Shown: piece after piece, positions 1-64,000 of the stretch
Layout: each line of letters begins with the position of its first letter
Position numbering within the stretch: position 1 is the stretch's first letter
IMG/VR virus record: IMGVR_UViG_3300029945_000001
Coordinates: 1 to 64,000 of that record
Length of the DNA: 64,000 bases
Strand: one strand, 5' to 3'
Made by a program: the position numbers and the translations under genes
The notes under the pieces: model-generated
What the model was told of the DNA's origin: nothing
What the model saw: only the letters and a program-made list of their open reading frames with translations
The model's database searches: none

Positions 1-3000
1 AGTTCCACGAATATCATTAATAACAGGATCTACTGATAAATAAGATTTAATAGCAACCTTACCAGAATCAGGAGTACATTCAGATAATACACCAACGCCG
101 TCTTCTGGATATGTTCTATCATCGACCATAAATGATTGAGCAGTTCTACCACCCTGCCCGGCATAAGTAACCGTTAACTTATCTTGAATTTCATGAATAG
201 GATTAATTTCATCAAATAACTGAACAGACTGATCATTAAGAATTTCATAAAAAACAGCATCTGGATTAATAGAGAATGATTTTTTATTAACTCGTTGATT
301 TCTATAAGTAGCATAACTACGAGCCATATGGTTATAAAGAACAGTTACCAATCTCTCATATCCACGAGTTCTTAGATTTCTCATAGAAGATGTCTGAATA
401 GCATAATCGTAAGATAACATTTCAGTTGCTTTAACCAATAAATTAAAGAAGTCTGTAGGCATATTCATCTTCTTTAAAGTATCTCTTGTAATAGTATCAA
501 TAAAGAAATCAAAGTTATCAGTAATACCTTTTAGATAGTTAACCTTTTCTCCATTATCTAACAACATAACGTAATAGGCATCTTTCTCATTTAAGTCTTT
601 TAATTCAAAGTTAGAAGTATTGTATTTTAAGAGTCCTGAAACAATTAAAGACTTTTCAATAGGATATCGATCAAACACTAAATATCCATCACTAAAGGGA
701 ACAATAATAGATGATAACTTATCTTTAGGAATATCTCTCTTTTCAGTATAAAAAGTATAGTCTATTTTAAGTTGTTTAAGAACTTGTGTAAGTCCATACT
801 GAAAGCCCATAATAAAAATAATAGGAAAGTTCTTATCTAGGATCTTTAATTCAGTCCACTCATGTACTACTTTAGGTAATGGCATTTTTCCTTTAAATTC
901 TGATACTAATATGTCAAGTATACAAGAGGAGTTTACTTCTGTATTTGTCTTCAAATCTATTTCATGAATAACATTATCAAAACCAAAGAATAATAAATTC
1001 TTATTTTTCATGCCGCAACAAACACCATACTTTTTCTCTAATGGAATGACTTTGTCTTTCTCTAGAATCTTTTTAACAAAATCAAATCTTTCTGTAAGAT
1101 CAAAGAATAACTGATAATTTGTTGTGATGAGTTGACTAAACTTATCAGCAACACATGTATATTCATACGGAAGTTTAGTAGGTGATTTCAATGCACCATA
1201 AACAATAGTTAGTCCTATTTTACTCTTATAAATATTGGCAATATAATTCTGAATAAATATTCTAAAACTATGAACCTTATGTTTATTTCTTTCAACAATA
1301 GTTTTGTTATAGTTAGAAGCTAGTGAAACTCTATTAGGAGCCACTTTACATATAGGAACATTAACTTCTTGTTTAATCATTCTCGACTTAATACCATTTG
1401 CTAACATAATACCATCATCACTTACTATTGGAAGTTTAAAGACAACTTTGTGTTTCTTACCTTCCATATCTTCATATGTAAACTTAAATCTCTTTACTCT
1501 ATTGATTCTAGAGATTTCTTCACTCTCTTCGATATCAGTTAAGAACAACCCAACACTATGAAAATGTAATGCAACATTAGCAATATCTTTATATAAATTT
1601 TCATTTATGTAATGTTCATCTAATTTAATAGCAGATGAAGATAACATAGATTCATCAAGTACATGATCCTTTAAGAAATTTAATTTATTTTTACTTATAG
1701 CAACATCTGGAGTTGCATCAATATGTTCAGATAATGATTTATTATTTAGTTTAACACCTTTATAAATCTGAGCAACTCTTTTTAATCTCTTTTGCTGAGC
1801 TTCAGAAAGATTAGGATAATTATTAATATAATCAACTGCTTGATTGTCGATGATAGAAGAAGGAATATTATCACTTAATTCTTGAACTTCAATATCTTTA
1901 CCTTGTACTTTAATAGCATTACGAATAATAACAAGATAGTGATTATACTTAATAGTTTTTTCTTTGTCTTTTGAAACAGGTATAAGCCAGGTATACCAGC
2001 GTTCTAGCGCATGTAAGTTTAAATATCTAATTCCAGTTTCTGATGTTAGGACATCATCTTCGCTATTCAGAATAATCTTCTTTATAGTCTTTTCACCAAA
2101 GAAAATTTCAAACCGATTTGCTTTAATAAAAGTATCTTTAGAAAGTGAATTATTTGATCTCTTCTCTTTTAATAAATGTTCTATAAACTTAATAAATTTT
2201 TCACTTTCATCACTGGAATGAATATCAAGATCGTTTGTAGTATCGATAAGGTTATGCATAACCATAGCACCACTAGAGCATATTACTAGCTTCTCTAAAC
2301 TATCTTTATTAAATATTTTCATCTTCTTAATAATATCTACTCTTGTCATAGGTTTATTTGTTAATAAATCTAATTCATCATCGTCTTCAATATCAATTAT
2401 TTGTTGTTCGTCTTGATTTTCTTCTTTTAATGTTTCTAATTCAGTCAAGTTATCAATATCTATCAATTTAATAAGTTTGTTAGTATTTGCTTTTAAACTA
2501 CTAACATTTTGATCTTTAGGAATATCATTTTTATCTTCATCTGTTATTTCTGTATGTTCTGTAATATCATTATCTTCAGTATCGTCATCTTCTCTACCTT
2601 GAGTTTCAACAATCTTATCGTAGCCATGTTCGTCTAAGTTATCAGTATCTATATTCATATGTCCGGCTAATTGTAGATTTGTAATATGTTTCATAACACT
2701 TAGCATCATTGATGTATCTTTAACTTTATCAAACATATGTCTCATATCACCAAGATTATAAATAATGGCTTTATCACCAGCTGTTAAAATAATATTTGTT
2801 CTGTCTAATTCTGGTACTGTCAATTCATTAAATAAAGAAGTAGCATTAACAAATTCATCTTTTTCTTTTACTCTAGAAACAAAGTTAAATAAGTGGATTA
2901 AGAAGTAATAGGTAAAGTCTTTACAATTCTTGAATTTAAGATTTTGATAATTAATTTCTTTCATAGTTGTTGTAAATGAAGATCTCTTATAAATGATAGA

Positions 3001-3594
3001 AGAAATCGGAATATGAATATAGTGAAGTTTGTGATCAATCTTAACAGTTGTATCTAAGATAGTTTTTAAAATAGCTTCAAATGTTCTATATCCTTGTAGT
3101 TTTCCACCAATAGGTTGTGCTGTTGTAATAGCATTATAATTAACAATAGGAAGAACATTACTTTTATTGAGCATAGATGCTAACATACTTGATCTTTTAA
3201 CATTATGATGTTTCTTAAAGAAGTTTTGAATCTCTGATGTAAAAGATTGAGGTCTATACTTTAAGTTATCATCAATAAAGAATCTAGACTCTTTTTCTGG
3301 TAAAGCTAACTGATTCCATAAATAAAGAGTAAATTTCTCATTTTTAATAAATGTATCATTTAGATCTGGAGATATGGTTAAGTGTTTATTCTGTAAAAAT
3401 TGGTCAACGACATGATAAACTGAATTATTAGGAAGTTGTAAGTTTTCAACTCTAACTAATAAGTTAGGAATATTAGATCTTTTCCATGTTGTATATTTAG
3501 TTTTAAACTGTTGAAAAACAAATTTTTCAAGAGCAGCTTCTTCATTGAAAGTTACAATACCACCATCCTCTGTTTGAAATGTATATGGCTCCAT
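1..3594 (-). CDS. rpoB: Virion RNA polymerase beta subunit, N-terminal part (phiKZ gp178-like); runs off the left edge
   Basis: Not in the ORF track. I translated both ends by hand and they share a frame. ATG at 3594 with AGGA RBS gives MEPYTFQTEDGG. The left edge reads DEINPIHEIQDKLTVTYAGQGGRTAQSF...VLSECTPDSGKVAIKSYL, matching the beta NP..GPGG..ETPEG region. Position near the beta'N and gp181-like genes fits phiKZ. Confidence 0.88.
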   Translation of the reverse strand, partial: MEPYTFQTEDGGIVTFNEEAALEKFVFQQFKTKYTTWKRSNIPNLLVRVENLQLPNNSVYHVVDQFLQNKHLTISPDLNDTFIKNEKFTLYLWNQLALPEKESRFFIDDNLKYRPQSFTSEIQNFFKKHHNVKRSSMLASMLNKSNVLPIVNYNAITTAQPIGGKLQGYRTFEAILKTILDTTVKIDHKLHYIHIPISSIIYKRSSFTTTMKEINYQNLKFKNCKDFTYYFLIHLFNFVSRVKEKDEFVNATSLFNELTVPELDRTNIILTAGDKAIIYNLGDMRHMFDKVKDTSMMLSVMKHITNLQLAGHMNIDTDNLDEHGYDKIVETQGREDDDTEDNDITEHTEITDEDKNDIPKDQNVSSLKANTNKLIKLIDIDNLTELETLKEENQDEQQIIDIEDDDELDLLTNKPMTRVDIIKKMKIFNKDSLEKLVICSSGAMVMHNLIDTTNDLDIHSSDESEKFIKFIEHLLKEKRSNNSLSKDTFIKANRFEIFFGEKTIKKIILNSEDDVLTSETGIRYLNLHALERWYTWLIPVSKDKEKTIKYNHYLVIIRNAIKVQGKDIEVQELSDNIPSSIIDNQAVDYINNYPNLSEAQQKRLKRVAQIYKGVKLNNKSLSEHIDATPDVAISKNKLNFLKDHVLDESMLSSSAIKLDEHYINENLYKDIANVALHFHSVGLFLTDIEESEEISRINRVKRFKFTYEDMEGKKHKVVFKLPIVSDDGIMLANGIKSRMIKQEVNVPICKVAPNRVSLASNYNKTIVERNKHKVHSFRIFIQNYIANIYKSKIGLTIVYGALKSPTKLPYEYTCVADKFSQLITTNYQLFFDLTERFDFVKKILEKDKVIPLEKKYGVCCGMKNKNLLFFGFDNVIHEIDLKTNTEVNSSCILDILVSEFKGKMPLPKVVHEWTELKILDKNFPIIFIMGFQYGLTQVLKQLKIDYTFYTEKRDIPKDKLSSIIVPFSDGYLVFDRYPIEKSLIVSGLLKYNTSNFELKDLNEKDAYYVMLLDNGEKVNYLKGITDNFDFFIDTITRDTLKKMNMPTDFFNLLVKATEMLSYDYAIQTSSMRNLRTRGYERLVTVLYNHMARSYATYRNQRVNKKSFSINPDAVFYEILNDQSVQLFDEINPIHEIQDKLTVTYAGQGGRTAQSFMVDDRTYPEDGVGVLSECTPDSGKVAIKSYLSVDPVINDIRGT

Positions 3595-3730
3595 TACAAC
3601 ATCCTATTTTGTAGTTCTAAATTATGGTAAATTTTATTAAATCAAAATTTCTTTAATATAAGTTAAAAATCTTTAAAGATTATATATTTTATGGTTTACT
3701 TTAGGCCTTTTCTACTGAAAGGATCTAGAT

Positions 3731-3871
3731 ATGGATACTTTTGATATTCTATTTATAATTAGTTTTATTATATGTTTTATAATCTTTTTATCTTTTGTCT
3801 TTAAACTACCAAAAGAAAAATCATTGTCAACAAAATATACTCAAATTAAAAATGTTAAATACTTTTTCTGA
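3731..3871 (+). CDS. Small membrane protein, 46 aa (MDTFDILFIISFIICFIIFLSFVFKLPKEK...)
   Basis: Hand-translated. AAAGGA RBS, one hydrophobic helix then a basic tail; stop lies just before a palindrome. Confidence 0.55.
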   Translation: MDTFDILFIISFIICFIIFLSFVFKLPKEKSLSTKYTQIKNVKYFF

Positions 3872-3875
3872 TCAT

Positions 3876-3907
3876 AACTACAGTAGGGCATATGCCCTAC
3901 TGTAGTT
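3876..3907. terminator. Perfect 32-bp palindrome AACTACAGTAGGGCAT|ATGCCCTACTGTAGTT
   Basis: Exact inverted repeat immediately after a stop codon. Confidence 0.75.
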
Positions 3908-3923
3908 TAAATCTATTGAAATA

Positions 3924-3931
3924 TATATTAC
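3924..3931 (+). promoter_or_regulatory. phiKZ-type early (vRNAP) promoter core TATATTAC
   Basis: Context AAATATATATTACTATATTG; the same context recurs at 4705, 30823, 47581 and 53241, each upstream of a gene. Confidence 0.7.
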
Positions 3932-3984
3932 TATATTGACTTAAGGATGCATTAAGTATCCATTCTCTTTTGCTGAGGTTTACC

Positions 3985-4350
3985 ATGACTTATTTTCCTC
4001 TTGTTGTTGCTAGATTCTTTACGATCACTCTTGACAAGGATGTTCTCGAACATACCAAGACTTACGAACATGAAAAAGAGACATACGAGTTCATCGTGAA
4101 GTGGACTGGCCTGACTCCGACCTGGAAAGTCGTCGCGCAGTTTAACTGCTTGATCAGAAATCTTGGAGGTTGGGCTCCCCTGACTTTCCTGTCGCTGATC
4201 GGCTTATCAGTCGAATATGGGTTTAACTCCAAGCTGTTCCTGGCGGCCCCCGTGGCGCTTAGTTTCGATCTGGTGGTGCTTCTTACCAGCATTATCCAGA
4301 AACTGAGCAATCCCATTTTTGGGCTTCTTTATAAGGAGGAACATATCTGA
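3985..4350 (+). CDS. Early hypothetical membrane protein (~121 aa)
   Basis: GAGGT RBS before ATG 3985; two C-terminal hydrophobic segments; GC-richer codons than core genes. Confidence 0.7.
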   Translation: MTYFPLVVARFFTITLDKDVLEHTKTYEHEKETYEFIVKWTGLTPTWKVVAQFNCLIRNLGGWAPLTFLSLIGLSVEYGFNSKLFLAAPVALSFDLVVLLTSIIQKLSNPIFGLLYKEEHI

Positions 4351-4357
4351 AAGGGAT

Positions 4358-4639
4358 ATGAACATGGACGAAAGCAATCTTGTTCCAAAACTGAGGTTCG
4401 AGTTCAATCTACTGATCCTGATGAGAGATAAAGATATACATGAAAATCAGGAACGGATGATCGGACTTCAGAACATTCTCATGAAATCTACTGCTTTTCC
4501 GAATAGCAGTGATGGCATCGTCTTCAAGGAGAACATCATTTCGGAAAACGAGCGCGAGTTCATTCTTGATATCATCGTCAAGAACACGCAGTTCAAGCTA
4601 TATAGAAAGATGGGACTAGTTTCTGTTGTGTTTATATAA
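4358..4639 (+). CDS. Early hypothetical protein (~93 aa)
   Basis: AAGGGA RBS before ATG 4358; followed by a hairpin. Confidence 0.6.
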   Translation: MNMDESNLVPKLRFEFNLLILMRDKDIHENQERMIGLQNILMKSTAFPNSSDGIVFKENIISENEREFILDIIVKNTQFKLYRKMGLVSVVFI

Positions 4640-4650
4640 GTGGAAACTAT

Positions 4651-4675
4651 GGGGGAGAGCATCATGCTCTCCCCC
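4651..4675 (+). terminator. Hairpin GGGGGAGAGCAT-C-ATGCTCTCCCCC with downstream T-rich tract
   Basis: 12-bp arms; T-rich sequence follows. Confidence 0.75.
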
Positions 4676-4704
4676 TTAATATCTTTTCTTTTTTATTTGA
4701 GATA

Positions 4705-4712
4705 TATATTAC
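4705..4712 (+). promoter_or_regulatory. Early promoter core TATATTAC
   Basis: AGATATATATTACTTATTTG upstream of the ORF at 4760. Confidence 0.65.
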
Positions 4713-4759
4713 TTATTTGAAAGTTTTAACCCTATCTAATGTATGATTAGGAGAGAGAA

Positions 4760-4861
4760 ATGAAGGCCGATAAAGCAAATCTCGAAGGTGTTGTTTATCT
4801 CGCCTTCGCTATGTTCGGAATGATAGTAATCATGGTGCTCGCATATACTCCGGCACAATGA
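4760..4861 (+). CDS. 33-aa single-helix membrane peptide (MKADKANLEGVVYLAFAMFGMIVIMVLAYTPAQ)
   Basis: Hand-translated. AGGAG RBS, own promoter, ends before a palindrome. Confidence 0.6.
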   Translation: MKADKANLEGVVYLAFAMFGMIVIMVLAYTPAQ

Positions 4862-4870
4862 TCATTAACT

Positions 4871-4900
4871 CTAGGGTGAGTTCATATGAACTCACCCTAG
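4871..4900. terminator. Perfect 30-bp palindrome CTAGGGTGAGTTCAT|ATGAACTCACCCTAG
   Basis: Exact inverted repeat. Confidence 0.7.
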
Positions 4901-4918
4901 TATGTGGAGAATAATCAC

Positions 4919-5044
4919 GTGGCAAAAATATTTCTTTGTAAGAAACATGGATGTGGGCACGAACTAACCAGTATTAAAGATAACGAAGTCTGTGACTGGT
5001 GTGGCTCGCCCATGGAGAAAATTGCTGCAATATTCGGCGTGTGA
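4919..5044 (+). CDS. 41-aa zinc-ribbon protein (MAKIFLCKKHGCGHELTSIKDNEVCDWCGSPMEKIAAIFGV)
   Basis: Hand-translated. GGAG RBS, GTG start, Cx4C...CxxC pattern. Confidence 0.65.
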   Translation: MAKIFLCKKHGCGHELTSIKDNEVCDWCGSPMEKIAAIFGV

Positions 5045-5047
5045 ATA

Positions 5048-5079
5048 AGAGAGGGAGTGGCATATGCCACTCCCTCTCT
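5048..5079. terminator. Perfect 32-bp palindrome AGAGAGGGAGTGGCAT|ATGCCACTCCCTCTCT, between convergent genes
   Basis: Exact inverted repeat; T-tract follows on the + strand. Confidence 0.75.
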
Positions 5080-5094
5080 CACCTTTTATTTTTT

Positions 5095-5370
5095 CTATAA
5101 ATCAAGATGTTCTGATAGAGTACAATATCCAATACTTTCATTAGTAACATTTCTTCTAATATTAACAAGTTCGCAACAATTATTATTTATAACAGTTTGT
5201 CCATCATACATAATAATTTCATCATTACAATATTTTTTAATATTTGTAATAATCACCATAGCATTAGGGACGTGATTTTTAAAAATAGGATCATTGATCT
5301 GACACATTGTAACGTCACCAATTTTCAAAGACTTTGAAAAAGTTTGTATTTGTGACATTTCAAATGACAT
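5095..5370 (-). CDS. Hypothetical protein, last gene of the radical SAM operon
   Basis: Starts 6 nt after the rSAM stop; 5 Cys; ends at a terminator. Confidence 0.6.
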   Translation of the reverse strand: MSFEMSQIQTFSKSLKIGDVTMCQINDPIFKNHVPNAMVIITNIKKYCNDEIIMYDGQTVINNNCCELVNIRRNVTNESIGYCTLSEHLDL

Positions 5371-5376
5371 CCTATT

Positions 5377-6672
5377 TTAGACTGGGAGTTTAAATTTATC
5401 TACAGAAAGGCCAAAAATGTTTTTTCTACTTTCTGGCAAAGTATCAGAACATATATAAAGAGGTACATAACCAGTTTGTGATTCAAATGCAACAGCAAAT
5501 AAAGGAATAAGATTTGTATAAGACATTTCGCAGGATGAAGCAAATAACTCATCTTGAATAAAGAAACAACTTCCTCTACATGTAGATAACACAGGACAAT
5601 CTTTACAATTCTCTCGTCTAGACCAATGTGTACCAGTATTTAATTTTACTTCATCGAGTTTTGTAATATCACCGATTTTATGAGATTCACCATTCTGAGC
5701 TATGGTATTAGCAGATGTATTTTGACATGTCAATATATCCCCATTCATATTAACAACGAGAACATTTTCTGCATCTAAACCACAACCTTGTGGATCATTA
5801 ACATGACTTTCAACATTAAAATGGGAAGTCATAACATTTTTTTGATTTGGTAATCTATCAAATAAACCAGGATTTTGTTTAAACTCTAACCAGTTATATA
5901 GACGTAAACTTTGCATTTCTTCATGAGTGAAATTAATCGAATCTTTACTATCATCAGAATAAGCAACAACATATCCCATTTCCGAGAAATTGATGATATC
6001 TCTCTTAGGAAATTTATTCATAAAGAATTCAATAATTTTTGATCTAGAGTAATTTTGTTTATTAAGAACAGATCCGAAACAGAATCTACCTTTGAATTTT
6101 TCCAAAATATAGTCGATAACTTCATAGTTAGTATCTAATGGATCATCACCACGGACGTGTTGTCCAGGGCCATCGTGAGACATAGACATGGTAAATCCAT
6201 TATCAAATAGAAAGTCAGCAATTTCTTTTGTAAGAAGACTACCATTAGTAATAATACCAAAATTAGTTTTTGGCATAAGCGGTCTTAGTTTTTCAATAAG
6301 AGGTTTTAATTTTTTCCAATAAACTAATGGTTCTCCGCCCCAAAACTGTAATTTCCTAATACCACTTAAATCTACATTATCTATTAATTTATTAACAAAT
6401 TCATCAACATCGTACTTATCTTTTGTTTCAGAGTGCGCTAAGAATTTCTGAGAACAATAACTACAATTGAAATTACAAGAAATGCCGAGCTGAATTTTCA
6501 TGAAATAAGGAGTTCTTGATTTCTTACACGGAGTTTCTTTAGATACACTAAACGGAACTATAACTTCTGTAGATTCAATTTCCTTAGCTGAAATTCTATT
6601 CGTAAGACTATCAAAATAAAAATACTTTTGTTCTTCAGTTTCCCAATCTTCACAAAGAATTTTATAAATCAT
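5377..6672 (-). CDS. Radical SAM enzyme with SPASM domain (peptide/protein maturase class)
   Basis: CNFNCSYC (CxxxCxxC), FWGGEPL, ITNGSLL, SHDG. SPASM cysteines CGLD..VNMNGDILTC and CKDCPVLSTCRGSC...C. GAGGAG RBS favours ATG 6672 over 6711. Confidence 0.92.
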   Translation of the reverse strand: MIYKILCEDWETEEQKYFYFDSLTNRISAKEIESTEVIVPFSVSKETPCKKSRTPYFMKIQLGISCNFNCSYCSQKFLAHSETKDKYDVDEFVNKLIDNVDLSGIRKLQFWGGEPLVYWKKLKPLIEKLRPLMPKTNFGIITNGSLLTKEIADFLFDNGFTMSMSHDGPGQHVRGDDPLDTNYEVIDYILEKFKGRFCFGSVLNKQNYSRSKIIEFFMNKFPKRDIINFSEMGYVVAYSDDSKDSINFTHEEMQSLRLYNWLEFKQNPGLFDRLPNQKNVMTSHFNVESHVNDPQGCGLDAENVLVVNMNGDILTCQNTSANTIAQNGESHKIGDITKLDEVKLNTGTHWSRRENCKDCPVLSTCRGSCFFIQDELFASSCEMSYTNLIPLFAVAFESQTGYVPLYICSDTLPESRKNIFGLSVDKFKLPV

Positions 6673-6688
6673 TGTACTTTTCTCCTCA

Positions 6689-7216
6689 TCAGTCACCGGA
6701 ACCGGCACCATTAGACAAGTCTACGATCGAACAATTACAGTTACAATTGTATTGACAATTACAATTACAATTACAATCGGCTTGTATACCAGTTGTATGA
6801 CTATAAGCACACTGGTTTGTACCCATTGGAGTACAAGCACAATTACATTGTACCATATCCTCATTATAAATCCAATTTAAACCATCATAACAAGCATCGT
6901 AAGTAATAACAATTCCGCATTGAGAACCATCAAGTTTATAATAATTAGGACTACTAAAATTACACACAGATTCTTGCACACACTGTCCAGTAGAAGCACA
7001 ATTTGTTGTAGTAGAAGTCGCTGTTCTTGTAATACTATTTTGAGAAGAAACAGGAGTAAAATAATTATATCCTCTTAAAGATTGTAACCCGTTTGCCATT
7101 CCATAAGGAGTATTTGCTTTAATAGTTGCCATACTCAATGTAGCATTAGAAGCGTTACCCATTAATACATCTATATCAGAAAAATTAATAGCACCAGATG
7201 TAGGAATATTTGTCAT
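6689..7216 (-). CDS. Cys-rich protein with (CN)n tail; putative radical SAM substrate
   Basis: 16 Cys, all in the C-terminal ~100 aa, ending DCNCNCNCQYNCNCNC; N-terminal IPTSGAINFSDI motif; directly upstream of the rSAM gene. Confidence 0.75.
   Translation of the reverse strand: MTNIPTSGAINFSDIDVLMGNASNATLSMATIKANTPYGMANGLQSLRGYNYFTPVSSQNSITRTATSTTTNCASTGQCVQESVCNFSSPNYYKLDGSQCGIVITYDACYDGLNWIYNEDMVQCNCACTPMGTNQCAYSHTTGIQADCNCNCNCQYNCNCNCSIVDLSNGAGSGD
6731..6775. repeat. ACAATT hexamer tandem repeat encoding Cys-Asn
   Basis: acaattacagttacaattgtattgacaattacaattacaattaca. Confidence 0.8.
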
Positions 7217-7509
7217 TGTTGATTACTCGTCAAATAAAGTAACAGATCATTTATGTCTGTACTGCCAGTTTCTATTCTTAATTTAATAAGATCTATGATT
7301 TCTCCTGTTGTATCAGATTTAATTTGTGTAGCAAGTTCTGTGGCATAAGTCGTTAACGTATCATTAAAAAATCCATAAATATCTTGTTCTGTTAATATAG
7401 TAGTTTCTATAGTACTTTTACCTGTTGTATCAGCAGCAACTAATTTAGTTTTATAGGCAGTAATAGCTGTTGTTATCTGATCATTTGTAAAACTGGACGC
7501 AATGGGCAT
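7213..7509 (-). CDS. 98-aa Thr-rich hypothetical protein, first gene of the rSAM operon
   Basis: AGGAG/AAGGA RBS; ATGA overlap with the Cys-rich gene. Confidence 0.7.
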   Translation of the reverse strand: MPIASSFTNDQITTAITAYKTKLVAADTTGKSTIETTILTEQDIYGFFNDTLTTYATELATQIKSDTTGEIIDLIKLRIETGSTDINDLLLYLTSNQQ

Positions 7510-7526
7510 TCCTTTTCTCTCCTATA

Positions 7527-9194
7527 TTAGAAAGGTCTTGAGACAGCTAATGCAAAATAATCAATACCATTTGTCTGTGCACCAATTAATAGTTGTTTCT
7601 GACTATTAATAACGGAAGCAATACTATTTAAATAATTTAAGTTTTCTATATTTGCTGTATCTGACATCATTATGTTTCCAGAAGTCATATCGCCATCATA
7701 ATCAGCATCAAGACCGGGTGCTCTTAATGCCGCAATAGTACAAGAATTATTAATAGGATTATCTAGGACAGGATATTGATTATATATCTTTCTTAAATTA
7801 CCAGAAATAGCTGATCTCAGTTTTATGATACGACCAGGTGTCGTTGAAACCAAATGTATTTTACTGGGATAACAGGATTCATTCTGAATAACAGGATATC
7901 TAGTATTAAACATTGTCTTTTCGATACCGTTATGAATAGCACTGAATGTTGACAAATAGAAAAGTTCTAACCAGGTTAAAGGTCTAATATATTCTTTTTT
8001 GATCTGTCTATTAAAAACATTTTTAAAGTCATTCATACCACGGAATAATGTAATTTCATCTCCTGTATCATATACCATAAACAGATAATATTCTTTATTA
8101 TTTTTATCTCTAATACTAACAGGACGTTTAGCAAAGTGAGGATTTTTAAATTTAGAAATAAGATCGCCAATAGCTTCATTTGTATTAAACTTAGCAAGTT
8201 CCTGATCAGTTACTTCCGTATATTCTAGATTTAATGTCGATTTATTTGTTAATAGAATTTTATTATTACCTCTTTGTCCAAATATAAAATCAAAGAATGC
8301 TACTCTAACCCAATGAACAACAGCCGGTTGTAAACCTTTAGCTGCTTGTAATACACCAATCTTCGTTTCATCTGGTTTTATAACTTGTAAATCATTTGGT
8401 GTCATACATTGATATGAAGCACCCGTAATAACATTACGAGTTCCCCATGTAATCTTACGTTGTGCCCAAACACCATTAATAAATCCTTTTTTACCATCAA
8501 CGATATTGTAAATATATTCATAAATTTCAACCATCTTCTTTTGTAAATTTAATCTTACTGTATCGAACACAGCAGATTGCGCATTTTCCAATGAAGATAA
8601 TGCTAATCCTAAGGATAAAGCGGATGAATAAATCTTATTAATATCATCTTGAGAAATACGCTGTTGATCTTCTTCGATATCTCGTAAACCGGCAGGAAGT
8701 ACTAATAAATATTTTGTAAATAAATTACCTTCTTTCTTATATTTTTCAATATCTTTAATGCGATCTTCTCTAGCTCTAGATTCAGTTAATTTAAATTCTA
8801 TTTTAGGAAGATACTTCATAAAGAAAGAGTAACCAGTACCGGCATCTATTGTTGTTTCAGGAGTTGGACACTTTTTAAAATCATTGATAGTATTATCAAA
8901 GATTGCATATTCTGTACCATTAATAATATTCTCATAAAGAGATCCTAATTTTATAATATTTTTATAAATGAGAGGTTGTAAAATATAAGTATGCATATCT
9001 ATATACCCAAAACTAACTAATCTTTTTGTATCACCGATCATTCCAAAAATCTGTTCTGAGAAAAAACCTTCTGAGTGAAATGATGTACTCGACGGTTCAT
9101 AAATGGCATGCGACGTTATTGGTAAACAACCATTTTCTTTAATATATTGCTCTGGATTAATAAGCCAAATATTTAATGCATTTTCGACTATCAT
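7527..9194 (-). CDS. rpoC: Virion RNA polymerase beta' subunit N/middle part (phiKZ gp180-like)
   Basis: GFFSEQIFG, FGYIDM, VLPAGLRD, GKKGFI, NTRYP and the catalytic LDADYDGDM. RBS favours ATG 9194 (track start 9227). Confidence 0.93.
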   Translation of the reverse strand: MIVENALNIWLINPEQYIKENGCLPITSHAIYEPSSTSFHSEGFFSEQIFGMIGDTKRLVSFGYIDMHTYILQPLIYKNIIKLGSLYENIINGTEYAIFDNTINDFKKCPTPETTIDAGTGYSFFMKYLPKIEFKLTESRAREDRIKDIEKYKKEGNLFTKYLLVLPAGLRDIEEDQQRISQDDINKIYSSALSLGLALSSLENAQSAVFDTVRLNLQKKMVEIYEYIYNIVDGKKGFINGVWAQRKITWGTRNVITGASYQCMTPNDLQVIKPDETKIGVLQAAKGLQPAVVHWVRVAFFDFIFGQRGNNKILLTNKSTLNLEYTEVTDQELAKFNTNEAIGDLISKFKNPHFAKRPVSIRDKNNKEYYLFMVYDTGDEITLFRGMNDFKNVFNRQIKKEYIRPLTWLELFYLSTFSAIHNGIEKTMFNTRYPVIQNESCYPSKIHLVSTTPGRIIKLRSAISGNLRKIYNQYPVLDNPINNSCTIAALRAPGLDADYDGDMTSGNIMMSDTANIENLNYLNSIASVINSQKQLLIGAQTNGIDYFALAVSRPF

Positions 9195-9262
9195 ATTTTT
9201 CCTTTCATTATATATATTAGGATTCATAATATCGTGTAATAAGTTAAATATTATTTATATTA

Positions 9263-9278
9263 AAAAATCATCTTATGA
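9263..9278 (+). promoter_or_regulatory. Candidate late promoter AAAAA-N3-TYTTATRR
   Basis: AAAAATCATCTTATGA; similar elements at 24363, 42577 and 51071, upstream of probable late or virion genes. Confidence 0.4.
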
Positions 9279-9309
9279 TTAATTCATACTGGGTAGAAGG
9301 ACCTATCCG

Positions 9310-10185
9310 ATGGACCAGACAGTTAGGTATTCCGATGAATTGCGAGATAAGATTTTTAATAAATCATTTACTGATGAAGATATTGAAAAAATAAAAGCTA
9401 TTAAACAAGATAAAGATGCATTAGATAAATTTTCAGAGAAGATGATTACTGGCGGATTGATTACTCCAGATAATATCTATATCGATTTACAATATTTTAA
9501 AGATTTAAAATTAGGATCATTGATGTCTCTTTTGTATAAAGAGTCAAAGATAAACGACGTTTCTGAAAAGTTTAATAAAATTAAATTAAACATGCAAAAA
9601 TATACTGAAAGAAAAACGGACGATCTTTCTAAGTATTTTGATATTGGATATACTAATGATGATATTGATAATCACCTAAACGATCCTCAGTATTCTGATG
9701 AAATATTTATGTTATCTCCAGCTACAGCATTTATTCATGTATTATCATGTCAGACTCAAGTTAATGTTAATCATTCTGCTGTTATAGGAAAAAGAGATGT
9801 TATTACATTTACTGTTAATACTTATCCACTTAACTTGGGCAATACACCAAAACGTCTTCTTGGAGATTTTATCAATAGTGTCTATTATTGTAATTGTAAT
9901 GTAATTTATAAATCCCCTTCTGATATAGCTAAGACAATAAAAGATTATGATGAATTATACTTATTCAATCTTGATAAACTAAGTCAGATTGATTTATTTC
10001 AAAAACAATTTTCAGAATTAACTTTCTTAGGAAAACGTATTTTTGCTCCTGCATTATTTAAAGATGAACATTCTTATAAAATTGAAGAAAGTCAAGTAAA
10101 TGGATGGTTGAATTTAGGATGTGATTTTACATATGTTAGATCTGAACAGTTTTCTCCTGGTGTAGAAAAGGACAATAAGAAATGA
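9310..10185 (+). CDS. Hypothetical protein
   Basis: 291-aa ORF with AAGGA RBS; ATGA overlap with the gp181-like gene. Confidence 0.75.
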   Translation: MDQTVRYSDELRDKIFNKSFTDEDIEKIKAIKQDKDALDKFSEKMITGGLITPDNIYIDLQYFKDLKLGSLMSLLYKESKINDVSEKFNKIKLNMQKYTERKTDDLSKYFDIGYTNDDIDNHLNDPQYSDEIFMLSPATAFIHVLSCQTQVNVNHSAVIGKRDVITFTVNTYPLNLGNTPKRLLGDFINSVYYCNCNVIYKSPSDIAKTIKDYDELYLFNLDKLSQIDLFQKQFSELTFLGKRIFAPALFKDEHSYKIEESQVNGWLNLGCDFTYVRSEQFSPGVEKDNKK

Positions 10186-13100
10186 CAGACAGTATTTTTA
10201 ATGGATTAGGATTATCAGATTTAAAATCTATAGACAATTCATCTCCTCCTAGTATTCAGAAAGAACAAATTAAAGATATAAATACTCCAGTCAAATCTCC
10301 TACAACAAATATCATTGATGGATTAGATTTAGAAAGCGATAAATTAGATAACGTTATGAGTAAGATCAATAATACTTTTAAAACAAAGAATAGAGTGAAA
10401 GAATTAAGTATAGATTTGCATTCTATAGATTCTAATGCTTCTTTACAAAATACATCAGATTTACATTCATATATTCTAGATCGTAAAAAGATCGCTACTA
10501 ATTTAAATACAGCATTTAAAGGTTCTGTTAGTAAAGCTGTTTCTGGAGATAATGAAAAAACTAAAAATACTGGAGCTACTGTTAAAGGTGAGTTTGATCT
10601 TGCTATTAATACAATCATAAATGAAAAGATTTTACTAAATGGATTTACAACATTAAACAGAATTAATATAAATCAATTACAAGTCTTGAAGAACATAAAT
10701 AAATTTAATACATCTATCTTTACAAACTATCTCTCACAGAGCTTATCATTACAATACAAACAGACCGCATTGACCAAAGATTTATTAAATGTTACAAGAG
10801 CAGTTGGGGCTATCATTGAAGGTAAGTTAGATGCCATCAAAATAAATACTTCATTGTCTATACCTAAAAAAGAATCGATGATTGATCATATCAAAGGAAG
10901 TATCAAGAAATCTTTTTATGATAAAATAGGAAGGACTGTTATAGATACTGGATATGACCTTGGAAAAAAGCATCTATTTGATCCTACACTAACAGCAGTT
11001 AAAGATATTAGTTCTGGTAGAAAATCTGTAAAACAAGTTAAAGATGAATTATCTGCACATATGAAAAAACAATATGATCATTATTCTAAAAAAACTATAG
11101 ATCTTAAAAGACACAGCTTTGATGTAGCTAGAAGAAATGGTGGAAAAAGAACAGAGAACGTCCTTGATTTCTTAGATGATTCTGGTTCATATGTTAAAAA
11201 TAAATCGATGGCAGCATACTCATTCACTTTAGATAAATTACATGAATTTAATGAAAGTGATTTTAAGAAAGATATCATAAATAAATATGATACGACATCT
11301 AGACGTATTGGTGTAAATGCTAGAAATTATAAACGCAAATTTGACCATCTTCATCTTAAAGATCATATTGAAGAATTCATGTCAGATATGACTCCAGATA
11401 TGATTAAGAGATTGGCGAATGATAAGAAATTAAGAGATAGATATTTTAGAGCTAAAAAGAAACATATTCAAGATTTTATTAATAAGAATAAAACTGATTT
11501 AGGTGCTCATTATAGAGAAGTTGAAAAATCTTTAAAAGACAAAGTTACATGTTTTGAACAGTATGTAGATTCAAATGAATTTGTACATAAAAATCAAGTT
11601 AGATATAAAGCTTTAAAGCGCAAGATAAAAAGAACTGATTTCAAGAAAGAAATTACAAATAGTAAAAAATCAATTGGAAATAGATTAACAAATATTAAAA
11701 ATAGTATTTTTGATGATAATGATATTCATGATGATATTACTGAAGATTATGTTAATTCTTCACATTCTAATAAATCTCATATCGCCAATGACGATATTGA
11801 AATTCTTAAGTTATATATTAATGAAATTAATAACTACAATAGAACAGGATCTGGTAAGATTCCGAGTGATGTTAAGAAACTAGCTAATGAATTAGGACTC
11901 ATAAAGAAACAGTCTGTTAAGAATAAGGTTAGAAATCTTTCAAGTAGATATATTCCAAAAGCAGCTTCTAAATCAGAGTTTACAAGAATTACTAAAAATG
12001 TTAGATCTACAACTACGAATAGTTATAACACAGCAAAAGATAAAGTACGAGATACATACAACTCTATTACTGAAGATGGTGTTTTAAATAAGATTAGTAA
12101 ATTAAAATCTGGAATAGGAAATAAGATTCCATTATCTGAAGAAACACGAGATAAGATTTTAAGTTATCTTCCTGAAATTAATGCGCTTGCTGCTGGTAAG
12201 AAAATAGCCGGTGTTCCATTAGATGTTTTAGAGATTTGTGGAGAAGCTGGTATTCTCCCAAGCAAAATTGTTTCGGTCGCTAGATTGGCTGATAAAGCAG
12301 TTGATAAAGGATACTTGCATCATAGTGCTAAAGGTGTCACAAAGAGAGTTCTCAAAGGACAACTTGCTTATGGTACTGGTGGTTTGGGTGGTAGTTCTGA
12401 AGGAAATGGAATATATGGTGGTGGAGTCAATATAGATTTAAATCCGCTTAAAGAATCTATTGATAGTTTTCACCAATCATTTAGAACATTCAGTGCCGCA
12501 TCGTTAAAAGTTTTTAAATCTATGCAGACTGGTAGTGGTGCCACAGGGAATGGTTCTGGTAGCATAAATACTGTTCAAGAAAAAACTCGTATGCAAAAAA
12601 TTATGGGTAAACTTAAATTCTGGAAAAAAGATAATACACCCAATAATAAACCTGAAGAGATTGGAGATATTCATAAATTATTTAAAGCTGCTACTACGGT
12701 TGTTGGCGGGTCTGCTTCTGTCTATGGAAAATATTTAAAGTTTATGGGACATATTCCTGCCTTTGGTACAAAGGTATTGTTTGGAAAACATGAAAATGAT
12801 CCATTTGTTGATGTTTATAGGAAAGATCAGAGAGATGCAGGACATCCTCTTGTTACCAAAAAACAATTAGAAAAAGGATGCTATTTTAAAGATGGTAATC
12901 CTGTTAGAAATGTCTCTTATATTAAAGAACCTATTTTTGATAAGAAAGGTAATATGCTTGTTAGTGAAGAAGATATTAAAGCTGGATTAGTGGATATTAG
13001 AGGAAAGAATATAGCGAATCGTAAATTTACAATATCTCGATTTGGTAAAATGGCGGATATTACTGGTATGCTAGGAAGTAAAGCATTAGGTATTACTGGA

Positions 13101-16100
13101 TCTTTAGCTAAAGTTTATGGTCATACTTTACTTGGTTTAGGAAAGGCTGGTTTTGGTGCTGCTAAATTCTTAGGTGGAAAAGCTGTTGATTTATTAAACG
13201 GAGATGCTGTCAAGACATTAACAAAAGGCGGTGTTGGTTTAGCTGGTGTTCTTGGTAAGATGTATGGTGGTATGTTTGGTATGGGTTTAAAAGGATTGGG
13301 TGGTGCCGGTAAATTTGGAACTGGGTTATTGGGAAATATGTTAGGATTTAATAAAGGTGGTGGAAATAAGAAGGATCTTGAAGAAATAGTTGGTAGAAGA
13401 CTAGATACTATTATTGGTATTCTACATGGTAGTCATATACCAGTTCCTCCAAATTCTGGAAGAAATAGATTTAATAGAGTTGTTGGTGGAATGCATAATG
13501 TTGCTAATTTAAATAAAACAGTTAGAAATAAACTCAATGCAGTTATGAGAACAACTAGTCAATTAAGACCTAGAGCAGAATCACATATAGAACAGAATGC
13601 TGATAGACATCCAGCTCTTATGAATATTGTTAGTGCTAATAGTCTTAATCACTATGCTAATATGCAACATACTCCCGCTAATAATGTTGATCATGATAAT
13701 AATGATGAGCATCACGATAGTACAGCAGAGACACTTATCGAATTGGCTATTGGAAATTATTTAAAAGATAAAGCTATAAAAGGTGGTAAATATGTATTTG
13801 GTAAAACTGCTACTGGTGCAAAGTTTATTGGAAAAGGAGTTGGTAAAGGCGTAAGCCTTGCTGCAAAAGGAGTTGGTGCTTCTGCTAAAGTTGCCGGTAA
13901 AGGAGCTATGATTGTTGGTAAAGGTGCTGCAAAAGGAACATCTGCTGTGGTAAAAGGTGTTATTAATGTATTAGGAAAAACTAAGTATGGTAGGATGGTA
14001 TCAGCTGCTGCATTAACGGCAGGTGCTGGCTATGCTGCTTATAAAGGTATGAATAGAGCTGATACGAGAGCCAAAGAAGATCAGCGTAGTCTTTATGGAT
14101 CTGCTGGCGGTGCAGCACGAAATGCTGTTGCTACAGATGCTGCGGTTTATGGTGCTGCTGCTGTTGGTAGTAAACTTATTTCTAAAGCTGCTGGCAAACT
14201 CGGTATTGACATTGGTGCAAAATTAGCTGCTAGAGCTGGTGCTAAGCTTATTCCTGGTGTTGGTCTTGTACTAGGGACGGCTTCTGCTGTCATGCGGGCA
14301 CGGCGAGGCGATTATCTTGGTTCTGTATTAGAATTTGCAAGCGGTCTTGTTTCAACTGTTCCTTTCGTTGGTACTGCTATATCGGTTGGTATTGATGGTT
14401 ATTTAGCATATAGAGATTATAATAATTCTTATAAAGTTGCTGATCATTCACAGAAGTTTATTACAAAAGATCGTGTTACTGCATATGGCTTTGATGTGAG
14501 ATATAAAGAGGATGTTTTACAACTAGAACACGATGTTCATGTTGCTATGTCTGAAAAAGGAGCTAAAGTAACTAAAAGTAGATTAAGTTCTTTTGCTAAA
14601 CTGTTTGGACTACCTGATCTATCGAAAGATCCTATTGCATATAAATATTTCTTACTGTGGTATAATAATAGATTTGTTAATATCTTTTCAAGATACTGTG
14701 CTATTCTAAAATCATTTGGTTTACAGTATTCAGTACAAGACGAAGTAGATAAAAACACTATGAATAAAGTTATACCTGAGTTTCAAAAACAAACTGCTAA
14801 TATTGTTAATCAACATAAATCACTTGTATTATCTAAATCTGCGTTTGATAAATATAAAGCCGACTATGAAAAAAGTGAAAAAGATAAACAACAAAAAGAT
14901 AAAGATAAATTACATCCTAAAACTGTACCAAATACTACAACAGATAATAAAGATAATAGTAATTTAAAAGTATTAACGGCTCTAGAAGTTAGTAAACTTA
15001 AAACAACACAAGTAAATAAGATATCACCAGAACATTTTCCTGATAAAAATAGTAATAGTAATAGTAATAGTAATAAGTCTACTAAAAAAGTCGTAGCTAG
15101 TCATGTCATGACACCAGCCGAAGTTATTGCAAATAGATCAAATAAACTTCATGAAGATTCTCCAAGAGGATTCGATAGAGCAACTAAAACTGTTAAAGAA
15201 AATAATCCTAGAGATATTGCTAAGTTTAATAAGAAAGTTGTTGAAACTTCTGTTGATCAATCTAGTACGGTTTCTAAATATGTAAAAGCTAAAGATGATG
15301 AATATGGTCCTCATATGCCTTCTGGTCCTGCAAATGACAATTCAAAAACTGTTGTTGGTAATGATAATACTGCATTAATAAGTAAAGCCAAAACAGCAGT
15401 TGCTGCTCCTTCTACTCCGTCAAGTCCGGACAGTCTTGGTTCATTAAGTGCTAAATTTGAATCTTCTGCAAAAGGGTCTTCTGCTGTTGGTTATGATAAA
15501 GTTGGTGGAACGTCATATGGTAAGTATCAGATAGCGTCTGCGGTTGGTACATTTAGTGCGTTTATTAAGTTCTTAAAATCTCAACCTGGTAATGGTCCTA
15601 TTGTTGCACAGCGATTAGAATCTGCTGGTCGTGCTAATACTGGATCTAAATCCGGTACTGTTCCTGACGAATGGAAAAAAATTGTTAGTGAAGGATTAAT
15701 GAGTGATTATGAGCATGCATTCATTAAGAAAACTATATATGATAAAGCTCTTGATAAAATAAAAGGAAAAGCTAGAGAATACGTCGATAAATTTAAAGCA
15801 GTACAACAAGTATTGTGGTCAACTGCTGTTGGTAGTGGTGCCGGTGGCGCAGCAAATATATTTAATTCTGTTGGTGAAAAAGCACAAAATGTTTCAGAAT
15901 TTATTAAAGCTGTTTATGAAAAACGTAGTACTAAATATGGTAGTTCTACTGCTGGTGTACAAGCAAGTATGGTAAATAGATTTAAGGATGAATCTAAACT
16001 AGCACTTGGTATGATTGGTGGAGAGGGTGATAGTACTATGCAAGTTGCTAGTGCATCGACTCCTTCTGCTCCTACGACAGATACAAAACAGGCACCCGCT

Positions 16101-16658
16101 AGTTCTGGTGGTACACAACCGGTACAGACGGCATCTGCTTCTAGCGATTCTTCTGGTATCGCAGGGTCTGGTCCTAGCGTTGGCGAAACACAAGCTAGTC
16201 AGTCTATTGCAAAACAATCAATGCCGAGTTCAAGTGGTGGTAATTCATTAGCTATGAATGCTTTTAATGGTATGGATAATACGGTATCAACATCAAATAC
16301 TGTTGCACAGAGAAGAGGTGCAGTTGCTTCAACTGCTGCTAGAAACAGTACGATGTCTGCTAATTCTACTGCCAGAGATATTACAACAACTGCTAATACT
16401 GTTGCTGATACTGCAAAAAGTATTGCTTCATTGACAAACGTTATGAAAACTGCATTTGGCGTTAAACAAGATGGTACAAGCATAATGCATGATATGCATA
16501 AAACATTAGCTACTAATACTAAACAACCTCCGATGGTCAATATGCCCATTTCTACACATCAGGATAATCGTACTCAGGTTAGTCATAATGAAGAAAGTGG
16601 TAATAAAGATGCTTATGATGGTTTTGGTATAAACATTCAAAAACAGATGGTGGGGTAA
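10182..16658 (+). CDS. Large tail-associated/tape-measure-like protein with C-terminal muramidase (phiKZ gp181-like)
   Basis: 2158 aa; Gly/Ala/Lys-rich helical repeats; GAKLIPGVGL..VSTVPFVGT hydrophobic segment; lysozyme-like LGSLSAKFES..GGTSYGKYQI domain; divergent from the gp180-like gene as in phiKZ. Confidence 0.82.
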   Translation: MTDSIFNGLGLSDLKSIDNSSPPSIQKEQIKDINTPVKSPTTNIIDGLDLESDKLDNVMSKINNTFKTKNRVKELSIDLHSIDSNASLQNTSDLHSYILDRKKIATNLNTAFKGSVSKAVSGDNEKTKNTGATVKGEFDLAINTIINEKILLNGFTTLNRININQLQVLKNINKFNTSIFTNYLSQSLSLQYKQTALTKDLLNVTRAVGAIIEGKLDAIKINTSLSIPKKESMIDHIKGSIKKSFYDKIGRTVIDTGYDLGKKHLFDPTLTAVKDISSGRKSVKQVKDELSAHMKKQYDHYSKKTIDLKRHSFDVARRNGGKRTENVLDFLDDSGSYVKNKSMAAYSFTLDKLHEFNESDFKKDIINKYDTTSRRIGVNARNYKRKFDHLHLKDHIEEFMSDMTPDMIKRLANDKKLRDRYFRAKKKHIQDFINKNKTDLGAHYREVEKSLKDKVTCFEQYVDSNEFVHKNQVRYKALKRKIKRTDFKKEITNSKKSIGNRLTNIKNSIFDDNDIHDDITEDYVNSSHSNKSHIANDDIEILKLYINEINNYNRTGSGKIPSDVKKLANELGLIKKQSVKNKVRNLSSRYIPKAASKSEFTRITKNVRSTTTNSYNTAKDKVRDTYNSITEDGVLNKISKLKSGIGNKIPLSEETRDKILSYLPEINALAAGKKIAGVPLDVLEICGEAGILPSKIVSVARLADKAVDKGYLHHSAKGVTKRVLKGQLAYGTGGLGGSSEGNGIYGGGVNIDLNPLKESIDSFHQSFRTFSAASLKVFKSMQTGSGATGNGSGSINTVQEKTRMQKIMGKLKFWKKDNTPNNKPEEIGDIHKLFKAATTVVGGSASVYGKYLKFMGHIPAFGTKVLFGKHENDPFVDVYRKDQRDAGHPLVTKKQLEKGCYFKDGNPVRNVSYIKEPIFDKKGNMLVSEEDIKAGLVDIRGKNIANRKFTISRFGKMADITGMLGSKALGITGSLAKVYGHTLLGLGKAGFGAAKFLGGKAVDLLNGDAVKTLTKGGVGLAGVLGKMYGGMFGMGLKGLGGAGKFGTGLLGNMLGFNKGGGNKKDLEEIVGRRLDTIIGILHGSHIPVPPNSGRNRFNRVVGGMHNVANLNKTVRNKLNAVMRTTSQLRPRAESHIEQNADRHPALMNIVSANSLNHYANMQHTPANNVDHDNNDEHHDSTAETLIELAIGNYLKDKAIKGGKYVFGKTATGAKFIGKGVGKGVSLAAKGVGASAKVAGKGAMIVGKGAAKGTSAVVKGVINVLGKTKYGRMVSAAALTAGAGYAAYKGMNRADTRAKEDQRSLYGSAGGAARNAVATDAAVYGAAAVGSKLISKAAGKLGIDIGAKLAARAGAKLIPGVGLVLGTASAVMRARRGDYLGSVLEFASGLVSTVPFVGTAISVGIDGYLAYRDYNNSYKVADHSQKFITKDRVTAYGFDVRYKEDVLQLEHDVHVAMSEKGAKVTKSRLSSFAKLFGLPDLSKDPIAYKYFLLWYNNRFVNIFSRYCAILKSFGLQYSVQDEVDKNTMNKVIPEFQKQTANIVNQHKSLVLSKSAFDKYKADYEKSEKDKQQKDKDKLHPKTVPNTTTDNKDNSNLKVLTALEVSKLKTTQVNKISPEHFPDKNSNSNSNSNKSTKKVVASHVMTPAEVIANRSNKLHEDSPRGFDRATKTVKENNPRDIAKFNKKVVETSVDQSSTVSKYVKAKDDEYGPHMPSGPANDNSKTVVGNDNTALISKAKTAVAAPSTPSSPDSLGSLSAKFESSAKGSSAVGYDKVGGTSYGKYQIASAVGTFSAFIKFLKSQPGNGPIVAQRLESAGRANTGSKSGTVPDEWKKIVSEGLMSDYEHAFIKKTIYDKALDKIKGKAREYVDKFKAVQQVLWSTAVGSGAGGAANIFNSVGEKAQNVSEFIKAVYEKRSTKYGSSTAGVQASMVNRFKDESKLALGMIGGEGDSTMQVASASTPSAPTTDTKQAPASSGGTQPVQTASASSDSSGIAGSGPSVGETQASQSIAKQSMPSSSGGNSLAMNAFNGMDNTVSTSNTVAQRRGAVASTAARNSTMSANSTARDITTTANTVADTAKSIASLTNVMKTAFGVKQDGTSIMHDMHKTLATNTKQPPMVNMPISTHQDNRTQVSHNEESGNKDAYDGFGINIQKQMVG

Positions 16659-16661
16659 TTC

Positions 16662-18671
16662 ATGACAAGCATAGCCGATAATAATGAAACACTTGTTAGA
16701 AATGCATTTATTGTATCATTTTCAGAAACTGGTGATTTTAATAACTACATAGAAGTTCTTGGTTATGAACTTCAGTCTGATTTAGGAACTGATGGTAGTG
16801 GTACGGTTGATAATCCATCAACACCTACTGCTGTACAGTCTATGTTAGATTCTCCAAGTGCTGATGGTGCTATTCCTGTATATTTTACAAAGAGAAAATG
16901 TAGAGATACTTCTATTGGTGGAAATGATGCTATTAACTGTTTACCACAATTTTGTAATAACGATGATATTCCATATGATTTAACATCGAGTAATGCAACT
17001 GGTGGTTATTTAGATGGAAATAATTCTAGTGGTATAGGTCAAATGGGCAGAGTTTATAGTCAGATGTATGATGATACAAAACGGATTGCATATTTTACAT
17101 TTGGTGTTCCTAAATTTAATAACGTTGCTGATTTCTATTCAAAAGCAGTTAGTGATAAATTACTTAATTTAATGAATAACGGCGAGTCTAGTGTTACTAT
17201 TGGTAATCTTGTTGGTACAGTTATTGGTACAATTATTAAACTTCCTGCTCTTCCGCTTATCTGGATTTATAATGCTGTCCAAGGCGCTACAAAAACACCT
17301 ATTACAAAGTACTATGATTTTAAATCAACTATGCCTCTGTATTACAGATGTGTCAATTCGTTTCTTATTTCATTAGCAATTAATATGGGTTTGTGTAATG
17401 ATGGATATTTTACACAAGGAAATGCTAAATTAAATTTAGATCAAAATGGTTCACAAACAGAACCGACAAGTACAGCACAAGAAGCTATTGCAGACTCTGT
17501 TGCAAGTAGTCTTTCTCCAGGTTCTGCTACTGATATGCCAGATCTATTTAGAGATTATGGATTTGATATTTTTCAGATCATGTTAAGAAAACATAAGTAT
17601 GAAGATGTTAATTTTAATATTGGTAGCATGTCTACAGATCAAGCGTTGCAGAACTTAATGAGTGGTTCGGTTACAACCGAAGATACTAGCGGAACTATCA
17701 CAGATGATACAAGTACTAGTACTACTTCTATTATTGAAGAATTTACAGACGATTTTATTACACAATTCGGATCACAGGTTGTTGGTACTCTTTATGATGC
17801 CGCATTATTTGTTGGGTTTAGAGTAGAAAAAGGCACTGATACATCTGAATCATTTGGTAATCAAACTGGTAAATCAGCTATGGAAGAAAGTGTTAACAGT
17901 AGAATAAGTCAAAATAGAGGAAATATTTTTAATACCATGGCTGGAAAATTATCTGGTACCGCTTTAGATGGTTTTGTTAAAGCTGGTATTGATGTTGCTA
18001 AAGGTGTTGTAGAAGGCGCTGGTCTTCAGGGTATTGAAAATGTTGTAGCCGGAACTGCTTATATAGACTTTCCTGAAGTTTGGATGAATAGTGATTTTAG
18101 CAGAAGTTATAGTTTAAATCTGTCATTAAGATCTCCTTATGGAGATCCTTACTCACTGATGCAGAATCTTTATATTCCATATGCTATGTTGTTTTGTGCT
18201 GCTGTTCCTAGGTCGGCTGGTCAGGCTGCATATACATCACCTTTCTTATGTCGTGTTTATTGTCGTGGTATGTTTTCTATTCCATTGGGTATTATATCTT
18301 CTATGCATGTAAAACGCGGTGCTGATCAATATGGATGGACATATGGTGGATTACCAACATGTCTTGATATTAGTATGGATTTAAAAGATCTATCTCCCGC
18401 TCTGTATGTTGCTATTGGTGGTGATGCAGATGGTATCCCTGATATCTTTGGTGCTAACTCATCATTCCAAGAATATATGGCTACGTTATCTGGTATTGGT
18501 TTGAAAGAACGCATGTCTTTCTTTATTAATATTAGAAAGAAAGCTGAATATATACTAAAGTTACAATCTGCTACTAAGTTATCTCCTTTCTATTGGGGTA
18601 TGGTCGCTGGTGATTCATTACCAGGAAGATTGATATCTCGTTTTATTCCATCTCGACTTAATACAAACTAA
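16662..18671 (+). CDS. Virion baseplate/tail-tip protein (phiKZ gp182-like)
   Basis: DTSIGGNDAINCLPQF, FPEVW, LRSPYG, YTSPFLC, LGIISSM motifs; follows the gp181-like gene. Confidence 0.72.
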   Translation: MTSIADNNETLVRNAFIVSFSETGDFNNYIEVLGYELQSDLGTDGSGTVDNPSTPTAVQSMLDSPSADGAIPVYFTKRKCRDTSIGGNDAINCLPQFCNNDDIPYDLTSSNATGGYLDGNNSSGIGQMGRVYSQMYDDTKRIAYFTFGVPKFNNVADFYSKAVSDKLLNLMNNGESSVTIGNLVGTVIGTIIKLPALPLIWIYNAVQGATKTPITKYYDFKSTMPLYYRCVNSFLISLAINMGLCNDGYFTQGNAKLNLDQNGSQTEPTSTAQEAIADSVASSLSPGSATDMPDLFRDYGFDIFQIMLRKHKYEDVNFNIGSMSTDQALQNLMSGSVTTEDTSGTITDDTSTSTTSIIEEFTDDFITQFGSQVVGTLYDAALFVGFRVEKGTDTSESFGNQTGKSAMEESVNSRISQNRGNIFNTMAGKLSGTALDGFVKAGIDVAKGVVEGAGLQGIENVVAGTAYIDFPEVWMNSDFSRSYSLNLSLRSPYGDPYSLMQNLYIPYAMLFCAAVPRSAGQAAYTSPFLCRVYCRGMFSIPLGIISSMHVKRGADQYGWTYGGLPTCLDISMDLKDLSPALYVAIGGDADGIPDIFGANSSFQEYMATLSGIGLKERMSFFINIRKKAEYILKLQSATKLSPFYWGMVAGDSLPGRLISRFIPSRLNTN

Positions 18672-18680
18672 GTTTAAATG

Positions 18681-18710
18681 ACATAGAGGGACCACGAGGT
18701 CCCTCTATGT
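18681..18710 (+). terminator. Hairpin ACATAGAGGGACC-ACGA-GGTCCCTCTATGT
   Basis: 13-bp stem just after a stop codon. Confidence 0.75.
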
Positions 18711-18768
18711 TGTTAATCATGTTTTAAAATTATAGTATAGATTTGGCCCATTTTAAGGGATATCCATC

Positions 18769-20154
18769 ATGGATTTCAAAGAGGCAACAGATTCAGTTTT
18801 GTCATATCTATTAGACGTTTGTTTTAGTAAATTATCAAGTCTTCCTACTTTGGGAAAAGAAGATATTAAAAAGATCATCGATACTCTAATTATTGAAAAG
18901 AAAGCTACTATTGCTGTAAATACAGATCTTGGTATTTGTGTTACTAGACTTGTTGATTTCGGCAATTGGGATGATTATTGCTATGGTATCGTTGATACGG
19001 TTGCTAAAGATATTGCTAAATATATTAGTACTAATTTACATTTCATCAGAAATGATGCTGTTGATATTGCTACTCATATTTCCAATAAAATTGAAAGCAA
19101 TTTACCAAATGTTGAAGACCCGATTATATATGAAAAGAATATTATTGATTGGGGTCGCTTAAATGATGAAAATTTGATGTCTAATGTTTCATTGATTTTA
19201 AATAATAGATTCAATATGGAATCTATTGCCTCCACTGTCGGTTCTTCTGTAATTGCTATTAATAGAATTAAAAATTCTAAGATCAAAACAATCCATACTG
19301 ATTATATTACTAAAGTTCTTAAATCGACAGAGTGTAATGAATTTACCAGTATTCTTACTGATAATATTTCTTTTGCTAGATTTGTCATTGACTTAGCAGA
19401 TAAGTTAGCACACGCCTTTTATAGAACTAATCTAAAATCAATTATTGAAAAAATTGATTACTATGAAGATAAAATTATTCATCTTGGTGCCGACAATGAA
19501 TTTGGGGAATCTGCTCCCGCTCTCGATGAAAATATTGAAGTCTTAAAAGTTGTTATTATGTTAACTCGTTATGTTCTCAATTACTATCGTAATATCAATA
19601 AAGATGTTTTATTCTTTGATAAGACCACGATCAATTCTGATGCTTTACATGATGTTGACCACGATGCTGTTGATTTATATTCTATCTTTATCAATAGTAG
19701 TAAGTATAATGGACGAGATGTTCGTTTTGGTGTCACGAAAGATTATGTTAATTCTTCTAAAGAGAATCTTAAAGATATTGTTGAAGCTACACAGAATGAG
19801 CGCAATAATAATTTTAAAATCATCTATGAGAATAAACAACGTGAATTGTTAATTTATGAGATGAATATGTATTATAAAGACTTGATTGAAAAAGATCCTA
19901 GAGCTAATATTCTTATTGATAAATTGAATGATTCTATTGGTTTATCGATCAGTCTTTTGAATACAAATTCTCTGGTTGATATTTTGGTCAAATTTGTTAT
20001 TGAAATGGAAGATAATAAACTTATGAAATTGTTATATACTGCCATTAATTATTATATCAACAAATTAGTTGATGTTAAAGAAATCTCTTCTGAAGACATC
20101 GCAACAACTTTATATTTGGGAACTGGTGATACTATCTTGACTGTTATCGAATAA
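18769..20154 (+). CDS. Hypothetical protein (461 aa, helical, possibly virion)
   Basis: Long ORF with AAGGGA RBS, bounded by hairpins. Confidence 0.75.
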   Translation: MDFKEATDSVLSYLLDVCFSKLSSLPTLGKEDIKKIIDTLIIEKKATIAVNTDLGICVTRLVDFGNWDDYCYGIVDTVAKDIAKYISTNLHFIRNDAVDIATHISNKIESNLPNVEDPIIYEKNIIDWGRLNDENLMSNVSLILNNRFNMESIASTVGSSVIAINRIKNSKIKTIHTDYITKVLKSTECNEFTSILTDNISFARFVIDLADKLAHAFYRTNLKSIIEKIDYYEDKIIHLGADNEFGESAPALDENIEVLKVVIMLTRYVLNYYRNINKDVLFFDKTTINSDALHDVDHDAVDLYSIFINSSKYNGRDVRFGVTKDYVNSSKENLKDIVEATQNERNNNFKIIYENKQRELLIYEMNMYYKDLIEKDPRANILIDKLNDSIGLSISLLNTNSLVDILVKFVIEMEDNKLMKLLYTAINYYINKLVDVKEISSEDIATTLYLGTGDTILTVIE

Positions 20155-20169
20155 TCTATTTATGACTTG

Positions 20170-20201
20170 ATCACGGGAAGGGCGTAGGCCCTTCCCGTGA
20201 T
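20170..20201. terminator. Hairpin ATCACGGGAAGGGC-GTAG-GCCCTTCCCGTGAT between convergent genes
   Basis: 14-bp stem. Confidence 0.75.
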
Positions 20202-20210
20202 AAGTACATC

Positions 20211-23120
20211 TCAATTTGATAATTTAAATGTAATATTAATATTAGGCTCTAACGACAATGTATTTGCAATAGGATCACAAACAAGTTGTAATGGGATAAC
20301 TGGAATCATATTTGTATTCTGATTAAACAAAGTTTGTAGTGAAGTATCGCCGTTGATACCATTAACATCAGCAGATGTAATCTGATCGGGGAATGCATTT
20401 TCAATTAATGATTCAATATATGTCATTGATATAGTTTCTTCTGTAAGAACAACATTTATAATATCGATAACTTTATTCTTAATAACATTCTGACTGGATT
20501 CACTATCTATAACAGACATTGTCACATAGAGAGTCATATCAAATATCAAGCCAATATCAACAGTTGTTGTTTTACCATTTCCAATATATAAAGTAATATT
20601 TCCAATTGAGTTATTAGGAACAAAGTACAACTCTGTTCTTTCTAACAAACTATTTTGCATAGTTGTAATAGTAGTAAGGTACGAATTGACAACAGAAGAT
20701 AAATTCGATACAAAGGATATATCTGTTGTATTATCACTATAAAACAGTCTAATATCAAATAACATTGAAGTGATGTAATATACTAATGTTCTATCGGCCA
20801 TAACAATAGGATTGCCAAACTCATCTAATACTAAATCATTGATATTGTGTTCAATTATTTTATTTCCTGTAGCATCTAGAACAAAGTCTCCACTATTATG
20901 AATAATTGTTAATTCAGGAACTCCATTATTAATTGTATATGTAGGAACCCCAGTACTATCAGTTGCATATACATCATTCTGATAGGTATGATAAACAGTA
21001 CTGATATATTTTTTATATGTTTGTGAACTATAAGAAGCATCTGTAATATTAAAGATTGTATTTGATAAATTAGTACCAAAAATAATATCAATAGATTGTT
21101 TACTAATACCAATATATTTAGTATAAGGACTTATTAATGATCCAGTAATCGTAGAGTCAATAGCTGCTCCAGTGATAACACCAGGAGCTACTAAAAAATA
21201 AACTTCAAATGTAGTTTCTAAATCTATATAACAATCTGTAGTATCTGTTTGTGTTTGATACAATGTTGTTTCAAAAGTATCGTCATTTTTAATAAGGTAT
21301 GTTGTTGGAATAGACACTTCATAAACATACATGGAAGAACCATTTGTAGCAGTCTGTATTCCGCCATATGTTGCATAAGCATACATGCTACTACTATCAG
21401 AAGCAACTGTTTTTAAAAGAACAACAACATTAGATTGATCAATAGCTGTCATATCTGATGTAGGAATACACCCTAATGTAATATTAAAACCACCAGTACC
21501 ATTATCTAAATGATTAACGATCACATCGACAATAGAGATCTGTGCACTCACATTTGAATTTTCAGCAATGAAATTGATATTATTACATTTAGGAGAAGTA
21601 AGATCATAAGAAACTGAAACGGGATAATCTTCTGATAAATATGTTACAATATGGAAAGGACATTTTAAAATAGTTTCGTTGTTTAATAATGTTGCCAGGT
21701 CAGTTTTTGATAATTTATCTAAACCAGAAACATATGTATCTGTTAGTGGGGTTGCGACCATACTTATTTTAGAATATGTATAATACATTGTTGGTAGTAT
21801 AGTTATTGTATTACTATTAAAGTTAAGAATAGATTTAATGTCTGAAGTATTTGTTGTATCTATTTGAATATTACCATTAACTAAAGGAACATATGAATTG
21901 GCACCACCAGAAATAGTAGCACTACCATTAAGAATACGAGATGTGATATTATCAACATATCGTGTTAATGTAAATCCATTCTTAGCAAAGAATGTTTCTA
22001 ATTCTTCTTCTGTCACAGGGACTGAATCATCCAGAGCATCTGCATTAATAGCTGCTTTTAACTGATCAAATGTTAATGCACTAGAACCTCCTGTAATAAC
22101 AGTATCTAATGGAGTTAAACTCAATGTTGATAAATTCTTTAAAATAGAAGAATATGAAGTCACATCATAGAAATCTAAGTTAAGATCGATATTACCAGTA
22201 GAAGACTCTACTGATGTAATAACATAGTCTAATGATCCTTGTGTTGTATATGTTTCAATTAATATCTTGTTTCCCATAAGTCCACTAGAAAAATAAACTG
22301 ATGGAATAGTTACAACATAAGACGATATGTCTGAATAAATATCAAGCTTAGCTGTAGGAACAGTAACATCATAAACATCTTTTGTTAATGTATATTCAAT
22401 TTCTTCCCATGCATTATTTGTTCCAGTATTTGTATAAATCCTAGCAGCATAAAACTGATCAGTATAAGGAATAGACATATTAAAACCTTCAGTATCCGTA
22501 ATCGTTTTTTGACTGACGGATACATCAAATTGAAAAACAGGGATGTCTATACTAATTAGACTTAATAATGAAAATGAATATGGTCCAATTGTTGTCAAAA
22601 CATTAGATGATAATGTATAAAGAGGATTTATAACTGAAGTATCCCAATAAATATTAAATGTGTTTGTAACACTATTGATATCTATATTGATAGGATAATA
22701 AATACCAAATGTTAAATTTCCAATTGTAAAAATAGTTCCTCTCGGTATAACAACTCTATTGTACTGAGAATTATATTTAATAGCATTACTAATGAGGTAA
22801 TTTGCATCTAGAGTAACACGTACTGTTGTATTAGCAGGTCCTGCTGTAATTTTTACGAAATCGAAGTTACTAACATGATAGAGCAGTTCTTTCATAGTTG
22901 TAGCTCTTTGAGCATAATAAACATTATTAGCACTTTTGAATAGATTAACTGATTGTGAACACATAGAAGACCCAGCTTCTAATAAATTACAAAAAGCATT
23001 ATTAGGATCAGCGATATCATATATTCCATTTTGTCTATTGGAAATTTCATCTAGAATTTTATAAACCATAGTTCCCGGATTTGCTAATATTTCACTTCCT
23101 AATGTAATATCATCAAACAT
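20211..23120 (-). CDS. Virion structural protein, probable baseplate wedge (phiKZ gp87-like)
   Basis: 969 aa; DPNNAFCNLLE..YAQRATTMKELLYH N-terminus, IPRGTIFT, TTQG, GGS; beta-rich; synteny. Confidence 0.62.
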   Translation of the reverse strand: MFDDITLGSEILANPGTMVYKILDEISNRQNGIYDIADPNNAFCNLLEAGSSMCSQSVNLFKSANNVYYAQRATTMKELLYHVSNFDFVKITAGPANTTVRVTLDANYLISNAIKYNSQYNRVVIPRGTIFTIGNLTFGIYYPINIDINSVTNTFNIYWDTSVINPLYTLSSNVLTTIGPYSFSLLSLISIDIPVFQFDVSVSQKTITDTEGFNMSIPYTDQFYAARIYTNTGTNNAWEEIEYTLTKDVYDVTVPTAKLDIYSDISSYVVTIPSVYFSSGLMGNKILIETYTTQGSLDYVITSVESSTGNIDLNLDFYDVTSYSSILKNLSTLSLTPLDTVITGGSSALTFDQLKAAINADALDDSVPVTEEELETFFAKNGFTLTRYVDNITSRILNGSATISGGANSYVPLVNGNIQIDTTNTSDIKSILNFNSNTITILPTMYYTYSKISMVATPLTDTYVSGLDKLSKTDLATLLNNETILKCPFHIVTYLSEDYPVSVSYDLTSPKCNNINFIAENSNVSAQISIVDVIVNHLDNGTGGFNITLGCIPTSDMTAIDQSNVVVLLKTVASDSSSMYAYATYGGIQTATNGSSMYVYEVSIPTTYLIKNDDTFETTLYQTQTDTTDCYIDLETTFEVYFLVAPGVITGAAIDSTITGSLISPYTKYIGISKQSIDIIFGTNLSNTIFNITDASYSSQTYKKYISTVYHTYQNDVYATDSTGVPTYTINNGVPELTIIHNSGDFVLDATGNKIIEHNINDLVLDEFGNPIVMADRTLVYYITSMLFDIRLFYSDNTTDISFVSNLSSVVNSYLTTITTMQNSLLERTELYFVPNNSIGNITLYIGNGKTTTVDIGLIFDMTLYVTMSVIDSESSQNVIKNKVIDIINVVLTEETISMTYIESLIENAFPDQITSADVNGINGDTSLQTLFNQNTNMIPVIPLQLVCDPIANTLSLEPNINITFKLSN

Positions 23121-23134
23121 CGATCTTGTCTCCT

Positions 23135-24319
23135 TTAGACACCCATAGTCTCTTTCATAGCTTCAACAGATTTTGATGGTAACGTTGAATTTACTGTAAT
23201 GTCTTCAAACATTGATTCTATTTTACTTTTATATGGGTTGTCTAATGATTTATCTGTTAAGAACACCATTTCATTCATACCCACTTTCTTACTATTAAAT
23301 AAACCATAAGTATCAACATATGGAAATCCGATATAGTTATAATTTGAAGAGACTGGAACTTTTGTATAACTTTGTATATCAGAAATAGTTTTATCTCCGC
23401 TGAACTTCATAGTAACTCTATTAAAATCTTGAAATATCATAGGATTCATATATTCTATTTTATTACAGAAGAAGTTTACGCTTAAATTAATATTCTCATG
23501 TAAGAATGCTTGTTTTTCACTATGATTAAATGACTGACCAATAGGGTGTGATTTGAACATACATCCAGTTGCTTTAGCCCATTTTGTAATATACTGTCTT
23601 GAAGGATCTAAAATAAATCTATAAATAGAACATGTATAATTCATTCTTCTTAAGAAGATATCGTCCTGATAAGCAACAGTTAAACCAGTTGGTAATAGTT
23701 CAACATAATGCAACCAGTAATATAACAAAGCACTGATAAAACTACCTTGAATATCTCTGAATGTTAAATTTAAATCATATGTTCTATTCAACATATCTGA
23801 ACCACGAACAAATGTAAAATCTTCACAGAAGAATCCTTCTGCAATTGTTTCAGTATCGAGTGTAGGATCTGGCCAACCAGTCTGACTCATTAATGTATTA
23901 GATAATGGGATAAGAAAAGGAGAATTATTATCAATAAATGGACACTGGTCCGCTAATGGTTTAAATACTCCAGAATCTGCTAAATATGTATCCAGCATCA
24001 TTCTGACTGCAAAATTAATACTTGTAGTATCAATGGTATCTAACATAGCCATTACGTTATCTCGTCTTAAAGAAGGCATAGATAAATTAAGTCTAGGTCT
24101 TGTTATAAAAGTAAGACCTGGTGTATCAGTAACAGGCAACATAACATTTCTATTAAATCGATCATACGATGCCAAAATGTTTTCATATTGATACTCAGAA
24201 CTGCCGAAACCCGAATACATAAAAGATTGTTTTGTAAGAAGATCCATTATTTCTTGGTGTTCGCCATCATAAAGACTTATATTTCCAGTACTAGCTTTTT
24301 GTATTTCATAGTCGCCCAT
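23135..24319 (-). CDS. Virion structural protein, tail-tube-like (phiKZ gp88-like)
   Basis: GLTFITRPRLNLS, PFLIPLSN, GWPD, YTCSIYRFILD motifs; GGAGG RBS before ATG 24319. Confidence 0.62.
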   Translation of the reverse strand: MGDYEIQKASTGNISLYDGEHQEIMDLLTKQSFMYSGFGSSEYQYENILASYDRFNRNVMLPVTDTPGLTFITRPRLNLSMPSLRRDNVMAMLDTIDTTSINFAVRMMLDTYLADSGVFKPLADQCPFIDNNSPFLIPLSNTLMSQTGWPDPTLDTETIAEGFFCEDFTFVRGSDMLNRTYDLNLTFRDIQGSFISALLYYWLHYVELLPTGLTVAYQDDIFLRRMNYTCSIYRFILDPSRQYITKWAKATGCMFKSHPIGQSFNHSEKQAFLHENINLSVNFFCNKIEYMNPMIFQDFNRVTMKFSGDKTISDIQSYTKVPVSSNYNYIGFPYVDTYGLFNSKKVGMNEMVFLTDKSLDNPYKSKIESMFEDITVNSTLPSKSVEAMKETMGV

Positions 24320-24405
24320 ATGGAATTCGCCTCCATAAAGTGTACAAATCATAGTATATTTTAAAAAGATATTTTATAGATTGTGGAATTATAAGGATTT
24401 CCAAA

Positions 24406-25785
24406 ATGGCTATTCCTGCCGTGCTTACTGCCGTCTCTGGCGTTTCGTCTATGCTTAATGCTGTAAAGTCATTAGGTGTTAAAACTCCAGAAGGTGAGGT
24501 TACTGTTGGTGATGTTATTAATGCCACTAAAGATATTAAAGATAGTGCTAATGTAAGTCTTTTTTCATTTGCTAAAAAGAGCATGATCATAAGCCGTATT
24601 TACATCGACGAAACTGTTGCTTCTGAACCTATCATGACAGATGTCGTTAAAACAACACACAACTTATTTGCTGCTCTTGTCCTTAATGCTCTCCAGATGA
24701 ACAATTATGTTACCGGTGGTAAGACTATTGAAAGCATGATTAAGGTTGTCGCTACTGAATCTCTGACAAAAGAACATGTTTCTTCTATTGCCGCTTTCGA
24801 AGCTATGAATACAACATATAAAACAAAAATTAAATTAAACAGAAATGTCTTTAGTTTAGAAGATTTAAAGGAAGATGAATTTAAATATAAGCAGCAAAAA
24901 GATGCTGTTGATTACATCATCGACCATAGTAAAGATGCTTATAAAAGAAATAAAGATGAACAAGATCGTACTCATCAGGACAATCGTGATAAGACACAAG
25001 ATGAGAAAGATCGTTTGGCTCAGAAGAGCAGACAACAAGATACAATGCTTAAAATTATGGATCTTGAAAATAAGAATAAGCAGACTCCTTATGGTACAAA
25101 AGGCCAGGTTGTCTCATTAGCTGGTGACAATCATATTCCTGCTGGTAAAGTTATTGAAGTTACTCTACAGAACCCTGATAATCATCACGCCAATGTCACT
25201 ATTAATTTATTAGTTCAGATGTCTCCCTACATCATGCCGATCCGTGTTGCTATTGAAGCTATTAAACTGAATGTTGTTCATACATTTATGCAGCGCTACT
25301 TACAGTGGAAGACTGGTGAGATTTCTTTCTGGGGCGATCTTGTGTTTAATATGGATGTTATTCGTGATCGTAATAAAGCTATGCGTCAGGATAGCACTGG
25401 TATTCTATCTGAGATGGCTAAACAGCAGACTAAAAATCGTGGTAAAGCATATGCTAATATTGCTTATAAGCAAGCAGACCGTTCTCGCAATTTAGCAAAT
25501 GCTGTCATGGTATTTAGCGGCGATGCTGCTAAATTGGCTCAGGCAGAATCTGGTTTTACATTTGAAAATAAAGAAATGCGCGATGACTTCTTTGCTAAGT
25601 CTTTTACCATGATGATTATCATTGTTGATACGATGTACAATACTGTCACTATGTATTACAATGGTTTAGATACTGTTTCTACATTTACATTTGATCAAAT
25701 GAAAACATCTGCTAAGGGTGGTGGGAACTTAGATATTGTCTCTGTTCTTAATGCTTTAAACCAGGGCAAGGCTCCTAAGTTCTAA
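24406..25785 (+). CDS. Internal head protein (phiKZ gp89-like)
   Basis: GKVIEV and WKTGEISFWGDL motifs; ATE/AFE/SLE protease-type sites; divergent from the gp88-like gene as in phiKZ. Confidence 0.62.
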   Translation: MAIPAVLTAVSGVSSMLNAVKSLGVKTPEGEVTVGDVINATKDIKDSANVSLFSFAKKSMIISRIYIDETVASEPIMTDVVKTTHNLFAALVLNALQMNNYVTGGKTIESMIKVVATESLTKEHVSSIAAFEAMNTTYKTKIKLNRNVFSLEDLKEDEFKYKQQKDAVDYIIDHSKDAYKRNKDEQDRTHQDNRDKTQDEKDRLAQKSRQQDTMLKIMDLENKNKQTPYGTKGQVVSLAGDNHIPAGKVIEVTLQNPDNHHANVTINLLVQMSPYIMPIRVAIEAIKLNVVHTFMQRYLQWKTGEISFWGDLVFNMDVIRDRNKAMRQDSTGILSEMAKQQTKNRGKAYANIAYKQADRSRNLANAVMVFSGDAAKLAQAESGFTFENKEMRDDFFAKSFTMMIIIVDTMYNTVTMYYNGLDTVSTFTFDQMKTSAKGGGNLDIVSVLNALNQGKAPKF

Positions 25786-25799
25786 GAAAGGTTCTTTCC

Positions 25800-26783
25800 A
25801 TGAAATTTATGTTAGGTGGGTTCTTCTCCCGCATCTTCAAGTCTAAGAAGAATTCTATTCGTAAGTCTGATTTATTAGATATTATTGATATCAATCTTGA
25901 AAATGTTGACGATATGATCGATATCACTTCTAAGAGTATTGATGTCTTAAAATCTTTAACGGTTATTATTAGAAATAAGAAACAGAACCATAACATTTCT
26001 GATTTTTATAATCATTATAGTAATTTCTTGAAGTTGACAAATACTACAGTTGCTGGTTTAGAATCTAAAGCTATGTTGAGTTCTTTTATTACTCTATTTA
26101 AGATCATGGAAAACGATTTGACAATTATTAGAAATGAATTTAATACTGTTTTTAGTGCGGGAACAGACCCTACTGAGATTACTATTGAACAGATGAAGAT
26201 GTCTCATGCTTCTTGTATCGGTTATATTCAGTTCATTCCTAAAGTTATCAACTTTTATACTTACATGTTTGATTACATGATGGCAGATGCTACAAATACA
26301 GTCGATACTGTTCCTCGGTATCGTATTGAAGAAATTATTGCAAATACGAATGCTGTTGCTTCATTCTTTGATATTCTATTCAATCGTAGATCTGGTCAGA
26401 CTATTTTAACTGAAATTGAAATGATGCGTAAGAATAATAATGACTTCTTTATTCAGACGGATAAAGTCGTTATTGATGATACTGTTAATTTCAATGATTA
26501 TAGCATTGCTATTAAAGGGTTATTGAATACTGGATTTGCTGTATTCTCTCCTATTTTGTTTGTTATGGATTCTATTGAAAGTGTCAAGCGTCGTATTAAT
26601 GAAGAACGTAAATATAGAAAAGATTGGTTATTGGCTAAGATTTCATTATATCGCCAGATGATGCAGAAGTTGGATACTGAATCTGCCGATTATAGAAAAC
26701 TCGAAGAATTGGTTAATAAATTGAATGACGAAGTTACAAAATGCGATAAGGCTATCCATGATTTCGAGGTAGGCCATGGCTAA
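25800..26783 (+). CDS. Internal head protein (phiKZ gp90-like)
   Basis: Helical protein with C-terminal coiled coil; synteny. Confidence 0.55.
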   Translation: MKFMLGGFFSRIFKSKKNSIRKSDLLDIIDINLENVDDMIDITSKSIDVLKSLTVIIRNKKQNHNISDFYNHYSNFLKLTNTTVAGLESKAMLSSFITLFKIMENDLTIIRNEFNTVFSAGTDPTEITIEQMKMSHASCIGYIQFIPKVINFYTYMFDYMMADATNTVDTVPRYRIEEIIANTNAVASFFDILFNRRSGQTILTEIEMMRKNNNDFFIQTDKVVIDDTVNFNDYSIAIKGLLNTGFAVFSPILFVMDSIESVKRRINEERKYRKDWLLAKISLYRQMMQKLDTESADYRKLEELVNKLNDEVTKCDKAIHDFEVGHG

Positions 26784-27732
26784 TTCAAGACTCGATAGAC
26801 AGGCTGATATTAAGAAATTCAAGTTACTGAGTAGTGATTCTGATATTGCTTATTTTATGATTATGGTTCTTAAGTATACCAATCTACTAAGACGGTTTAA
26901 TGATAAAAATTATGTATTTGAAAAAGGTATTCATTATCTACATGAATTCAAACAGTTCTCATTGACACCAATGCCAACTGAATTAGATTATGATGAGCAG
27001 TTTGGTGTCTATGGTAATAAAACTAAAAATATTCAGAATACGGTTTTACAGAAATTTATTTCATCTTCCATTAATACAAATATTATGACAATGTATGCTG
27101 GTCTATTTAAATGTATTGATAGAATGACAACTGGTAGATCATTATCAGTAAATATTGATACATTAGATCCCATTTCTTTAGAATATGTTAAATCTATATT
27201 GAAGCTAACTAATTTCAATAATACGAAAACTATAAGTGGCGATAACAATATTCTTTATAATTTGGAAACAACACTTTATAGTACAATGATTGGCTCTTTA
27301 AATGGTGTTGCAAAATCCATTTCTTATATCAGCCCTTTTATTGACAAGATAAGAACTATCACAACATCTGAAGTATTAGAGTTTAAAGATCATGTAAGTA
27401 TTTTAAGAATTTTTATCTATATCATTTGCAGAATGACAAATACAAGTATAAATGAAATTGAATGTAATTTTAAACATGTTCATCATAGAAGATTAGATTT
27501 TAAAATATCTAATAGCACACTATTGTGTGCTCCTATTTCTCTTCCTGTTATCAAATCTATTCCAGAAGAAAATTATCAAATTTCGAATGATGGTAGTGAA
27601 TACCTTATTGCTATGGAAGATTATTTCTCTAGATTAGCAGGCTTGTATACACGATTCAATGAAGACAATGTTTCAGTCATTAATAAGAAGTTAAAATCTC
27701 CGTTATATACTACGAATGCTATTTGGGGCTAG
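26776..27732 (+). CDS. Hypothetical virion-cluster protein
   Basis: 318-aa ORF, GAGG RBS, overlaps the previous gene. Confidence 0.7.
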   Translation: MANSRLDRQADIKKFKLLSSDSDIAYFMIMVLKYTNLLRRFNDKNYVFEKGIHYLHEFKQFSLTPMPTELDYDEQFGVYGNKTKNIQNTVLQKFISSSINTNIMTMYAGLFKCIDRMTTGRSLSVNIDTLDPISLEYVKSILKLTNFNNTKTISGDNNILYNLETTLYSTMIGSLNGVAKSISYISPFIDKIRTITTSEVLEFKDHVSILRIFIYIICRMTNTSINEIECNFKHVHHRRLDFKISNSTLLCAPISLPVIKSIPEENYQISNDGSEYLIAMEDYFSRLAGLYTRFNEDNVSVINKKLKSPLYTTNAIWG

Positions 27733-27766
27733 TATTTTTCACAGACACAAGAACGAGTCAAAAATC

Positions 27767-29209
27767 ATGGCAAATACAAAAAAGCGTATTTCACTATCGA
27801 ATGTCATTTCGATTGTGTCTCAGTTCAAGGATGCGATCAATGGTGTTCGTAGTGGCCTTGAGAATATGCAGCATATTAGCTGCGAATTGAAAGAATCTCG
27901 TCATATCGCTAATGTTCTCAGACACGGTGGTATGAACAAATCTATTATCTCTATTATTAATCCTGGTAATATTCACACTGGTTCTATTAAATCTATGCCT
28001 GCTCAAGAATCCCTTGATGATGTTGATGTCGATCCTACAGATCGCCGTGTTGAAAGTTTAACTTCTGAAATAGATGATATTAATGATTCCAATAATACTC
28101 GTATAAAGGATTGGTTGGGTAATGTCAGAGATAACCTTGGTGAAGTCTTCTCGAAACTCGAAGACAATGTTGCTCTGCTTGATGCGCAATTGGATAAAAC
28201 TTCTGCTCGCCTTTCCACGAATAGTGTTGAAAATACTGAAGTCAATAATACTGCTCTTGTTGCGATCAATTCTTCGGCCTTGTTAGAAAAATTAAATGTA
28301 CTTAAAAATCTGATTAAAGATATCGATATTAAACACATTGATCCTCTGGATAATGATAGTATTAATGCTGTTGCTGAACATCTGAAATCTTTTGTTGAAG
28401 CTCTCAATCCTATTACTGGTGCTCAATATGATCAGTCTTCAAATACAATTATTCATTTAAAAGATAATATCAAAGAAAATTATATTGAATCGAAGGGTAC
28501 TGTCAATAATCTCGGTTACAGTTACCAGAATGTTCTGGAAATCATTACCGCTGCTGATGAACTCTGTGATGAACTTGAAGTGCTCATCGGTCGCGCTGAA
28601 GGCATTTTGACCAATGTCTCTGACATGGTCAACTATGCTCATGGTGTCGACAATGATGTTCCGCCTCAGGTTGAAAATGCTATTGGTAATGAGGATGATA
28701 TCGAGACACCGTCAAACGTGTCACAAATCGACATCATTCATGATAATATAGCTCATCACGTATCGCTGTTTATCGAAACTATTGATGCTGCGTTATCGTG
28801 CATTTCTTGTGTTCTGCATGTTGCAGATCCGTTTACAAAGAAAGAGGACATCATGCCTGATATAGATGAAAACTTGGACATCGTCACCGACGCCGAAGAC
28901 ATTCTGGATGCCGATCCTGCCAATCTGGTGGTCGAAGACGAGGAAGTCGAAGTTCCCGCCGACCTCGAATTCGGTGCTGTCGAAGATGCTGAGCTGGCTG
29001 GCGAAGGCAATGGCGCCGAGAACACCTTCGAAGATCCTATCGATCTGCCGGAAAAGACCGAGGACAAGCTGGAAGGTGAAGGGTTCGAGGACCCCGAGAA
29101 CGACGGCCAGCATCATGAGATCAACAACGACGATCCCGAAAATGCCGGCAATGGCGAACGCCATGAAGAAGACTCGGCCGGCGCCGAAGTCGATCCTGAA
29201 AACCTGTAA
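27767..29209 (+). CDS. Internal head protein (gp93-family-like) with very acidic, GC-rich C-terminal 118 aa
   Basis: SGLE and PAQES protease-type sites, helical core; probable start 27767 (MANTKK); internal RBS and ATG at 28853. Confidence 0.6.
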   Translation: MANTKKRISLSNVISIVSQFKDAINGVRSGLENMQHISCELKESRHIANVLRHGGMNKSIISIINPGNIHTGSIKSMPAQESLDDVDVDPTDRRVESLTSEIDDINDSNNTRIKDWLGNVRDNLGEVFSKLEDNVALLDAQLDKTSARLSTNSVENTEVNNTALVAINSSALLEKLNVLKNLIKDIDIKHIDPLDNDSINAVAEHLKSFVEALNPITGAQYDQSSNTIIHLKDNIKENYIESKGTVNNLGYSYQNVLEIITAADELCDELEVLIGRAEGILTNVSDMVNYAHGVDNDVPPQVENAIGNEDDIETPSNVSQIDIIHDNIAHHVSLFIETIDAALSCISCVLHVADPFTKKEDIMPDIDENLDIVTDAEDILDADPANLVVEDEEVEVPADLEFGAVEDAELAGEGNGAENTFEDPIDLPEKTEDKLEGEGFEDPENDGQHHEINNDDPENAGNGERHEEDSAGAEVDPENL

Positions 29210-29225
29210 TTTTTCAGGCTGATCA

Positions 29226-29258
29226 TATACCAGGTGGAGCATTGCTCCACCTGGTATA
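29226..29258 (+). terminator. Palindrome TATACCAGGTGGAGCA-T-TGCTCCACCTGGTATA
   Basis: 16-bp arms after a stop; T-rich downstream. Confidence 0.75.
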
Positions 29259-29319
29259 GATTTTCTTATTATTTTAGACCACTTTATAGATCATTTCTTT
29301 TTTATACGAAAGGACAAAA

Positions 29320-30744
29320 ATGTTAACATATGGCTTTGAACGCATTTCTTTTCAAAATAATAGTAAATTAGCTAAACGTATTTTTACTTGTGTTAATGAT
29401 ACAATGATTAAGTTAGAGGATAAATATAATGAAGTTAAAACATTTACGATAGGAACTGTACATCCATATACTGAAATAACTGATAAGTTTAAGAAAGAGT
29501 TAGAGACTATTGTTTTTGAAGAAACCGGAGTAAACAATCAAGTTTTTGTAGATCCTTCTTTAACTTATTTTAATGGGGCTATGTTAACACTATTTGATCC
29601 TATCATTGAAAAAGATGATTTAAATTCTCATATTTATATTACTGATGCTATGCAAGGAACACATAACGATATAGAACATAATAAATCTAATTATAATTCA
29701 TATAAACAAACATTAGAAATAATTTCAAATAATTTAGATCTAAATACTTCAAGATTAAAGTCTAATGTTTCAAAGATAAGATCAAAGTTATTTTTATATT
29801 TATCAGTATTAATGAGTAAGTGCTTATATCCTGTTCATATTACACCAGAAGAAGTGACTGCAATGATCTTACATGAAATTGGTCACACTATGACATATAT
29901 TGAATTATGTACAGCTATGTATCATAGATGTGATATTATTTCAAATTCTGTAAAACTATTACAATTAGAAAAAGATGATGAAATTTTAAATAAATACGGA
30001 ACTGATCTTATTGAAATCATTAAGAATAATAAAGACCTAACAACTATAGAAAAAGAAAACTTAATTAAATTGATAACTGACGATAATAAGAATAAAGCAT
30101 ATAATTTAGGAATAGCAACCATCATTACTGCTATATCCGATAAGAAACTTATTTCAGATAAAAACTTTCAGAATGCTAAAGTAAGTGATATCGTATTAAC
30201 TAAATTAAACTTTGCTTATATAGAAAGAATAGCTGACGAATTTTGTGTTAGGCATGGATATGGTCATCATCTCATCTCTGGGCTTGAAAAATCTAGAAAA
30301 TATCAGTTAGGAGATTTCGATACTAAGTATGTACCGTATGTAAGAACTGTCTCTACTTTAACATTATTAATGAAATATTTCTTTGGTCCTATTACAAACG
30401 GATTCATAAGTGGATACGATGATGATATCTTAAGATGCGAAGAAGTTTATTTTAATACATTAGTTCGATTTAAAGATAGTAATTTACCAAAGGATGTTTC
30501 ACTAGATTTTATTAATTCTATTAAATCATTGAAGAATACTATCAATGAGATTAAGGAAAGAGATATTCATAAGTTTAGAAATTTGATATTCAGTACTATC
30601 CTACGTATATCAAATTCTGGATCATTATCAGATATGTTAGCATCTGCAAATATGATTAGAGATTATGAGATTTTACAGAAGATGACAAACAATCTTATTC
30701 GTAATCCTTTTTACTATCAATCAGAACGACTAAAACATTTTTAA
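29320..30744 (+). CDS. Zinc metalloprotease-like (M48-type HExxH) protein, probably a head protein
   Basis: ITPEEVTAMILHEIGH plus downstream ERIADEF...GYG...SGLEK. Confidence 0.72.
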   Translation: MLTYGFERISFQNNSKLAKRIFTCVNDTMIKLEDKYNEVKTFTIGTVHPYTEITDKFKKELETIVFEETGVNNQVFVDPSLTYFNGAMLTLFDPIIEKDDLNSHIYITDAMQGTHNDIEHNKSNYNSYKQTLEIISNNLDLNTSRLKSNVSKIRSKLFLYLSVLMSKCLYPVHITPEEVTAMILHEIGHTMTYIELCTAMYHRCDIISNSVKLLQLEKDDEILNKYGTDLIEIIKNNKDLTTIEKENLIKLITDDNKNKAYNLGIATIITAISDKKLISDKNFQNAKVSDIVLTKLNFAYIERIADEFCVRHGYGHHLISGLEKSRKYQLGDFDTKYVPYVRTVSTLTLLMKYFFGPITNGFISGYDDDILRCEEVYFNTLVRFKDSNLPKDVSLDFINSIKSLKNTINEIKERDIHKFRNLIFSTILRISNSGSLSDMLASANMIRDYEILQKMTNNLIRNPFYYQSERLKHF

Positions 30745-30749
30745 TACAG

Positions 30750-30783
30750 TAGTCTGAGAAGGCCTCTCGGCCTTCTCAGACTA
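30750..30783 (+). terminator. Hairpin TAGTCTGAGAAGGCC-TCTC-GGCCTTCTCAGACTA
   Basis: 15-bp stem just after a stop. Confidence 0.75.
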
Positions 30784-30822
30784 GGATATCTATATAAATT
30801 GTAATTCGTTTTATTTCAGATA

Positions 30823-30830
30823 TATATTAC
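30823..30830 (+). promoter_or_regulatory. Early promoter core TATATTAC
   Basis: AGATATATATTACTATTTTG. Confidence 0.7.
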
Positions 30831-30910
30831 TATTTTGCATAGATAGATATAGAAGTCTCGTTTGTGCTAGATACGGCAAGGTATCTATAAGTAACTTGAG
30901 GAGAGCCATC

Positions 30911-31588
30911 ATGTCACTTAATCCCGAAGATGAACAGTTCGGCGATGATGGCGAGCAAGGAACTCCTAAGTTCGCCCTTCCTCCGAGAGAGCTTAAAGCT
31001 GTCCCGTTGGAGGCGACACCCGAACGAGTTGCGGAGCTTAATCGTCGAGGAACGGTTGTTGCCAATATCCTCAACGAACTTGTTCGGCAGGATGAGCTCG
31101 CAGGCTTTACGCCGGAACAAATCAAGATCCGACATAAAGCTCAGTACTACCAAGCTTTAGCATTACAGACGCTCAATCCGAACGCCTGCATCACAATTAT
31201 CGATCCTTTGGAGAATCTCGAAATGCCCAAGAACAACGAAACCCTCGTCGACATCGCCAATTCCCAGGCCGTCAACCTCGAAACCATCGAAGTGAAGCCC
31301 GAGATCATTCGACTCGAATCAGGCGAACTTGTGCAGGTCCTGCGTCTGTCGAACGGCCAGATCATTCCGCTCAATCAGCGTGGCGGCATCAACCAGACCA
31401 CCGGCAATCCCCAGATCATTTCCGTTCCGGCGGAAAAGGAAGAAGAAGAAGGTTATTCCTGGAAGAAGATCGCGCTCGGCGTGGTCGGCCTCGCCATCGT
31501 CGGCGGCGCCCTCTATTACGGCTACAAACAAATCAGCGGCAATTCCGAAGCTGTCGGCGATGTGGCCATGGCTCTGGCTGAAGTCTGA
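30911..31588 (+). CDS. Early, GC-rich protein with C-terminal membrane anchor (225 aa)
   Basis: GAGGAG RBS; WKKIALGVVGLAIVGGALYYGYK helix; codons end largely in C/G. Confidence 0.8.
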   Translation: MSLNPEDEQFGDDGEQGTPKFALPPRELKAVPLEATPERVAELNRRGTVVANILNELVRQDELAGFTPEQIKIRHKAQYYQALALQTLNPNACITIIDPLENLEMPKNNETLVDIANSQAVNLETIEVKPEIIRLESGELVQVLRLSNGQIIPLNQRGGINQTTGNPQIISVPAEKEEEEGYSWKKIALGVVGLAIVGGALYYGYKQISGNSEAVGDVAMALAEV

Positions 31589-31593
31589 TCGGC

Positions 31594-31630
31594 ATGGATG
31601 GGGGAGAGTAACATCTCCCCCTCCGTCCAT
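31594..31630 (+). terminator. Imperfect GC-rich hairpin with T-tract
   Basis: ATGGATGGGGGAGA...TCTCCCCCTCCGTCCAT then ttttatttttcttt. Confidence 0.65.
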
Positions 31631-31663
31631 ACAATTTTATTTTTCTTTATGTGGAGAAAAACT

Positions 31664-32086
31664 ATGGATGACCTCATTGAATGTTATTTGATAATCGATA
31701 GCATTCAATTTTATTATACTTCAAAACATGATGGAGTTTGTGTTATTCAGGTTGATAATTACTTTAAAGGAAATAGCTACAAGCCAGTAAAGAAAGTTTA
31801 TGGAATTGGTAAACCCATTAATAGATTAGAAACTAAAATTTCTAATTTAGAAATGCCAATAAAGAATGGGTACTTATTTGAAAAAGTAGATAGTATCATA
31901 TATTTTGTTGCTATTGAAGAACGAACAGATATTAAAATAATTTGGGATACCAGAAATACAATTTCATTAGTTGATTTTATCGAGAAGCGAGTACATGCTA
32001 TTGATGCTATTGACAAGACTTTAAAAAGTAGAATTATTTGGAAACTGGAGAATGATCATGGGTACTGGCGAAACGCTGTAAATTGA
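31664..32086 (+). CDS. Hypothetical protein (140 aa)
   Basis: GGAG RBS before ATG 31664. Confidence 0.65.
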   Translation: MDDLIECYLIIDSIQFYYTSKHDGVCVIQVDNYFKGNSYKPVKKVYGIGKPINRLETKISNLEMPIKNGYLFEKVDSIIYFVAIEERTDIKIIWDTRNTISLVDFIEKRVHAIDAIDKTLKSRIIWKLENDHGYWRNAVN

Positions 32087-32116
32087 TGAAGGACGAGGCT
32101 ATGCCTCGTCCTTCAT
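32086..32116. terminator. Hairpin ATGAAGGACGAGGC-TAT-GCCTCGTCCTTCAT between convergent genes
   Basis: 14-bp stem. Confidence 0.75.
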
Positions 32117-32125
32117 TGATATTTT

Positions 32126-32539
32126 TTAAGAAGATGTGTTTGTCACAGTACATTTATATCCAGCATTGCTTAAAATAGTAATGATACTATCTTGTCCATT
32201 ATTAGGAATATCATAAACATCTATAGTGTAAATGGTCGTATCTTGAATAATACTAAAACTACCATTCTGAATCCATTCATTGGCAAATACAACCAATGTA
32301 CCATCATCGAGTCTAATTAAGAAATATGTTAATGTCTGATAAGCTGGGATAGCACTATTATTTTTTTGTGCATCTGTATTATACTGAACAATATCACGAT
32401 ACTGTTGAGCAATGTCATACTCAACAATACCACGGATAGTACCAGAATAGCTGACACTATCTTTGTTATTAACTGATGTAAAAACTACTTTATCTCCACG
32501 AATACTATCTGTAACATATTGAGTCATTGTAGATGTCAT
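32126..32539 (-). CDS. Small beta-rich hypothetical protein, possibly virion
   Basis: 137 aa, GGAG RBS, abuts the chaperonin stop. Confidence 0.7.
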   Translation of the reverse strand: MTSTMTQYVTDSIRGDKVVFTSVNNKDSVSYSGTIRGIVEYDIAQQYRDIVQYNTDAQKNNSAIPAYQTLTYFLIRLDDGTLVVFANEWIQNGSFSIIQDTTIYTIDVYDIPNNGQDSIITILSNAGYKCTVTNTSS

Positions 32540-34408
32540 TTATTTAATCTCCGTATTAACCGTATCTGGTATGATGATCTTGGAGGAATTAATGATCTTG
32601 GGAAGAACTTCCTTAAATCGTTTGATCATCTCAGAATACGTTTCAATTGGCTGTACCAATACAATATACTCAAGGTCTTCAACAGTAGGAGGAGTATCAC
32701 TATAAGAAAATATAAGTGTTTTTAAAATAGTAGATTCGGAAAGATAATAAGTTTCTTTGTTATTATGAAGTCTATAGCTGAAAATTTCTTCATCAAAATT
32801 AACATCTATGAGATCTTTTCTATCAATATCTGTATGGATAATTTCGAGAAGTTCTCTAAAGATGTGTGCGTATTGAGTAAATTTAGTACTGTATACACAG
32901 TTTAAATACATATTAGAAACACCATCAAGAATAAATCCAGATTCAATACTAGAGAGAACAGCACCAAATGAATCTTTAATGATCTGAAAATCTGTTAAGC
33001 ACTCATAACGAGCACCAGATATCGTAATAATTTTTGGTTTAACACAAACTAGCTTTCTATAGAAATTAATATATTCCCTTGCTAAGATATCATCATTGCC
33101 AGAATTAACTTGTTTATTACCAGAAGTGAGTTCTTCAATACGAGCTTTGAGTTCATCGACAAGTTCTGTATAGGGTCTAAACTTATTTCTGTTGAGATAA
33201 AATGGATGGAATCTATTGTTTGTCTTTTTATAAATATTATTGATTGTAATAAACTTGTCTTTATAATGAAACGAAGCATTCCGAATAATTGAATTCTCTA
33301 AAGGTTTATCATTCATATAGTTTTCAGCAACAGAATATTTACCAGAACAAGCAAGAATAGCTTTGAATAATAAAGCACCCTTTCCGGCCATAACATTACC
33401 CATAGCTGTAATAGGAATGATTTTGTTCTTATGTTTACGATTATAATTACGAGTAATATCATAAACTTGAGAATCAAAGTTGGGGCACATAAGAAGTAAT
33501 GTATTTTTAAGTTCTTCTTCATTTGTAATTCTTGTCAAATATTCCATAACCAGTGTATAATCCATAGAACCTGGAATAAGAGCGTCTTCAATAACAAGAA
33601 TATCGCATTTCTTATATATGCACTGAGTATCTAGTTTATAGTTCATATAGTCTTGGTTAAGTGTACCGTTAAACATAAAATCATAATTTTGTTCTTCAAC
33701 TGTAAATCTCTCAGAGGTTTCAAATGGAATCTGATTAACTGTGAACATACCATTAAATTCTTCAGGTAGGGATTCGACAACATCACAGATAGCTCTAGCA
33801 ATCTGATGATCGAACTTAGAAGAAATCATAGCTTGGTTATATGCAACAAAACGAATAGCTTCTTCTTTAGTAATATTAAAATGTTTAACAAGTGAAAATT
33901 CAGAATTGTCTATGGTAATGGCACCATCTTCAATACACGATTCGATAAAATCAATAAAGGCATTTAATTCATTAATGATTTCTTTGGATGATTTAATATC
34001 ATTAGAAATAATATTTAGAAATTTAAAATTCTCACGTTTAATTCTAAAGAAATGTTCAATGATACTTAGGAAAATATACATAGTCGATGTAGTACCATCT
34101 TTAGCTTTATCATCAATTCTATTTCCAATATACTTCAACAGATCAGAGATGTGATGCTGAACTCCATTAGCATATTCAATAGAACTAATAATCGTAATAC
34201 CATCATTCGTAAATAAATTATTATATTTTTCTCGATAGTTATTTCCATTAAATAAAACAATCATAGCATCAGATGCATCGGGGCCACAATGTTCTGACAA
34301 AAGATCTTTCATTTTAACACATGTATCAATAACAAAATCAACAAACTTCTTACCACTGATAATATTTAAACTATTCTTATCTCTATTCAGATTTGTTTTT
34401 TCTGACAT
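32540..34408 (-). CDS. groEL: Divergent phage chaperonin (Cpn60/TCP-1 family)
   Basis: CGP, TNDGITII, DKAKDGTTST nucleotide-site motifs; GFILDG and VQP in the C-terminal equatorial region; 622 aa. Confidence 0.75.
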   Translation of the reverse strand: MSEKTNLNRDKNSLNIISGKKFVDFVIDTCVKMKDLLSEHCGPDASDAMIVLFNGNNYREKYNNLFTNDGITIISSIEYANGVQHHISDLLKYIGNRIDDKAKDGTTSTMYIFLSIIEHFFRIKRENFKFLNIISNDIKSSKEIINELNAFIDFIESCIEDGAITIDNSEFSLVKHFNITKEEAIRFVAYNQAMISSKFDHQIARAICDVVESLPEEFNGMFTVNQIPFETSERFTVEEQNYDFMFNGTLNQDYMNYKLDTQCIYKKCDILVIEDALIPGSMDYTLVMEYLTRITNEEELKNTLLLMCPNFDSQVYDITRNYNRKHKNKIIPITAMGNVMAGKGALLFKAILACSGKYSVAENYMNDKPLENSIIRNASFHYKDKFITINNIYKKTNNRFHPFYLNRNKFRPYTELVDELKARIEELTSGNKQVNSGNDDILAREYINFYRKLVCVKPKIITISGARYECLTDFQIIKDSFGAVLSSIESGFILDGVSNMYLNCVYSTKFTQYAHIFRELLEIIHTDIDRKDLIDVNFDEEIFSYRLHNNKETYYLSESTILKTLIFSYSDTPPTVEDLEYIVLVQPIETYSEMIKRFKEVLPKIINSSKIIIPDTVNTEIK

Positions 34409-34841
34409 ACTTAATACCTTCCTTGTCTAATTTTTGTTTTCTTTGTTCTTCTTCATATTCTTTAATACGACGTTCATTATCTTCTATGATTATTTTTTCT
34501 AATACAGTAAATCTATGATACGTTAATTTCATAGTTTCTTTTAAGTTTAATCCAAACTTAGTATGCCATTCTGTATTGAATAAAATATTAGCTACCTTCT
34601 TATAAAGTTTATTAAACTCCCAATGCTTAGATCTATTATGAAAACCAACATCTGACATATATGGTAATAGTGAATCAATATGAAGAGTTTCTTCATTAAT
34701 AGCTTGTAATAGCGAAGTTCTTACAATACCGTAAATACCTCTTAAATTTAATTCTCGAATAAGATTCTCTTTTTTATTAATACTTGCTTCTACTTCTTCT
34801 TGTGTAACATCATCAATCGAGTCTGCGACTGAATAAAAAAA
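34383..34841 (-). CDS. -1 frame extension ('T' segment) of a putative tail assembly chaperone; first in-frame ATG only at 34658
   Basis: The frame is open from the T7 run at 34841 to the stop at 34383. C-terminal WHTKFGLNLKETMKL resembles gpGT/E'-type tails. Confidence 0.6.
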   Translation of the reverse strand, partial: FFYSVADSIDDVTQEEVEASINKKENLIRELNLRGIYGIVRTSLLQAINEETLHIDSLLPYMSDVGFHNRSKHWEFNKLYKKVANILFNTEWHTKFGLNLKETMKLTYHRFTVLEKIIIEDNERRIKEYEEEQRKQKLDKEGIKYVRKNKSE

Positions 34842-36451
34842 GTGGTTTCGGGGTCCACCGTATAAAACCCTTCAGAATAGGTTTCAGGAGTATGACCACA
34901 ATGAGGGCAAGATTTAACCGGATAGCAAATATGAGAAATCTCAGACTTACCAATAAACTTTTCAACATCTTGAGGAAGATTACATCCAGGATTACGCTTA
35001 AACAGAATAGATAAACCTTCATTAATAACAGATTCTTCAGTACTTTCTTTATTCACCTTACCATTCTTAACAATACGGATTTTACTAATATAGGGAACGT
35101 ATGATTTAAATAAGGAATACTTCAAAGCAATATCAATTGAATCTCTACGCTCTTTATCATTATTACCATGTTCTTGTGCAATGATTTCAGAAACAAAACG
35201 ACGGCCATATTCAAGATATTGTTTAATAGACGGAATACTGAATTCAAATTCAAACTGAACATTATCAGAAACAGTATAACGACCAGTGTCTTTGAACCCT
35301 AAGAGTTCTTGATACTTGGTATACATATCAGGAGTAACAGTTTTCATGCTCTTAAGATTAAAGATATTATCAACCTTCATTTTACTAAAATCATTACGAC
35401 GAAGTTTAATGATATTAATCAGTTCAGTGACAGAATTATTGCATGACGTACAAACATAAGTATAATTATAACCTTCGGGATGCATAAGCGCCGCAAGTGT
35501 CAACATAATAACAGGATAATCAGTAATCTTAATATTTGAAATAAGAGTGTCTTCGAGACGCCAATTACTCAGATTAGTCCCAACTGTAGAATCTAAGAAC
35601 AGACGAGTACCTTCTTCTTTAATAAAGAAATCATTAAACAAATAGAAAACAACACCAAGTTCACGACCATAAACATTAATAGATTCATAGGCATTATTAA
35701 AATATGCATTTAATTTATCCATATCAGGATGTGCCAATTCAATATTAAAACCACTATTCATAAGAGGAATACGCATACAGTCACTAACTTCGAACCTGAC
35801 TTCATTAAGACCGTCAATAGAATCAATAATACGAATATCATTATGATCAGTAGGTTTAACAGTATAGCGATTACCAAGAATACCTTTACCCTTATCATCG
35901 ATATATGTAGGAGCAAACATACTCTTATTTTCAATATCTTTAATAGCTAATTGTCGGCGAATAGCTTCTGTTTCAAAAGGAGTATTATTCTGAGTACCAC
36001 GTACTGTATTAATAAATGCCTGAGCGACAGGATCGGTATCGATCTTATCTTCGGGAATATCACTGAAATAAGCATTCATTGCCTTAATAACATCTTCACT
36101 TTTCTGACCAATAAAATACCCTGTATTCTCAGCCATTAATTCAAAATTAGCTTTATCGACAATATCGTTTTCAGTTTCCACTGAACCATCTTCGGCGATT
36201 TCGTCGTAGAAAGGCTCAGCTTCAACATCGTCGATATCATCAGAAACAACAATAACTTTATTTTCTAAAGGAGTTTTATCAGAAGAATTATTAGTTTCAT
36301 TATTTGATTCGAGTTCAGTAGTTAAAGATTCTTCATTACCACTAACGCTATTAACCACACCACCACTTCCACCATCCATGGTAAATGTTGGAGTTATTTT
36401 TAAAATATCTTTATCTAACAGATTATCAGTTTTGTTAGGATCGTCGGACAT
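34790..36451 (-). CDS. Tail/baseplate assembly chaperone-like protein (T4 gp26-like Zn pairs)
   Basis: Acidic N-terminus, IPLMNSGF, PEGY..CTSC and CPHC, ending DPETTFF at a slippery site. Confidence 0.6.
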   Translation of the reverse strand: MSDDPNKTDNLLDKDILKITPTFTMDGGSGGVVNSVSGNEESLTTELESNNETNNSSDKTPLENKVIVVSDDIDDVEAEPFYDEIAEDGSVETENDIVDKANFELMAENTGYFIGQKSEDVIKAMNAYFSDIPEDKIDTDPVAQAFINTVRGTQNNTPFETEAIRRQLAIKDIENKSMFAPTYIDDKGKGILGNRYTVKPTDHNDIRIIDSIDGLNEVRFEVSDCMRIPLMNSGFNIELAHPDMDKLNAYFNNAYESINVYGRELGVVFYLFNDFFIKEEGTRLFLDSTVGTNLSNWRLEDTLISNIKITDYPVIMLTLAALMHPEGYNYTYVCTSCNNSVTELINIIKLRRNDFSKMKVDNIFNLKSMKTVTPDMYTKYQELLGFKDTGRYTVSDNVQFEFEFSIPSIKQYLEYGRRFVSEIIAQEHGNNDKERRDSIDIALKYSLFKSYVPYISKIRIVKNGKVNKESTEESVINEGLSILFKRNPGCNLPQDVEKFIGKSEISHICYPVKSCPHCGHTPETYSEGFYTVDPETTFFIQSQTRLMMLHKKK

Positions 36452-36452
36452 T

Positions 36453-37235
36453 TTACACAGTCCCTTTCTTTTTTGGGATGACGAATGATAGACACCTTAC
36501 ATCATACATTTCTACATAATTTTCTTCTCTTACATATGCACCATATCGAATACCAGATTCGTCTTTAACTTTATAATAAACTATATATATTTCAGTAGTG
36601 TCATTTAGTGGTTTTAAGATATTATTACCAGCTACAAAAAGAAATGATAGCTGATTATATTCATTATTAAGATTGAGAATACTAAGCTCTTCTGGCTCTT
36701 GTTTATGAACAAAACTATTAGTATTTTTTGGTATTGTTATTTTTACTTTAGGATTTAATGTGTTATCGAAGAATTCATTAATACTTTTTTCATATTCAGT
36801 TATAATGCTTGATATAATAAAGAATTCGTCACATATACCACAGATACGTTTCTTAACATCATCTTTGTTAATATAAATGTTATTATCAATATGTTCAATA
36901 ACAACGCCATCAAAATTCCACTTTAATTTATTCATAAAAGCTGTAAATTCATTAATATAAAAGACATAACATTTATTCTTTTTAAAATCGAATAATTTAA
37001 GGAATTCTGTGAAAATTGCTTTTTCTTCTTCATTTAATAAATTAACAACACCTATAGAAAATCGAATATCACCAAATTCAAACCTAGACGGTTTTGCATT
37101 AGATAAAAGAATATGATCATCCTTAACAAGATTAATATACATATATTGTAATTTTCTATTAAAAGGTCTTTGTAGATACTCTTGAAAAATATCTTGAAGT
37201 TTATATTTTTTTCGTTCTTTAGGTTTTTTCGTCAT
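36453..37235 (-). CDS. Hypothetical protein
   Basis: 260-aa ORF in a tightly packed operon. Confidence 0.7.
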   Translation of the reverse strand: MTKKPKERKKYKLQDIFQEYLQRPFNRKLQYMYINLVKDDHILLSNAKPSRFEFGDIRFSIGVVNLLNEEEKAIFTEFLKLFDFKKNKCYVFYINEFTAFMNKLKWNFDGVVIEHIDNNIYINKDDVKKRICGICDEFFIISSIITEYEKSINEFFDNTLNPKVKITIPKNTNSFVHKQEPEELSILNLNNEYNQLSFLFVAGNNILKPLNDTTEIYIVYYKVKDESGIRYGAYVREENYVEMYDVRCLSFVIPKKKGTV

Positions 37236-37512
37236 TTTTTGTAAGATTGAGTTCAGAAATTGTTTCTCTTAATTTAGCATCTACTGCATTAATACCATCA
37301 TTAAGTTTAATAAGACTATCGGCAGATGTATGACTAGGTTCGGTAATCAGATTTTTCATACCATCAGAAGCAAGAGATAAAATAGTTAATGTGTCAGAGG
37401 TGGAATCAGTAACACCGAGCTTTGAAATACCATCGATAGTGTTATCGATAGTCTTCAGACGATCGGACTGATGATTGAGCTCTTTTGTGATATTTGGGCA
37501 AGTATCGACCAT
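37219..37512 (-). CDS. Hypothetical coiled-coil protein
   Basis: 97 aa, GAGGA RBS. Confidence 0.65.
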   Translation of the reverse strand: MVDTCPNITKELNHQSDRLKTIDNTIDGISKLGVTDSTSDTLTILSLASDGMKNLITEPSHTSADSLIKLNDGINAVDAKLRETISELNLTKNDEKT

Positions 37513-37676
37513 AGTGTCCTCTAATTTTCAAGATGTTATTCCTCATTGGGTTCTTACGGAATCATTACCTTGGAGATTTCAGTCTTATAATGTAATATGA
37601 AAATTTATTAATATACTAATAATTAACGAATTTATCTTATAAGAATTCTAGAATATATGCATAGGAGTTTGTGTTC

Positions 37677-39947
37677 ATGCTAGAATATTTTAAACAACAC
37701 GAATACAAAAAAAAGCGTACTACACTAGCAATTTCATATGTTCAAAATATTGTTTCGTATATTAAAACCATGAACCCTAATATGTCAGAAGACCTTATTA
37801 AAACATTTGTAACAAATTATATTAAAGAAAATATGCAAAGACCTACTATAGAAATTATTGATCATCCTTCATACGGAAATGCAGAATTAAAAACAGTTGA
37901 TCTATACGACCATGTTAGAAAACATCAATATAAGCTTATTACTCCTTGTGGTACTATTTATCAGACTCCAGACATTAAAGAAAGTTTTCTAAAAGTAAAG
38001 ATCAATAAGAATCTAGCCAAACGTAAAAAACTAAAAAACGAAATGTTAAGAGCAGGTGAAATTGGTGATGAGATTACAGCATCGAAAGCTAATTATGGAC
38101 AATCACAAGTAAAGATTAATACAAATGCTATCCCAGGAGCTCATGGTTCTGAATTTAATTGTCTATCTGATGTTGCTAACTATAATGGTGTGACCTCTAC
38201 TGCCAGACATGGTGTCATGTGTGGTTATGCACATACTGAGAAATTTATTAGTGGTAATTTCTATTTTCCTGATATAGAACACATTATTAATTATTGCATC
38301 TGTCTTAAAAGAATATTTAACAGAGAACAAGTAGAAAATGTTGTCAATAAATTTAATTTATATATTCCTACTGTTAAAGATATAGTTGATCATTTCTTAC
38401 AAAGTACCCAATTCTATATCAGAAAAGAATTTATTGAAAGTGATATTTATGATCTTATCTCTAAGTTCGATAATATGGAAAGATGTTTTATCTTCTATGC
38501 ATCGTGTTTAAAGAATATAGTTATGTTTAATACAGAATTCTTTTTACCTTATTTAGACAAGTTCTTCGATAGGGATAATTTGATTATAGATAATGATGTT
38601 AATATTAAAAAGATTAATGACTTCAAAGGAGATCTTAAAAATGTTATTACTTCATTAAATTCTGATCTTATTGACAATTTACCATTAGAAGATGCTATCA
38701 AGGATAATCACCCTAATGTAAGAAATCTTATTACTATTGGTGATAGAATGCTTAACCATACAGATGAAATTCAAGATATTATTTCTACATTTATAACAAT
38801 TGATATGGATGTTGCTGATGCTATGGGTCATCCAAATATGATCAGGCGATGTGTCATTGCATCAGATACTGATAGTGTTATCTTTACAGTACAAGATTGG
38901 GTAAAGTGGTATACCGGACATTATTTACAATTTAGTAAGAAAGCATTTAATATTAATGCATTTGTGGTCTTTATGTTAAGTATGTCTATTGAACATTTAT
39001 TTGCAAGGTTGAGTACAAGTTTTGGTATCGTCGGAAAAGATGCTGAAAGAATTATTATGAAGAATGAATTTCTATATCCTATTATGCTCAATACCCCGTT
39101 ACCAAAACATTATATCGGATTGATTACAATTCAGGAAGGTAAGATTCTTGCTAAAATTAAACTTGATATTAAAGGTCTTACTTTAAGATCTAGTGCACAT
39201 TGTTTAGAAACAAGAACCTCTACAAATAAATTTATTGATTATGTATTAGATGGTGCAACTAAAACTGGTAGTTTGAGTGCCGAAGAAACATTTATGTTTG
39301 TTTATGAACACGAACAGACTGTTTATAAATCATTATTAAATGGTGATAAGACATTCCTAACAGTTACTCCTATTAATGAAAAAGAACAATATACAGATCC
39401 ATTAGTTTCAAAATACTTTTATTATTTATTTTGGTCTGAAGTATTTGCAGAAGAATATGGTGAGTTCTTATTACCTTCTAAAGGACACGTTGTTCATTTA
39501 TTAAATAAAGGAAAGTCTATTAAATCGGAAGCTTATTTAAATTATCTTAAAGAAAAGAATGAGAAGTTATACATCAAGCTTGTCAACTTCTTTGATAAAT
39601 ATCCAAACAAAAATATTAGTTTTATTATTTTTCCATCATCTATTAAAAAGATTCCAGAAATATTTATACCATTAATTAATTATAGACGAATTGTATTTGA
39701 TAATTCTACTCCTCATTATTTAATTATTAGAAGTTTAGGTATTCCTTTTGGCGATAGTAAAGTTGGTACCATCATTAGTGATATTTATGGACAGGATCTT
39801 ATTGCCGGTACGGTATCTGGAAAAAAGACTGAAGATGATAGCATGTTAGAAGATGAAGATATTACCAAATTATTAGAAGATGTTGAAGCAGAAGATAATG
39901 TTAATGATACAGAGAGTGGTGGTACTGAAGATGATGACGAAGAGTAG
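37677..39947 (+). CDS. Split family-B DNA polymerase, polymerase subunit (phiKZ-type)
   Basis: Motif B-like QVKINTNAIPG..TSTAR, motif C IASDTDSVIF, MKNEF..KHY..IKGL; acidic tail; AGGAG RBS. Confidence 0.85.
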   Translation: MLEYFKQHEYKKKRTTLAISYVQNIVSYIKTMNPNMSEDLIKTFVTNYIKENMQRPTIEIIDHPSYGNAELKTVDLYDHVRKHQYKLITPCGTIYQTPDIKESFLKVKINKNLAKRKKLKNEMLRAGEIGDEITASKANYGQSQVKINTNAIPGAHGSEFNCLSDVANYNGVTSTARHGVMCGYAHTEKFISGNFYFPDIEHIINYCICLKRIFNREQVENVVNKFNLYIPTVKDIVDHFLQSTQFYIRKEFIESDIYDLISKFDNMERCFIFYASCLKNIVMFNTEFFLPYLDKFFDRDNLIIDNDVNIKKINDFKGDLKNVITSLNSDLIDNLPLEDAIKDNHPNVRNLITIGDRMLNHTDEIQDIISTFITIDMDVADAMGHPNMIRRCVIASDTDSVIFTVQDWVKWYTGHYLQFSKKAFNINAFVVFMLSMSIEHLFARLSTSFGIVGKDAERIIMKNEFLYPIMLNTPLPKHYIGLITIQEGKILAKIKLDIKGLTLRSSAHCLETRTSTNKFIDYVLDGATKTGSLSAEETFMFVYEHEQTVYKSLLNGDKTFLTVTPINEKEQYTDPLVSKYFYYLFWSEVFAEEYGEFLLPSKGHVVHLLNKGKSIKSEAYLNYLKEKNEKLYIKLVNFFDKYPNKNISFIIFPSSIKKIPEIFIPLINYRRIVFDNSTPHYLIIRSLGIPFGDSKVGTIISDIYGQDLIAGTVSGKKTEDDSMLEDEDITKLLEDVEAEDNVNDTESGGTEDDDEE

Positions 39948-39965
39948 GGCTTTTAGCCCTACTCT
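39941..39965 (+). terminator. Hairpin AGAGTAGGGCT-TTT-AGCCCTACTCT overlapping the polymerase stop
   Basis: 11-bp stem. Confidence 0.7.
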
Positions 39966-39994
39966 CTTATTTCAATAATAGAAAAAAATATACT

Positions 39995-41131
39995 ATGACA
40001 TCCTCAAACATAAGAGGTATACCTTCTATGATTCAGACTGAGACATATGAAAACTTTATATCTAGATTATGTACAGTTTCAAAAAATGTAAGAGATGCTA
40101 TTGAAAGTCAGTCTTATTTATTATCCCACGATCCAGATAGTGTTACCGATGATGATATTTTGTATTATGCATTAGATATTATTCTAGATGATTTTAATCA
40201 ATTAGGTATTGAATTCAATTGTAATAGAAATGATATGTTTTCTAACGCTTTACATATTGAATTATTTATTACATTAGCTGAAATTACAAATGCTACCACT
40301 TTATATTTATCTATGAAAGATATGGATTTTAAAACAATTATACGATCCATTCTTACAGATGGTGGCCCCGAAACATCAACAGTTGGCGATCTATTACATT
40401 TTGTTGGTGTCGTAAATGAAAAGACAAGAGAGACTTTATATAGTTGTTATGAATACCTTATTGATAAAGTATCATCATCTCAGATCTTTGATATGTATTT
40501 AGATGGTTTGTTAAAGATAGATGATAGTTCGATTGAATTTGAAATCGATAATGAATATGTTACTAGATTTATGAGAAGGACATATTCTGTCTCTAGACTT
40601 TATAATAGTTTGATTTCTGCTTTTAATATTCAATTTAGAAATAAATTCGACATTGATATTCTCTATGTACTGGTCGAGATGCATATTAATTTTATAACAT
40701 CAAAAGATAATGTTAATCAGTTTGCTTGGCTTGATGCGGTTACTATAGATAAAGTCGGTGGTAATACTATTCTTATCAACGCCCTTATTACCAAATATCA
40801 ATATACGTTGAATACACTATCTCCTTTATGTATTGGGTATTATAAGGATAAACCTACATTTAATAAACAAACTATATGTCTCATTATTCTATTATCTTCT
40901 ATTGTAAATACAATCTATGAATTTTCACATATAAATAAAGAAACTTCTAAAGATGTATATATTAAAAATATTTTAGACAACTATAAAGAAAGAATTACAG
41001 AAGCTACTGAAAATAACATATTTACAAATGTATTAGAAATGTTGGATATGAAATATGTAAATCAGATCATGGATATTGTTAGATTATTTGACTTTAGTAC
41101 ATTCTTTAGTGCACAGGAAAACATTAAATGA
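39995..41131 (+). CDS. Hypothetical protein
   Basis: 378 aa; ATGA overlap with the beta'C gene. Confidence 0.72.
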   Translation: MTSSNIRGIPSMIQTETYENFISRLCTVSKNVRDAIESQSYLLSHDPDSVTDDDILYYALDIILDDFNQLGIEFNCNRNDMFSNALHIELFITLAEITNATTLYLSMKDMDFKTIIRSILTDGGPETSTVGDLLHFVGVVNEKTRETLYSCYEYLIDKVSSSQIFDMYLDGLLKIDDSSIEFEIDNEYVTRFMRRTYSVSRLYNSLISAFNIQFRNKFDIDILYVLVEMHINFITSKDNVNQFAWLDAVTIDKVGGNTILINALITKYQYTLNTLSPLCIGYYKDKPTFNKQTICLIILLSSIVNTIYEFSHINKETSKDVYIKNILDNYKERITEATENNIFTNVLEMLDMKYVNQIMDIVRLFDFSTFFSAQENIK

Positions 41132-42576
41132 TTAATACAGCCAAACATAATTTTATTTTAAACTATGTCAGAAACTTTCTTATATTAGATTTTCTTATTG
41201 ATGTGTTTACGGAAAGTCAAAAGACTAAAGCAATAGTTATAGAAAATGTTGGTTCTGATGGTAGTGTTAAAGTACAAGTAGAGGGAGACGATACATATCT
41301 GTATAAAGGAAAATTATTAAATGTATTAGGTCAACTTTATTATATATTTTCATTTACAGAAAATAATGATTTTGAATCATTAATCGACAATAATGAAACT
41401 GATATAACATACGATCCTTATTACAATATGGGTATTTATAAGAATAAGAACATTAATAATATTATTTGCTATCCATTAAACATGACAGCGTCCGGTTTAT
41501 TTTTTGGTTATGGTGATCATATTCTTATTACAAAAAATGATATTGTAAATGTACCAGATGGAGAACAAATAGAAACATCTATTGGTAGATTGCTTCTTAA
41601 TTATGTATGGTTAGCAGATCCATTTGGTGATATTATTCCTTACATGAATAACACTATTCGCCCTAAAAAAGATATCGATCCCCTTATTGTTACATTACTG
41701 ATTGAAGGTAAAATTAAAGTTGATCAGGCGTATGCTTACTCAAGAAATCTTTATTATTTACAAAGAACCGAATTAGCAGTTCCTGCTTTTACTAAAAAAT
41801 CTATTTGTATTAATCCTGCTATTATCAAGAGACGAGACGAACTCTTAATAGAATATGCCGAAGAGATTAAAAATGGTAATGCTATTGTTATGAATAAAAT
41901 AGAAGAAGAACTTGTTAGAATGGACAAAGAAGATATTAGTACTGACGTAAGTGCTGTCTTTTATGATCATGATAGTAAGTCATACGAAAATCACAGAAAA
42001 AATATGTTTATTACTGTTGGTGCTGTTAATAAGTTTGGTGATGAATCTAACTATAACTTTATTGATAATAATATCGATGAAGGTTGGGACTTTAAGAATT
42101 TTGCTACTATCTGTAATGAAATTAGACGCGGTTCTTTTGGCCGAGCAAAAGAAACAGCTAAGGGTGGTGAAGAATCTAAATTTCTTATTCGTATTTTTCA
42201 GAATACAAGAATTATTGAAGATACCTGTGATTCTACTAGACACTTGACTCTTGAATTAACTAAGGATAATATTAAAGATTATTATTATAGAAATGTATTA
42301 TCTCAAGATAATAAAACATACGAAACCATATATCCTGAAAATGTATCAAAGTTTGTTAATAGAACTATTAAGATGAGATCTCCCCAGACATGCTCTACTA
42401 AAAATGGTTATTGTTATTCTTGCTGTGGTGAAGACTTTAGACAGATGAATCAAGAAATTATGACTATGAATGCTATTACTGTCGGTACTGAATTCCTTAA
42501 TCTATCAATGAAGGCTATGCATCAAGCATCGCTTGGATTATTTGAAGTAACATCTGTTAATAAATACCTATATTAG
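41128..42576 (+). CDS. rpoC: Virion RNA polymerase beta' subunit, C-terminal part (phiKZ gp80-like)
   Basis: TSIGRLLLN; bridge helix RRGSFGRAKETAKGG; EDTC; zinc site MRSPQTC..GYCYSCCG; trigger-loop-like SMKAMH. Confidence 0.88.
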   Translation: MINTAKHNFILNYVRNFLILDFLIDVFTESQKTKAIVIENVGSDGSVKVQVEGDDTYLYKGKLLNVLGQLYYIFSFTENNDFESLIDNNETDITYDPYYNMGIYKNKNINNIICYPLNMTASGLFFGYGDHILITKNDIVNVPDGEQIETSIGRLLLNYVWLADPFGDIIPYMNNTIRPKKDIDPLIVTLLIEGKIKVDQAYAYSRNLYYLQRTELAVPAFTKKSICINPAIIKRRDELLIEYAEEIKNGNAIVMNKIEEELVRMDKEDISTDVSAVFYDHDSKSYENHRKNMFITVGAVNKFGDESNYNFIDNNIDEGWDFKNFATICNEIRRGSFGRAKETAKGGEESKFLIRIFQNTRIIEDTCDSTRHLTLELTKDNIKDYYYRNVLSQDNKTYETIYPENVSKFVNRTIKMRSPQTCSTKNGYCYSCCGEDFRQMNQEIMTMNAITVGTEFLNLSMKAMHQASLGLFEVTSVNKYLY

Positions 42577-42626
42577 AAAAATAATCTTATAGTAACACGA
42601 AACCAACAAAGAGAAAGATCAGAAAT

Positions 42627-43451
42627 ATGTCTAAATTTGCTACATATGACAAAAACTCCAACTCGTCATCTGCTGCTGCTGGTTTGACTACAACACAGGT
42701 CAGCACACTGACAACGACTCAACTCGATTCTTTATCGACATCGCAGATAAATAATCTGACTACCACACAAGTTGTTGCTTTGGAATCTACACAGATTTCT
42801 GAGCTTATTTCAACAGATATTCAGTTATTAACTTCTACTGATATAAGCACTTTAACAACAACTCAGATTGATACTCTTGATACTACGCAGATCAATACAT
42901 TGACTACAACACAGGTTGGTGAATTAATAACAACCAACATTCAGCAGTTACAGACTTCTCAAATTGCTGCCATTGTTGATAATCAGGTTACTGCTATCAT
43001 TGATGAAGTTCTTGACAATACCAGTACTATTAATACTATTGTTACTGATCCCAATGATACATCAGTTGCTATTATCAATCATTATCTTGAACTCTATGTT
43101 CCTATTGCTAAAGACGCTTTTGATCCTACTGGCTCCAAAATGAGAAATGCTGTTACTAATTTATTGTATGCTATGAACGAAGCTCTTCGTGTCAATAATG
43201 ATATTGTTTATAATGCTATTTTCAATTTCGTCAATGAACACAAAGATGGTATTATGGCACATGGTAGTTCAATGCGTGGTGTTCAGGGTCTTGGACGAAC
43301 TGATATCGATCGTATTACTATTTTCTATGGTTTAATACATCGCATTGCTACTGATGGTAAGAATACTCCTAAGTTTAACGAACAGAATATTAAAAACATT
43401 CTTAAGACGGATTATTTTATTCGGTGGGCTAAGAAGAAAATTAATAAGTAA
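42627..43451 (+). CDS. Hypothetical protein with N-terminal 8-aa LTTxQ repeats
   Basis: About 13 repeats such as LTTTQVST, LTTTQLDS and LSTSQINN; helical C-terminal domain. Confidence 0.78.
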   Translation: MSKFATYDKNSNSSSAAAGLTTTQVSTLTTTQLDSLSTSQINNLTTTQVVALESTQISELISTDIQLLTSTDISTLTTTQIDTLDTTQINTLTTTQVGELITTNIQQLQTSQIAAIVDNQVTAIIDEVLDNTSTINTIVTDPNDTSVAIINHYLELYVPIAKDAFDPTGSKMRNAVTNLLYAMNEALRVNNDIVYNAIFNFVNEHKDGIMAHGSSMRGVQGLGRTDIDRITIFYGLIHRIATDGKNTPKFNEQNIKNILKTDYFIRWAKKKINK

Positions 43452-43459
43452 TCATAAGG

Positions 43460-43493
43460 TCTACACGGTAGGGCATAAGCCCTACCGTGTAGA
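43460..43493. terminator. Hairpin TCTACACGGTAGGGC-ATAA-GCCCTACCGTGTAGA between convergent genes
   Basis: 15-bp stem. Confidence 0.78.
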
Positions 43494-43501
43494 TATTAAA
43501 A

Positions 43502-43975
43502 TTATGACATATCTTTTGAATCAGTTCTTTTTTCAAAATCTTTAATAGTACTTGCCATTTCTGCATTGTTATTTTTTAATTGATCCATAGATGCTGTTAA
43601 CTCAGAGTCTTTACTAGCATTATCAACACCGACACCATCGTGTAATGTAAAGTTTCCAAGTTGCATTTTATTGAGGACCTCCACAACAGCTGCACTGGCA
43701 CTAGAAGTTGATTCTGAATCCTTCTGTTTAATTTTGGTACCAACTTTATCTTTAATAGCTTTTTCTTGAGATTCAACAACACCGACATATGTATTAACGA
43801 GAGAAATTTGAGCAGTTAATAACTCCGAATTTCCATTAGGATTAATTTCTATTTTATCCATAGCTTTGTCTAAAATTTCTAATGCTTTACTTTTCTTTTT
43901 TTCACCACTATCATAAATTATATCTAACTTAATAAGGTCTTCATCTACTGATCTAGACTTAATTTCTTCGGTCAT
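43502..43975 (-). CDS. Hypothetical helical protein
   Basis: 157 aa, GGGGA RBS. Confidence 0.7.
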   Translation of the reverse strand: MTEEIKSRSVDEDLIKLDIIYDSGEKKKSKALEILDKAMDKIEINPNGNSELLTAQISLVNTYVGVVESQEKAIKDKVGTKIKQKDSESTSSASAAVVEVLNKMQLGNFTLHDGVGVDNASKDSELTASMDQLKNNNAEMASTIKDFEKRTDSKDMS

Positions 43976-44112
43976 GTACTATCCCCAGTGTAAATTGTTT
44001 AAAGTTAAAATTATACTTAATAGTATAAACTATCAAGGGTGGAACTATATAATATTTTTATATGGATTTTATCTATATATTATTAAAGAGAAGCACAAGG
44101 AAGATTAAGAGC

Positions 44113-46632
44113 ATGAGCGACAACAAACCGGTACGTTCATATACTGCTAAAAATATTATTACAGCTGGCGGACTTCTCCCTGTTAGGTTAACACCGACTC
44201 AGTTTATTACACATCTTAATACAAAAGGACAATTGCATCTTATTGGTGAACTAACATCTAATGCATTCGATGAGCATTTCTTGAAGTTTATCGATCATGG
44301 CGAACGCCCGCCTCTTACTATTGTTCTTATTAAAGATATTAAGAATGAAACATATCAGATGATTATTAAAGACAATGGTCGTGGTATTCCTATCGAATCT
44401 TTGTTTGATAGTATTTGTGTTCTTCATACGTCTGGCAAATTCGATATCGAAGGTAATGCTACAACATATGCTTCTACTGGTGGTCAGTTCGGTATTGGTG
44501 CTAAAGCTGCTACTGGCGCTAGTAAAGATTTTAAAGGTATTACCATGACAGAAGATGGATATGCTTCTGTCTATGCACATCAAGGTAATCCTGATCAAAT
44601 CATTATAGATAAATCTGTAAAGCCAAAAGAAAGTGGTTATTGTACTATCTTTGAATTTGATAAATTAATTTTAAGTGAAATTAATACTTTTAGTTCTACT
44701 GGTTATTTAGAACTGTTATTTAAGTTGAGAGCACTGGGATACTTTAAAACAAATAACATTATCTTTAAGAGTATTATTAATTCCGTCCCTAATAATTTCT
44801 GGAAAAAAGGTCCTGTCGAATCTATGGCATATATTGATTCTATTATTAATAAAGCCACTACTGAATATTCATCACTCGATGACACAGATACCATTAGTTA
44901 TTTAAGATCATATTTAAATATTAATCGTCCTTTTGTTTGGGAACTAAAGTTAGATGCTAAGGATGGCGATTCTTATATGTTTAATATTGAAATGTATTAT
45001 ACTAAAATGAATGATAAAAGTAAGTTCTTATCATTTGTAAATAATATTCAAATCGATGATAATGAAAGCACACACAATTCTACTATAGAAAAAGTATTAA
45101 AGAAAATTATGGGACCGATGATACTGGATGAAGCTATTAAGAAATTCTTTATGTCTAATATGTATACCATACCACTTTATTATGCTATCAATATGTTTGT
45201 TAAGTATGCTAAACTTGCCGGTAGTACTAAGCATGGTTACTATGATGATAACTTTGAAAAAGTATATACCAAAGTACTTCATGAACTATTTCAACAAAAT
45301 ATAGAAAAGGTTAATACATTATTCTCACTTATTAAAGACGATGTTGAACGCCTGTACAATATTAGTATTCTTGGTAAAACAGAACGTCCTAGAACATCTG
45401 CTCGATTTTATGAGAATCTAAATTTTCCTAATAAGTTTGTGAACTGTATGGAACCAGGTCATCCTGATTCTGAATTAATTTTGGTTGAGGGCGATTCTGC
45501 TAAAAATGTCGAAGGTCGTAATAGTAAATACCAAGCTATTTATGCATTACGTGGCGTTCCTATGAATGCTTTAAAATTAATGCGAAATCAACCTGGCGAT
45601 CCTAGTGCTTTTAGAAGTCCTGAGATTCTTAAGAAACTAAAAGCAAATGATATCTTTTATGACATTATGACTATTTTAAATATTGATCTTCATAACTTCG
45701 ATGTTACAAAACTTAATTTTCGTAAAATTATTATTGCAACAGATGCTGATGAACATGGCTACCATATCGCTTCTTTGTTAATTGGTAACCTATATGCAAT
45801 GTGTCCTAAACTCATTGAGACTGGTATGGTTCATGTGGCTATGCCTCCTCTTTATGGTTTGAAATATAAAGGTGATAAGTCTACTAAAGATAAAATTATT
45901 TATTTGCGAGACAGTGATGCTGTTACAGAATGGATGGCTAATGTTATTTATAGAGAAGCTCTTTCAATTTCATATGATTTCAAGGGAAAACGATATACAT
46001 TTACTGATGTTGATTATATTGGATCTATTAAGAAGATTATGGATATTGGAAACATGATGCAGAATATTTCTAATGAACTCAATATTGATCTACAGATCCT
46101 TGAAATGTTAACGCATGTTACAAAATATTTAGAATATGGTTGTGTCGATGTGAATAAAATTAAAGAAATATTATCAATCGATAATACGATGGAATCTATC
46201 AATATTCATTATCATGAAAAGACACATAATCTTATTTTTGAAATTGGTAGAGAAGATATCTCTATTCCTCTTTATAATGTCAGAGAACGTTTATATGAAT
46301 CTATTCTTCCTGTTTTGAATGAAATTGGTTGGAAAGAAGGTTTACAGTTTTATGTGACGACAAATCACAATCCTAATTATATCGATTATCCTGTTTCTAT
46401 TATGCAACTTTATACTATTCTTAAATCATTTGATAAATATGTTGAATTAGAGAGATATAAAGGTCTTGGTAGTATGAATCCTTCTGACCTTGGTCGTATC
46501 TATAGTAATCCGAACAGTCGTCGTATTTTCCAAATAACATCTGTTGGAAGTATAAATGATATTTACAATATGTTAGGAGGTCAGAGTGATACACGTAAGG
46601 ACATTTTTAACAAGCCTGAAGCTCAGTACTGA
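44113..46632 (+). CDS. gyrB: Type IIA topoisomerase B subunit (GyrB/ParE-like)
   Basis: GHKL motifs ELTSNAFDE, DNGRGIP, LHTSGKF, GGQFGIG; TOPRIM motifs ELILVEGDSA, LRG, IIIATDADEHGYHI, RYKGLGSM. Start probably 44113. Confidence 0.9.
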   Translation: MSDNKPVRSYTAKNIITAGGLLPVRLTPTQFITHLNTKGQLHLIGELTSNAFDEHFLKFIDHGERPPLTIVLIKDIKNETYQMIIKDNGRGIPIESLFDSICVLHTSGKFDIEGNATTYASTGGQFGIGAKAATGASKDFKGITMTEDGYASVYAHQGNPDQIIIDKSVKPKESGYCTIFEFDKLILSEINTFSSTGYLELLFKLRALGYFKTNNIIFKSIINSVPNNFWKKGPVESMAYIDSIINKATTEYSSLDDTDTISYLRSYLNINRPFVWELKLDAKDGDSYMFNIEMYYTKMNDKSKFLSFVNNIQIDDNESTHNSTIEKVLKKIMGPMILDEAIKKFFMSNMYTIPLYYAINMFVKYAKLAGSTKHGYYDDNFEKVYTKVLHELFQQNIEKVNTLFSLIKDDVERLYNISILGKTERPRTSARFYENLNFPNKFVNCMEPGHPDSELILVEGDSAKNVEGRNSKYQAIYALRGVPMNALKLMRNQPGDPSAFRSPEILKKLKANDIFYDIMTILNIDLHNFDVTKLNFRKIIIATDADEHGYHIASLLIGNLYAMCPKLIETGMVHVAMPPLYGLKYKGDKSTKDKIIYLRDSDAVTEWMANVIYREALSISYDFKGKRYTFTDVDYIGSIKKIMDIGNMMQNISNELNIDLQILEMLTHVTKYLEYGCVDVNKIKEILSIDNTMESINIHYHEKTHNLIFEIGREDISIPLYNVRERLYESILPVLNEIGWKEGLQFYVTTNHNPNYIDYPVSIMQLYTILKSFDKYVELERYKGLGSMNPSDLGRIYSNPNSRRIFQITSVGSINDIYNMLGGQSDTRKDIFNKPEAQY

Positions 46633-47596
46633 TAATAATTGTAATATTAATGAACAGGAATGTACAGAAATAATAGATAATGACATTACTGGTATTCTTA
46701 ATAAACTGAATAATGGAAATTATTTAAACATGGAAGCCAATGATAAAGAGATGTTGGATTGTATTCAACATCTCTTTAAAGATGATAAGTTCTTTAAAAA
46801 ATATGATCTTAAATATGAAGAATCACATTTAGAAAATTATGAATTTAATAAGAGTTTAAGATACAATTTACGATTAGAGAAACTTATAACTGAATTATAT
46901 GTTGGAGAAACGCAACGAACTTCTTTAAGCCATATTGTTAGAGCTCTAGAGAAAAATAATAGTACTCGTACATCATTAATTAATATGATCTATGTTCTAC
47001 GAGAAGCTAGTACTGTACTTCATCAATATCCCGATATTGTTAATATTCCTAAGATAAGCGAAATCACTAGATTAGATAATGAGAATATTTTAATACGGAA
47101 TAATTTTAGAAAAAGTAGACCAACTGGAAAGATTAATGAAATCATTCATATTAAAAGATCTGATAGGCAATCAACTATTAAAGAAATATTAAATTGTTTG
47201 ATTTTATTGTTCTATACATCTTCTAGATTTACTATTGAAGATTTTAGTTTAAATGTGAAAATACGAGCACTTATACTAGAATACATTTCTGTTATAAGAG
47301 CAAACAATTATAATAATGTCAATATACATGCACATCGATATATCGTAAGATTGTTAAATCTCATTAATGTTGAATATAAAGATAATGTAGAACAAGATAA
47401 AATGAGTTATGAAGATTTTGAAAAATATATATTTAATACTATTTTAATATCTACAAATATTATATATAAAACATTCTTAGTTTTCATATTTGGACAGTTT
47501 TATTTACATACGGATGAAGAAACATTTAGAAAAGATTGGTGTTTGTTAGATCAGTCACTAGTTGATTATAGTACTAGATATATATTACTTAAGTGA
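46586..47596 (+). CDS. Hypothetical protein
   Basis: AGGAGG RBS 5 nt before GTG 46586; overlaps the gyrB end by 47 nt. Confidence 0.65.
   Translation: MIHVRTFLTSLKLSTDNNCNINEQECTEIIDNDITGILNKLNNGNYLNMEANDKEMLDCIQHLFKDDKFFKKYDLKYEESHLENYEFNKSLRYNLRLEKLITELYVGETQRTSLSHIVRALEKNNSTRTSLINMIYVLREASTVLHQYPDIVNIPKISEITRLDNENILIRNNFRKSRPTGKINEIIHIKRSDRQSTIKEILNCLILLFYTSSRFTIEDFSLNVKIRALILEYISVIRANNYNNVNIHAHRYIVRLLNLINVEYKDNVEQDKMSYEDFEKYIFNTILISTNIIYKTFLVFIFGQFYLHTDEETFRKDWCLLDQSLVDYSTRYILLK
47581..47588 (+). promoter_or_regulatory. Early promoter core TATATTAC
   Basis: AGATATATATTACTTAAGTG upstream of the ORF at 47660. Confidence 0.55.
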
Positions 47597-47659
47597 AACA
47601 AGTTTACTTCTTAAGTAAACAAACTTAAACTGACAGCAGATTCCGAAGGACCACACCGG

Positions 47660-48085
47660 ATGCGCCTTTTTATCCTGAAAAGAGAAGTGGTTGGTACTAG
47701 CCATTATCTCGGTCGCATAGTGCGACTACTCTTCTACTGCCTCCGTGTTTCTAATGAAGATTATGTCAAGTCTTATTTTAATTATGGTGAATCTCTTGGT
47801 TGGCAGAATGATGCTATTATTCAACAGAAGAACAATCATGGAAAATGTCTAAAAAACCCGAATGGTCAAATTACCTTTCCGAAGGCTATTTTCACTATTG
47901 TTAGCATTTTAAATCTTCGTATCAAGGACATTACATTTACTCTTGAGAAATCGGATGGTACTGAATTTGTTGTTTCTTATAATGACAAAATAGAGGATCT
48001 GGAAAAGAGACTCAATGCGCCTCCGGCTCCTGAAGATCCCGCAGAAGAACAAAATCCAACCTATGGCAATAATCGACTTTTATAA
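47660..48085 (+). CDS. Hypothetical (early) protein
   Basis: 141 aa, AAGGA RBS, followed by a palindrome. Confidence 0.7.
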   Translation: MRLFILKREVVGTSHYLGRIVRLLFYCLRVSNEDYVKSYFNYGESLGWQNDAIIQQKNNHGKCLKNPNGQITFPKAIFTIVSILNLRIKDITFTLEKSDGTEFVVSYNDKIEDLEKRLNAPPAPEDPAEEQNPTYGNNRLL

Positions 48086-48100
48086 GACATAATGACATAT

Positions 48101-48130
48101 ATGGAAGAGCACCTATAGGTGCTCTTCCAT
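48101..48130. terminator. Perfect 30-bp palindrome ATGGAAGAGCACCTA|TAGGTGCTCTTCCAT
   Basis: Exact inverted repeat. Confidence 0.75.
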
Positions 48131-48191
48131 TATGTTTTTACTACTTTTGAGTATTATATAATCCAACATACATTAGGGAAAAGTAGATCGA

Positions 48192-50354
48192 ATGGAAGAC
48201 ATTTCCGCATCTGATACTATTCTCGATTTTACTAAAAAGTTTGGAACTGGATTAATTGATAAAACATTTCCTAATAAATTTGATGGACTCAAAGACGGCC
48301 AGCGTCGTATCTTTTGGTCGTTGAGAAATGATATGAATGATATTATTCCGAGTAGTCAATTAATTGCAAGTACTATTAAATATCATCCACACGGTGATGC
48401 TACTATTTATGAAACTGCTGTTAGACTAGCACAGAATTTTAATTGTAATCCTCCACTTATTGCATTTGAATCTTCCGTGGGTACTTATTCAAATCCTATA
48501 CCTGCCAAAGGTCGATATACAAAATCAAGAATACCCGATTATACAAAAGATCTTTTTTACAAATCAATTGATATTAATACTTTACCGAAAAGATTATCCG
48601 ATACCCATAGTGGTTATGAAGTTGAGTATTATATTCCTACTATTCCTTTGGCTTTGTATTTTGGAAGTGACTCTATTGGATTTGGTTATAATAGCGAAAT
48701 CATGTCTAGGAACTTAGGTGATATTTGTGATATCGTTATTGCATATGCAAACCATAGAAAGAATAGTCCTATATCACCATTTGATTATACTAAGATTGTA
48801 GAATTGTTCTTACCGGATACTCCTATTGACAATATACTTATTAATAGAGAAGAACTTATTGAAAAATACAAACATGGTATGTTTAATGCACAATCTATTA
48901 TTAGTGGTACTGTAAAACTGTGCAGTAATAAAATCATTATTTATACCCTTCCATATGGAACTCCTTATGGTTCTATTATGGAAACTATGTTAGCATTAAT
49001 GAAAGTTAAAAATGGTTGGTATGATCGTAATATTGAAAGAATCACAGATAATTCATCAGAAAGAAATATTGGTAATCTTGTCATTGAGTTAAAGCCAAAT
49101 AGAAATGTATTTGAAGCATGGTCAATGATCTCTAAGAAAATATCATTTACAGGATCATTAAATCCAAATAATCATTTCTCTGAATATGGTTCTATTTTGA
49201 AAATAAGCCCCATTGCATTATTACGATATTGGTATGAAGCACGGTGTAACATTCTTATTTCTTCTAAGAAATATAAAATCTCTAAATTAACGACAGAATT
49301 GCGACAGCTTAATGCATTATTACTTATTTGTGACCATACCGATGAAGTTATCAAAATCATTAAAAATAACAATACCATAGAAGCTATTAAACTCTTTAGA
49401 AGTAAATTTCAGTTAACGACGTATCAGGCTTATTATATCCATAAAGCTCCTCTTAATACATTAGGAAAAGATTCAAAAGAAGAACTTCTTAATGCATTAA
49501 GAATCACAGAAAACAATATCGAAAAGATACTAACATCATTTAAAAATATTGATAATGAAATAGCTGAAGAAGCGCAATATATGAAAGATAAATATACTGT
49601 AAAAAGAAAATGTATTAGTCATAAATTTATTGGATATGTGAAAGTTGATGGTGGAAATATTCAGTTTGAGAATACAAAAGAAATTTATGATATTCTAAAT
49701 GACTTTCCTAAATCTCGTATTGAAATTTATACGTATAACGGATCTCATATGTTTCATGTCAATGCTCAAGAAAAGATAAATGAAAATATAACAATTAAAT
49801 ATACTGATGGTGATCATTATTCATTACCGACAAATTCTATTTACACTATAAATATTGCAGATGGTGCAGCATGTTGTGTTAAGGGATTTCAGCCAGGATT
49901 CAGAAGTAGTGGATATTTTTACACTTCTCATACTGCAAAGATGATCTGTAAAGATGGTACTATCTTAACTGGAAAGATCGATGATCATATTTCTTTAAAG
50001 AAGACTATTTGTAGAGGTGCAAATACTGATATCATATATGTTTATCCAGAAAATAAGAATGATCATTTTATTATTTCGATGAATGATGATCTAGAATTAA
50101 CAAATACTGTTACTATTCAAAGGATCAGACCTACAACTACTAAAATACAGATGAGAATGAAAGGTAAAAATTATATTACTCATTCTAACATAAGTAAAGA
50201 TGTTTTCTTTAATTTGTTCTCTCAGTGTATCAATAGAACCTCTGCACGAATCATTGTGTTCAAAGATCTCAACAAACTCATGGAAGATAAAGATGTTTTT
50301 AGGATAGATATAAACACTATGAAGAAATATAATAAACTTATCGAAGTTATCTAG
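48192..50354 (+). CDS. gyrA: Type IIA topoisomerase A subunit (GyrA/ParC-like)
   Basis: DGLKDGQRRIF, YHPHGDATIYET, catalytic-Tyr region PAKGRYT, LPDTP, LPY; divergent C-terminal domain. Confidence 0.88.
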   Translation: MEDISASDTILDFTKKFGTGLIDKTFPNKFDGLKDGQRRIFWSLRNDMNDIIPSSQLIASTIKYHPHGDATIYETAVRLAQNFNCNPPLIAFESSVGTYSNPIPAKGRYTKSRIPDYTKDLFYKSIDINTLPKRLSDTHSGYEVEYYIPTIPLALYFGSDSIGFGYNSEIMSRNLGDICDIVIAYANHRKNSPISPFDYTKIVELFLPDTPIDNILINREELIEKYKHGMFNAQSIISGTVKLCSNKIIIYTLPYGTPYGSIMETMLALMKVKNGWYDRNIERITDNSSERNIGNLVIELKPNRNVFEAWSMISKKISFTGSLNPNNHFSEYGSILKISPIALLRYWYEARCNILISSKKYKISKLTTELRQLNALLLICDHTDEVIKIIKNNNTIEAIKLFRSKFQLTTYQAYYIHKAPLNTLGKDSKEELLNALRITENNIEKILTSFKNIDNEIAEEAQYMKDKYTVKRKCISHKFIGYVKVDGGNIQFENTKEIYDILNDFPKSRIEIYTYNGSHMFHVNAQEKINENITIKYTDGDHYSLPTNSIYTINIADGAACCVKGFQPGFRSSGYFYTSHTAKMICKDGTILTGKIDDHISLKKTICRGANTDIIYVYPENKNDHFIISMNDDLELTNTVTIQRIRPTTTKIQMRMKGKNYITHSNISKDVFFNLFSQCINRTSARIIVFKDLNKLMEDKDVFRIDINTMKKYNKLIEVI

Positions 50355-50361
50355 ATGACAT

Positions 50362-50401
50362 GTGAAGGAGACAGTCACATATATGTGACTGTCTCCTTCA
50401 C
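50362..50401. terminator. Perfect 40-bp palindrome GTGAAGGAGACAGTCACATA|TATGTGACTGTCTCCTTCAC
   Basis: Exact inverted repeat, the longest I found in the window. Confidence 0.75.
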
Positions 50402-50422
50402 GAACACGAAAGGGAAAAACAA

Positions 50423-51019
50423 TTGACAACGATCGGAGTATTCGTTTCTAGAGATGGTAATACTATTGCAGTTGATAAAAAAATATCAGTAGGAAGCTAT
50501 ACTACATTTGAACTATCTAAATATACTGAAATATATGATCAAAAGATGAACAAGTTAGTTCTTATCTGTATTGGTACTATGGTTGTATCTGAAATAATTA
50601 TTAATGAAATAAAAGAAATCATAAATAATAATGAAATACTTATTGAAGATATAAATATTTTAAAGTTAAATATTCTAAATGATATTTTGAAATCAATAAA
50701 TAAAATAATAAATGATATAGATAGTATAACTTATTCAGATAATGGATTGGTATTATTAGTATCTAGGGATTCTGTACTTTTAATATGTAAAAATAAAGAT
50801 AAAAAAGCATTTGTTATAGAACCATCGAGTTCGTTATTTCAAAATAACTATATTGCAACATTTGGTTCAGGTTGTACATTATTAAAAATGGCATCAGACT
50901 TTCTCGATGAGTATGACACGGTTAAAAAAGGAAGTAAAGAATATTTTACTAAAGCTTTTGTAAAAGTAGCTATATATGATAAAGCAACCTCTTCTAATAT
51001 TGATTATATTACATTCTGA
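50423..51019 (+). CDS. HslV/proteasome-beta-like Ntn hydrolase
   Basis: N-terminal (M)TTI, IAVD, K near residue 33, TFGSG, and YD..TS near the end; TTG start with AAGGGA RBS. Confidence 0.6.
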   Translation: MTTIGVFVSRDGNTIAVDKKISVGSYTTFELSKYTEIYDQKMNKLVLICIGTMVVSEIIINEIKEIINNNEILIEDINILKLNILNDILKSINKIINDIDSITYSDNGLVLLVSRDSVLLICKNKDKKAFVIEPSSSLFQNNYIATFGSGCTLLKMASDFLDEYDTVKKGSKEYFTKAFVKVAIYDKATSSNIDYITF

Positions 51020-51026
51020 CACGACT

Positions 51027-51052
51027 CGGTGAGTGGATAATTCCACTCACCG
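51027..51052 (+). terminator. Hairpin CGGTGAGTGGA-TAAT-TCCACTCACCG with T-tract
   Basis: 11-bp stem. Confidence 0.72.
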
Positions 51053-51110
51053 CAGTTATATTTTTTATCAAAAAACTATTTTATGATTTACGCATAATTA
51101 AGAGGGCATA

Positions 51111-51770
51111 ATGACAAATAGAAAAGCAGCACAAGACTGGTTTTTTAATTTATTGAAAAGTGTCGATGATACTGATGTGAATGTTAAATTTTATGAAAAG
51201 AAGTTTGGTAACATGGATGATAAAATGTTTGATAAATATATGAAAGATTTACAAGACGGAAAAACAAAACTATATTTCTATACCCCACCTAAAGTCGTTA
51301 ATATAAATACTGCCAAAGTTATTGCTGCCGCCGAAAAAATAGGTCTCAAATTATTTGAAAGATTGTTATTGTGGGATCATGTCACTAAAAGATATATCCT
51401 TACTCCTCAAGAATATCTTGTTGTTGATTTACCAGTTAGACCACAGAAACAATATCTCGATGATAAGATCTCATTACCGGAAGGTGATACTAAAATATCA
51501 ACAACATCTGGACAGGTTATGAAGCCTGATAAAGGATCTTCTATCGCAATCGTTGAATTACAAACTATATTGTCAAAAGGTTTAAAGAGTTCTGCATACG
51601 AATTGATGAGAGTTCGTGGTGGTGATATCTATGCTTATGCTAATCTTAAAAGTCAATTAGAAGAAACTGGTAGTGCTACATTGGATTCTATTCCTGATGA
51701 TTCTAGAGCTAGAAGTAATGAAATTCTAAAAGCATACTTTACTGGTATGCACCTTGGGACCAATCTATAA
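51111..51770 (+). CDS. rpoB: Virion RNA polymerase beta subunit, C-terminal part (phiKZ gp149-like)
   Basis: QYLDDKIS...SGQV..DKGSSIAIVE..L...AYELMRVRGGD parallels the beta C-terminus DDK..QQP..GQRFGEME..EMLTVKSDD. Confidence 0.78.
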   Translation: MTNRKAAQDWFFNLLKSVDDTDVNVKFYEKKFGNMDDKMFDKYMKDLQDGKTKLYFYTPPKVVNINTAKVIAAAEKIGLKLFERLLLWDHVTKRYILTPQEYLVVDLPVRPQKQYLDDKISLPEGDTKISTTSGQVMKPDKGSSIAIVELQTILSKGLKSSAYELMRVRGGDIYAYANLKSQLEETGSATLDSIPDDSRARSNEILKAYFTGMHLGTNL

Positions 51771-53152
51771 TGGCTAGTACATCAGCTGATCTGAGTGTTA
51801 TAAGTAATGCTTTGGCTGCTACTGCAAAAGCAGAAAGTGCTGTTGCTCAACTAACAGGATCTACAGCATTAAGTGCTTCTGCATCCGATTTAATGTCTAT
51901 TGCTAAAACAACAAAAGCTATTGCAAATACGACGAATACAGTATTGGCTACCCTGAAGACGACAACGAGCGATCCTTTATCTGGCGGTTATACACAATCA
52001 AAAGCTTATTCTGGTTCATTTGTTACTAAGAAAACTTCATCAAATACTGGACTAGTTGATTTTGCTATTGGGGCTGCTGCTGTAGCCCAAATAACATCGA
52101 GATTGACAAGTTCTCAAATAGGTAGTGTTTCTAGTATATCATCTTCTATGTCAAGTATGCTTTCTACTCAATCTGGATATTTGAGTTCATTGGCCTCAAC
52201 TATTACTACAGATGCTAAACTTGCTACTTCTTTAGCTAACATAGCTAGTGGAGTTGCATCACAATTAAAGATGTTTAAACAATCTGGATTAGTAGCTCTT
52301 GGTGCTACCGCTGCCGTATTAGGGACTGGATATATTGCGAGTTCATTATCTTTATCTACAGCATCTATATCGTCTAGTAGTTTTACTTCATTTTTAAAAC
52401 AGGCAACGGCAGTATTTTCTTCCGTTGCTAATGCAACTGTTGCTATAGAAAAATGCTATCAAACATTAACATCATCTTGTACAGATAGTTCTGGTAAATG
52501 CATAAGCGGTGTACCAAGAACAGCATCTTCATCAACATACTCTTCGTTAACAACTATAACTCAAAAAGTATCAGTCTCTGCTAGTACGGCAACTATACCA
52601 ACAACAACCGATTATAGTACGACACAAAATACCTTTAATACTACATTAACATTAAATATAGAAAATGGATTTACAACATTGGTAGAACCTATGTTAACTG
52701 ATAGTTCGTTTAATAGTACATCTATTAACGTCGTAAAATCATTATTGATGTCGGTATGTAAAAGAGGCGATGTCTATATGGCATATATTCTTATAAATGC
52801 AATAGGTGGTAAAAATGTCACTAATCCGGTTGCCATGATAAATTATATTCTTAAAAATGAACATATTACATCATCTGAAGATCCTACATCAAGCTCAACT
52901 TCTACAGATAGTAATATTAATACATATACAGCAGATGAATATACTACATATATAAATGAAATAATGACATTAACAAACGTATCACAATCACAATTATATA
53001 ATTCAAAATCAAATTCTAGTTTATATAACTATAAAACGGTTGAAGCATCATCATCTTCGACAGTAACGAATTCTTTATTGACATCAGAGGTTGTTAAATT
53101 GGTATCTGCTGCAAGTTCAACAAACTCGTCTTCTAATGCAATAACAGCATGA
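51770..53152 (+). CDS. Ser/Thr/Ala-rich protein, probably virion structural
   Basis: 460 aa, low complexity; TAATG coupling to the betaC gene. Confidence 0.7.
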   Translation: MASTSADLSVISNALAATAKAESAVAQLTGSTALSASASDLMSIAKTTKAIANTTNTVLATLKTTTSDPLSGGYTQSKAYSGSFVTKKTSSNTGLVDFAIGAAAVAQITSRLTSSQIGSVSSISSSMSSMLSTQSGYLSSLASTITTDAKLATSLANIASGVASQLKMFKQSGLVALGATAAVLGTGYIASSLSLSTASISSSSFTSFLKQATAVFSSVANATVAIEKCYQTLTSSCTDSSGKCISGVPRTASSSTYSSLTTITQKVSVSASTATIPTTTDYSTTQNTFNTTLTLNIENGFTTLVEPMLTDSSFNSTSINVVKSLLMSVCKRGDVYMAYILINAIGGKNVTNPVAMINYILKNEHITSSEDPTSSSTSTDSNINTYTADEYTTYINEIMTLTNVSQSQLYNSKSNSSLYNYKTVEASSSSTVTNSLLTSEVVKLVSAASSTNSSSNAITA

Positions 53153-53164
53153 GACAGTATATCT

Positions 53165-53198
53165 TACTAGAGTGATGGCATATGCCATCACTCTAGTA
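53165..53198. terminator. Perfect 34-bp palindrome TACTAGAGTGATGGCAT|ATGCCATCACTCTAGTA
   Basis: Exact inverted repeat. Confidence 0.75.
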
Positions 53199-53240
53199 GT
53201 ATACATTATACATAAAGTGTATTTCGATATGGTTTAGATA

Positions 53241-53248
53241 TATATTAC
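53241..53248 (+). promoter_or_regulatory. Early promoter core TATATTAC
   Basis: AGATATATATTACTATTTTG, identical to the context at 30823. Confidence 0.7.
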
Positions 53249-53303
53249 TATTTTGAGAAGACAATATATTTATTGTTGTCTTGTATGTAATTCGGAGGCT
53301 ATC

Positions 53304-53474
53304 ATGTCTGACTTGACTATCTCCAGAACGGTCGGTTGGGTTGCGACCATTACGCTCATTTGCATTGGAGCCCATACCATCTGGTCTCGGTATTCCGAAC
53401 TTGTCGAAAAAGAGAATCGACTCAAAAGCCTCGACGAAGATGTCGTCGAACAGATGTTCAAAAATCGCACGTAA
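53304..53474 (+). CDS. 56-aa early membrane-anchored peptide
   Basis: GGAGG RBS; N-terminal hydrophobic helix and charged tail; own promoter and terminator. Confidence 0.7.
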   Translation: MSDLTISRTVGWVATITLICIGAHTIWSRYSELVEKENRLKSLDEDVVEQMFKNRT

Positions 53475-53511
53475 GTGGGGGGAGCAATCTCCCCACCTAC
53501 TTTTATTTTTT
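53475..53511 (+). terminator. Intrinsic terminator GTGGGG..CCCCAC with T-tract
   Basis: GC-rich stem followed by ttttatttttt. Confidence 0.65.
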
Positions 53512-53590
53512 GTTTTATCCATCGATTGTATAAATATATATTATTAAAATGACAAGGGAAGTTTTTCTTTTCGGATAGGGGCTGTCTATA

Positions 53591-54784
53591 ATGGGGTCTG
53601 ATAGAGATTCTATTATTGAAGATATGAATGTTATTGAACTATTATCTGCACATGGATATTTTGATGAGAATAGTCCTGAAGTAATACGCGAAACTAGAAA
53701 TGGATATTTTTCTCTTGACAGTTATACGAACGGTCATACAAGAGGAATTTGTAAGGAGCAATATATTACAAATAATACTAATGAACCACTATATGTTATT
53801 GATCATAATAATAACAAGTATGAGATCCTTCCATCGAAATCTTCTGGTGTAGATTATCGTGGATCACTAGATGGTAGATTATCTATATTCTTTTGTCAAA
53901 AAGATTCTGATGAATCAAATAGAGAGACTAATAATAAGTTCGATTTTGAACAGATAGCTATTGAGAAACTACGAATTAAACCATACTACTGCAATAGATT
54001 AAATCTATTATTTACAACTGGTGATTTTGTAGAACATGTCAAACATCCTTTTTCAAAAGATGCATATCAAGATACAATAAAAAGACACCATGCAATGATA
54101 TTATCAAATATTGTAGATGAAAGTTCTATCAGGATATTTGCATATGATCCAAAGTGTCGTATAAAGAATTTATATATTGAAATGGGATCTAATATTGTAA
54201 CTGTTCCAGTTTTGCATACGCAAAGTGGAACCGATGCATATGTTGTTATTCAATATCTACAAGAAAATAAAACATATGACACACATACATGTTCATTAGA
54301 AAAAGCATTTGAAAAAGCAGATTCTCTTATTTCAATTAATGGATTGACATTCAGTGTTTGTAAGAGTATATTATCTCATCACTTAGAATTTAAACGTAAA
54401 AGAATGACTCCTAACATAGATGAAAAAGTCATCAATGATGGAGATTTTATTCAGACAAAATACATCGATAGATATGTTAATAAAATTATTGATGAAAAAG
54501 ATACAGAAATAAATATTCTAAGGAAAGAACTAGAAGATGCAAAAATAAATTATAAGAAATTAACTGATGGTTCTTATATAGAAAAGAAATCAGAGGTTGT
54601 ATTATCTCAAATTGAAATAGAGAAAATGAAAGTAACAGAATCTATTGCTAAACACGGTAGTCAACTACATACTGATAGATTAAGTTTTGGTAAAGATATT
54701 GTCGGGTTTATAGGATCTTTATTCAAAGCAATCGCAGTAATCATTCCTGCGGTTTATGGTATTTATAAATTCTTTAAAACATAA
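53591..54784 (+). CDS. Hypothetical protein with C-terminal coiled coil and membrane anchor
   Basis: 397 aa ending FKAIAVIIPAVYGIYKFFKT; lies upstream of nvRNAP betaN. Confidence 0.72.
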   Translation: MGSDRDSIIEDMNVIELLSAHGYFDENSPEVIRETRNGYFSLDSYTNGHTRGICKEQYITNNTNEPLYVIDHNNNKYEILPSKSSGVDYRGSLDGRLSIFFCQKDSDESNRETNNKFDFEQIAIEKLRIKPYYCNRLNLLFTTGDFVEHVKHPFSKDAYQDTIKRHHAMILSNIVDESSIRIFAYDPKCRIKNLYIEMGSNIVTVPVLHTQSGTDAYVVIQYLQENKTYDTHTCSLEKAFEKADSLISINGLTFSVCKSILSHHLEFKRKRMTPNIDEKVINDGDFIQTKYIDRYVNKIIDEKDTEINILRKELEDAKINYKKLTDGSYIEKKSEVVLSQIEIEKMKVTESIAKHGSQLHTDRLSFGKDIVGFIGSLFKAIAVIIPAVYGIYKFFKT

Positions 54785-54822
54785 TATTAATAACCAAACG
54801 ATCACAATAGGGGACGTGAGTT

Positions 54823-56370
54823 ATGGTTGATACGAATGTACTAAGAAGTATTCACGAAAATACCCCTAAGTATAATAGACATACTCTTATTGATTATATG
54901 AAAAATGAATTAGATCGCGCTCCTGAGTTTGTTGGTGCTATTTTAAATGAAGGCGTTAAAATGTTTAATGGTGTTATTACATATGTCGGTCATAGAGTTC
55001 TTCCCCCTGAAGATAGAGCTAATTTTGAATTAGCTGTTTATAAAGGATGTTCTGTTCATACATCAGAACTCATTTTAACTGAATATATTTTCGAATATGA
55101 TGGTAAGAAATTTCAGTCCCACTTCTATCTTCCTTATCTTAGAAATAATGTTATCACGATTATGGATACTATGCATGTTGTTCAAAAACCTATTACAGAA
55201 CAAGTGTTTAGTAAAACCGCTACTGGTGTTACTGTAAAGACTATTCGTCAACCTATTCCATTTCATCGAAACAGCACCTTTGATGTACGATCAATATGTG
55301 GTCGTTATGCTTCAGTCGACTATATCACAACACTGAAGATACATCAAAATCCTACAAGAAGTAAAGAAAAGAAAAAAACTTATGCGACTTGTTTACACTA
55401 TCTTTTATGTAAATATGGTATCGTTGAAACATTGAATAGATTTGGTCTTACTTCTGAAGATATTAGTATTGTCGAAAGAGTCAATAATGATGAAGATATA
55501 TATTACTATTTTGAAGCAAAGCAGCATATTAAGAAAATTCCTATGAATTTATATTTAAAGGTTAAACAACATGTTCTCTTATCTAATAAAACAAATCTAA
55601 AGATCGTTGCTAATCTTTTATATATTTTAACCCCATTTACTAAATACAAAGTTGAAGATATTTATGATCCTGAAAAAACTGCATTTAGAATCATGTTAGG
55701 TAAGATTATTCATGGTGATACTATTACCGAAGCGTCTAGTAAAAATAGGATTGATAATCATATTCGTAGTGTTGATAATGCATTAGATCTTATTACTATG
55801 TATCGATTGAATGCATATGGCTATAATGTTAAAGATATCTATGATTTTCTACAAGCAGTATTTTCAAATATAGATACAATTATTTTAGAATCTAGTTATA
55901 CTGATCTTTTCAAGATGAGAATCAATATCGTTGAAACAATATTAGTAGATACTATTTGTAAGAGTGTTTTTGGTCGTTGGTATTATGAAGAAACAAATCC
56001 TAGTCGGTTGAATGAACAAGAAGTTAAACGTATTTTAAAGTTCGATCCTATGCTTATTCGTAATCTTAGTTCGAATCGTATTGTTCAAAAGAGTCCTCAG
56101 ATTTATGGCGACAACCAGCTTATTCCCTGTTTATGTCAAAAGACGAGACAATCGAGTATTTCACAATCTGGTAAAGTTTTGAAATCTGCTGATCATAGAT
56201 TTAACCCATCTGCTGCCGCTGTTGAAACAATTTATGTATTTAATAAAAGTAATCCTGGTGCTGGTGGTATCATAAATCCATACTTAGAAATAGATAATAA
56301 TGGTACTATCATTAAACCTGCATATTCTGCTGAACTTGACAGTATGAAGAAATTTATTCCTAATAACTAA
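54823..56370 (+). CDS. rpoB: Non-virion RNA polymerase beta subunit, N-terminal part (phiKZ gp123-like)
   Basis: FYLPYL, HYLLCKYG, FRIMLG, and C-terminal E....NKSNPGAGGIINPYL typical of this family. Confidence 0.72.
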   Translation: MVDTNVLRSIHENTPKYNRHTLIDYMKNELDRAPEFVGAILNEGVKMFNGVITYVGHRVLPPEDRANFELAVYKGCSVHTSELILTEYIFEYDGKKFQSHFYLPYLRNNVITIMDTMHVVQKPITEQVFSKTATGVTVKTIRQPIPFHRNSTFDVRSICGRYASVDYITTLKIHQNPTRSKEKKKTYATCLHYLLCKYGIVETLNRFGLTSEDISIVERVNNDEDIYYYFEAKQHIKKIPMNLYLKVKQHVLLSNKTNLKIVANLLYILTPFTKYKVEDIYDPEKTAFRIMLGKIIHGDTITEASSKNRIDNHIRSVDNALDLITMYRLNAYGYNVKDIYDFLQAVFSNIDTIILESSYTDLFKMRINIVETILVDTICKSVFGRWYYEETNPSRLNEQEVKRILKFDPMLIRNLSSNRIVQKSPQIYGDNQLIPCLCQKTRQSSISQSGKVLKSADHRFNPSAAAVETIYVFNKSNPGAGGIINPYLEIDNNGTIIKPAYSAELDSMKKFIPNN

Positions 56371-56403
56371 AATAACAATCAGTCAAAACAAGGGGACATT
56401 CTG

Positions 56404-58038
56404 ATGGTTAGTTTCGGTAATGGCGGTGGCTTTGGTCAAAATAATAATAATAATAATAATAACAATATGAATAATGTGATCAATGCTTCTATTAATCTTT
56501 GTCAAGATATATTAGAAAATAAAATGAATTATGAAAATAACGAAGAACGTATTGTTGCTAAAACTATCTATAATAGCATTTCTGCCAATACTATTGAGCG
56601 TACTAAGATCGGTAATGTATTTAAGAATTTTATTATCAATTGTGCTAATAATAATACTAGCGGTGTAACCAAGGATGATGTTATCAATTGGTGTAAGAAA
56701 TTCATCACTGATAACTGGACTGCAATCGGCCGTGCTGTTATGGAAAAATCCAATAGTAATAATAGTTTTGGTGGTGGTGGTAATTCCTTTGGTAATAGCG
56801 GCGGTAGTAGTTGGGGCGGAGGAAGCAATAACAGCTCTTCTTCCAATTTCGGCGAACGCGCTTCGATGAACGATCTCATCGACGGTGTTCATTCTAGTGG
56901 CTCAAAAGATACTAATAATTCTTTTAATAGCATATTCAATGACGATGACAAAGCTATTAAGAAACAGATTATTATCGAGAATGTTAATAAGGGCGACTTT
57001 TACTCGCAGAGGGTTGTTATGACTCAAACGGAACCGAAGATCGATATATTCTCTGGTTGTAATTTCTTCAAAGTAGAACAATATTCCAAAAACAATGATA
57101 TGTTTAATGATGGTAAGACCGTACATACTTTTGTTGTTGATTATGTTCGTTCTGAGATGAGCGATCTTCAGATCTACAATGATATTCGCAAACATATCAA
57201 TCCTGAAGTTGTTGATGAGCATTATGCCGTTATTGTTCGTTATAATCAGTTGATGCATCTTGGTATCGGTACGAATAGGTTCAAGACTGTTCGTGGTGTT
57301 ATTCGTGATACTATTGACAATAAAGATAATTCTGTTATTGAGGTCCTTAGTGTTATTGAAAATCTTATTCACAAAGAACATCGTATTTTTGAACGATTGA
57401 TCATTGATCATGTTAACTTCTTACTGAAGAATAATCTTATTTCTTATCGTAAGAATACTTCTATTGTCCTGAAGACTATTGATGATATTAAAGAATATTT
57501 GGAAAATCCTCCTAAGGTTCTTGCTGATAACATTAGAAGCTTCCCCACAGCATTTAAGAATATTGTTAACCGTGCTATTCAATATGTATTTATCGAAAGC
57601 TGTGTTGTTGATATCGATGATAATAATTTCGGTGATGTTATCAAATCTCAGGCTGTTAAGTTTGTTGATGAACATGGTCGCACCGAATATGATTATGGTA
57701 CGTATATCAACGATCCTGATCGTATCAAATCGATTATGAATTCTATGGTTGAAAACGATACTGTTCTTCGTTTACCGAAAACTATTATTTATACCAATAT
57801 CATTACCGAAGATGCTCTTACTGAAATTGGAAATGATGTTCGTGTTTATGTTCAAGAGTGGAATAATCCTAAGATGAATTTTGTTAGATATACTTGCGAC
57901 CTCACCATCAATGATGGTGGTCTTGATAATGTTATTTATTTTGTCAGCCCTCAGGATAGTGACAAGGTTGGTAAAGCCAATATCGGGACTACTTATAAAA
58001 CTAGTAGCGAAGACAATATCTATATCGTTCTTTATTAA
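56404..58038 (+). CDS. Hypothetical protein with Gly/Asn/Ser/Phe low-complexity N-terminus
   Basis: 544 aa, GGGGA RBS; poly-Asn and FG-containing segments. Confidence 0.75.
   Translation: MVSFGNGGGFGQNNNNNNNNNMNNVINASINLCQDILENKMNYENNEERIVAKTIYNSISANTIERTKIGNVFKNFIINCANNNTSGVTKDDVINWCKKFITDNWTAIGRAVMEKSNSNNSFGGGGNSFGNSGGSSWGGGSNNSSSSNFGERASMNDLIDGVHSSGSKDTNNSFNSIFNDDDKAIKKQIIIENVNKGDFYSQRVVMTQTEPKIDIFSGCNFFKVEQYSKNNDMFNDGKTVHTFVVDYVRSEMSDLQIYNDIRKHINPEVVDEHYAVIVRYNQLMHLGIGTNRFKTVRGVIRDTIDNKDNSVIEVLSVIENLIHKEHRIFERLIIDHVNFLLKNNLISYRKNTSIVLKTIDDIKEYLENPPKVLADNIRSFPTAFKNIVNRAIQYVFIESCVVDIDDNNFGDVIKSQAVKFVDEHGRTEYDYGTYINDPDRIKSIMNSMVENDTVLRLPKTIIYTNIITEDALTEIGNDVRVYVQEWNNPKMNFVRYTCDLTINDGGLDNVIYFVSPQDSDKVGKANIGTTYKTSSEDNIYIVLY
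56440..56466 (+). repeat. (AAT)7 AAC AAT microsatellite encoding poly-Asn
   Basis: Directly visible in the sequence. Confidence 0.85.
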
Positions 58039-58052
58039 TTTGCGATATGTCA

Positions 58053-58084
58053 CATAACAGGATGGCCAAGGCCATCCTGTTATG
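58053..58084. terminator. Hairpin CATAACAGGATGGCC-AA-GGCCATCCTGTTATG between convergent genes
   Basis: 15-bp arms. Confidence 0.78.
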
Positions 58085-58098
58085 GACTTTATATTTTT

Positions 58099-58929
58099 TT
58101 AAACCAATAAGACTCTACCTGAAACAAGATTAAATGATTTAATAATATTTTTTGTTGAAGATGACATATCATCACCACACCAAGTAATTGTATTATTTAA
58201 CTGAGTATACATTGACTCTGTATAAGTAAGAGAAGCATTACCGTATGTAGTTACACTAACACTCTGGTCAACACCGGAGAATAAACCAAGCTCTGAAACA
58301 GACGCAGCATAAGCCAAATCACCATAAATAGCAGTAATATATTCCAATAACTCATTATCATTAATCGTCAATGTCATAGTCGTCTGTGCATTAACTTCTG
58401 TTGTTGTAGAAGCATTACCAGATGAAGTAGGAACAGTTCTCGTAGGTGTAAGATTACTATAATCAATAACATAAGGATTCTGAAGACCAGTGGTAGCATC
58501 TGTTTCAACAAGAGAAATACCCCCAGACATAGTTGCTGTCTTTAACCAGTATGCATAGTAATTAGAAGAACCAACTTGAACTAAAGATCTAATTCTATAA
58601 TTAGACATTTCCGCAGCGGTAAGATCAGACTCAGTAGGAACAAATCTAAAAGGAATTGGAATAGAAAGACCCATATCTGATGGAAGAGGCTGATACGGTC
58701 TACGAATATTTGTAGAATCTGCATTATAACATCCATTAATACCAACACCAAAATACTGAAGACCAGGAATAGTAGCAGGAATAGCAGCAGGGAAAATATT
58801 ATAAAGGTTATTTAATGTTGTACCAGTATCATAATCGAGTCCTGATCCCGTAGTACAGGCCAATTCTCGTTTAGCACCAAGAACAGTTGTAACACTATAA
58901 CGAACAGCATTGGGAGTCGTTGATGTCAT
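58099..58929 (-). CDS. Virion baseplate/tail protein (phiKZ gp127-like)
   Basis: TTLN, YFGVGING, PIPFR, YYAYWLK, SELGLFSGVD motifs; synteny with the portal gene. Confidence 0.6.
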   Translation of the reverse strand: MTSTTPNAVRYSVTTVLGAKRELACTTGSGLDYDTGTTLNNLYNIFPAAIPATIPGLQYFGVGINGCYNADSTNIRRPYQPLPSDMGLSIPIPFRFVPTESDLTAAEMSNYRIRSLVQVGSSNYYAYWLKTATMSGGISLVETDATTGLQNPYVIDYSNLTPTRTVPTSSGNASTTTEVNAQTTMTLTINDNELLEYITAIYGDLAYAASVSELGLFSGVDQSVSVTTYGNASLTYTESMYTQLNNTITWCGDDMSSSTKNIIKSFNLVSGRVLLV

Positions 58930-58932
58930 TTT

Positions 58933-61119
58933 CTAAAATGTTCCTTCTTTGTCAATGAAAACAATACGCATCCCCATTGATACATATTGTGTTGTTTCTG
59001 TTGTTTGAGTACTTTCCAAAACATTTACTGTACAAATAGTATTTAAAGAAGAGTTTGTAGAATGTTCTTCGGTTAGTTTCATTGTTGATATGTTTTTTAA
59101 TGTTATAGAATCCTCATAAGATGGAAACTCTATGATATTAACGTTACATTCACTTAAAGAATCACTATCTTTATGAATTTCTTCAGTTTGTATAATATCA
59201 TAAATATTGTTATTTAATTCATAGGATGCTGTAGATTTTGTAGATTCGTCTGTATTTACAATAGACATAAATAGCCAATCTATTTCTTCATCATTATTAT
59301 CTAAGAACTGAACATTATAGCTACAGAATTTGATAAATATATTTTTTAATGCAGCATATAAATCTGTATCATAAATCAAAGGATTTGCGTTAGATCCTAA
59401 GAGTGAAGATTCGGATATTGGTAATGCTGCTGATAGTAAGGAATTTATAAATCTGGCATACGAATCTTGTAGTGTAGTTGTGTTTAATTCTATCGAATTA
59501 ATGATATCATCTAAATTAGCGATAGATGCTAGATATGAACTATAATTCTCATATGTCGTAAGATCGAGTGACAAAATCTCATTAACCAAAACATTAGAAT
59601 ATATATATTTCTGTATTTTATCTGTAACATAATCACTATTATTTCTAGAAGTTCTAATATCATCTAACATTGTAGAAAATATAGTATTCATTGAATTTGC
59701 AAATGTTGCCGGATCTTGTGTTGTTGTATACTTTATATTTTCACAATTAGAAACATCATAAAAGTTTTTAATGATATATGTTATTCCATTTAAATCATAC
59801 GTAGTTGGTAATGTACCAATATCTGATGTATATGCTGTATCGCATGAATAATATTTTGGAATATCTATTGGTGTTAATCCTATTAATCTAGACATACAGT
59901 AATGTATAAGAAGAATGATATCGTTTTGATTACATTCTATTGTTATTCCAGTCGTTGTTTCTGTAATAGCAACGCTAGCAAATTTATATATACCGTTTGA
60001 GATAGCATATATTAAAGTATCCATTGTAAATCTAGCAACCAAATATTGATACTTAGTATCCTGATTAACTTTTTCTAAAATAAGAAGTTTTGTAGGATAT
60101 TCATTTACTGTAGTCAATGCTAATTCTTTTGTTATCTTGGTGTTATTATCTGAACTATCATCTATTTCAGTTTTTGCAGTATACAAAATATCTGTCATCT
60201 CAGTAATAGTCTTTGGTTCAATTTGTGTTATATTTGCAGAAAAATTAGTTGGAATAATAGTAGATGTAACCATAGGTGTCCACAATAAGCTATCGGATAC
60301 TTGTTGATTGATATTAAAACCAACACAACCTATATTCAAAGCAGCCAATAAGTTATCAATAAGTAGAATAAGATTAGATTGTTTTCCTGCATTTCTATTT
60401 AAATAATCCATATTTAAATATAAGAATAGTTCCTGTTTTCTCGATAACAAATTACTATAATCAGGAATATTATTCGATAATAATTCTGACCAAATATGAT
60501 AACTATGAGCTCTTTCAGTATTTAAATTCTGATATCGCACTGCGTGTATTCTTGTAAACAAATTCTGCCACAATAAACCCCAAAAAGAAATGTCATAATA
60601 CGGTTCATATCTAAAGAATTTAAAATACCATTTATTAACTGCATAATCTATCAGAGATTTCAAACTAATTATAATACTATCTAATTCTGTTGTTTCTAAA
60701 AAGTTTAATGCATCATAATTTAAAATAGTAAAATCTGGAGCAGTTATTGCAGTAGAGATATCTACAGGATAAACGATACCTTGAATAACATCTAATTGTT
60801 CTGGATATGTTTCGCATAAATTTATAAAATATGTTGTTCCTGGTATATATCTTTCTTTTGTTACTGGATGATTTTTAAGGTTGTTTACTGTAAAATCTAT
60901 AGTTTCTTGTGTGTCTAGAGAAATTATTTCCATAATAGTATCAGTAGAATGATATTGACCGGATAAATTTAAATAATATTTCCAGGTAGATTCATCTGCA
61001 CTTATGGTAGAAGATAACTCTATTTCTGAATTCTGTAAAGTTGCAATTGGAGTAAATTTAATGACTAGACTCTTTAAGAAATTTATAACTTGTTCATCAT
61101 ATTCCTGAAGCGTTATCAT
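58933..61119 (-). CDS. Virion structural protein, probable baseplate (phiKZ gp128-like)
   Basis: WKYYLNLSGQYH, YPEQ..I.GI.YP, AHSYHI, LFLYLN..YL..NAGK, FCSYNVQF motifs. Confidence 0.65.
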   Translation of the reverse strand: MITLQEYDEQVINFLKSLVIKFTPIATLQNSEIELSSTISADESTWKYYLNLSGQYHSTDTIMEIISLDTQETIDFTVNNLKNHPVTKERYIPGTTYFINLCETYPEQLDVIQGIVYPVDISTAITAPDFTILNYDALNFLETTELDSIIISLKSLIDYAVNKWYFKFFRYEPYYDISFWGLLWQNLFTRIHAVRYQNLNTERAHSYHIWSELLSNNIPDYSNLLSRKQELFLYLNMDYLNRNAGKQSNLILLIDNLLAALNIGCVGFNINQQVSDSLLWTPMVTSTIIPTNFSANITQIEPKTITEMTDILYTAKTEIDDSSDNNTKITKELALTTVNEYPTKLLILEKVNQDTKYQYLVARFTMDTLIYAISNGIYKFASVAITETTTGITIECNQNDIILLIHYCMSRLIGLTPIDIPKYYSCDTAYTSDIGTLPTTYDLNGITYIIKNFYDVSNCENIKYTTTQDPATFANSMNTIFSTMLDDIRTSRNNSDYVTDKIQKYIYSNVLVNEILSLDLTTYENYSSYLASIANLDDIINSIELNTTTLQDSYARFINSLLSAALPISESSLLGSNANPLIYDTDLYAALKNIFIKFCSYNVQFLDNNDEEIDWLFMSIVNTDESTKSTASYELNNNIYDIIQTEEIHKDSDSLSECNVNIIEFPSYEDSITLKNISTMKLTEEHSTNSSLNTICTVNVLESTQTTETTQYVSMGMRIVFIDKEGTF

Positions 61120-61191
61120 TTATGGTTCTTCTCCTTTTTACATAGAGAGATCATATCATAAGTAGTCATTTTTACAAAAGGAAATATTCTG

Positions 61192-63639
61192 ATGACACTT
61201 AAAGACAGACTTATGAGTACTCTTAGTATTTTTATAAAAGATAAACAATATACTGAACCATCTCTAGATATTAATTTTAACCCTTCTACAAGTATTTCTA
61301 ATGATCAGAGAAAAGAATTATTAAATAAGATTCAAAGATCCTCTCTGGACAATAGAGGAATAGATCCTACATCATTCTTAAGTAATTATCTAAAACCTAT
61401 TGCTTCTGAGACAGCAAACTTATCAGTTGACAACTTAGAGATTATTAGACTTGTTCCAGAAATTGGTAGAGCAATAAATGTTATTATTCCTCATATTTAT
61501 GCACCCAATGATTTACAAGATAATACAATCCCTATCGTCGTTAATCATGCTAGTCTTTCCGAACCACAGAAGAAAGCTATTGGAAAGACATTAGAAAAGT
61601 ATTTTAATGAAACATTAGAATTACCAACTAAAGCAAAACATTGGACAAAACAAAGTCTTTATATTGCTGGGTCTTCTCCCATTTGTATCATACCACTGAA
61701 TGAAATTGATACTCTCATAAACGATAGTAACAATATCGTTCCTGGTACAGAATCATATAATGAACACTTTAAAAAATTAAATAATAGTATTTTTAAAGAT
61801 GCCAATATGTTTTATGAAAACAGGACTGAAGAATCTGTAGCTACAGAAACATTAGCTATGGAAAATCTTTATACTGGAATTTCATCTTTAGAATATGGTT
61901 ATGATGAAAATATAAATAAAAAAATACAATTTTCTCAGAATAAAAACAAAGAATTTGCCACATTTGCTATGGAAGCATTAGGAGAAAATGCATTCGGATT
62001 AACTGATAATATTGATATTCTAAAAATGCCAGAAGCCACAACGAAAGCTGGTAATAATAAAGTTAAACAACATGTTGCATTGCGATATAAAACAACAGCT
62101 ACTACATTCTTGGGGAATGGTGAAAAGGGTAAAAAGAATAAAGGTCATCCTGTTTATATAGAACTTCCTCCAGAAAGTGTTGTTCCTATTTATGTTCCAG
62201 GTTCACCTAAAAACCACATTGGATATCTTGTTCTTTTGGGAGATTATGGTTCTCCTATTAACCTAACTGAATCTGTTAAAGATGTTACTTATTCAACATC
62301 TAAACGAGTTAATTATGATACACTCTATAAAACATTCGGTTATAATGGAATTAAAGATCCTACCCAACAGTATTTAATGATGCAGACTCTATATGGACAA
62401 CTTATTAATGCTCATGTTTCTGGAAAGTTAGAAAAGGTTGGATATAAAGATGTAGAATTTGGAAATATAGAAAATATTTACAAACACATGTTTACTAGAT
62501 TCTTAGCATCAAGAAGATCAAACATATTATTTGTACCGAAAGAATTTATGATTTATCATCATTATGATCTAAATGCAGATGGTACTGGTAGATCTAAATT
62601 AGAAGATATTAAATTTATATTGTCTTTAAAAATGACTATTATGATTGCCTCTGCACATTCTGCTATTCGCTCTGCTATTGACAAACGAACAGTTGAGGTT
62701 ACATTAAATAATAAGATTACGAATGTTGAAGGACATCTTAAGAAGTTAGAAAAAGCGTTTGTTCAGAAAAACATGGTTAAATTTTCAACAGATCCGTCTC
62801 AGGCTGTTAGAACTATATCGGAAAAATCATTATCTTTTAAGGCTAAAGGTATTCCTGGTCTGGGTGATTATGAAGTTACAAGTGAAGCTACACCCGATAA
62901 TAGTAGTTCTGAATTTAGAGATATTTTAGAGTATTTTGATAATATTATTCAATATCACTTTGATGTTCCCCCATCTGCTTATAATTCAATGAACGAAAAC
63001 GAATTCTCTAGATCGATTGTTATGTCGAATATTTATTTTAGTAGAATTATTCAAGCTTTACAACAACTTACAATAAAACATTTAAATAATTTTATCAGAA
63101 CATATATTAGTTTTTCACAACCTCTTATTGAAGAAATTAATAAAATTATTAATATCAAAGTAGATGGCGAAGATAAACTATCAGATGGTTCTGGCGTAGA
63201 AGATGAAAATAAAACTGAAAGTACCAAAGAAAGACTTGAAGAGATTATTAATAGTATTAGTGTTCATCTACAGGTTCCGAATGTTGGTCCTAACAAAACA
63301 CAATTTGACGATCTTGATACATTCTCTGAGTCTCTTGATAAAGTACTTGATAAACTTTATAGTGTTCCTAAAGAACTTGAAGACGATCCTCTTACATTTG
63401 TTAAGTTTGTTGTTAAAGAAAAGATACTTAGAAAATATCTATCAGAACAAAATGTCATGGACTCTGATGAATTCCCAACAATCGGTGAGATCGATAAAGT
63501 TGCACTTGACGAAACTATTCATGAATGTATTAATCTTATTAATGCAATTAAAACATCAAAGCGTTTATATAAACAGAAAGCTAATAATAATAATCAAGAT
63601 GATGATAATTCTGGTTTCGAAGATAGTGATAAATACTAA
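61192..63639 (+). CDS. Portal protein (phiKZ gp129-like)
   Basis: 815 aa; LVPEI, GHP...LPPESVVPIYVPGSPKNHIGY, GTGRSKLE, EFSRSIVMSN motifs; divergent from the gp128-like gene. Confidence 0.75.
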   Translation: MTLKDRLMSTLSIFIKDKQYTEPSLDINFNPSTSISNDQRKELLNKIQRSSLDNRGIDPTSFLSNYLKPIASETANLSVDNLEIIRLVPEIGRAINVIIPHIYAPNDLQDNTIPIVVNHASLSEPQKKAIGKTLEKYFNETLELPTKAKHWTKQSLYIAGSSPICIIPLNEIDTLINDSNNIVPGTESYNEHFKKLNNSIFKDANMFYENRTEESVATETLAMENLYTGISSLEYGYDENINKKIQFSQNKNKEFATFAMEALGENAFGLTDNIDILKMPEATTKAGNNKVKQHVALRYKTTATTFLGNGEKGKKNKGHPVYIELPPESVVPIYVPGSPKNHIGYLVLLGDYGSPINLTESVKDVTYSTSKRVNYDTLYKTFGYNGIKDPTQQYLMMQTLYGQLINAHVSGKLEKVGYKDVEFGNIENIYKHMFTRFLASRRSNILFVPKEFMIYHHYDLNADGTGRSKLEDIKFILSLKMTIMIASAHSAIRSAIDKRTVEVTLNNKITNVEGHLKKLEKAFVQKNMVKFSTDPSQAVRTISEKSLSFKAKGIPGLGDYEVTSEATPDNSSSEFRDILEYFDNIIQYHFDVPPSAYNSMNENEFSRSIVMSNIYFSRIIQALQQLTIKHLNNFIRTYISFSQPLIEEINKIINIKVDGEDKLSDGSGVEDENKTESTKERLEEIINSISVHLQVPNVGPNKTQFDDLDTFSESLDKVLDKLYSVPKELEDDPLTFVKFVVKEKILRKYLSEQNVMDSDEFPTIGEIDKVALDETIHECINLINAIKTSKRLYKQKANNNNQDDDNSGFEDSDKY

Positions 63640-63648
63640 GTATAAAAC

Positions 63649-63680
63649 TGATAGGAATGGGCAAGTGCCCATTCCTATCA
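63649..63680. terminator. Hairpin TGATAGGAATGGGCA-AG-TGCCCATTCCTATCA between convergent genes
   Basis: 15-bp arms. Confidence 0.78.
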
Positions 63681-63695
63681 TATCCGACAATTGTC

Positions 63696-64000
63696 TTAAC
63701 CCATAGCGTAATAATTAGCTTCAGCATCTTCCTGCTGAGCCTGAATACCCATATCAGCAAGTTCATCAGGAATATCGCTAGCAACCGGAGTAGCAAGATT
63801 GTAATTAACACGATGCAAACCAAGACGATCGGCGATGATCTGACCAGCAACTTTTGTATTATAATTATGTTGAATAAGACCAGTATAAGCAATAGATCTT
63901 TCAGGAACTTCACCATGAGAAATAGTACGTTTCCAACCAAAATTACTTGTTTCGGTCGGGAACATACAAGTGGAATAATAGGCATCAATAATGTTCTGAG
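63696..64000 (-). CDS. 3' end of a gene entering from the right edge; probable tail tube protein (phiKZ gp30-like)
   Basis: Frame open to the edge: ...NIIDAYYSTCMFPTETSNFGWKRTI..E..SIAYTG... Confidence 0.45.
   Translation of the reverse strand, partial: QNIIDAYYSTCMFPTETSNFGWKRTISHGEVPERSIAYTGLIQHNYNTKVAGQIIADRLGLHRVNYNLATPVASDIPDELADMGIQAQQEDAEANYYAMG

Follow-up and report, generated by a model that had tools for sequence, protein, structure and literature searches.

We identified a radical SAM/SPASM enzyme in a giant phage, encoded beside a small protein with a C-terminal run of alternating cysteines, and found that this pairing recurs in 118 of 160 related loci from phages and bacterial genomes, with many of the cysteine-run proteins being tail fibres. 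These results suggest that the enzyme acts on the cysteine run and that the modified protein is probably a distal fibre or adhesin component of the virion, although the chemistry is inferred rather than shown, and we assign this reading a probability of roughly 0.5. The analysis was based on a window of 64,000 nucleotides (positions 1 to 64,000 of the IMG/VR record IMGVR_UViG_3300029945_000001). An earlier note, made from the sequence alone, had proposed a maturase operon with its own Cys-rich substrate; the observed gene layout was confirmed, and the proposal is supported.

Four tightly packed genes were located on the minus strand, encoding proteins of 98 aa (7213-7509), 175 aa (6689-7216), 431 aa (5377-6672), and 91 aa (5095-5370). 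The stop codon of the 98-aa gene and the start codon of the 175-aa gene overlap as ATGA. The third reading frame extends to 6711 (444 aa) from its first ATG, but the real start is almost certainly the ATG at 6672, which gives 431 aa, as in the earlier note; a GAGGAG lies 9 nt upstream, directly after the 175-aa stop, and the corresponding database cluster (P0001) is also 431 aa. The upstream neighbor on the minus strand (7527-9227) is a phiKZ-type RNAP subunit gene matching phrog_2986 (RNAP beta subunit, E 6e-127), and the gap of 17 nt contains a GGAGAG Shine-Dalgarno sequence. Based only on this spacing and the lack of a terminator-like site between them, this gene is probably co-transcribed with the cluster. 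A perfect palindrome (5048-5079) with a 14-bp stem, 9 GC pairs, and a 4-nt loop lies 15 nt past the 91-aa stop and is the only terminator-like site in 4400-9700. It is a probable bidirectional terminator closing the cluster, with a good T-run on the plus strand and a weak one on the minus strand.

The 175-aa protein, the presumed substrate, contains 22 Asn and 16 Cys, all of the latter in residues 73-162. It has a conserved N-terminal domain (residues 1-55), a Cys-rich middle, and an end reading ...QCNCAC...DCNCNCNCQYNCNCNC plus 13 residues, in which the alternating-Cys run occupies residues 148-162 (CNCNCNCQYNCNCNC). The DNA encoding this run and the preceding D (6726-6773, minus strand), the proposed modification site, is also seen as a 6-nt tandem repeat at 6731-6777, and it is the only (C.){3,}C run in the window in all six frames. 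The protein is a divergent member of a small-protein family of 622 or more members. Its closest relative, at 3855-4733 of one of the related loci (L084), is fused to a Hint domain and lies directly upstream of the closest enzyme homologue (P0002, 47% identity). The AF2 model of the 175-aa protein had a mean pLDDT of 54 and was confident only for residues 1-55, and a Foldseek search against BFVD returned nothing below E 0.001; no structural claim is made for the Cys-rich part.

The 431-aa protein is a radical SAM enzyme, with the CxxxCxxC motif at C66, C70, and C73 and a Pfam Radical_SAM (PF04055) score of 51.4 bits against a cut-off of 29.5, as well as a match to phrog_1802 (E 4e-53). It also has a complete seven-Cys SPASM motif (C297-x13-G-x4-C316, C356-x2-C359-x5-C365-x3-C369, and C381), although the Pfam SPASM HMM itself was not reported at E <= 0.1. 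Across 166 homologues, exactly 10 Cys were conserved, with the radical SAM motif present in 99% and all seven SPASM Cys in 100%. The AF2 model had a pLDDT of 89, and the top Foldseek hits were CteB (TM 0.56-0.60), anSME, and TigE, with CteB and anSME matching over the C-terminal domain. The enzyme reached no curated NCBIfam cut-off, whether for PapB (NF047865, E 1.5e-21, 76.9 against 340), CcpM (TIGR04068, 65.5 against 500), QhpD (TIGR03906, E 5e-17, 61.8 against 453), anSME (TIGR03942, 54.8 against 349), the SCIFF maturase (TIGR03974, 49.5 against 425), or CefB (NF038107, 46.3 against 600), and a geopeptide model was also among the best hits. These results indicate that the enzyme groups with peptide- and protein-modifying SPASM enzymes, not with cofactor or nucleotide enzymes, and that it represents a separate family comprising 262 clusters at 50% identity.

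The link between the enzyme and the cysteine run is strongly supported. A same-strand run of four or more alternating Cys, N-(C-x)n-C with x mostly N, D, or A, was found within 4 kb of the enzyme in 56 of 80 viral loci and 62 of 80 bacterial-genome loci. Among loci with at least 3 kb of flank on both sides, the counts were 25 of 31 and 44 of 48 (69 of 79 together), whereas the background over six frames was 2 runs in 459 kb and 0 in 199 kb, respectively (2 in about 660 kb). Many of these loci are related to each other, and the counts are therefore not independent events; on the other hand, several loci counted as negative carry shorter CxCxC family members. In the reverse direction, 3 of 3 sampled substrate-family proteins had the enzyme as a direct neighbor. 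Thus, two of the tests that the earlier note had named as capable of refuting its proposal, namely whether homologues are linked to Cys-rich ORFs and whether the enzyme groups with cofactor- or nucleotide-modifying families, came out in its favor.

Interestingly, the earlier note had also guessed at a virion appendage or receptor-binding tip, and this is supported for the family, although the 175-aa protein itself had no Pfam, PHROG, or BFVD fold hit, carries 13 residues after the run, and has no fibre gene beside it. Of 130 carriers, 102 ended within 10 residues of the run, while in 11 the run was followed by a self-cleaving Hint domain and in 14 by the SKIIC domain, which has no Pfam or PDB relative. 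Some small-family members are fused to Peptidase_S74, and in these fusions the SDxRLK cleavage motif follows the run directly. Nine of ten larger carriers hit PHROG tail-fibre families, one carrier has collagen repeats, and one has Mtd_N; Achromobacter phage JWF gp028 is one such carrier. Additionally, in two loci (L009 and L017) the pair follows genes resembling the long-tail-fibre distal subunit, so that the small Cys-rich gene occupies a gp38-like position, and a third locus (L167) has GP38 and an SU10 adaptor upstream.

The most likely chemistry is the formation of Cys-to-carbon thioether bridges of the NxxcB, PapB, or QhpD type. In this model, the enzyme is a three-cluster maturase in which each Cys thiolate is held on the open iron site of auxiliary cluster I, the 5'-deoxyadenosyl radical abstracts a hydrogen atom from a nearby residue, usually Asn, Asp, or Ala and probably at the beta carbon, and an S-C thioether forms. 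As NCNC contains overlapping NxxC units, repeated turnover would give a stack of small rings, resulting in a rigid C-terminal knob that resists redox change and proteases. In the family at large, this run is the mature C-terminus of tail-fibre or fibre-tip proteins, either encoded at the end of the protein or exposed by a self-cleaving Hint or Peptidase_S74 domain. The x positions were occupied by N (263), D (88), A (87), G (1), and S (0) out of 507, and Asn preceded the first Cys in 111 of 132 runs, which matches the acceptor tolerance published for NxxcB (Asn natively, with Ala, Gln, and Asp tolerated, and the Cys activated on an auxiliary cluster; PMC9389541). However, runs such as CACACACAC lack Asn and Asp, and the acceptor therefore cannot always be Asn or Asp. 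Moreover, SPASM similarity does not fix the chemistry, since the best sequence match in the PDB (8VPO/TigE) is a cyclopropyl synthase.

NxxcB, from a quorum-regulated streptococcal operon, was not among the 25 listed NCBIfam hits, and its substrate is a short leader-plus-core peptide with a single NxxC, whereas the substrates here are phage proteins of 126-550 aa with 4-9 alternating Cys at the C-terminus. QhpD appears to make several Cys-to-Asp/Glu thioethers inside a structural protein subunit rather than in a secreted peptide, but QhpC has no alternating-Cys run and belongs to a periplasmic enzyme. The enzyme shares with CteB and PapB a seven-Cys SPASM motif with only three Cys available for auxiliary cluster I, and its local pattern CG...PC[QH] matches CteB. 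Nevertheless, the model of residues 1-60 showed one short helix and three strands rather than a three-helix RRE, and the 91-aa and 98-aa neighbors had no PqqD hit; neither a short precursor nor a clear RRE, as expected for sactipeptide and ranthipeptide systems, was found. Likewise, anSME acts on Cys within a full-size protein and aligns over its full length, but the enzyme lacks the second auxiliary-cluster-I Cys and has an invariant Gln where anSME has an Asp directly after its cluster-I Cys (probably Asp277, the proposed catalytic base). We are aware of no fibre system that uses a radical SAM enzyme, and literature searches for such an enzyme tied to tail fibres or virions returned only papers that mention radical SAM genes in gene lists.

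Alternatively, the same enzyme and substrate might make a RiPP-like modified protein or peptide that acts inside or outside the infected cell, for example on competitors or on host physiology. This is less likely but not excluded, because the commonest small-family architecture, with the SKIIC domain, lies in T4-like auxiliary-gene regions far from fibre genes, next to PhoH, an Asp/Asn beta-hydroxylase, 2OG oxygenases (with no PDB sequence match for the 2OG oxygenase partner), a Trp halogenase, and a methyltransferase, resembling a biosynthetic cluster rather than a fibre module. In addition, the conserved N-terminal 55-residue domain of the small family could serve as a leader or recognition element, and the cluster in the window lies between RNAP genes. 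In contrast, no exporter, leader peptidase, or immunity gene was seen in the loci whose genes were annotated, the substrates are 126-550 aa proteins, many carriers are clear tail fibres, and Peptidase_S74 is generally a chaperone of trimeric fibres and spikes.

It is also possible, though somewhat less so, that the enzyme oxidizes the cysteines, as in the anSME-like conversion of Cys to formylglycine, or performs other radical chemistry such as epimerization of the x residues or C-C or C-O linkage. anSME is among the closest sequence and fold matches, the epimerase EpeE also appeared in the fold hits, SPASM chemistry is diverse, and the invariance of the Cys fits any Cys-directed reaction. However, the family lacks the fourth auxiliary-cluster-I Cys of anSME and its Asp, the 175-aa protein has no C/S-x-P-x-R sulfatase motif and no sulfatase gene lies nearby, and the x-residue spectrum with almost no Gly fits a beta-carbon acceptor.

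More doubtful is the idea that the run is mainly a metal-binding ladder along a trimer axis, as the cysteine counterpart of the HxH iron and zinc sites that appear to occur in T4 gp37 and gp12, with the enzyme having a different or only auxiliary target. The run does sit at the tip of presumably trimeric fibres, and alternating residues face one side of a beta strand, but metal sites need no radical enzyme and the tight, specific linkage of a SPASM maturase to the run would be left unexplained; the two ideas are not exclusive, because unmodified Cys could still bind metal. Chance adjacency to an enzyme for a nucleotide, cofactor, or host protein is effectively refuted by the co-occurrence counts, the reverse sampling, and the conservation of same-strand, overlapping or near-abutting genes across jumbo phages, T4-like phages, siphovirus-like prophages, and many bacterial orders.

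Radical SAM/SPASM maturases are known for small secreted peptides and a few enzyme subunits, but not for virus particles. A more tentative extension of our reading, somewhat less likely than not, is a widespread, undescribed pathway that installs a ladder of thioether or other radical cross-links in the tips of phage tail fibres and adhesins, which might even join chains of the trimer and in many phages comes with Asp/Asn hydroxylases, 2OG oxygenases, and self-cleaving Hint or S74 domains. This would be the first radical SAM post-translational modification of a virion receptor-binding structure. If the enzyme staples fibre tips, it would add a new kind of virion maturation chemistry and explain a large family of hypothetical genes in freshwater and marine phages, in Burkholderiales and Rhodobacterales prophages, and in cultured phages such as Achromobacter JWF and Ralstonia RSP15. 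It would also bear on how fibres stay folded outside the cell, on the engineering or heterologous expression of receptor-binding tips, which would need an Fe-S enzyme partner, and on genome mining for cross-linking catalysts that act on whole proteins.

The remaining genes of the cluster are not part of the conserved system. The Thr-rich 98-aa protein, which has no Cys, and the 91-aa protein, which has 5 Cys and starts 6 nt after the enzyme gene, had no significant Pfam, NCBIfam, or PHROG hit, as was also the case for the 175-aa protein, and phmmer searches with these three against the ORFs of loci L001-L083 hit only L004, which is the same phage. A megablast of 5000-9300 against phages gave no match, nor did tblastn of the 175-aa protein, the latter probably because of low-complexity masking. 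The three-rSAM clusters of the RP12, RP31, and S13 type in other jumbo phages are only 28% identical, have no (C-x)n run nearby, and are not evidence for this module. Recent horizontal acquisition of the four genes was rejected, because their GC content (0.26-0.34) is close to the window mean of 0.31. A structured RNA in the GC island at 3980-4420 was likewise rejected, with fold z-scores of +0.8 and -0.8 and no Rfam hit. Finally, positions 1-3900 are neither non-coding nor recoded but contain a long minus-strand RNAP gene that runs off the end of the window.

Four minus-strand ORFs were identified where the earlier note placed the cluster, at 7213-7509 (98 aa), 6689-7216 (175 aa), 5377-6711 (444 aa from the first ATG), and 5095-5370 (91 aa), and this observation was confirmed. 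The stop of the 98-aa gene and the start of the 175-aa gene overlap as ATGA, and a GGAGAG precedes the 98-aa start, which lies 17 nt after the stop of the gene at 7527-9227 (minus strand). Directly after the stop of the 175-aa gene, GAGGAG is followed by 9 nt and the ATG at 6672, and the enzyme is therefore almost certainly 431 aa, in agreement with the earlier note and with the database cluster P0001. A perfect palindrome with a 14-bp stem was found at 5048-5079, 15 nt beyond the last gene, as the only terminator-like site between 4400 and 9700.

The gene at 7527-9227 matches the phiKZ-type RNAP subunit family phrog_2986 (E 6e-127), and on the other side of the cluster an open frame at 1-3603 (minus strand), which runs off the left end of the window, matches another RNAP beta family, phrog_3148 (E 3e-156). 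The cluster therefore sits between two virion-type RNAP genes of a phiKZ-like jumbo phage, and the neighbouring large genes match phiKZ-type structural families. An identical copy exists in the IMG/VR contig 3300029955_000004 (L004). Between the RNAP gene and the cluster, a 1.5-kb stretch (3604-5094) contained no recognisable gene but harbored a GC island (peak 4000-4900) of 0.37-0.49 against about 0.27 around it. The plus-strand ORF 3970-4350 (126 aa, TTG start, hydrophobic C-terminal half) lies in this stretch, for which no PHROG hit, Rfam hit, phage DNA match, or excess RNA folding was found, and it may be a foreign small membrane-protein gene. Additionally, a plus-strand ORF of 46 aa (4904-5044) with two CxxC pairs, zinc-ribbon-like, is bracketed by two different perfect palindromes (4871-4900 and 5048-5079), both centred on CATATG, the second of which also closes the radical SAM cluster.

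The 431-aa enzyme contained Pfam Radical_SAM and Fer4_12 domains and matched the phage family phrog_1802 (E 4e-53). An alignment of 166 homologues conserved exactly ten cysteines, comprising the CxxxCxxC triad (C66, C70, and C73 in 431-aa numbering) and the seven SPASM cysteines (C297-x13-G-x4-C316, C356-x2-C359-x5-C365-x3-C369, and C381). The AF2 model was confident (pLDDT 89), and its best PDB fold matches were the sactipeptide synthase CteB, anSME, TigE, and ChlB, at TM 0.5-0.6. The NCBIfam hits were led by PapB, the geopeptide maturase, CcpM, QhpD, and anSME, although all lay far below their curated cut-offs (e.g., 77 bits against 340), indicating a separate family within the peptide- and protein-modifying SPASM enzymes. 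This family is sizeable: a full scan of 1.84 billion representatives gave 262 clusters at 50% identity with E <= 1e-30, and at least 300 IMG/VR contigs and 153 GTDB species genomes carry it. A profile alignment to anSME showed that the family lacks the second auxiliary-cluster-I cysteine of anSME and has an invariant Gln where anSME has an Asp directly after its cluster-I cysteine. The local pattern is that of CteB, and published work on CteB and NxxcB describes a three-Cys auxiliary cluster I as leaving an iron free to bind the thiolate of the substrate (PMC9389541). Other phiKZ-like phages, namely Ralstonia jumbo phages RP12 (ORF076-079) and RP31, and Burkholderia phage S13 (PMC11898562), carry a cluster of three radical SAM genes, one of which is 28% identical to the window enzyme, but no alternating-Cys ORF lies nearby.

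The 175-aa protein has 16 Cys, all between residues 73 and 162, and 22 Asn, and ends in DCNCNCNCQYNCNCNC plus 13 residues. To examine the linkage between the two genes, every locus was scanned in all six frames for runs of four or more alternating Cys, (C.){3,}C. A same-strand run within 4 kb of the enzyme was found in 56 of 80 viral loci and in 62 of 80 bacterial-genome loci, and in 25 of 31 and 44 of 48, respectively, of those with at least 3 kb on both sides, whereas runs further than 4 kb away numbered 2 in 459 kb and 0 in 199 kb. Most negative loci are cut off next to the enzyme, several others carry a shorter CxCxC version, and the window itself has exactly one such run. In the reverse direction, three substrate-family proteins chosen only for long contigs all had the enzyme as their direct neighbour. 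Although many loci are related to each other and these are not independent counts, the pairing holds across jumbo phages, T4-like contigs, siphovirus-like prophages of Burkholderiales, Rhodobacterales, and Rhodospirillales, and the cultured phage Achromobacter JWF.

The residue before the first Cys was Asn in 111 of 132 runs, and the residues between cysteines were N (263), D (88), and A (87), followed by a few C, Y, R, and Q, with Gly occurring once and Ser never out of 507 positions. Runs had a median of five Cys and a maximum of nine. Of 130 carriers, 102 end within ten residues of the run. In 11 carriers the run is followed at once by a Hint domain (CFPAG...), and in other family members by a Peptidase_S74 intramolecular-chaperone domain, whose SDxRLK cleavage motif abuts the run. 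These two unrelated self-cleaving domains in the same position, together with the many natural C-terminal cases, indicate that the mature protein ends with the Cys run. In 14 carriers, the run is followed by a conserved domain of about 170 residues, here called SKIIC (SKIICxKLYExGxM...ADQ.YG...WSEHMAY; aligned from L020:4136-4660 and 21 other loci), which follows the run in the commonest small-family architecture and has no Pfam or PDB relative. Interestingly, at two loci (L073:7585-8522 and L080:7602-8520) three tandem small genes (93-116 aa) each end in N-CNCNC(N/A)C* upstream of a single enzyme gene, and one maturase may therefore serve several substrates.

Among the carriers, one has collagen repeats and one has the Mtd_N domain of the Bordetella phage receptor-binding protein, and nine of ten larger carriers hit PHROG tail-fibre families. 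JWF gp028 is annotated as a fibre-like protein with a Hint domain and lies in the tail module. Ralstonia phage RSP15 carries the enzyme in a tail-fibre module, directly after its tail and side-tail-fibre genes, but no alternating-Cys run was found in the stretch examined.

The 175-aa protein of the window belongs to a family of small proteins of 126-176 aa, which shares an N-terminal MTLPASGAISFSDI... domain and a Cys/Asn-rich body (...NCGNIQCxNC...WLQxNCNCACTYNC...SYNCNCxC). A profile search found at least 622 members, all unannotated, with or without Hint, S74, or SKIIC extensions. The closest relative of the window protein (at locus L084, 292 aa, with Hint) sits just upstream of the closest enzyme relative (47% identity) and near an S74 protein. 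In two T4-like contigs, the small protein and enzyme follow genes that resemble the long-tail-fibre distal subunit, which is a gp38-like position, and in locus L167 the pair lies after GP38 and SU10-adaptor genes and before the holin and lysozyme genes.

Taken together, these results suggest that the enzyme acts on the alternating-Cys run, and modification of the adjacent Cys-run protein by this enzyme is likely. The interpretation of the earlier note, that the phage crosslinks or otherwise modifies the (Cys-Asn)n protein and that the product may be a virion appendage or receptor-binding tip, is supported as far as sequence evidence can go, the latter part for the family. The most likely chemistry is the formation of Cys-to-carbon thioethers, although we regard this as about as likely as not. 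The Cys are the invariant element of the run, the enzyme has the three-Cys auxiliary cluster I of thioether synthases, and its nearest curated relatives are Cys-directed. Moreover, the x residues (N, D, A, a few Q, and almost no G) match the acceptor range reported for NxxcB, which makes a Cys-Asn beta-thioether and also accepts Ala, Gln, and Asp (PMC9389541), and NCNC contains overlapping NxxC units. QhpD also appears to show that such enzymes can cross-link a structural protein. Nevertheless, SPASM enzymes perform many reactions, and the best sequence match in the PDB, TigE, makes cyclopropylglycine; runs such as CACACAC show that the acceptor need not be Asn, and the Cys-rich part of the substrate could not be modelled. 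That the window protein is a virion fibre-tip component is only slightly more likely than not, and the model as a whole is given a probability of about 0.5.

The system works like a ranthipeptide or sactipeptide system, or like QhpD, but the enzyme falls below the cut-off of every curated family, and the layout of leader peptide plus RRE is lacking. No description of a radical SAM enzyme tied to phage tail fibres or to an alternating-Cys motif was found in the literature searched, and phage papers that list such genes call them accessory or of unknown role. We regard the system as known enzymology applied to a new class of target, probably virion fibre tips, and as widespread.

There is also context contrary to a role in fibres. 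The SKIIC-type loci of T4-like phages lie among auxiliary genes (PhoH, gp59, and gp32) and carry a fixed set of further enzymes, including a PF05118 Asp/Asn beta-hydroxylase and a PF13759 2OG oxygenase, and sometimes a Trp halogenase, an arrangement that looks like a biosynthetic cluster. In T4-like contigs (L171:5520-10224, L169:6379-12340, and L017:7443-14310), the enzyme-substrate pair sits in a fixed gene set with a PF05118 Asp/Asn beta-hydroxylase and PF13759 2OG oxygenases, and in some loci a Trp halogenase and a methyltransferase. Further modification of the Asn/Asp-rich substrate is therefore likely.

In addition, a PF13759 2OG-Fe(II) oxygenase accompanies the enzyme in 112 of about 166 loci, an unannotated family of about 270 aa (like RSP15 ORF047) occurs in about 81 loci, and S74-like proteins occur in about 37 loci. 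None of these is present in the window, and the 98-aa and 91-aa genes of the window were found in no other phage among the loci searched. The conserved core is therefore enzyme plus Cys-run protein, and the window holds a minimal version of the system. One homologue, P0055 (660 aa), is a fusion of a 2OG-Fe(II) oxygenase domain (PF13640) with the radical SAM enzyme, which supports a functional tie between the two enzymes.

Follow-up and report, generated by a model that had tools for sequence, protein, structure and literature searches.

Why should a small protein of a jumbo phage end in an alternating run of cysteine and asparagine, and why is a radical-SAM enzyme encoded directly behind it? 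The protein in question, here called P0001, is encoded on the minus strand at 6689-7216 of a 64,000-nucleotide stretch of the IMG/VR record IMGVR_UViG_3300029945_000001, which as a whole is referred to as the window. It had attracted attention in a sequence-only reading, which described a Cys-free N-terminal module, considered a leader or virion-docking part, followed by a Cys-rich C-terminal part, considered a modified or metal-binding core. It further proposed that the number of modified sites might change by slippage of a hexamer repeat. What had been observed in the sequence proved to be correct. The interpretation is only partly supported, as detailed below.

The open reading frame encodes 175 amino acids. 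Residues 1-72 lack Cys, while residues 73-162 contain 16 of them; if 16 Cys were placed at random in 175 positions, the first 72 would remain empty with p = 1.2e-4. Thirteen of the 16 Cys are preceded by N (8), Q (4) or D (1). The Cys-free module (7001-7216, minus strand) carries the N-terminal PTSGAINFSDI motif, which is real and conserved: the family consensus is MTLPASGAISFSDINTEVG, and the family motif reads MTLPxSGxISxSDxNxExG. The Cys/Asn-rich core (residues 73-146; 6779-7000, minus strand) contains 9 Cys, including the mini-run QCNCAC (123-128) and a conserved block, NQCAYSH...IQA, that precedes the terminal tag. The tag itself, D-CNCNCNC-QY-NCNCNC (residues 147-162; 6731-6778, minus strand), ends DCNCNCNCQYNCNCNC. 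It is encoded by an array of TGT-AAT hexamers, which Tandem Repeats Finder reports on the plus strand as ACAATT x 7.8 at 6731-6777. The tag is followed by a tail of 13 residues, SIVDLSNGAGSGD (6692-6730, minus strand); homologues have 0-18 residues at this place, or a Hint or Peptidase_S74 domain. P0001 is the only ORF with such a tag in the 208-kb genome.

P0001 is not an orphan. DNA and protein searches of a phage collection with the locus and with P0001 found nothing, and Pfam, PHROGs and NCBIfam did not match P0001 or its N module; Pfam searches with 26 isolated N modules of the family yielded only noise, and a word-based search with the N module of one family member (P0085) returned only itself. 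The protein belongs, however, to a hitherto unannotated viral family of 112 clusters at 50% identity, whose members have a folded Cys-free N module, a Cys/Asn-rich core and a terminal N-(C-x)n-C tag. The bipartite layout holds for the whole family: in 97 of 101 members of at least 110 aa, the first Cys lies at residue 45-80.

The N-terminal part is a separate module. With 62 aligned sequences, AF2 predicts a small folded domain for residues 1-55 (helices 12-18, 29-34 and 44-47; strand 50-53) with a pLDDT of 86-92, whereas the Cys core stays below 50; a model built from only 6 sequences was unusable (pLDDT 35). One family member has a Gly_rich_2 domain inserted between the N module and the Cys core. 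A mere leader is unlikely for a confidently folded domain of 55 residues in proteins that can reach 376 aa. Virion docking is plausible, yet rests only on synteny and on weak structural leads that connect the N module to GP38 (gp38-type adhesins), Gly_rich_2 and Laminin_G_3 viral clusters. The fold matches are not significant: BFVD gave E>0.3 for the gp38 rows, a wide PDB search found no match with Z>=2, and the Atlas matches had a TM of 0.3-0.59.

The neighbouring gene (5377-6711, minus strand) encodes a radical SAM/SPASM enzyme, P0004, of 444 aa as the longest ORF. Its true start is probably M14 at 6672, about 17 nt after the stop of P0001, as inferred from alignments of homologues. The Radical_SAM domain is evident (PF04055, 51 bits against a cut-off of 29.5; also phrog_1802). 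The CX3CX2C cluster motif (C79, C83, C86; 6454-6477, minus strand) and the seven Cys of the SPASM region (C310, C329, C369, C372, C378, C382 and C394, with the pattern CX2CX5CX3C...C; 5530-5784, minus strand) are invariant in 24-26 members of the clade, which predicts two auxiliary Fe-S clusters. Its best NCBIfam matches are the Cys-directed maturases PapB, geopeptide, CcpM, QhpD and anSME, and the best PDB matches are TvgB, anSME and CteB. All 61 NCBIfam hits, however, score far below their curated cut-offs, the best being PapB with 77 bits against 340; no characterised equivalog is thereby reached, be it PapB, QhpD, CcpM, geopeptide, SCIFF, anSME, CefB or GggB, and the chemistry cannot be transferred from any of them.

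The tag is the key feature, and its link to the enzyme emerged from both search directions. A blind DNA scan for CNCNCNC in IMG/VR returned 120 loci. In 43 of them an ORF of at least 90 aa has the tag in frame within 25 aa of its end, and 35 of these carry a radical-SAM gene of the clade (E<1e-30) on the same strand. All 26 with at least 3.5 kb of downstream DNA carry it. Of the 77 remaining loci only 3 do, and those 3 also bear tags. In the reverse direction, 238 loci in bacterial genomes, mostly Burkholderiales, encode members of the enzyme clade. Of the 59 kept loci with at least 2.5 kb upstream, 57 have a same-strand upstream ORF ending in C-x-C-x-C, or in C-x-C-x-C followed by a Hint domain, against a background of 5/2331. 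In P0001's own family, wherever DNA context of at least a few kb was available (loci L010, L050, L064, L146, L190, L148, L151, L216, L218 and L220), the clade enzyme is adjacent or within about 1-2 kb. The tag is thus associated with this enzyme across well over a hundred independent loci, and the C-terminal Cys/Asn part is very likely the modified core. Co-folding of the enzyme with P0001 gave a score of 0.16 against a mark of 0.32, which counts neither for nor against the pairing. Many loci also carry extra conserved genes between fibre and radical-SAM genes, i.e., proteins of about 300 aa and about 280 aa and a second small radical-SAM protein, which could perform the decisive step there.

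What kind of protein carries the tag? Mostly tail fibres. The tag ends gp028 of Achromobacter phage JWF, a tail-fibre-like protein with a Hint domain, and the side tail fibre of Ralstonia phage RSP15, where the minimal form is NCQCGN. Six of ten tested tagged proteins hit PHROG tail-fibre or tail families at E<=1e-6. In P0001's own family at least 19 members have Hint domains and 7 have Peptidase_S74 domains directly after the tag; P0035 and P0036 carry Peptidase_S74, and P0118, like JWF gp028, Hint, above the Pfam cut-off, in each case directly after the tag. The small-family gene sits directly downstream of S74-ended fibre genes in L050, L064, L190 and L216, and the neighbours of L218 include Phage_tail_fib and Gp53-like_C. 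The family thus belongs with phage fibre or adhesin-type proteins, although P0001 itself matches no fibre family in Pfam, PHROGs or NCBIfam and shows only the weak fold leads mentioned above.

The setting in this phage, a distant phiKZ-like jumbo phage from peat, is different. Here the genes form a cassette between two RNA polymerase subunit genes and not in the tail-fibre module, which lies at 171-175 kb and carries only a truncated radical-SAM paralogue. The upstream border is a gene for a small RNA polymerase beta-like subunit (phrog_2986; 7527-9227, minus strand), the downstream border one for a large beta-like subunit (phrog_3148; 1-3594, minus strand). The region 1-3900 might be taken as free of ORFs, but this is wrong; it is one long minus-strand RNA polymerase ORF that runs off the record. 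In related jumbo phages the large subunit gene directly follows the small one, and the cassette interrupts a gene pair that is adjacent in Xoo-sp14 and Eowyn. The cassette starts with a gene of 98 aa (7213-7509, minus strand), whose stop overlaps the start of P0001 (ATGA). A gene of about 100-130 aa sits in the same overlapping position in relatives (L002, L216 and the P0013 contig), but no homology to the window's copy was detected. Directly downstream of the enzyme gene lies an ORF of 91 aa (5095-5370, minus strand), for which no homologues were found and whose role in the module is uncertain; neither small gene had a hit in Pfam, PHROGs or NCBIfam. The distal end is a 1.5-kb stretch (3595-5094) without a convincing ORF and with a local GC of 38-44% in a genome of 31% GC. 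Metatranscriptome contigs touch P0001, the radical-SAM gene and the RNA polymerase genes, but a carry-over of DNA cannot be excluded.

Taken together, we consider it slightly more likely than not that P0001 is a small fibre- or adhesin-type structural protein whose tag, N/D-(C-N)n-C, is the substrate of the enzyme encoded immediately downstream. The pairing of tag and enzyme is shown by comparative genomics, not by biochemistry; the modification, its chemistry, the probable docking of the N module onto another tail component and the incorporation into the virion are all inferred. The enzyme most likely uses its radical-SAM cluster and two auxiliary clusters to join Cys sulfur atoms to carbon atoms of the intervening Asn, Asp or Ala residues. 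The overlapping N-x-x-C units would then give a ladder of beta-thioether bridges, and the result would be a rigid, protease- and heat-resistant, possibly inter-chain cross-linked fibre end. This chemistry is deduced from the nearest enzyme families and from the composition of the tag, where residues between Cys are N in 67%, D in 14% and A in 7%, and N precedes the first Cys in 84% of the tags. In relatives the tag is followed by a self-cleaving Hint or an S74 chaperone domain, so it would become the mature C-terminus. The inserted cassette looks like a self-contained module of substrate plus enzyme.

Among the closest precedents for such chemistry is the streptococcal RaS-RiPP system NxxcB/NxxcA. 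NxxcB, an rSAM/SPASM enzyme too, makes a beta-thioether between Cys and Asn in an NxxC motif, with the acceptor Asn two residues upstream, and tolerates Ala, Gln and Asp as acceptor (PMC9389541); the phage tag may be seen as a chain of overlapping NxxC units with N, D, A and Q at the variable positions. The phage substrate, however, is the C-terminus of structural proteins of 90-620 aa, not a short quorum-regulated peptide, the motif is iterated and overlapping, and the enzyme matches no curated equivalog. QhpD, an rSAM/SPASM enzyme which matures quinohemoprotein amine dehydrogenase, installs Cys-to-Asp/Glu thioethers in a Cys-rich protein subunit, QhpC, rather than in a released peptide. It is among the best matches (TIGR03906, E 4.6e-17), but with 62 bits against 453, and there is no dehydrogenase context; the substrate here is a fibre tag with a regular repeat. 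PapB/freyrasin and the SCIFF/CcpM-type ranthipeptide systems also comprise thioether-forming rSAM/SPASM maturases and substrates with repeated Cys motifs, and the PapB match spans residues 73-384. Yet no leader/core peptide, protease or exporter is present here, the motif is C-x-C instead of CX3D, and the targets are virion-type proteins. The anaerobic sulfatase-maturating enzyme, anSME, is likewise an rSAM/SPASM enzyme; it modifies a Cys in a full-length folded protein, gives a full-length PDB match (4k36-4k39) and has lent its name to the annotation of JWF gp030; but it scores 55 bits against 349, and neither a sulfatase nor its target motif C/S-x-P/A-x-R is found. On the side of the substrate, the needle of the T4 long tail fibre, gp37, has HxH iron sites, i.e., an alternating motif near the distal end of a fibre, and gp38-type adhesins are small proteins encoded right after a fibre gene. 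The analogy has its limits, since the phage motif uses Cys/Asn instead of His and depends on a dedicated enzyme, and no significant sequence or fold match was found. From the fibres and spikes with C-terminal S74 or Hint domains, finally, P0001 differs by having neither domain, and the tag and its enzyme are additions not described for such fibres.

Of the alternatives, a metal site survives best, though we consider it unlikely. In a trimeric fibre the alternating pattern would put all thiols on one face of a beta-strand, from where they would point to the axis and coordinate Fe, Zn, Cu or Fe-S clusters in analogy to gp37, while the enzyme would do something else, such as oxidation of Cys to formylglycine as in anSME, epimerisation, or a step unrelated to the tag. 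The position of the tag at the end of fibre proteins, next to S74 trimerisation chaperones, and the ranking of anSME among the best full-length matches fit this view. The near-obligate linkage to one enzyme clade, however, argues that the tag itself is the target; a plain metal site needs no dedicated enzyme. Nor would a pure thiolate site require the strong restriction of the positions between Cys to N, D and A, or the N before the first Cys. The target motif of anSME is absent from the tag. A metallothionein-like reading was dropped as well, because the protein is rich in Tyr, Asn and Thr, has a folded N domain and is linked to an enzyme.

Still less likely is a phage-encoded RiPP precursor, in which the N module would be a leader recognised by the enzyme and the Cys-rich part would be released as a ranthipeptide- or sactipeptide-like product acting on the host or on competitors. 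Of course, the layout is leader-like, the adjacent gene is of the RiPP-maturase type, the cassette lies outside the tail module in this phage, and substrates of the QhpC, SCIFF and CcpM type are also Cys-rich. But P0001 with its 175 aa and its folded N module is no short precursor, and no protease, transporter or RRE-type domain was detected in the cassette. The same tag and enzyme clade serve tail-fibre proteins of 200-620 aa that lack the N module, so recognition cannot depend on it, and family members carry S74 or Hint domains and lie in fibre modules.

Least likely is the contingency locus implied by the slippage idea, in which slipped-strand mispairing at high frequency would vary the fibre tip: the array of 7.8 perfect to near-perfect copies is short, interrupted (CAA TAC) and of mixed codons (AAT/AAC), and although the terminal run varies between 3 and 7 Cys among homologues and differs even between related fibres, the tag is identical in three IMG/VR contigs of this phage (two fetched by protein homology, one from the pattern scan), in the 99%-identical protein P0002 and in contigs from three further peat samples, albeit Logan contigs drop rare variants and low-frequency variation is not excluded.

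Literature searches on radical SAM or SPASM enzymes in connection with tail fibres, Hint domains or thioethers, on the CNCNCNC motif and on the phages JWF and RP15 returned no description of this module. Tentatively, and with less confidence than in the reading given above, one may think of a dedicated clade of rSAM/SPASM enzymes that cross-links the tag of phage and prophage tail fibres within a chain or between the three chains of the fibre. To our knowledge, this would be the first radical-enzyme modification of a virion structural protein and a portable two-gene module for hardening fibre tips, spread through freshwater and soil Burkholderiales prophages, siphophages, Ackermannviridae-like phages and jumbo phages.

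If the pairing is real, it would define a very short, transferable tag (minimal form N-C-x-C) with a single cognate enzyme, which could serve as a protein-stapling tool, and recombinant expression of such fibres without the enzyme may give immature protein. It would explain the orphan genes annotated as "radical SAM" or "anaerobic sulfatase maturase" in the tail modules of cultured phages such as JWF and RSP15. It would extend RiPP-type radical-SAM chemistry from small peptides to virion proteins, and phage tail fibres, which determine host range, would carry a previously unnoticed enzymatic modification.

The minus-strand ORF at 6689-7216 encodes a protein of 175 aa, P0001. Its first 72 residues contain no Cys, whereas residues 73-162 contain 16 of them, a split with a chance of 1.2e-4. 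Thirteen of the 16 Cys follow N, Q or D. The tail reads D-CNCNCNC-QY-NCNCNC followed by 13 residues, and it is encoded by a TGT-AAT array, which Tandem Repeats Finder reports as ACAATT x 7.8 at 6731-6777 on the + strand. Everything that the sequence-only reading had described, i.e., a Cys-free N-terminal module joined to a Cys-rich tail on hexamer repeats, is thus present where it had been placed.

The window is the first 64 kb of a 208-kb IMG/VR virus record with 32% GC and an estimated completeness of about 91%; the virus occurs in at least 18 peat metagenome runs. Its genes, which comprise split RNA polymerase (RNAP) beta-like subunits, a PF23971 tail tube, a GroEL-like protein, a DNA polymerase and topoisomerase II, identify it as a distant phiKZ-like jumbo phage. 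The GroEL-like chaperonin (32540-34408, minus strand) matches phrog_5725 at E 1.6e-21, while its Pfam Cpn60_TCP1 score is just below the cut-off. On the minus strand, the small RNAP-beta gene (7527-9227, phrog_2986) is followed by a gene of 98 aa (7213-7509), whose stop overlaps the P0001 start, by P0001 itself, by the radical SAM gene P0004 (5377-6711), by an ORF of 91 aa (5095-5370), by 1.5 kb without convincing ORFs (3595-5094) and finally by the large RNAP-beta gene (1-3594, phrog_3148). In Xanthomonas phage Xoo-sp14 and Klebsiella phage Eowyn the two RNAP genes are adjacent, being only 3-25 nt apart, but here they are split by the 3.9-kb P0001/rSAM cassette. The cassette is therefore an insertion, which fits a self-contained module. 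The ORF-poor stretch has a local GC of 38-44% in a 31% GC genome, contains no tRNAs and gave no Rfam match at gathering score and no blastn match in phages; it may be a remnant of the DNA that brought in the cassette. A protein of 2158 aa (10182-16658, plus strand) with weak tail-fibre PHROG matches is transcribed divergently from the RNAP genes, and the same giant divergent gene is conserved in Xoo-sp14 and Eowyn.

P0001 is the only ORF in the genome that carries a C-x-C-x-C tag. A truncated second copy of the rSAM is, however, found outside the window at 171555-172072 (minus strand) of the record, with neighbours at 172249-173445 and 173456-174553 (both minus strand). Two ORF fragments match P0004 residues 301-434, with 54% identity over the longer one. 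It lies directly downstream of a tail-fibre gene with an S74-like chaperone C-terminus and looks like a decayed, fibre-linked copy of the module in the phage's real fibre region, although no tagged ORF is nearby.

The partner enzyme P0004 has a Radical_SAM domain, the CX3CX2C motif and a complete seven-Cys SPASM region, and all of these Cys are invariant in 24-26 clade members. Its best curated-family matches are Cys-directed maturases: PapB, geopeptide maturase, CcpM, QhpD and anSME. All of them score far below their cut-offs, for example 77 against 340 bits. The best solved relatives are TvgB, anSME and CteB. It is therefore a distinct clade of rSAM/SPASM enzymes, whose chemistry can only be inferred. 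Alignment with homologues suggests that the true start is M14 (6672), about 17 nt after the P0001 stop.

P0001 is a member of a family. A word-based search found one distant homologue of the same layout, P0003, and a degenerate-pattern scan found a third member in the locus L010. A profile of six members, searched against 1.84 billion representatives, then yielded 112 clusters at E<=1e-3, of which 68 are at E<=1e-10. The members share a Cys-free N module with the consensus MTLPASGAISFSDINTEVG and the first Cys at a median position of 63, a Cys/Asn-rich core, and terminal C-x-C runs of 3-8 units. Of these, 79 are short like P0001, at least 19 continue directly into a Hint domain and 7 into a Peptidase_S74 intramolecular-chaperone domain; P0118, P0035 and P0036 score above the Pfam cut-offs. 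One member, P0085, has a Gly_rich_2 domain between the N module and the Cys core. A third type of extension after the tag, distinct from Hint and S74, begins ...SKIIC(A/T)KL(Y/F).. and runs for about 110-170 aa; it is seen in P0042, where it has no Pfam match, and in the loci L037 (44-934, minus strand) and L148 (3064-3750). With an alignment of 62 sequences, AF2 models residues 1-55 of P0001 confidently (pLDDT 86-92) as three short helices and a strand, while the Cys-rich part stays below pLDDT 50.

The decisive result is that the tag and the enzyme travel together. The lead came from a tblastn search with the rSAM, which found 38%-identical homologues inside the tail modules of Achromobacter phage JWF and Ralstonia phage RSP15. 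JWF gp028, a tail-fibre-like protein, carries QNCNCDCNCNCS immediately before the first Cys of a Hint domain, and the RSP15 side tail fibre ends ...SNTNCQCGN. We then scanned IMG/VR for DNA encoding CNCNCNC, which returned at least 120 loci, and searched all ORFs of the 120 retrieved with the enzyme. Of these, 43 have an ORF of at least 90 aa with the tag in frame within 25 aa of its end, and 35 of the 43 carry a clade rSAM on the same strand. All 26 with at least 3.5 kb of downstream DNA carry it. Of the 77 other loci, which are out-of-frame or non-terminal matches, only 3 carry it, and those 3 also bear tags.

In the reverse direction, a scan of one genome per prokaryotic species with the enzyme profile found 238 loci, mainly in Limnohabitans, Polynucleobacter, Burkholderia/Paraburkholderia and other Burkholderiales, plus some Rhodobacterales and Bradyrhizobium. 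Of the 59 kept loci with at least 2.5 kb upstream, 57 have a same-strand upstream ORF that ends in C-x-C-x-C or has that run followed by a Hint domain, against a background on the opposite strand of 5 of 2331 ORFs. P0001's own family shows the same link wherever context was available, that is in the loci L010, L050, L064, L146, L190, L148, L151, L216, L218 and L220.

Recurrent accessory genes lie between the tagged gene and the clade rSAM in L010 (749-2694), L216 (1775-3627) and L005 (2323-4001; RSP15 ORF047/046). They encode a protein of about 300 aa, which is 38% identical between L010 and L216 and related to RSP15 ORF047, a protein of about 280 aa that is RSP15 ORF046-like, and a second, smaller rSAM of about 340 aa. 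None of them is present in the window's cassette. A different small tagged protein of about 70-80 aa, ending ...HTH(I/L)F(F/Y)DDYST(A/N)CNCNCNC plus 7 more residues, occurs in the IMG/VR contigs L027, L126 and L038. In L027 and L126 it sits in clusters with three to five radical-SAM-like ORFs (one such ORF in the short L038 locus), and in L126 next to a Hint-domain protein; this may be a more elaborate version of the system. In Ralstonia jumbo phage RP12 (L007, 84-89 kb), three annotated radical-SAM genes and one unannotated protein with a CX3CX2C-like motif lie in a row. The third is 28% identical to P0004. No C-x-C tag was seen in the 9 kb examined.

As to the nature of the tagged proteins, six of ten tested hit PHROG tail-fibre or tail families, some at E 1e-48 to 1e-70, and others share the N-terminal part of JWF gp028. 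The small-family gene typically lies directly after a fibre gene that ends in an S74-type chaperone, with a gene of about 100-130 aa in between. Hint and S74 domains are autoprocessing, and where one of them follows the tag, this would, by inference, leave the tag as the mature C-terminus. The nearest structural neighbours of the N module are viral clusters carrying GP38 adhesin, Gly_rich_2 or Laminin_G_3 domains, but these matches are not significant. We therefore read P0001 as a small fibre or adhesin-type protein, its place in the virion being inferred.

In 97 unique tags the residues between the Cys are N (67%), D (14%) and A (7%), and N precedes the first Cys in 84%. The minimal tag is N-C-x-C. 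The repeat is thus a chain of overlapping N-x-x-C units. NxxcB, an rSAM enzyme, links Cys to the beta-carbon of Asn in an NxxC motif and tolerates Ala, Gln and Asp as acceptor (PMC9389541). PapB and QhpD make Cys-Asp/Glu thioethers, QhpD and anSME act on proteins rather than peptides, and these families are the best matches of the phage enzyme. The most economical model is that the enzyme installs a ladder of Cys-Asn/Asp thioethers in the C-terminal tag of the fibre. What our data establish is the pairing of enzyme and tag and the fibre context of the latter; the chemistry, the intra- or inter-chain character of the links and a benefit such as rigidity or stability of the tip are inferred.

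There are rival explanations. The tag could be a metal site like the HxH needle of T4 gp37, with the enzyme performing a different step; metal binding had also been proposed in the sequence-only reading and is at present a conjecture only. Alternatively, P0001 could be the precursor of a released RiPP, although the proposal that its N-terminus is a leader is not supported. Least likely is a contingency locus driven by slippage, an idea of the sequence-only reading that is not supported, since the repeat number, which does differ among homologues, is fixed within this phage as far as contigs can tell, which cannot exclude rare variants: the tag is identical in three IMG/VR contigs, in the 99%-identical protein P0002 and in contigs from three further peat samples, without any insertion or deletion. 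The earlier interpretation is thus supported in part, namely in regarding the C-terminal part as a modified core and the protein as fibre-like.

No Pfam, PHROG or NCBIfam model covers P0001 or specifically the enzyme clade, and targeted full-text searches of the literature found no description of the module. The type of enzyme is known. The substrate class, i.e., virion fibre proteins, the tag and the breadth of the module, however, appear to be new, and the finding generalises from a single peat phage to a widespread module of tag plus enzyme.

Follow-up and report, generated by a model that had tools for sequence, protein, structure and literature searches.

A gene pair of phiKZ-like jumbo phages carries a conserved in-frame slippery heptamer from which these phages likely produce a second, longer protein by programmed -1 frameshifting. 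The site lies in the 64,000-nucleotide stretch of virus record IMGVR_UViG_3300029945_000001 (positions 1 to 64,000) that was analyzed here and is referred to as the window. The heptamer U_UUU_UUY is kept at the same conserved Phe-Phe in 27 of 30 related lineages, including phiKZ, and both a 553-aa protein and a predicted 689-aa transframe fusion appear to be under selection. As all of the evidence is comparative, with no transframe protein or ribosome footprint observed, ribosomal slippage remains an inference. A sequence-only reading had drawn attention to this site, and its description of the locus is confirmed by our analysis. Its interpretation was supported only in part: the unannotated -1 frameshift fusing the two ORFs is strongly supported by comparative evidence, but the proposal that the pair represents a jumbo-phage G/GT-type tail assembly chaperone is not supported.

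The slippery heptamer and the open -1 frame

The 553-aa ORF ends with ACT TTT TTT ATT, followed by 14 codons and TAG. The -1 frame is closed upstream of the slip site and then stays open for 162 codons, of which 150 follow the slip, and it contains no ATG, GTG or TTG until an ATG 59 codons after the slip. The predicted fusion therefore comprises 539 + 150 = 689 aa, as the sequence-only reading had proposed. Only 9 of 9353 stop-to-stop runs in the window have a start-less leader of 70 codons or more, and most of those are antisense shadows of long genes. The T7 run is not an assembly error as far as could be determined: it is identical in a Logan contig of depth 98, which showed no indel variants, in a Logan contig from an independent sample, in five IMG/VR contigs and in one JGI contig.

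Coordinates of the features at the frameshift locus within the window
Position (strand)	Feature	Description
34790..36451 (-)	0-frame gene	553-aa protein of the phiKZ gp77 family (phrog_4585); residues 1-110 predicted disordered, core 160-553; Cys pairs C334/C337 and C515/C518; C-terminal helix 534-552
34835..34841 (-)	In-frame slippery heptamer U_UUU_UUU	Last base of ACT plus the two TTT codons of the conserved Phe538-Phe539
34386..34835 (-)	-1 frame coding region	150 aa, starting YSVADSIDD; helical domain, compared with the phiKZ gp76.4 / phrog_12109 family in the text; stop codon at 34383..34385
34790..34834 (-)	Dual-coding overlap	14 codons plus stop of the 0-frame tail (IQSQTRLMMLHKKK*) and the first 15 codons of the -1 product
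34872..34874 (-)	TGA closing the -1 frame	11 codons upstream of the slip site; no canonical start between it and 34658
34383..34658 (-)	91-aa ORF as listed mechanically	C-terminal 91 codons of the -1 domain; ATG without Shine-Dalgarno-like motif; a start here would remove the conserved N-terminal 59 residues
34813..34832 (-)	Small hairpin TCAGTCG/CGATTGA	Weak, 2 nt after the heptamer, not conserved; probably irrelevant
32540..34408 (-)	GroEL-like chaperonin gene	Downstream; overlaps the end of the -1 ORF by 26 nt; same gene order in the closest relatives

The hairpin, which the sequence-only reading had noted after the slip site, exists, but its centroid energy is only -6.7 kcal/mol and the region folds no better than shuffled sequences (z = +0.86). 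It starts only 2 nt after the heptamer, whereas a stimulatory hairpin or pseudoknot would be expected 5-9 nt away. Across lineages, downstream folds had a mean z of -0.65 without a common structure, and RNAalifold predicted 0 consensus pairs in the close clade. Some single lineages, such as Goslar and RP12, do have a stable hairpin, but neither a conserved hairpin or pseudoknot nor a conserved upstream Shine-Dalgarno-like element was found, and the efficiency of frameshifting may therefore be low (PMC4066793 puts these two heptamers above 0.10% without stimulators).

Conservation across jumbo-phage lineages

Conservation of the heptamer and of the -1 overlap among homologous gene pairs had been named beforehand as a test of the frameshift, and we examined it in 30 diverged lineages with 15-36% protein identity and 30-55% GC, including phiKZ gp77/gp76.4, 201phi2-1 gp136/135, RAY gp267/266 and Goslar gp81/82. 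Of these, 27 have an in-frame U_UUU_UUY at the homologous Phe-Phe, whereas three have a degraded heptamer and retain only U_UUC. All 30 keep the -1 frame open through a homologous downstream helical domain of 130-180 aa, although in one lineage (L022) the frame could be followed for only 96 codons to the end of the contig. In contrast, the +1 control frame is open for 16 codons or fewer in 24 of the 26 loci where it was measured from the site, and for 57 and 60 codons in two GC-rich genomes. Local codon usage cannot explain the heptamer: the first Phe codon is TTT in 26 of 26 lineages tallied, the preceding codon ends in T in 25 of 26, and RSL2 uses TTT for 0 of its 18 other Phe codons (joint log10 P about -22). 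The only variation at heptamer position 7 is U or C, i.e., the H_HH.U_UU.Y class, which is among the most efficient -1 motifs in E. coli, while U7 is otherwise avoided in genes (PMC4066793). The 0-frame tail (FF[TI]xSxx[KR]L) is also conserved and about 150 homologues end there, indicating that the short product is selected as well.

The 553-aa protein matches phrog_4585 at E 2e-36 over the conserved C-terminal 330 residues, a HMMER search returned 695 hits, and tblastn reached PHIKZ077 through Goslar gp81. No direct DNA similarity to known phages was found, and a word-based protein search with the 553-aa protein recovered only a partial near-identical copy. Homology of the -1 products became apparent only with profiles. 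Pairwise BLASTP of the -1 stretch against Goslar gp82 and MJ359 gp136 gave nothing, and a word-based search with the small-domain profile found two relatives and the window's own 91-aa ORF. The -1 ORFs of phiKZ, LucasX, RAY and Goslar hit phrog_12109 directly, and the start-less "intergenic" region of phiKZ, 219 nt between gp77 and gp76.4, matches the N-terminal half of this family. The window's domain has no direct PHROG hit, and the profile of its clade matched the profile of the cultured-phage domain with an hhalign probability of 83% (E 9.5e-6) over 62 columns.

A conserved independent start was not found. The first ATG, GTG or TTG lies 8 to 108 codons after the slip, almost never with a Shine-Dalgarno motif, and at 59 or more codons in 8 lineages, including the window and phiKZ. 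However, several lineages have a start codon shortly after the slip site (201phi2-1 at +8, lineage L009 at +11, RP12 at +14), and there the small protein could also be made on its own. Complex prediction placed the small domain on the large protein with an ipSAE of 0.40 against 0.00 for the best control, which the tool rates as weak support; this mark was reached by 58 of 80 solved complexes and 2 of 110 mismatched pairs.

Two proposed isoforms and alternative explanations

We consider it likely that the site is a programmed -1 ribosomal frameshift site conserved across phiKZ-like (Chimalliviridae and related uncultured) jumbo phages. In this view, most ribosomes would read the gp77-family gene in frame and stop 14 codons after the conserved Phe-Phe, while a fraction, with tRNA-Phe in both the P and A sites at U_UUU_UUU, would slip back one base and continue for 150 codons. 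In the resulting 689-aa protein (the corresponding phiKZ junction peptide would read ...STFFYFGGLEVK...) the last helix would be replaced by a linker plus a helical domain that other phages annotate, often truncated, as a separate small gene (phiKZ gp76.4, 201phi2-1 gp135, Goslar gp82). The two isoforms would share about 539 residues, with the fusion probably the minor one. The heptamer, the open -1 frame, the conservation of both, selection on the nucleotides, homology of the -1 domain and conservation of the 0-frame tail are established by the sequence comparisons, whereas the ribosomal nature of the slippage, its efficiency and the function of the products are inferred. Functionally, we infer a non-virion assembly or chaperone-like protein with a predicted T4 gp26/gp51-like fold, whose long isoform carries a domain that may dock back on the core or oligomerize.

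Transcriptional slippage on the T-run would yield the same protein and cannot be excluded, but we regard it as unlikely. In this scenario, the phage or host RNA polymerase would stutter on the run and add one U to a fraction of mRNAs. The site is indeed a homopolymer of 7 T (8 in RSL2), homopolymer runs are slippage sites, cited in PMC4066793 as a reason for the avoidance of U7 in genes, no stimulatory RNA structure is conserved, and these phages use their own unusual RNA polymerases. However, six lineages have T6 followed by C, which keeps the X_XXY_YYZ rule exactly but shortens the run, and three more keep only U_UUC, a pattern that fits tRNA re-pairing and not run length. Well-documented bacterial transcriptional slippage usually needs runs of about 9 or more. 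Less likely still are two separate genes, with the small protein starting at a non-canonical codon or by reinitiation and the T-run as a by-product of the conserved Phe-Phe. Many public records annotate two genes, some lineages offer ATG or TTG 8-14 codons after the slip site, and in AT-rich genomes Phe-Phe is usually TTT TTT anyway. Yet the codon-usage statistics reject a by-product, including in genomes that almost never use TTT, the -1 frame is always in phase and open from the heptamer itself, the first canonical start in 8 lineages would remove 59-108 conserved residues, and the gene caller found no small gene at all in lineage L011. Homopolymers are error-prone, but that a homopolymer error or a recent inactivating indel interrupts a single 689-aa gene, which one extra T would restore, is all but ruled out by the eight assemblies from different samples, the same arrangement in 30 diverged lineages sequenced by many laboratories, and the conserved 0-frame ending.

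The G/GT reading, in which the pair would chaperone the tape measure protein, is very unlikely. A -1 frameshift near the 3' end would give a C-terminally extended second product, as in G/GT, and the predicted fold resembles proteins that NCBI names baseplate hub assembly chaperones, a partial vindication at fold level only. However, the upstream protein is about 4 times larger than G proteins of about 140 aa, and neither part has a tail assembly chaperone match in Pfam or PHROGs, with fold searches returning such hits only at E above 3 and probability below 0.1. The pair lies between a divergent family B DNA polymerase and a chaperonin in the window, and in phiKZ between gp78 and the gp76.x genes and helicase gp75. 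It is not next to tube or tape-measure genes in the window, phiKZ, Goslar or the relatives, which show the same synteny. The Churi/phiKZ orthologue is listed among early-expressed proteins (PMC11849849). Absence from virions, like any binding to tape measure or tail tube proteins, is at best inferred; the only indirect hints are that a word search of the Goslar virion cryo-EM paper found no match for gp81 and gp82, and that 201phi2-1 gp136 carries no mass-spectrometry note whereas its neighbor gp138 does.

A broader reading, which we regard as probable, is that this recoding event is a universal feature of phiKZ-like nucleus-forming jumbo phages and their uncultured relatives. The gp77-family gene and the small gene after it would then be one translational unit, the conserved N-terminal half of the small domain could in model phages such as phiKZ be expressed only in this way, and the long isoform would be a required, stoichiometrically limited form of a gp26/gp51-like assembly factor. 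A search of the window's genome for phiKZ chimallin returned no match, which does not decide whether one is present. Programmed -1 frameshifting itself is an established phenomenon, but no paper or annotation describing it for this gene pair was found in literature on phiKZ, Chimalliviridae or jumbo phages, subscription journals not being covered. If correct, it would add a deeply conserved programmed frameshift to a much-studied phage group (phiKZ, 201phi2-1, Goslar, RAY and related phages), link two proteins of unknown function into one unit and correct the annotation of the pair in the 160 phage records that carry it; PHIKZ076.4, for example, would be a truncated call inside a 165-codon transframe extension. 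It would also be a clean natural example of a U_UUU_UUY site kept over very long divergence without a conserved stimulatory structure.

Comparison with known systems

The direct orthologues phiKZ gp77 (PHIKZ077) and PHIKZ076.4, 201phi2-1 gp136 and gp135, RAY gp267 and gp266, and Goslar gp81 and gp82 share the heptamer at the same Phe-Phe and the -1 continuity into the small domain, although identity to the window's protein is only 21-25%. All are annotated as separate hypothetical proteins, with differing and often truncated or overlapping starts, and none as ribosomal slippage.

Searches for structural relatives gave little beyond the T4 baseplate proteins. The sequence profile against PDB returned only a spurious repeat match, Foldseek against PDB and AFDB Swiss-Prot and the VIA wide search gave nothing above noise for either domain, and the small domain had only weak fold matches to its own family. 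In contrast, the predicted fold of residues of about 200-553 matches many proteins of PF12322 (T4_baseplate; T4 gp26/gp51, NCBI "gp26 family baseplate hub assembly chaperone") at Foldseek E 1e-5 to 1e-3 and TM by target of 0.50-0.58. In BFVD, more than 15 named baseplate hub (assembly) proteins were found in the same E range with TM by target of 0.45-0.58, and the ESM Atlas structure row for PF12322 has TM 0.60 by the row, both sides being predicted models. The motifs are collinear (CxC/CxxC ... P ... CPxCG ... FF near the C-terminus). However, neither the window protein nor any of 53 family members has a Pfam hit to PF12322 even at E up to 1, and the profile-profile comparison is not significant (hhalign probability 1.3%, E 0.042). 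Against a single gp26 sequence only the CPxCG motif aligned (probability 34%). The protein is also 2-3 times longer, T4 gene 26 ends GAG TTC TTT GAG without a slippery heptamer, and genomic context and reported expression timing differ.

With phage lambda gpG/gpGT and other tail assembly chaperone frameshifts, as reportedly described (Xu et al. 2004), the site shares a -1 slip at an X_XXY_YYZ heptamer near the end of the upstream ORF, two products with a common N-terminal part, conservation across many phages and a long form that is probably the minor one. It differs in its upstream protein of 480-850 aa with a Zn-ribbon-like Cys4 site, compared with a helical protein of about 140 aa, in the lack of a tail assembly chaperone family match, in its location, which is not between tail tube and tape measure genes, and in the heptamer, which is U_UUU_UUY rather than the G_GGA_AAG type. 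E. coli dnaX tau/gamma and the IS3-family OrfA/OrfAB frameshifts (reviewed in PMC5009743; motif rules in PMC4066793) likewise use bacterial tandem-slippage heptamers, which there set a fixed ratio of two isoforms, and U_UU.U_UU.C is used by some IS elements. Those sites have defined stimulators, i.e., an upstream Shine-Dalgarno-like element and a downstream hairpin or pseudoknot, none of which is conserved here.

The proposed slip site and its reproduction in independent assemblies

The 553-aa ORF ends ...GAC CCC GAA ACC ACT TTT TTT ATT CAG..., followed by TAG, and its heptamer T TTT TTT is in the X_XXY_YYZ register with fourteen codons following in frame. The -1 frame is closed by a TGA upstream of the heptamer and is then open for 162 codons; from the slip it reads Y-S-V-A-D-S-I-D-D... 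and runs into the listed 91-aa ORF. No ATG, GTG or TTG occurs before an ATG 59 codons after the slip, and this ATG has no Shine-Dalgarno-like motif, whereas the ATG of the overlapping GroEL-like chaperonin gene is preceded by AAGGAAGG. The fusion would be 539 + 150 = 689 aa, with a predicted junction across ...TFF|Y..., i.e., ...STFFYFGGLEVK... in phiKZ and ...TTFFYSVADSIDDVTQEEVEASINK in the window phage. The short and long products of the window gene are expected at about 63 and 79 kDa, respectively. The small hairpin described by the sequence-only reading exists but is weak (centroid -6.7 kcal/mol) and starts 2 nt after the heptamer, and the region folds no better than shuffled sequence (z +0.86). 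Overall, every statement of fact in that reading was found to be correct, and its observation is confirmed.

Coordinates of the features discussed in the window and in reference genomes
Feature	Genome	Position	Strand
553-aa ORF (0 frame)	window	34790..36451	minus
Heptamer T TTT TTT	window	34841..34835	minus
TGA closing the -1 frame upstream	window	34874..34872	minus
First ATG in the -1 frame	window	34658	minus
Stop of the -1 frame	window	34385..34383	minus
Overlap (26 nt) of the end of the -1 ORF with the start of the GroEL-like chaperonin gene	window	34383-34408	
GC-rich island	window	30850-31600	
230-aa ORF in the GC-rich island	window	30896..31588	plus
147-codon start-less open frame	window	31138..31581	
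2159-codon ORF	window	10179-16658	plus
gp77/gp76.4 locus	phiKZ (AF399011)	71442-73504	
Gap without a called gene	L011 (metagenomic relative)	4482-4940	
Gene 26 locus	T4	115802-116428	

The window is part of a 208-kb IMG/VR virus record from peat metagenomes, estimated to be 91% complete and with 31% GC. Logan contigs from a run at depth 98 and from an independent sample cover the site with no differences or indels, and five IMG/VR contigs and one JGI contig from other samples carry the identical site, indicating that the T run is not an artefact. A direct protein search with phiKZ chimallin (gp54) gave no match in the whole 208-kb record, and this phage may therefore be either a nucleus-forming chimallivirus or a more distant relative that shares the gp77 module, the divergent DNA polymerase and the chaperonin. 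Elsewhere in the window, a GC-rich island (50-57% GC against 23-30% in the flanks) has all six frames open and contains an ORF with a hydrophobic C-terminal segment, which may be a recently acquired gene; the island also explains a long start-less open frame within it. A 2159-codon ORF, presumably the gene that the sequence-only reading called tape-measure-like, casts many long start-less antisense open frames.

Comparison across 30 lineages

The large protein matches phrog_4585 (unknown function, E 2e-36) and no Pfam family. An exhaustive HMMER search found 695 relatives, and in essentially all of the best 150 the match ends at query residue 540-549 and within a few residues of the C-terminus of the target. 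The family therefore ends where the 0-frame ORF ends, and the tail after the Phe-Phe is itself conserved (FF[TI]xSxx[KR]L...). Orthologues in cultured phages were identified by tblastn and comprise phiKZ PHIKZ077, 201phi2-1 gp136, RAY gp267, Goslar gp81 and genes in LucasX, RSL2, RP12, BONAISHI, PA1C, Machina, SA002, 2050HW and others. In the closest metagenomic relatives (33-36% identity) the gene order is the same as in the window, i.e., divergent DNA polymerase, two small genes, the large gene, a small gene of about 120 aa, then a chaperonin.

We compared 30 lineages with 15-36% identity to the window protein and locus GC of 30-55%, comprising the window itself, 14 metagenomic loci and 15 cultured phages. 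In 27 of these the homologous Phe-Phe is encoded NNU UUU UUY; 21 are U7 (RSL2 has U8) and 6 are U_UUU_UUC. The remaining three, PA1C and the lineages L045 and L044, have lost the P-site part of the heptamer (AUA UUU UUC, CAG UUU UUC and CUG CUU UUC, respectively) but keep the U_UUC tetramer and the open -1 frame, which may reflect relaxed or lower-level shifting where an independent start exists. In all 30 the -1 frame is open from the site for 130-180 codons through the downstream small gene, although one lineage reaches the contig end at 96. The +1 frame, measured from the site in 26 of them, closes within 16 codons in 24 and runs 57 and 60 codons in two GC-rich genomes. Codon usage cannot explain the heptamer: the first Phe codon is TTT in 26 of 26 lineages tallied and the preceding codon ends in T in 25 of 26, even in RSL2, RP12 and 2050HW, which use TTT for 0-17% of the other Phe codons in the same gene. 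Treating lineages as independent gives log10 P = -22.

The first canonical start in the -1 ORF lies anywhere from 8 to 108 codons after the slip, almost never with a Shine-Dalgarno motif, and is 59 or more codons in for 8 lineages. These include the window, phiKZ at +85 and L011 at +108, where the gene caller found no gene at all and left a 458-nt gap. The -1 polypeptides are homologous. In the window's clade, the region right after the slip aligns with the N-termini of the separately called proteins of the loci L009 and L010, and the conserved GI(D)R.S..I..FNE motif lies upstream of the window's ATG. The start-less 219-nt stretch annotated as intergenic in phiKZ matches the N-terminal half of phrog_12109, and PHIKZ076.4 (80 aa) is the C-terminal half of a 165-codon -1 ORF that begins at the gp77 heptamer. 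The window-clade profile matches the cultured-phage profile at 83% probability, E 9.5e-6. The short overlap is conserved in both frames. In 9 of 10 aligned sequences of the close clade (loci L009-L023 and L046 and the window), all but the window itself, which has 14, the 0-frame stop lies exactly 10 codons after the heptamer, within a conserved GAAATTAAC..GA(A/G)TTAA stretch that codes in both frames. Together this is the signature of a selected recoding site, with both the short and the long product under selection.

None of the phage records inspected annotates slippage at this site. Instead, two hypothetical proteins with inconsistent starts are annotated: phiKZ 076.4 is truncated to 80 aa, RAY gp266 starts at a TTG 135 nt inside gp267, and 201phi2-1 gp135 starts at a TTG 8 codons after the slip. 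Full-text literature searches found no description of this frameshift, although they left out most subscription journals and a prior description cannot be fully excluded.

Proposed mechanism of slippage and predicted folds

The only variation tolerated at the seventh position of the heptamer is U or C. Sharma et al. 2014 place H_HH.U_UU.Y among the most efficient -1 heptamers in E. coli, list U_UU.U_UU.U and U_UU.U_UU.C as shifting at more than 0.10% without stimulators, and note that U7 is strongly avoided in genes and that U_UU.Y is the second-best tetramer (PMC4066793). This fits ribosomal tandem slippage of two tRNA-Phe, which would also explain why lineages with a degraded P-site position still keep U_UUC. 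No conserved stimulator was found: downstream folds have a mean z of only -0.65 and no common shape, RNAalifold finds no consensus pair in the close clade, and no Shine-Dalgarno-like element is conserved upstream, although some single lineages such as Goslar, RP12 and L025 have a stable hairpin 7-10 nt downstream. Transcriptional slippage would give the same protein; it is disfavoured by the T6C variants but not excluded, and we consider it unlikely, whereas ribosomal frameshifting is the probable explanation. The interpretation offered by the sequence-only reading is thus supported in part, as the frameshift has strong comparative support but the assignment to G/GT-type tail assembly chaperones is not supported. 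The site, its open frames and their conservation are established by the sequence comparisons, while the ribosomal nature of the slippage and the function of both parts of the product are inferred.

An AlphaFold2 model of the large protein built with 53 homologues is confident (pLDDT 79, pTM 0.78), with a disordered N-terminal 110 residues. The Phe-Phe sits at the start of the last predicted helix, 534-552, and the fusion would therefore replace that helix. No solved-structure match was found. In BFVD, after the protein's own family, more than 15 proteins named baseplate hub subunit or hub assembly protein match at E 1e-5 to 1e-3 with TM by target of 0.45-0.58, and the ESM Atlas gives the same lead, PF12322. 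T4 gp26 and gp51 both match PF12322 and so look like paralogues, and NCBI names the family 'baseplate hub assembly chaperone'. T4 gp26 ends CPECG...FFELL, which recalls the CPxCG...FF of the large-protein family. However, Pfam and profile-profile tests are negative, and T4 gene 26 ends ...KEFFELL with TTC TTT, which is not a slippery site; gene 25 starts at an ATG that overlaps the gene 26 stop (TAATG). Moreover, the genomic neighbours are replication and transcription genes and a chaperonin, and the Churi orthologue of phiKZ gp077 is listed among early-expressed proteins (PMC11849849). We conclude that the predicted fold is gp26/gp51-like and that an assembly or chaperone role is plausible but not shown.

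The -1 domain is predicted to be all-helical with a long C-terminal helix (pLDDT 71) and has no informative fold match. Complex prediction puts its conserved core on helices 241-252 and 322-326 of the large protein, with residues 74-81 and 101-109 of the small domain at the predicted interface. The score, ipSAE 0.40 against 0.00 for the best control, is rated as weak support; in calibration this mark was reached by 58 of 80 solved complexes and 2 of 110 mismatched pairs.

Relation to known frameshift systems

While -1 frameshifting is an established mechanism, its inferred occurrence in this widely conserved gene of a prominent phage family appears to be new. In this view, the expression logic is that of lambda G/GT, dnaX and IS3 OrfAB, i.e., a fixed ratio of two isoforms that share an N-terminal body. 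Membership in the G/GT tail assembly chaperone family is not supported, as position, size and family or fold membership were each tested and did not agree with it, and only the frameshift feature is shared.
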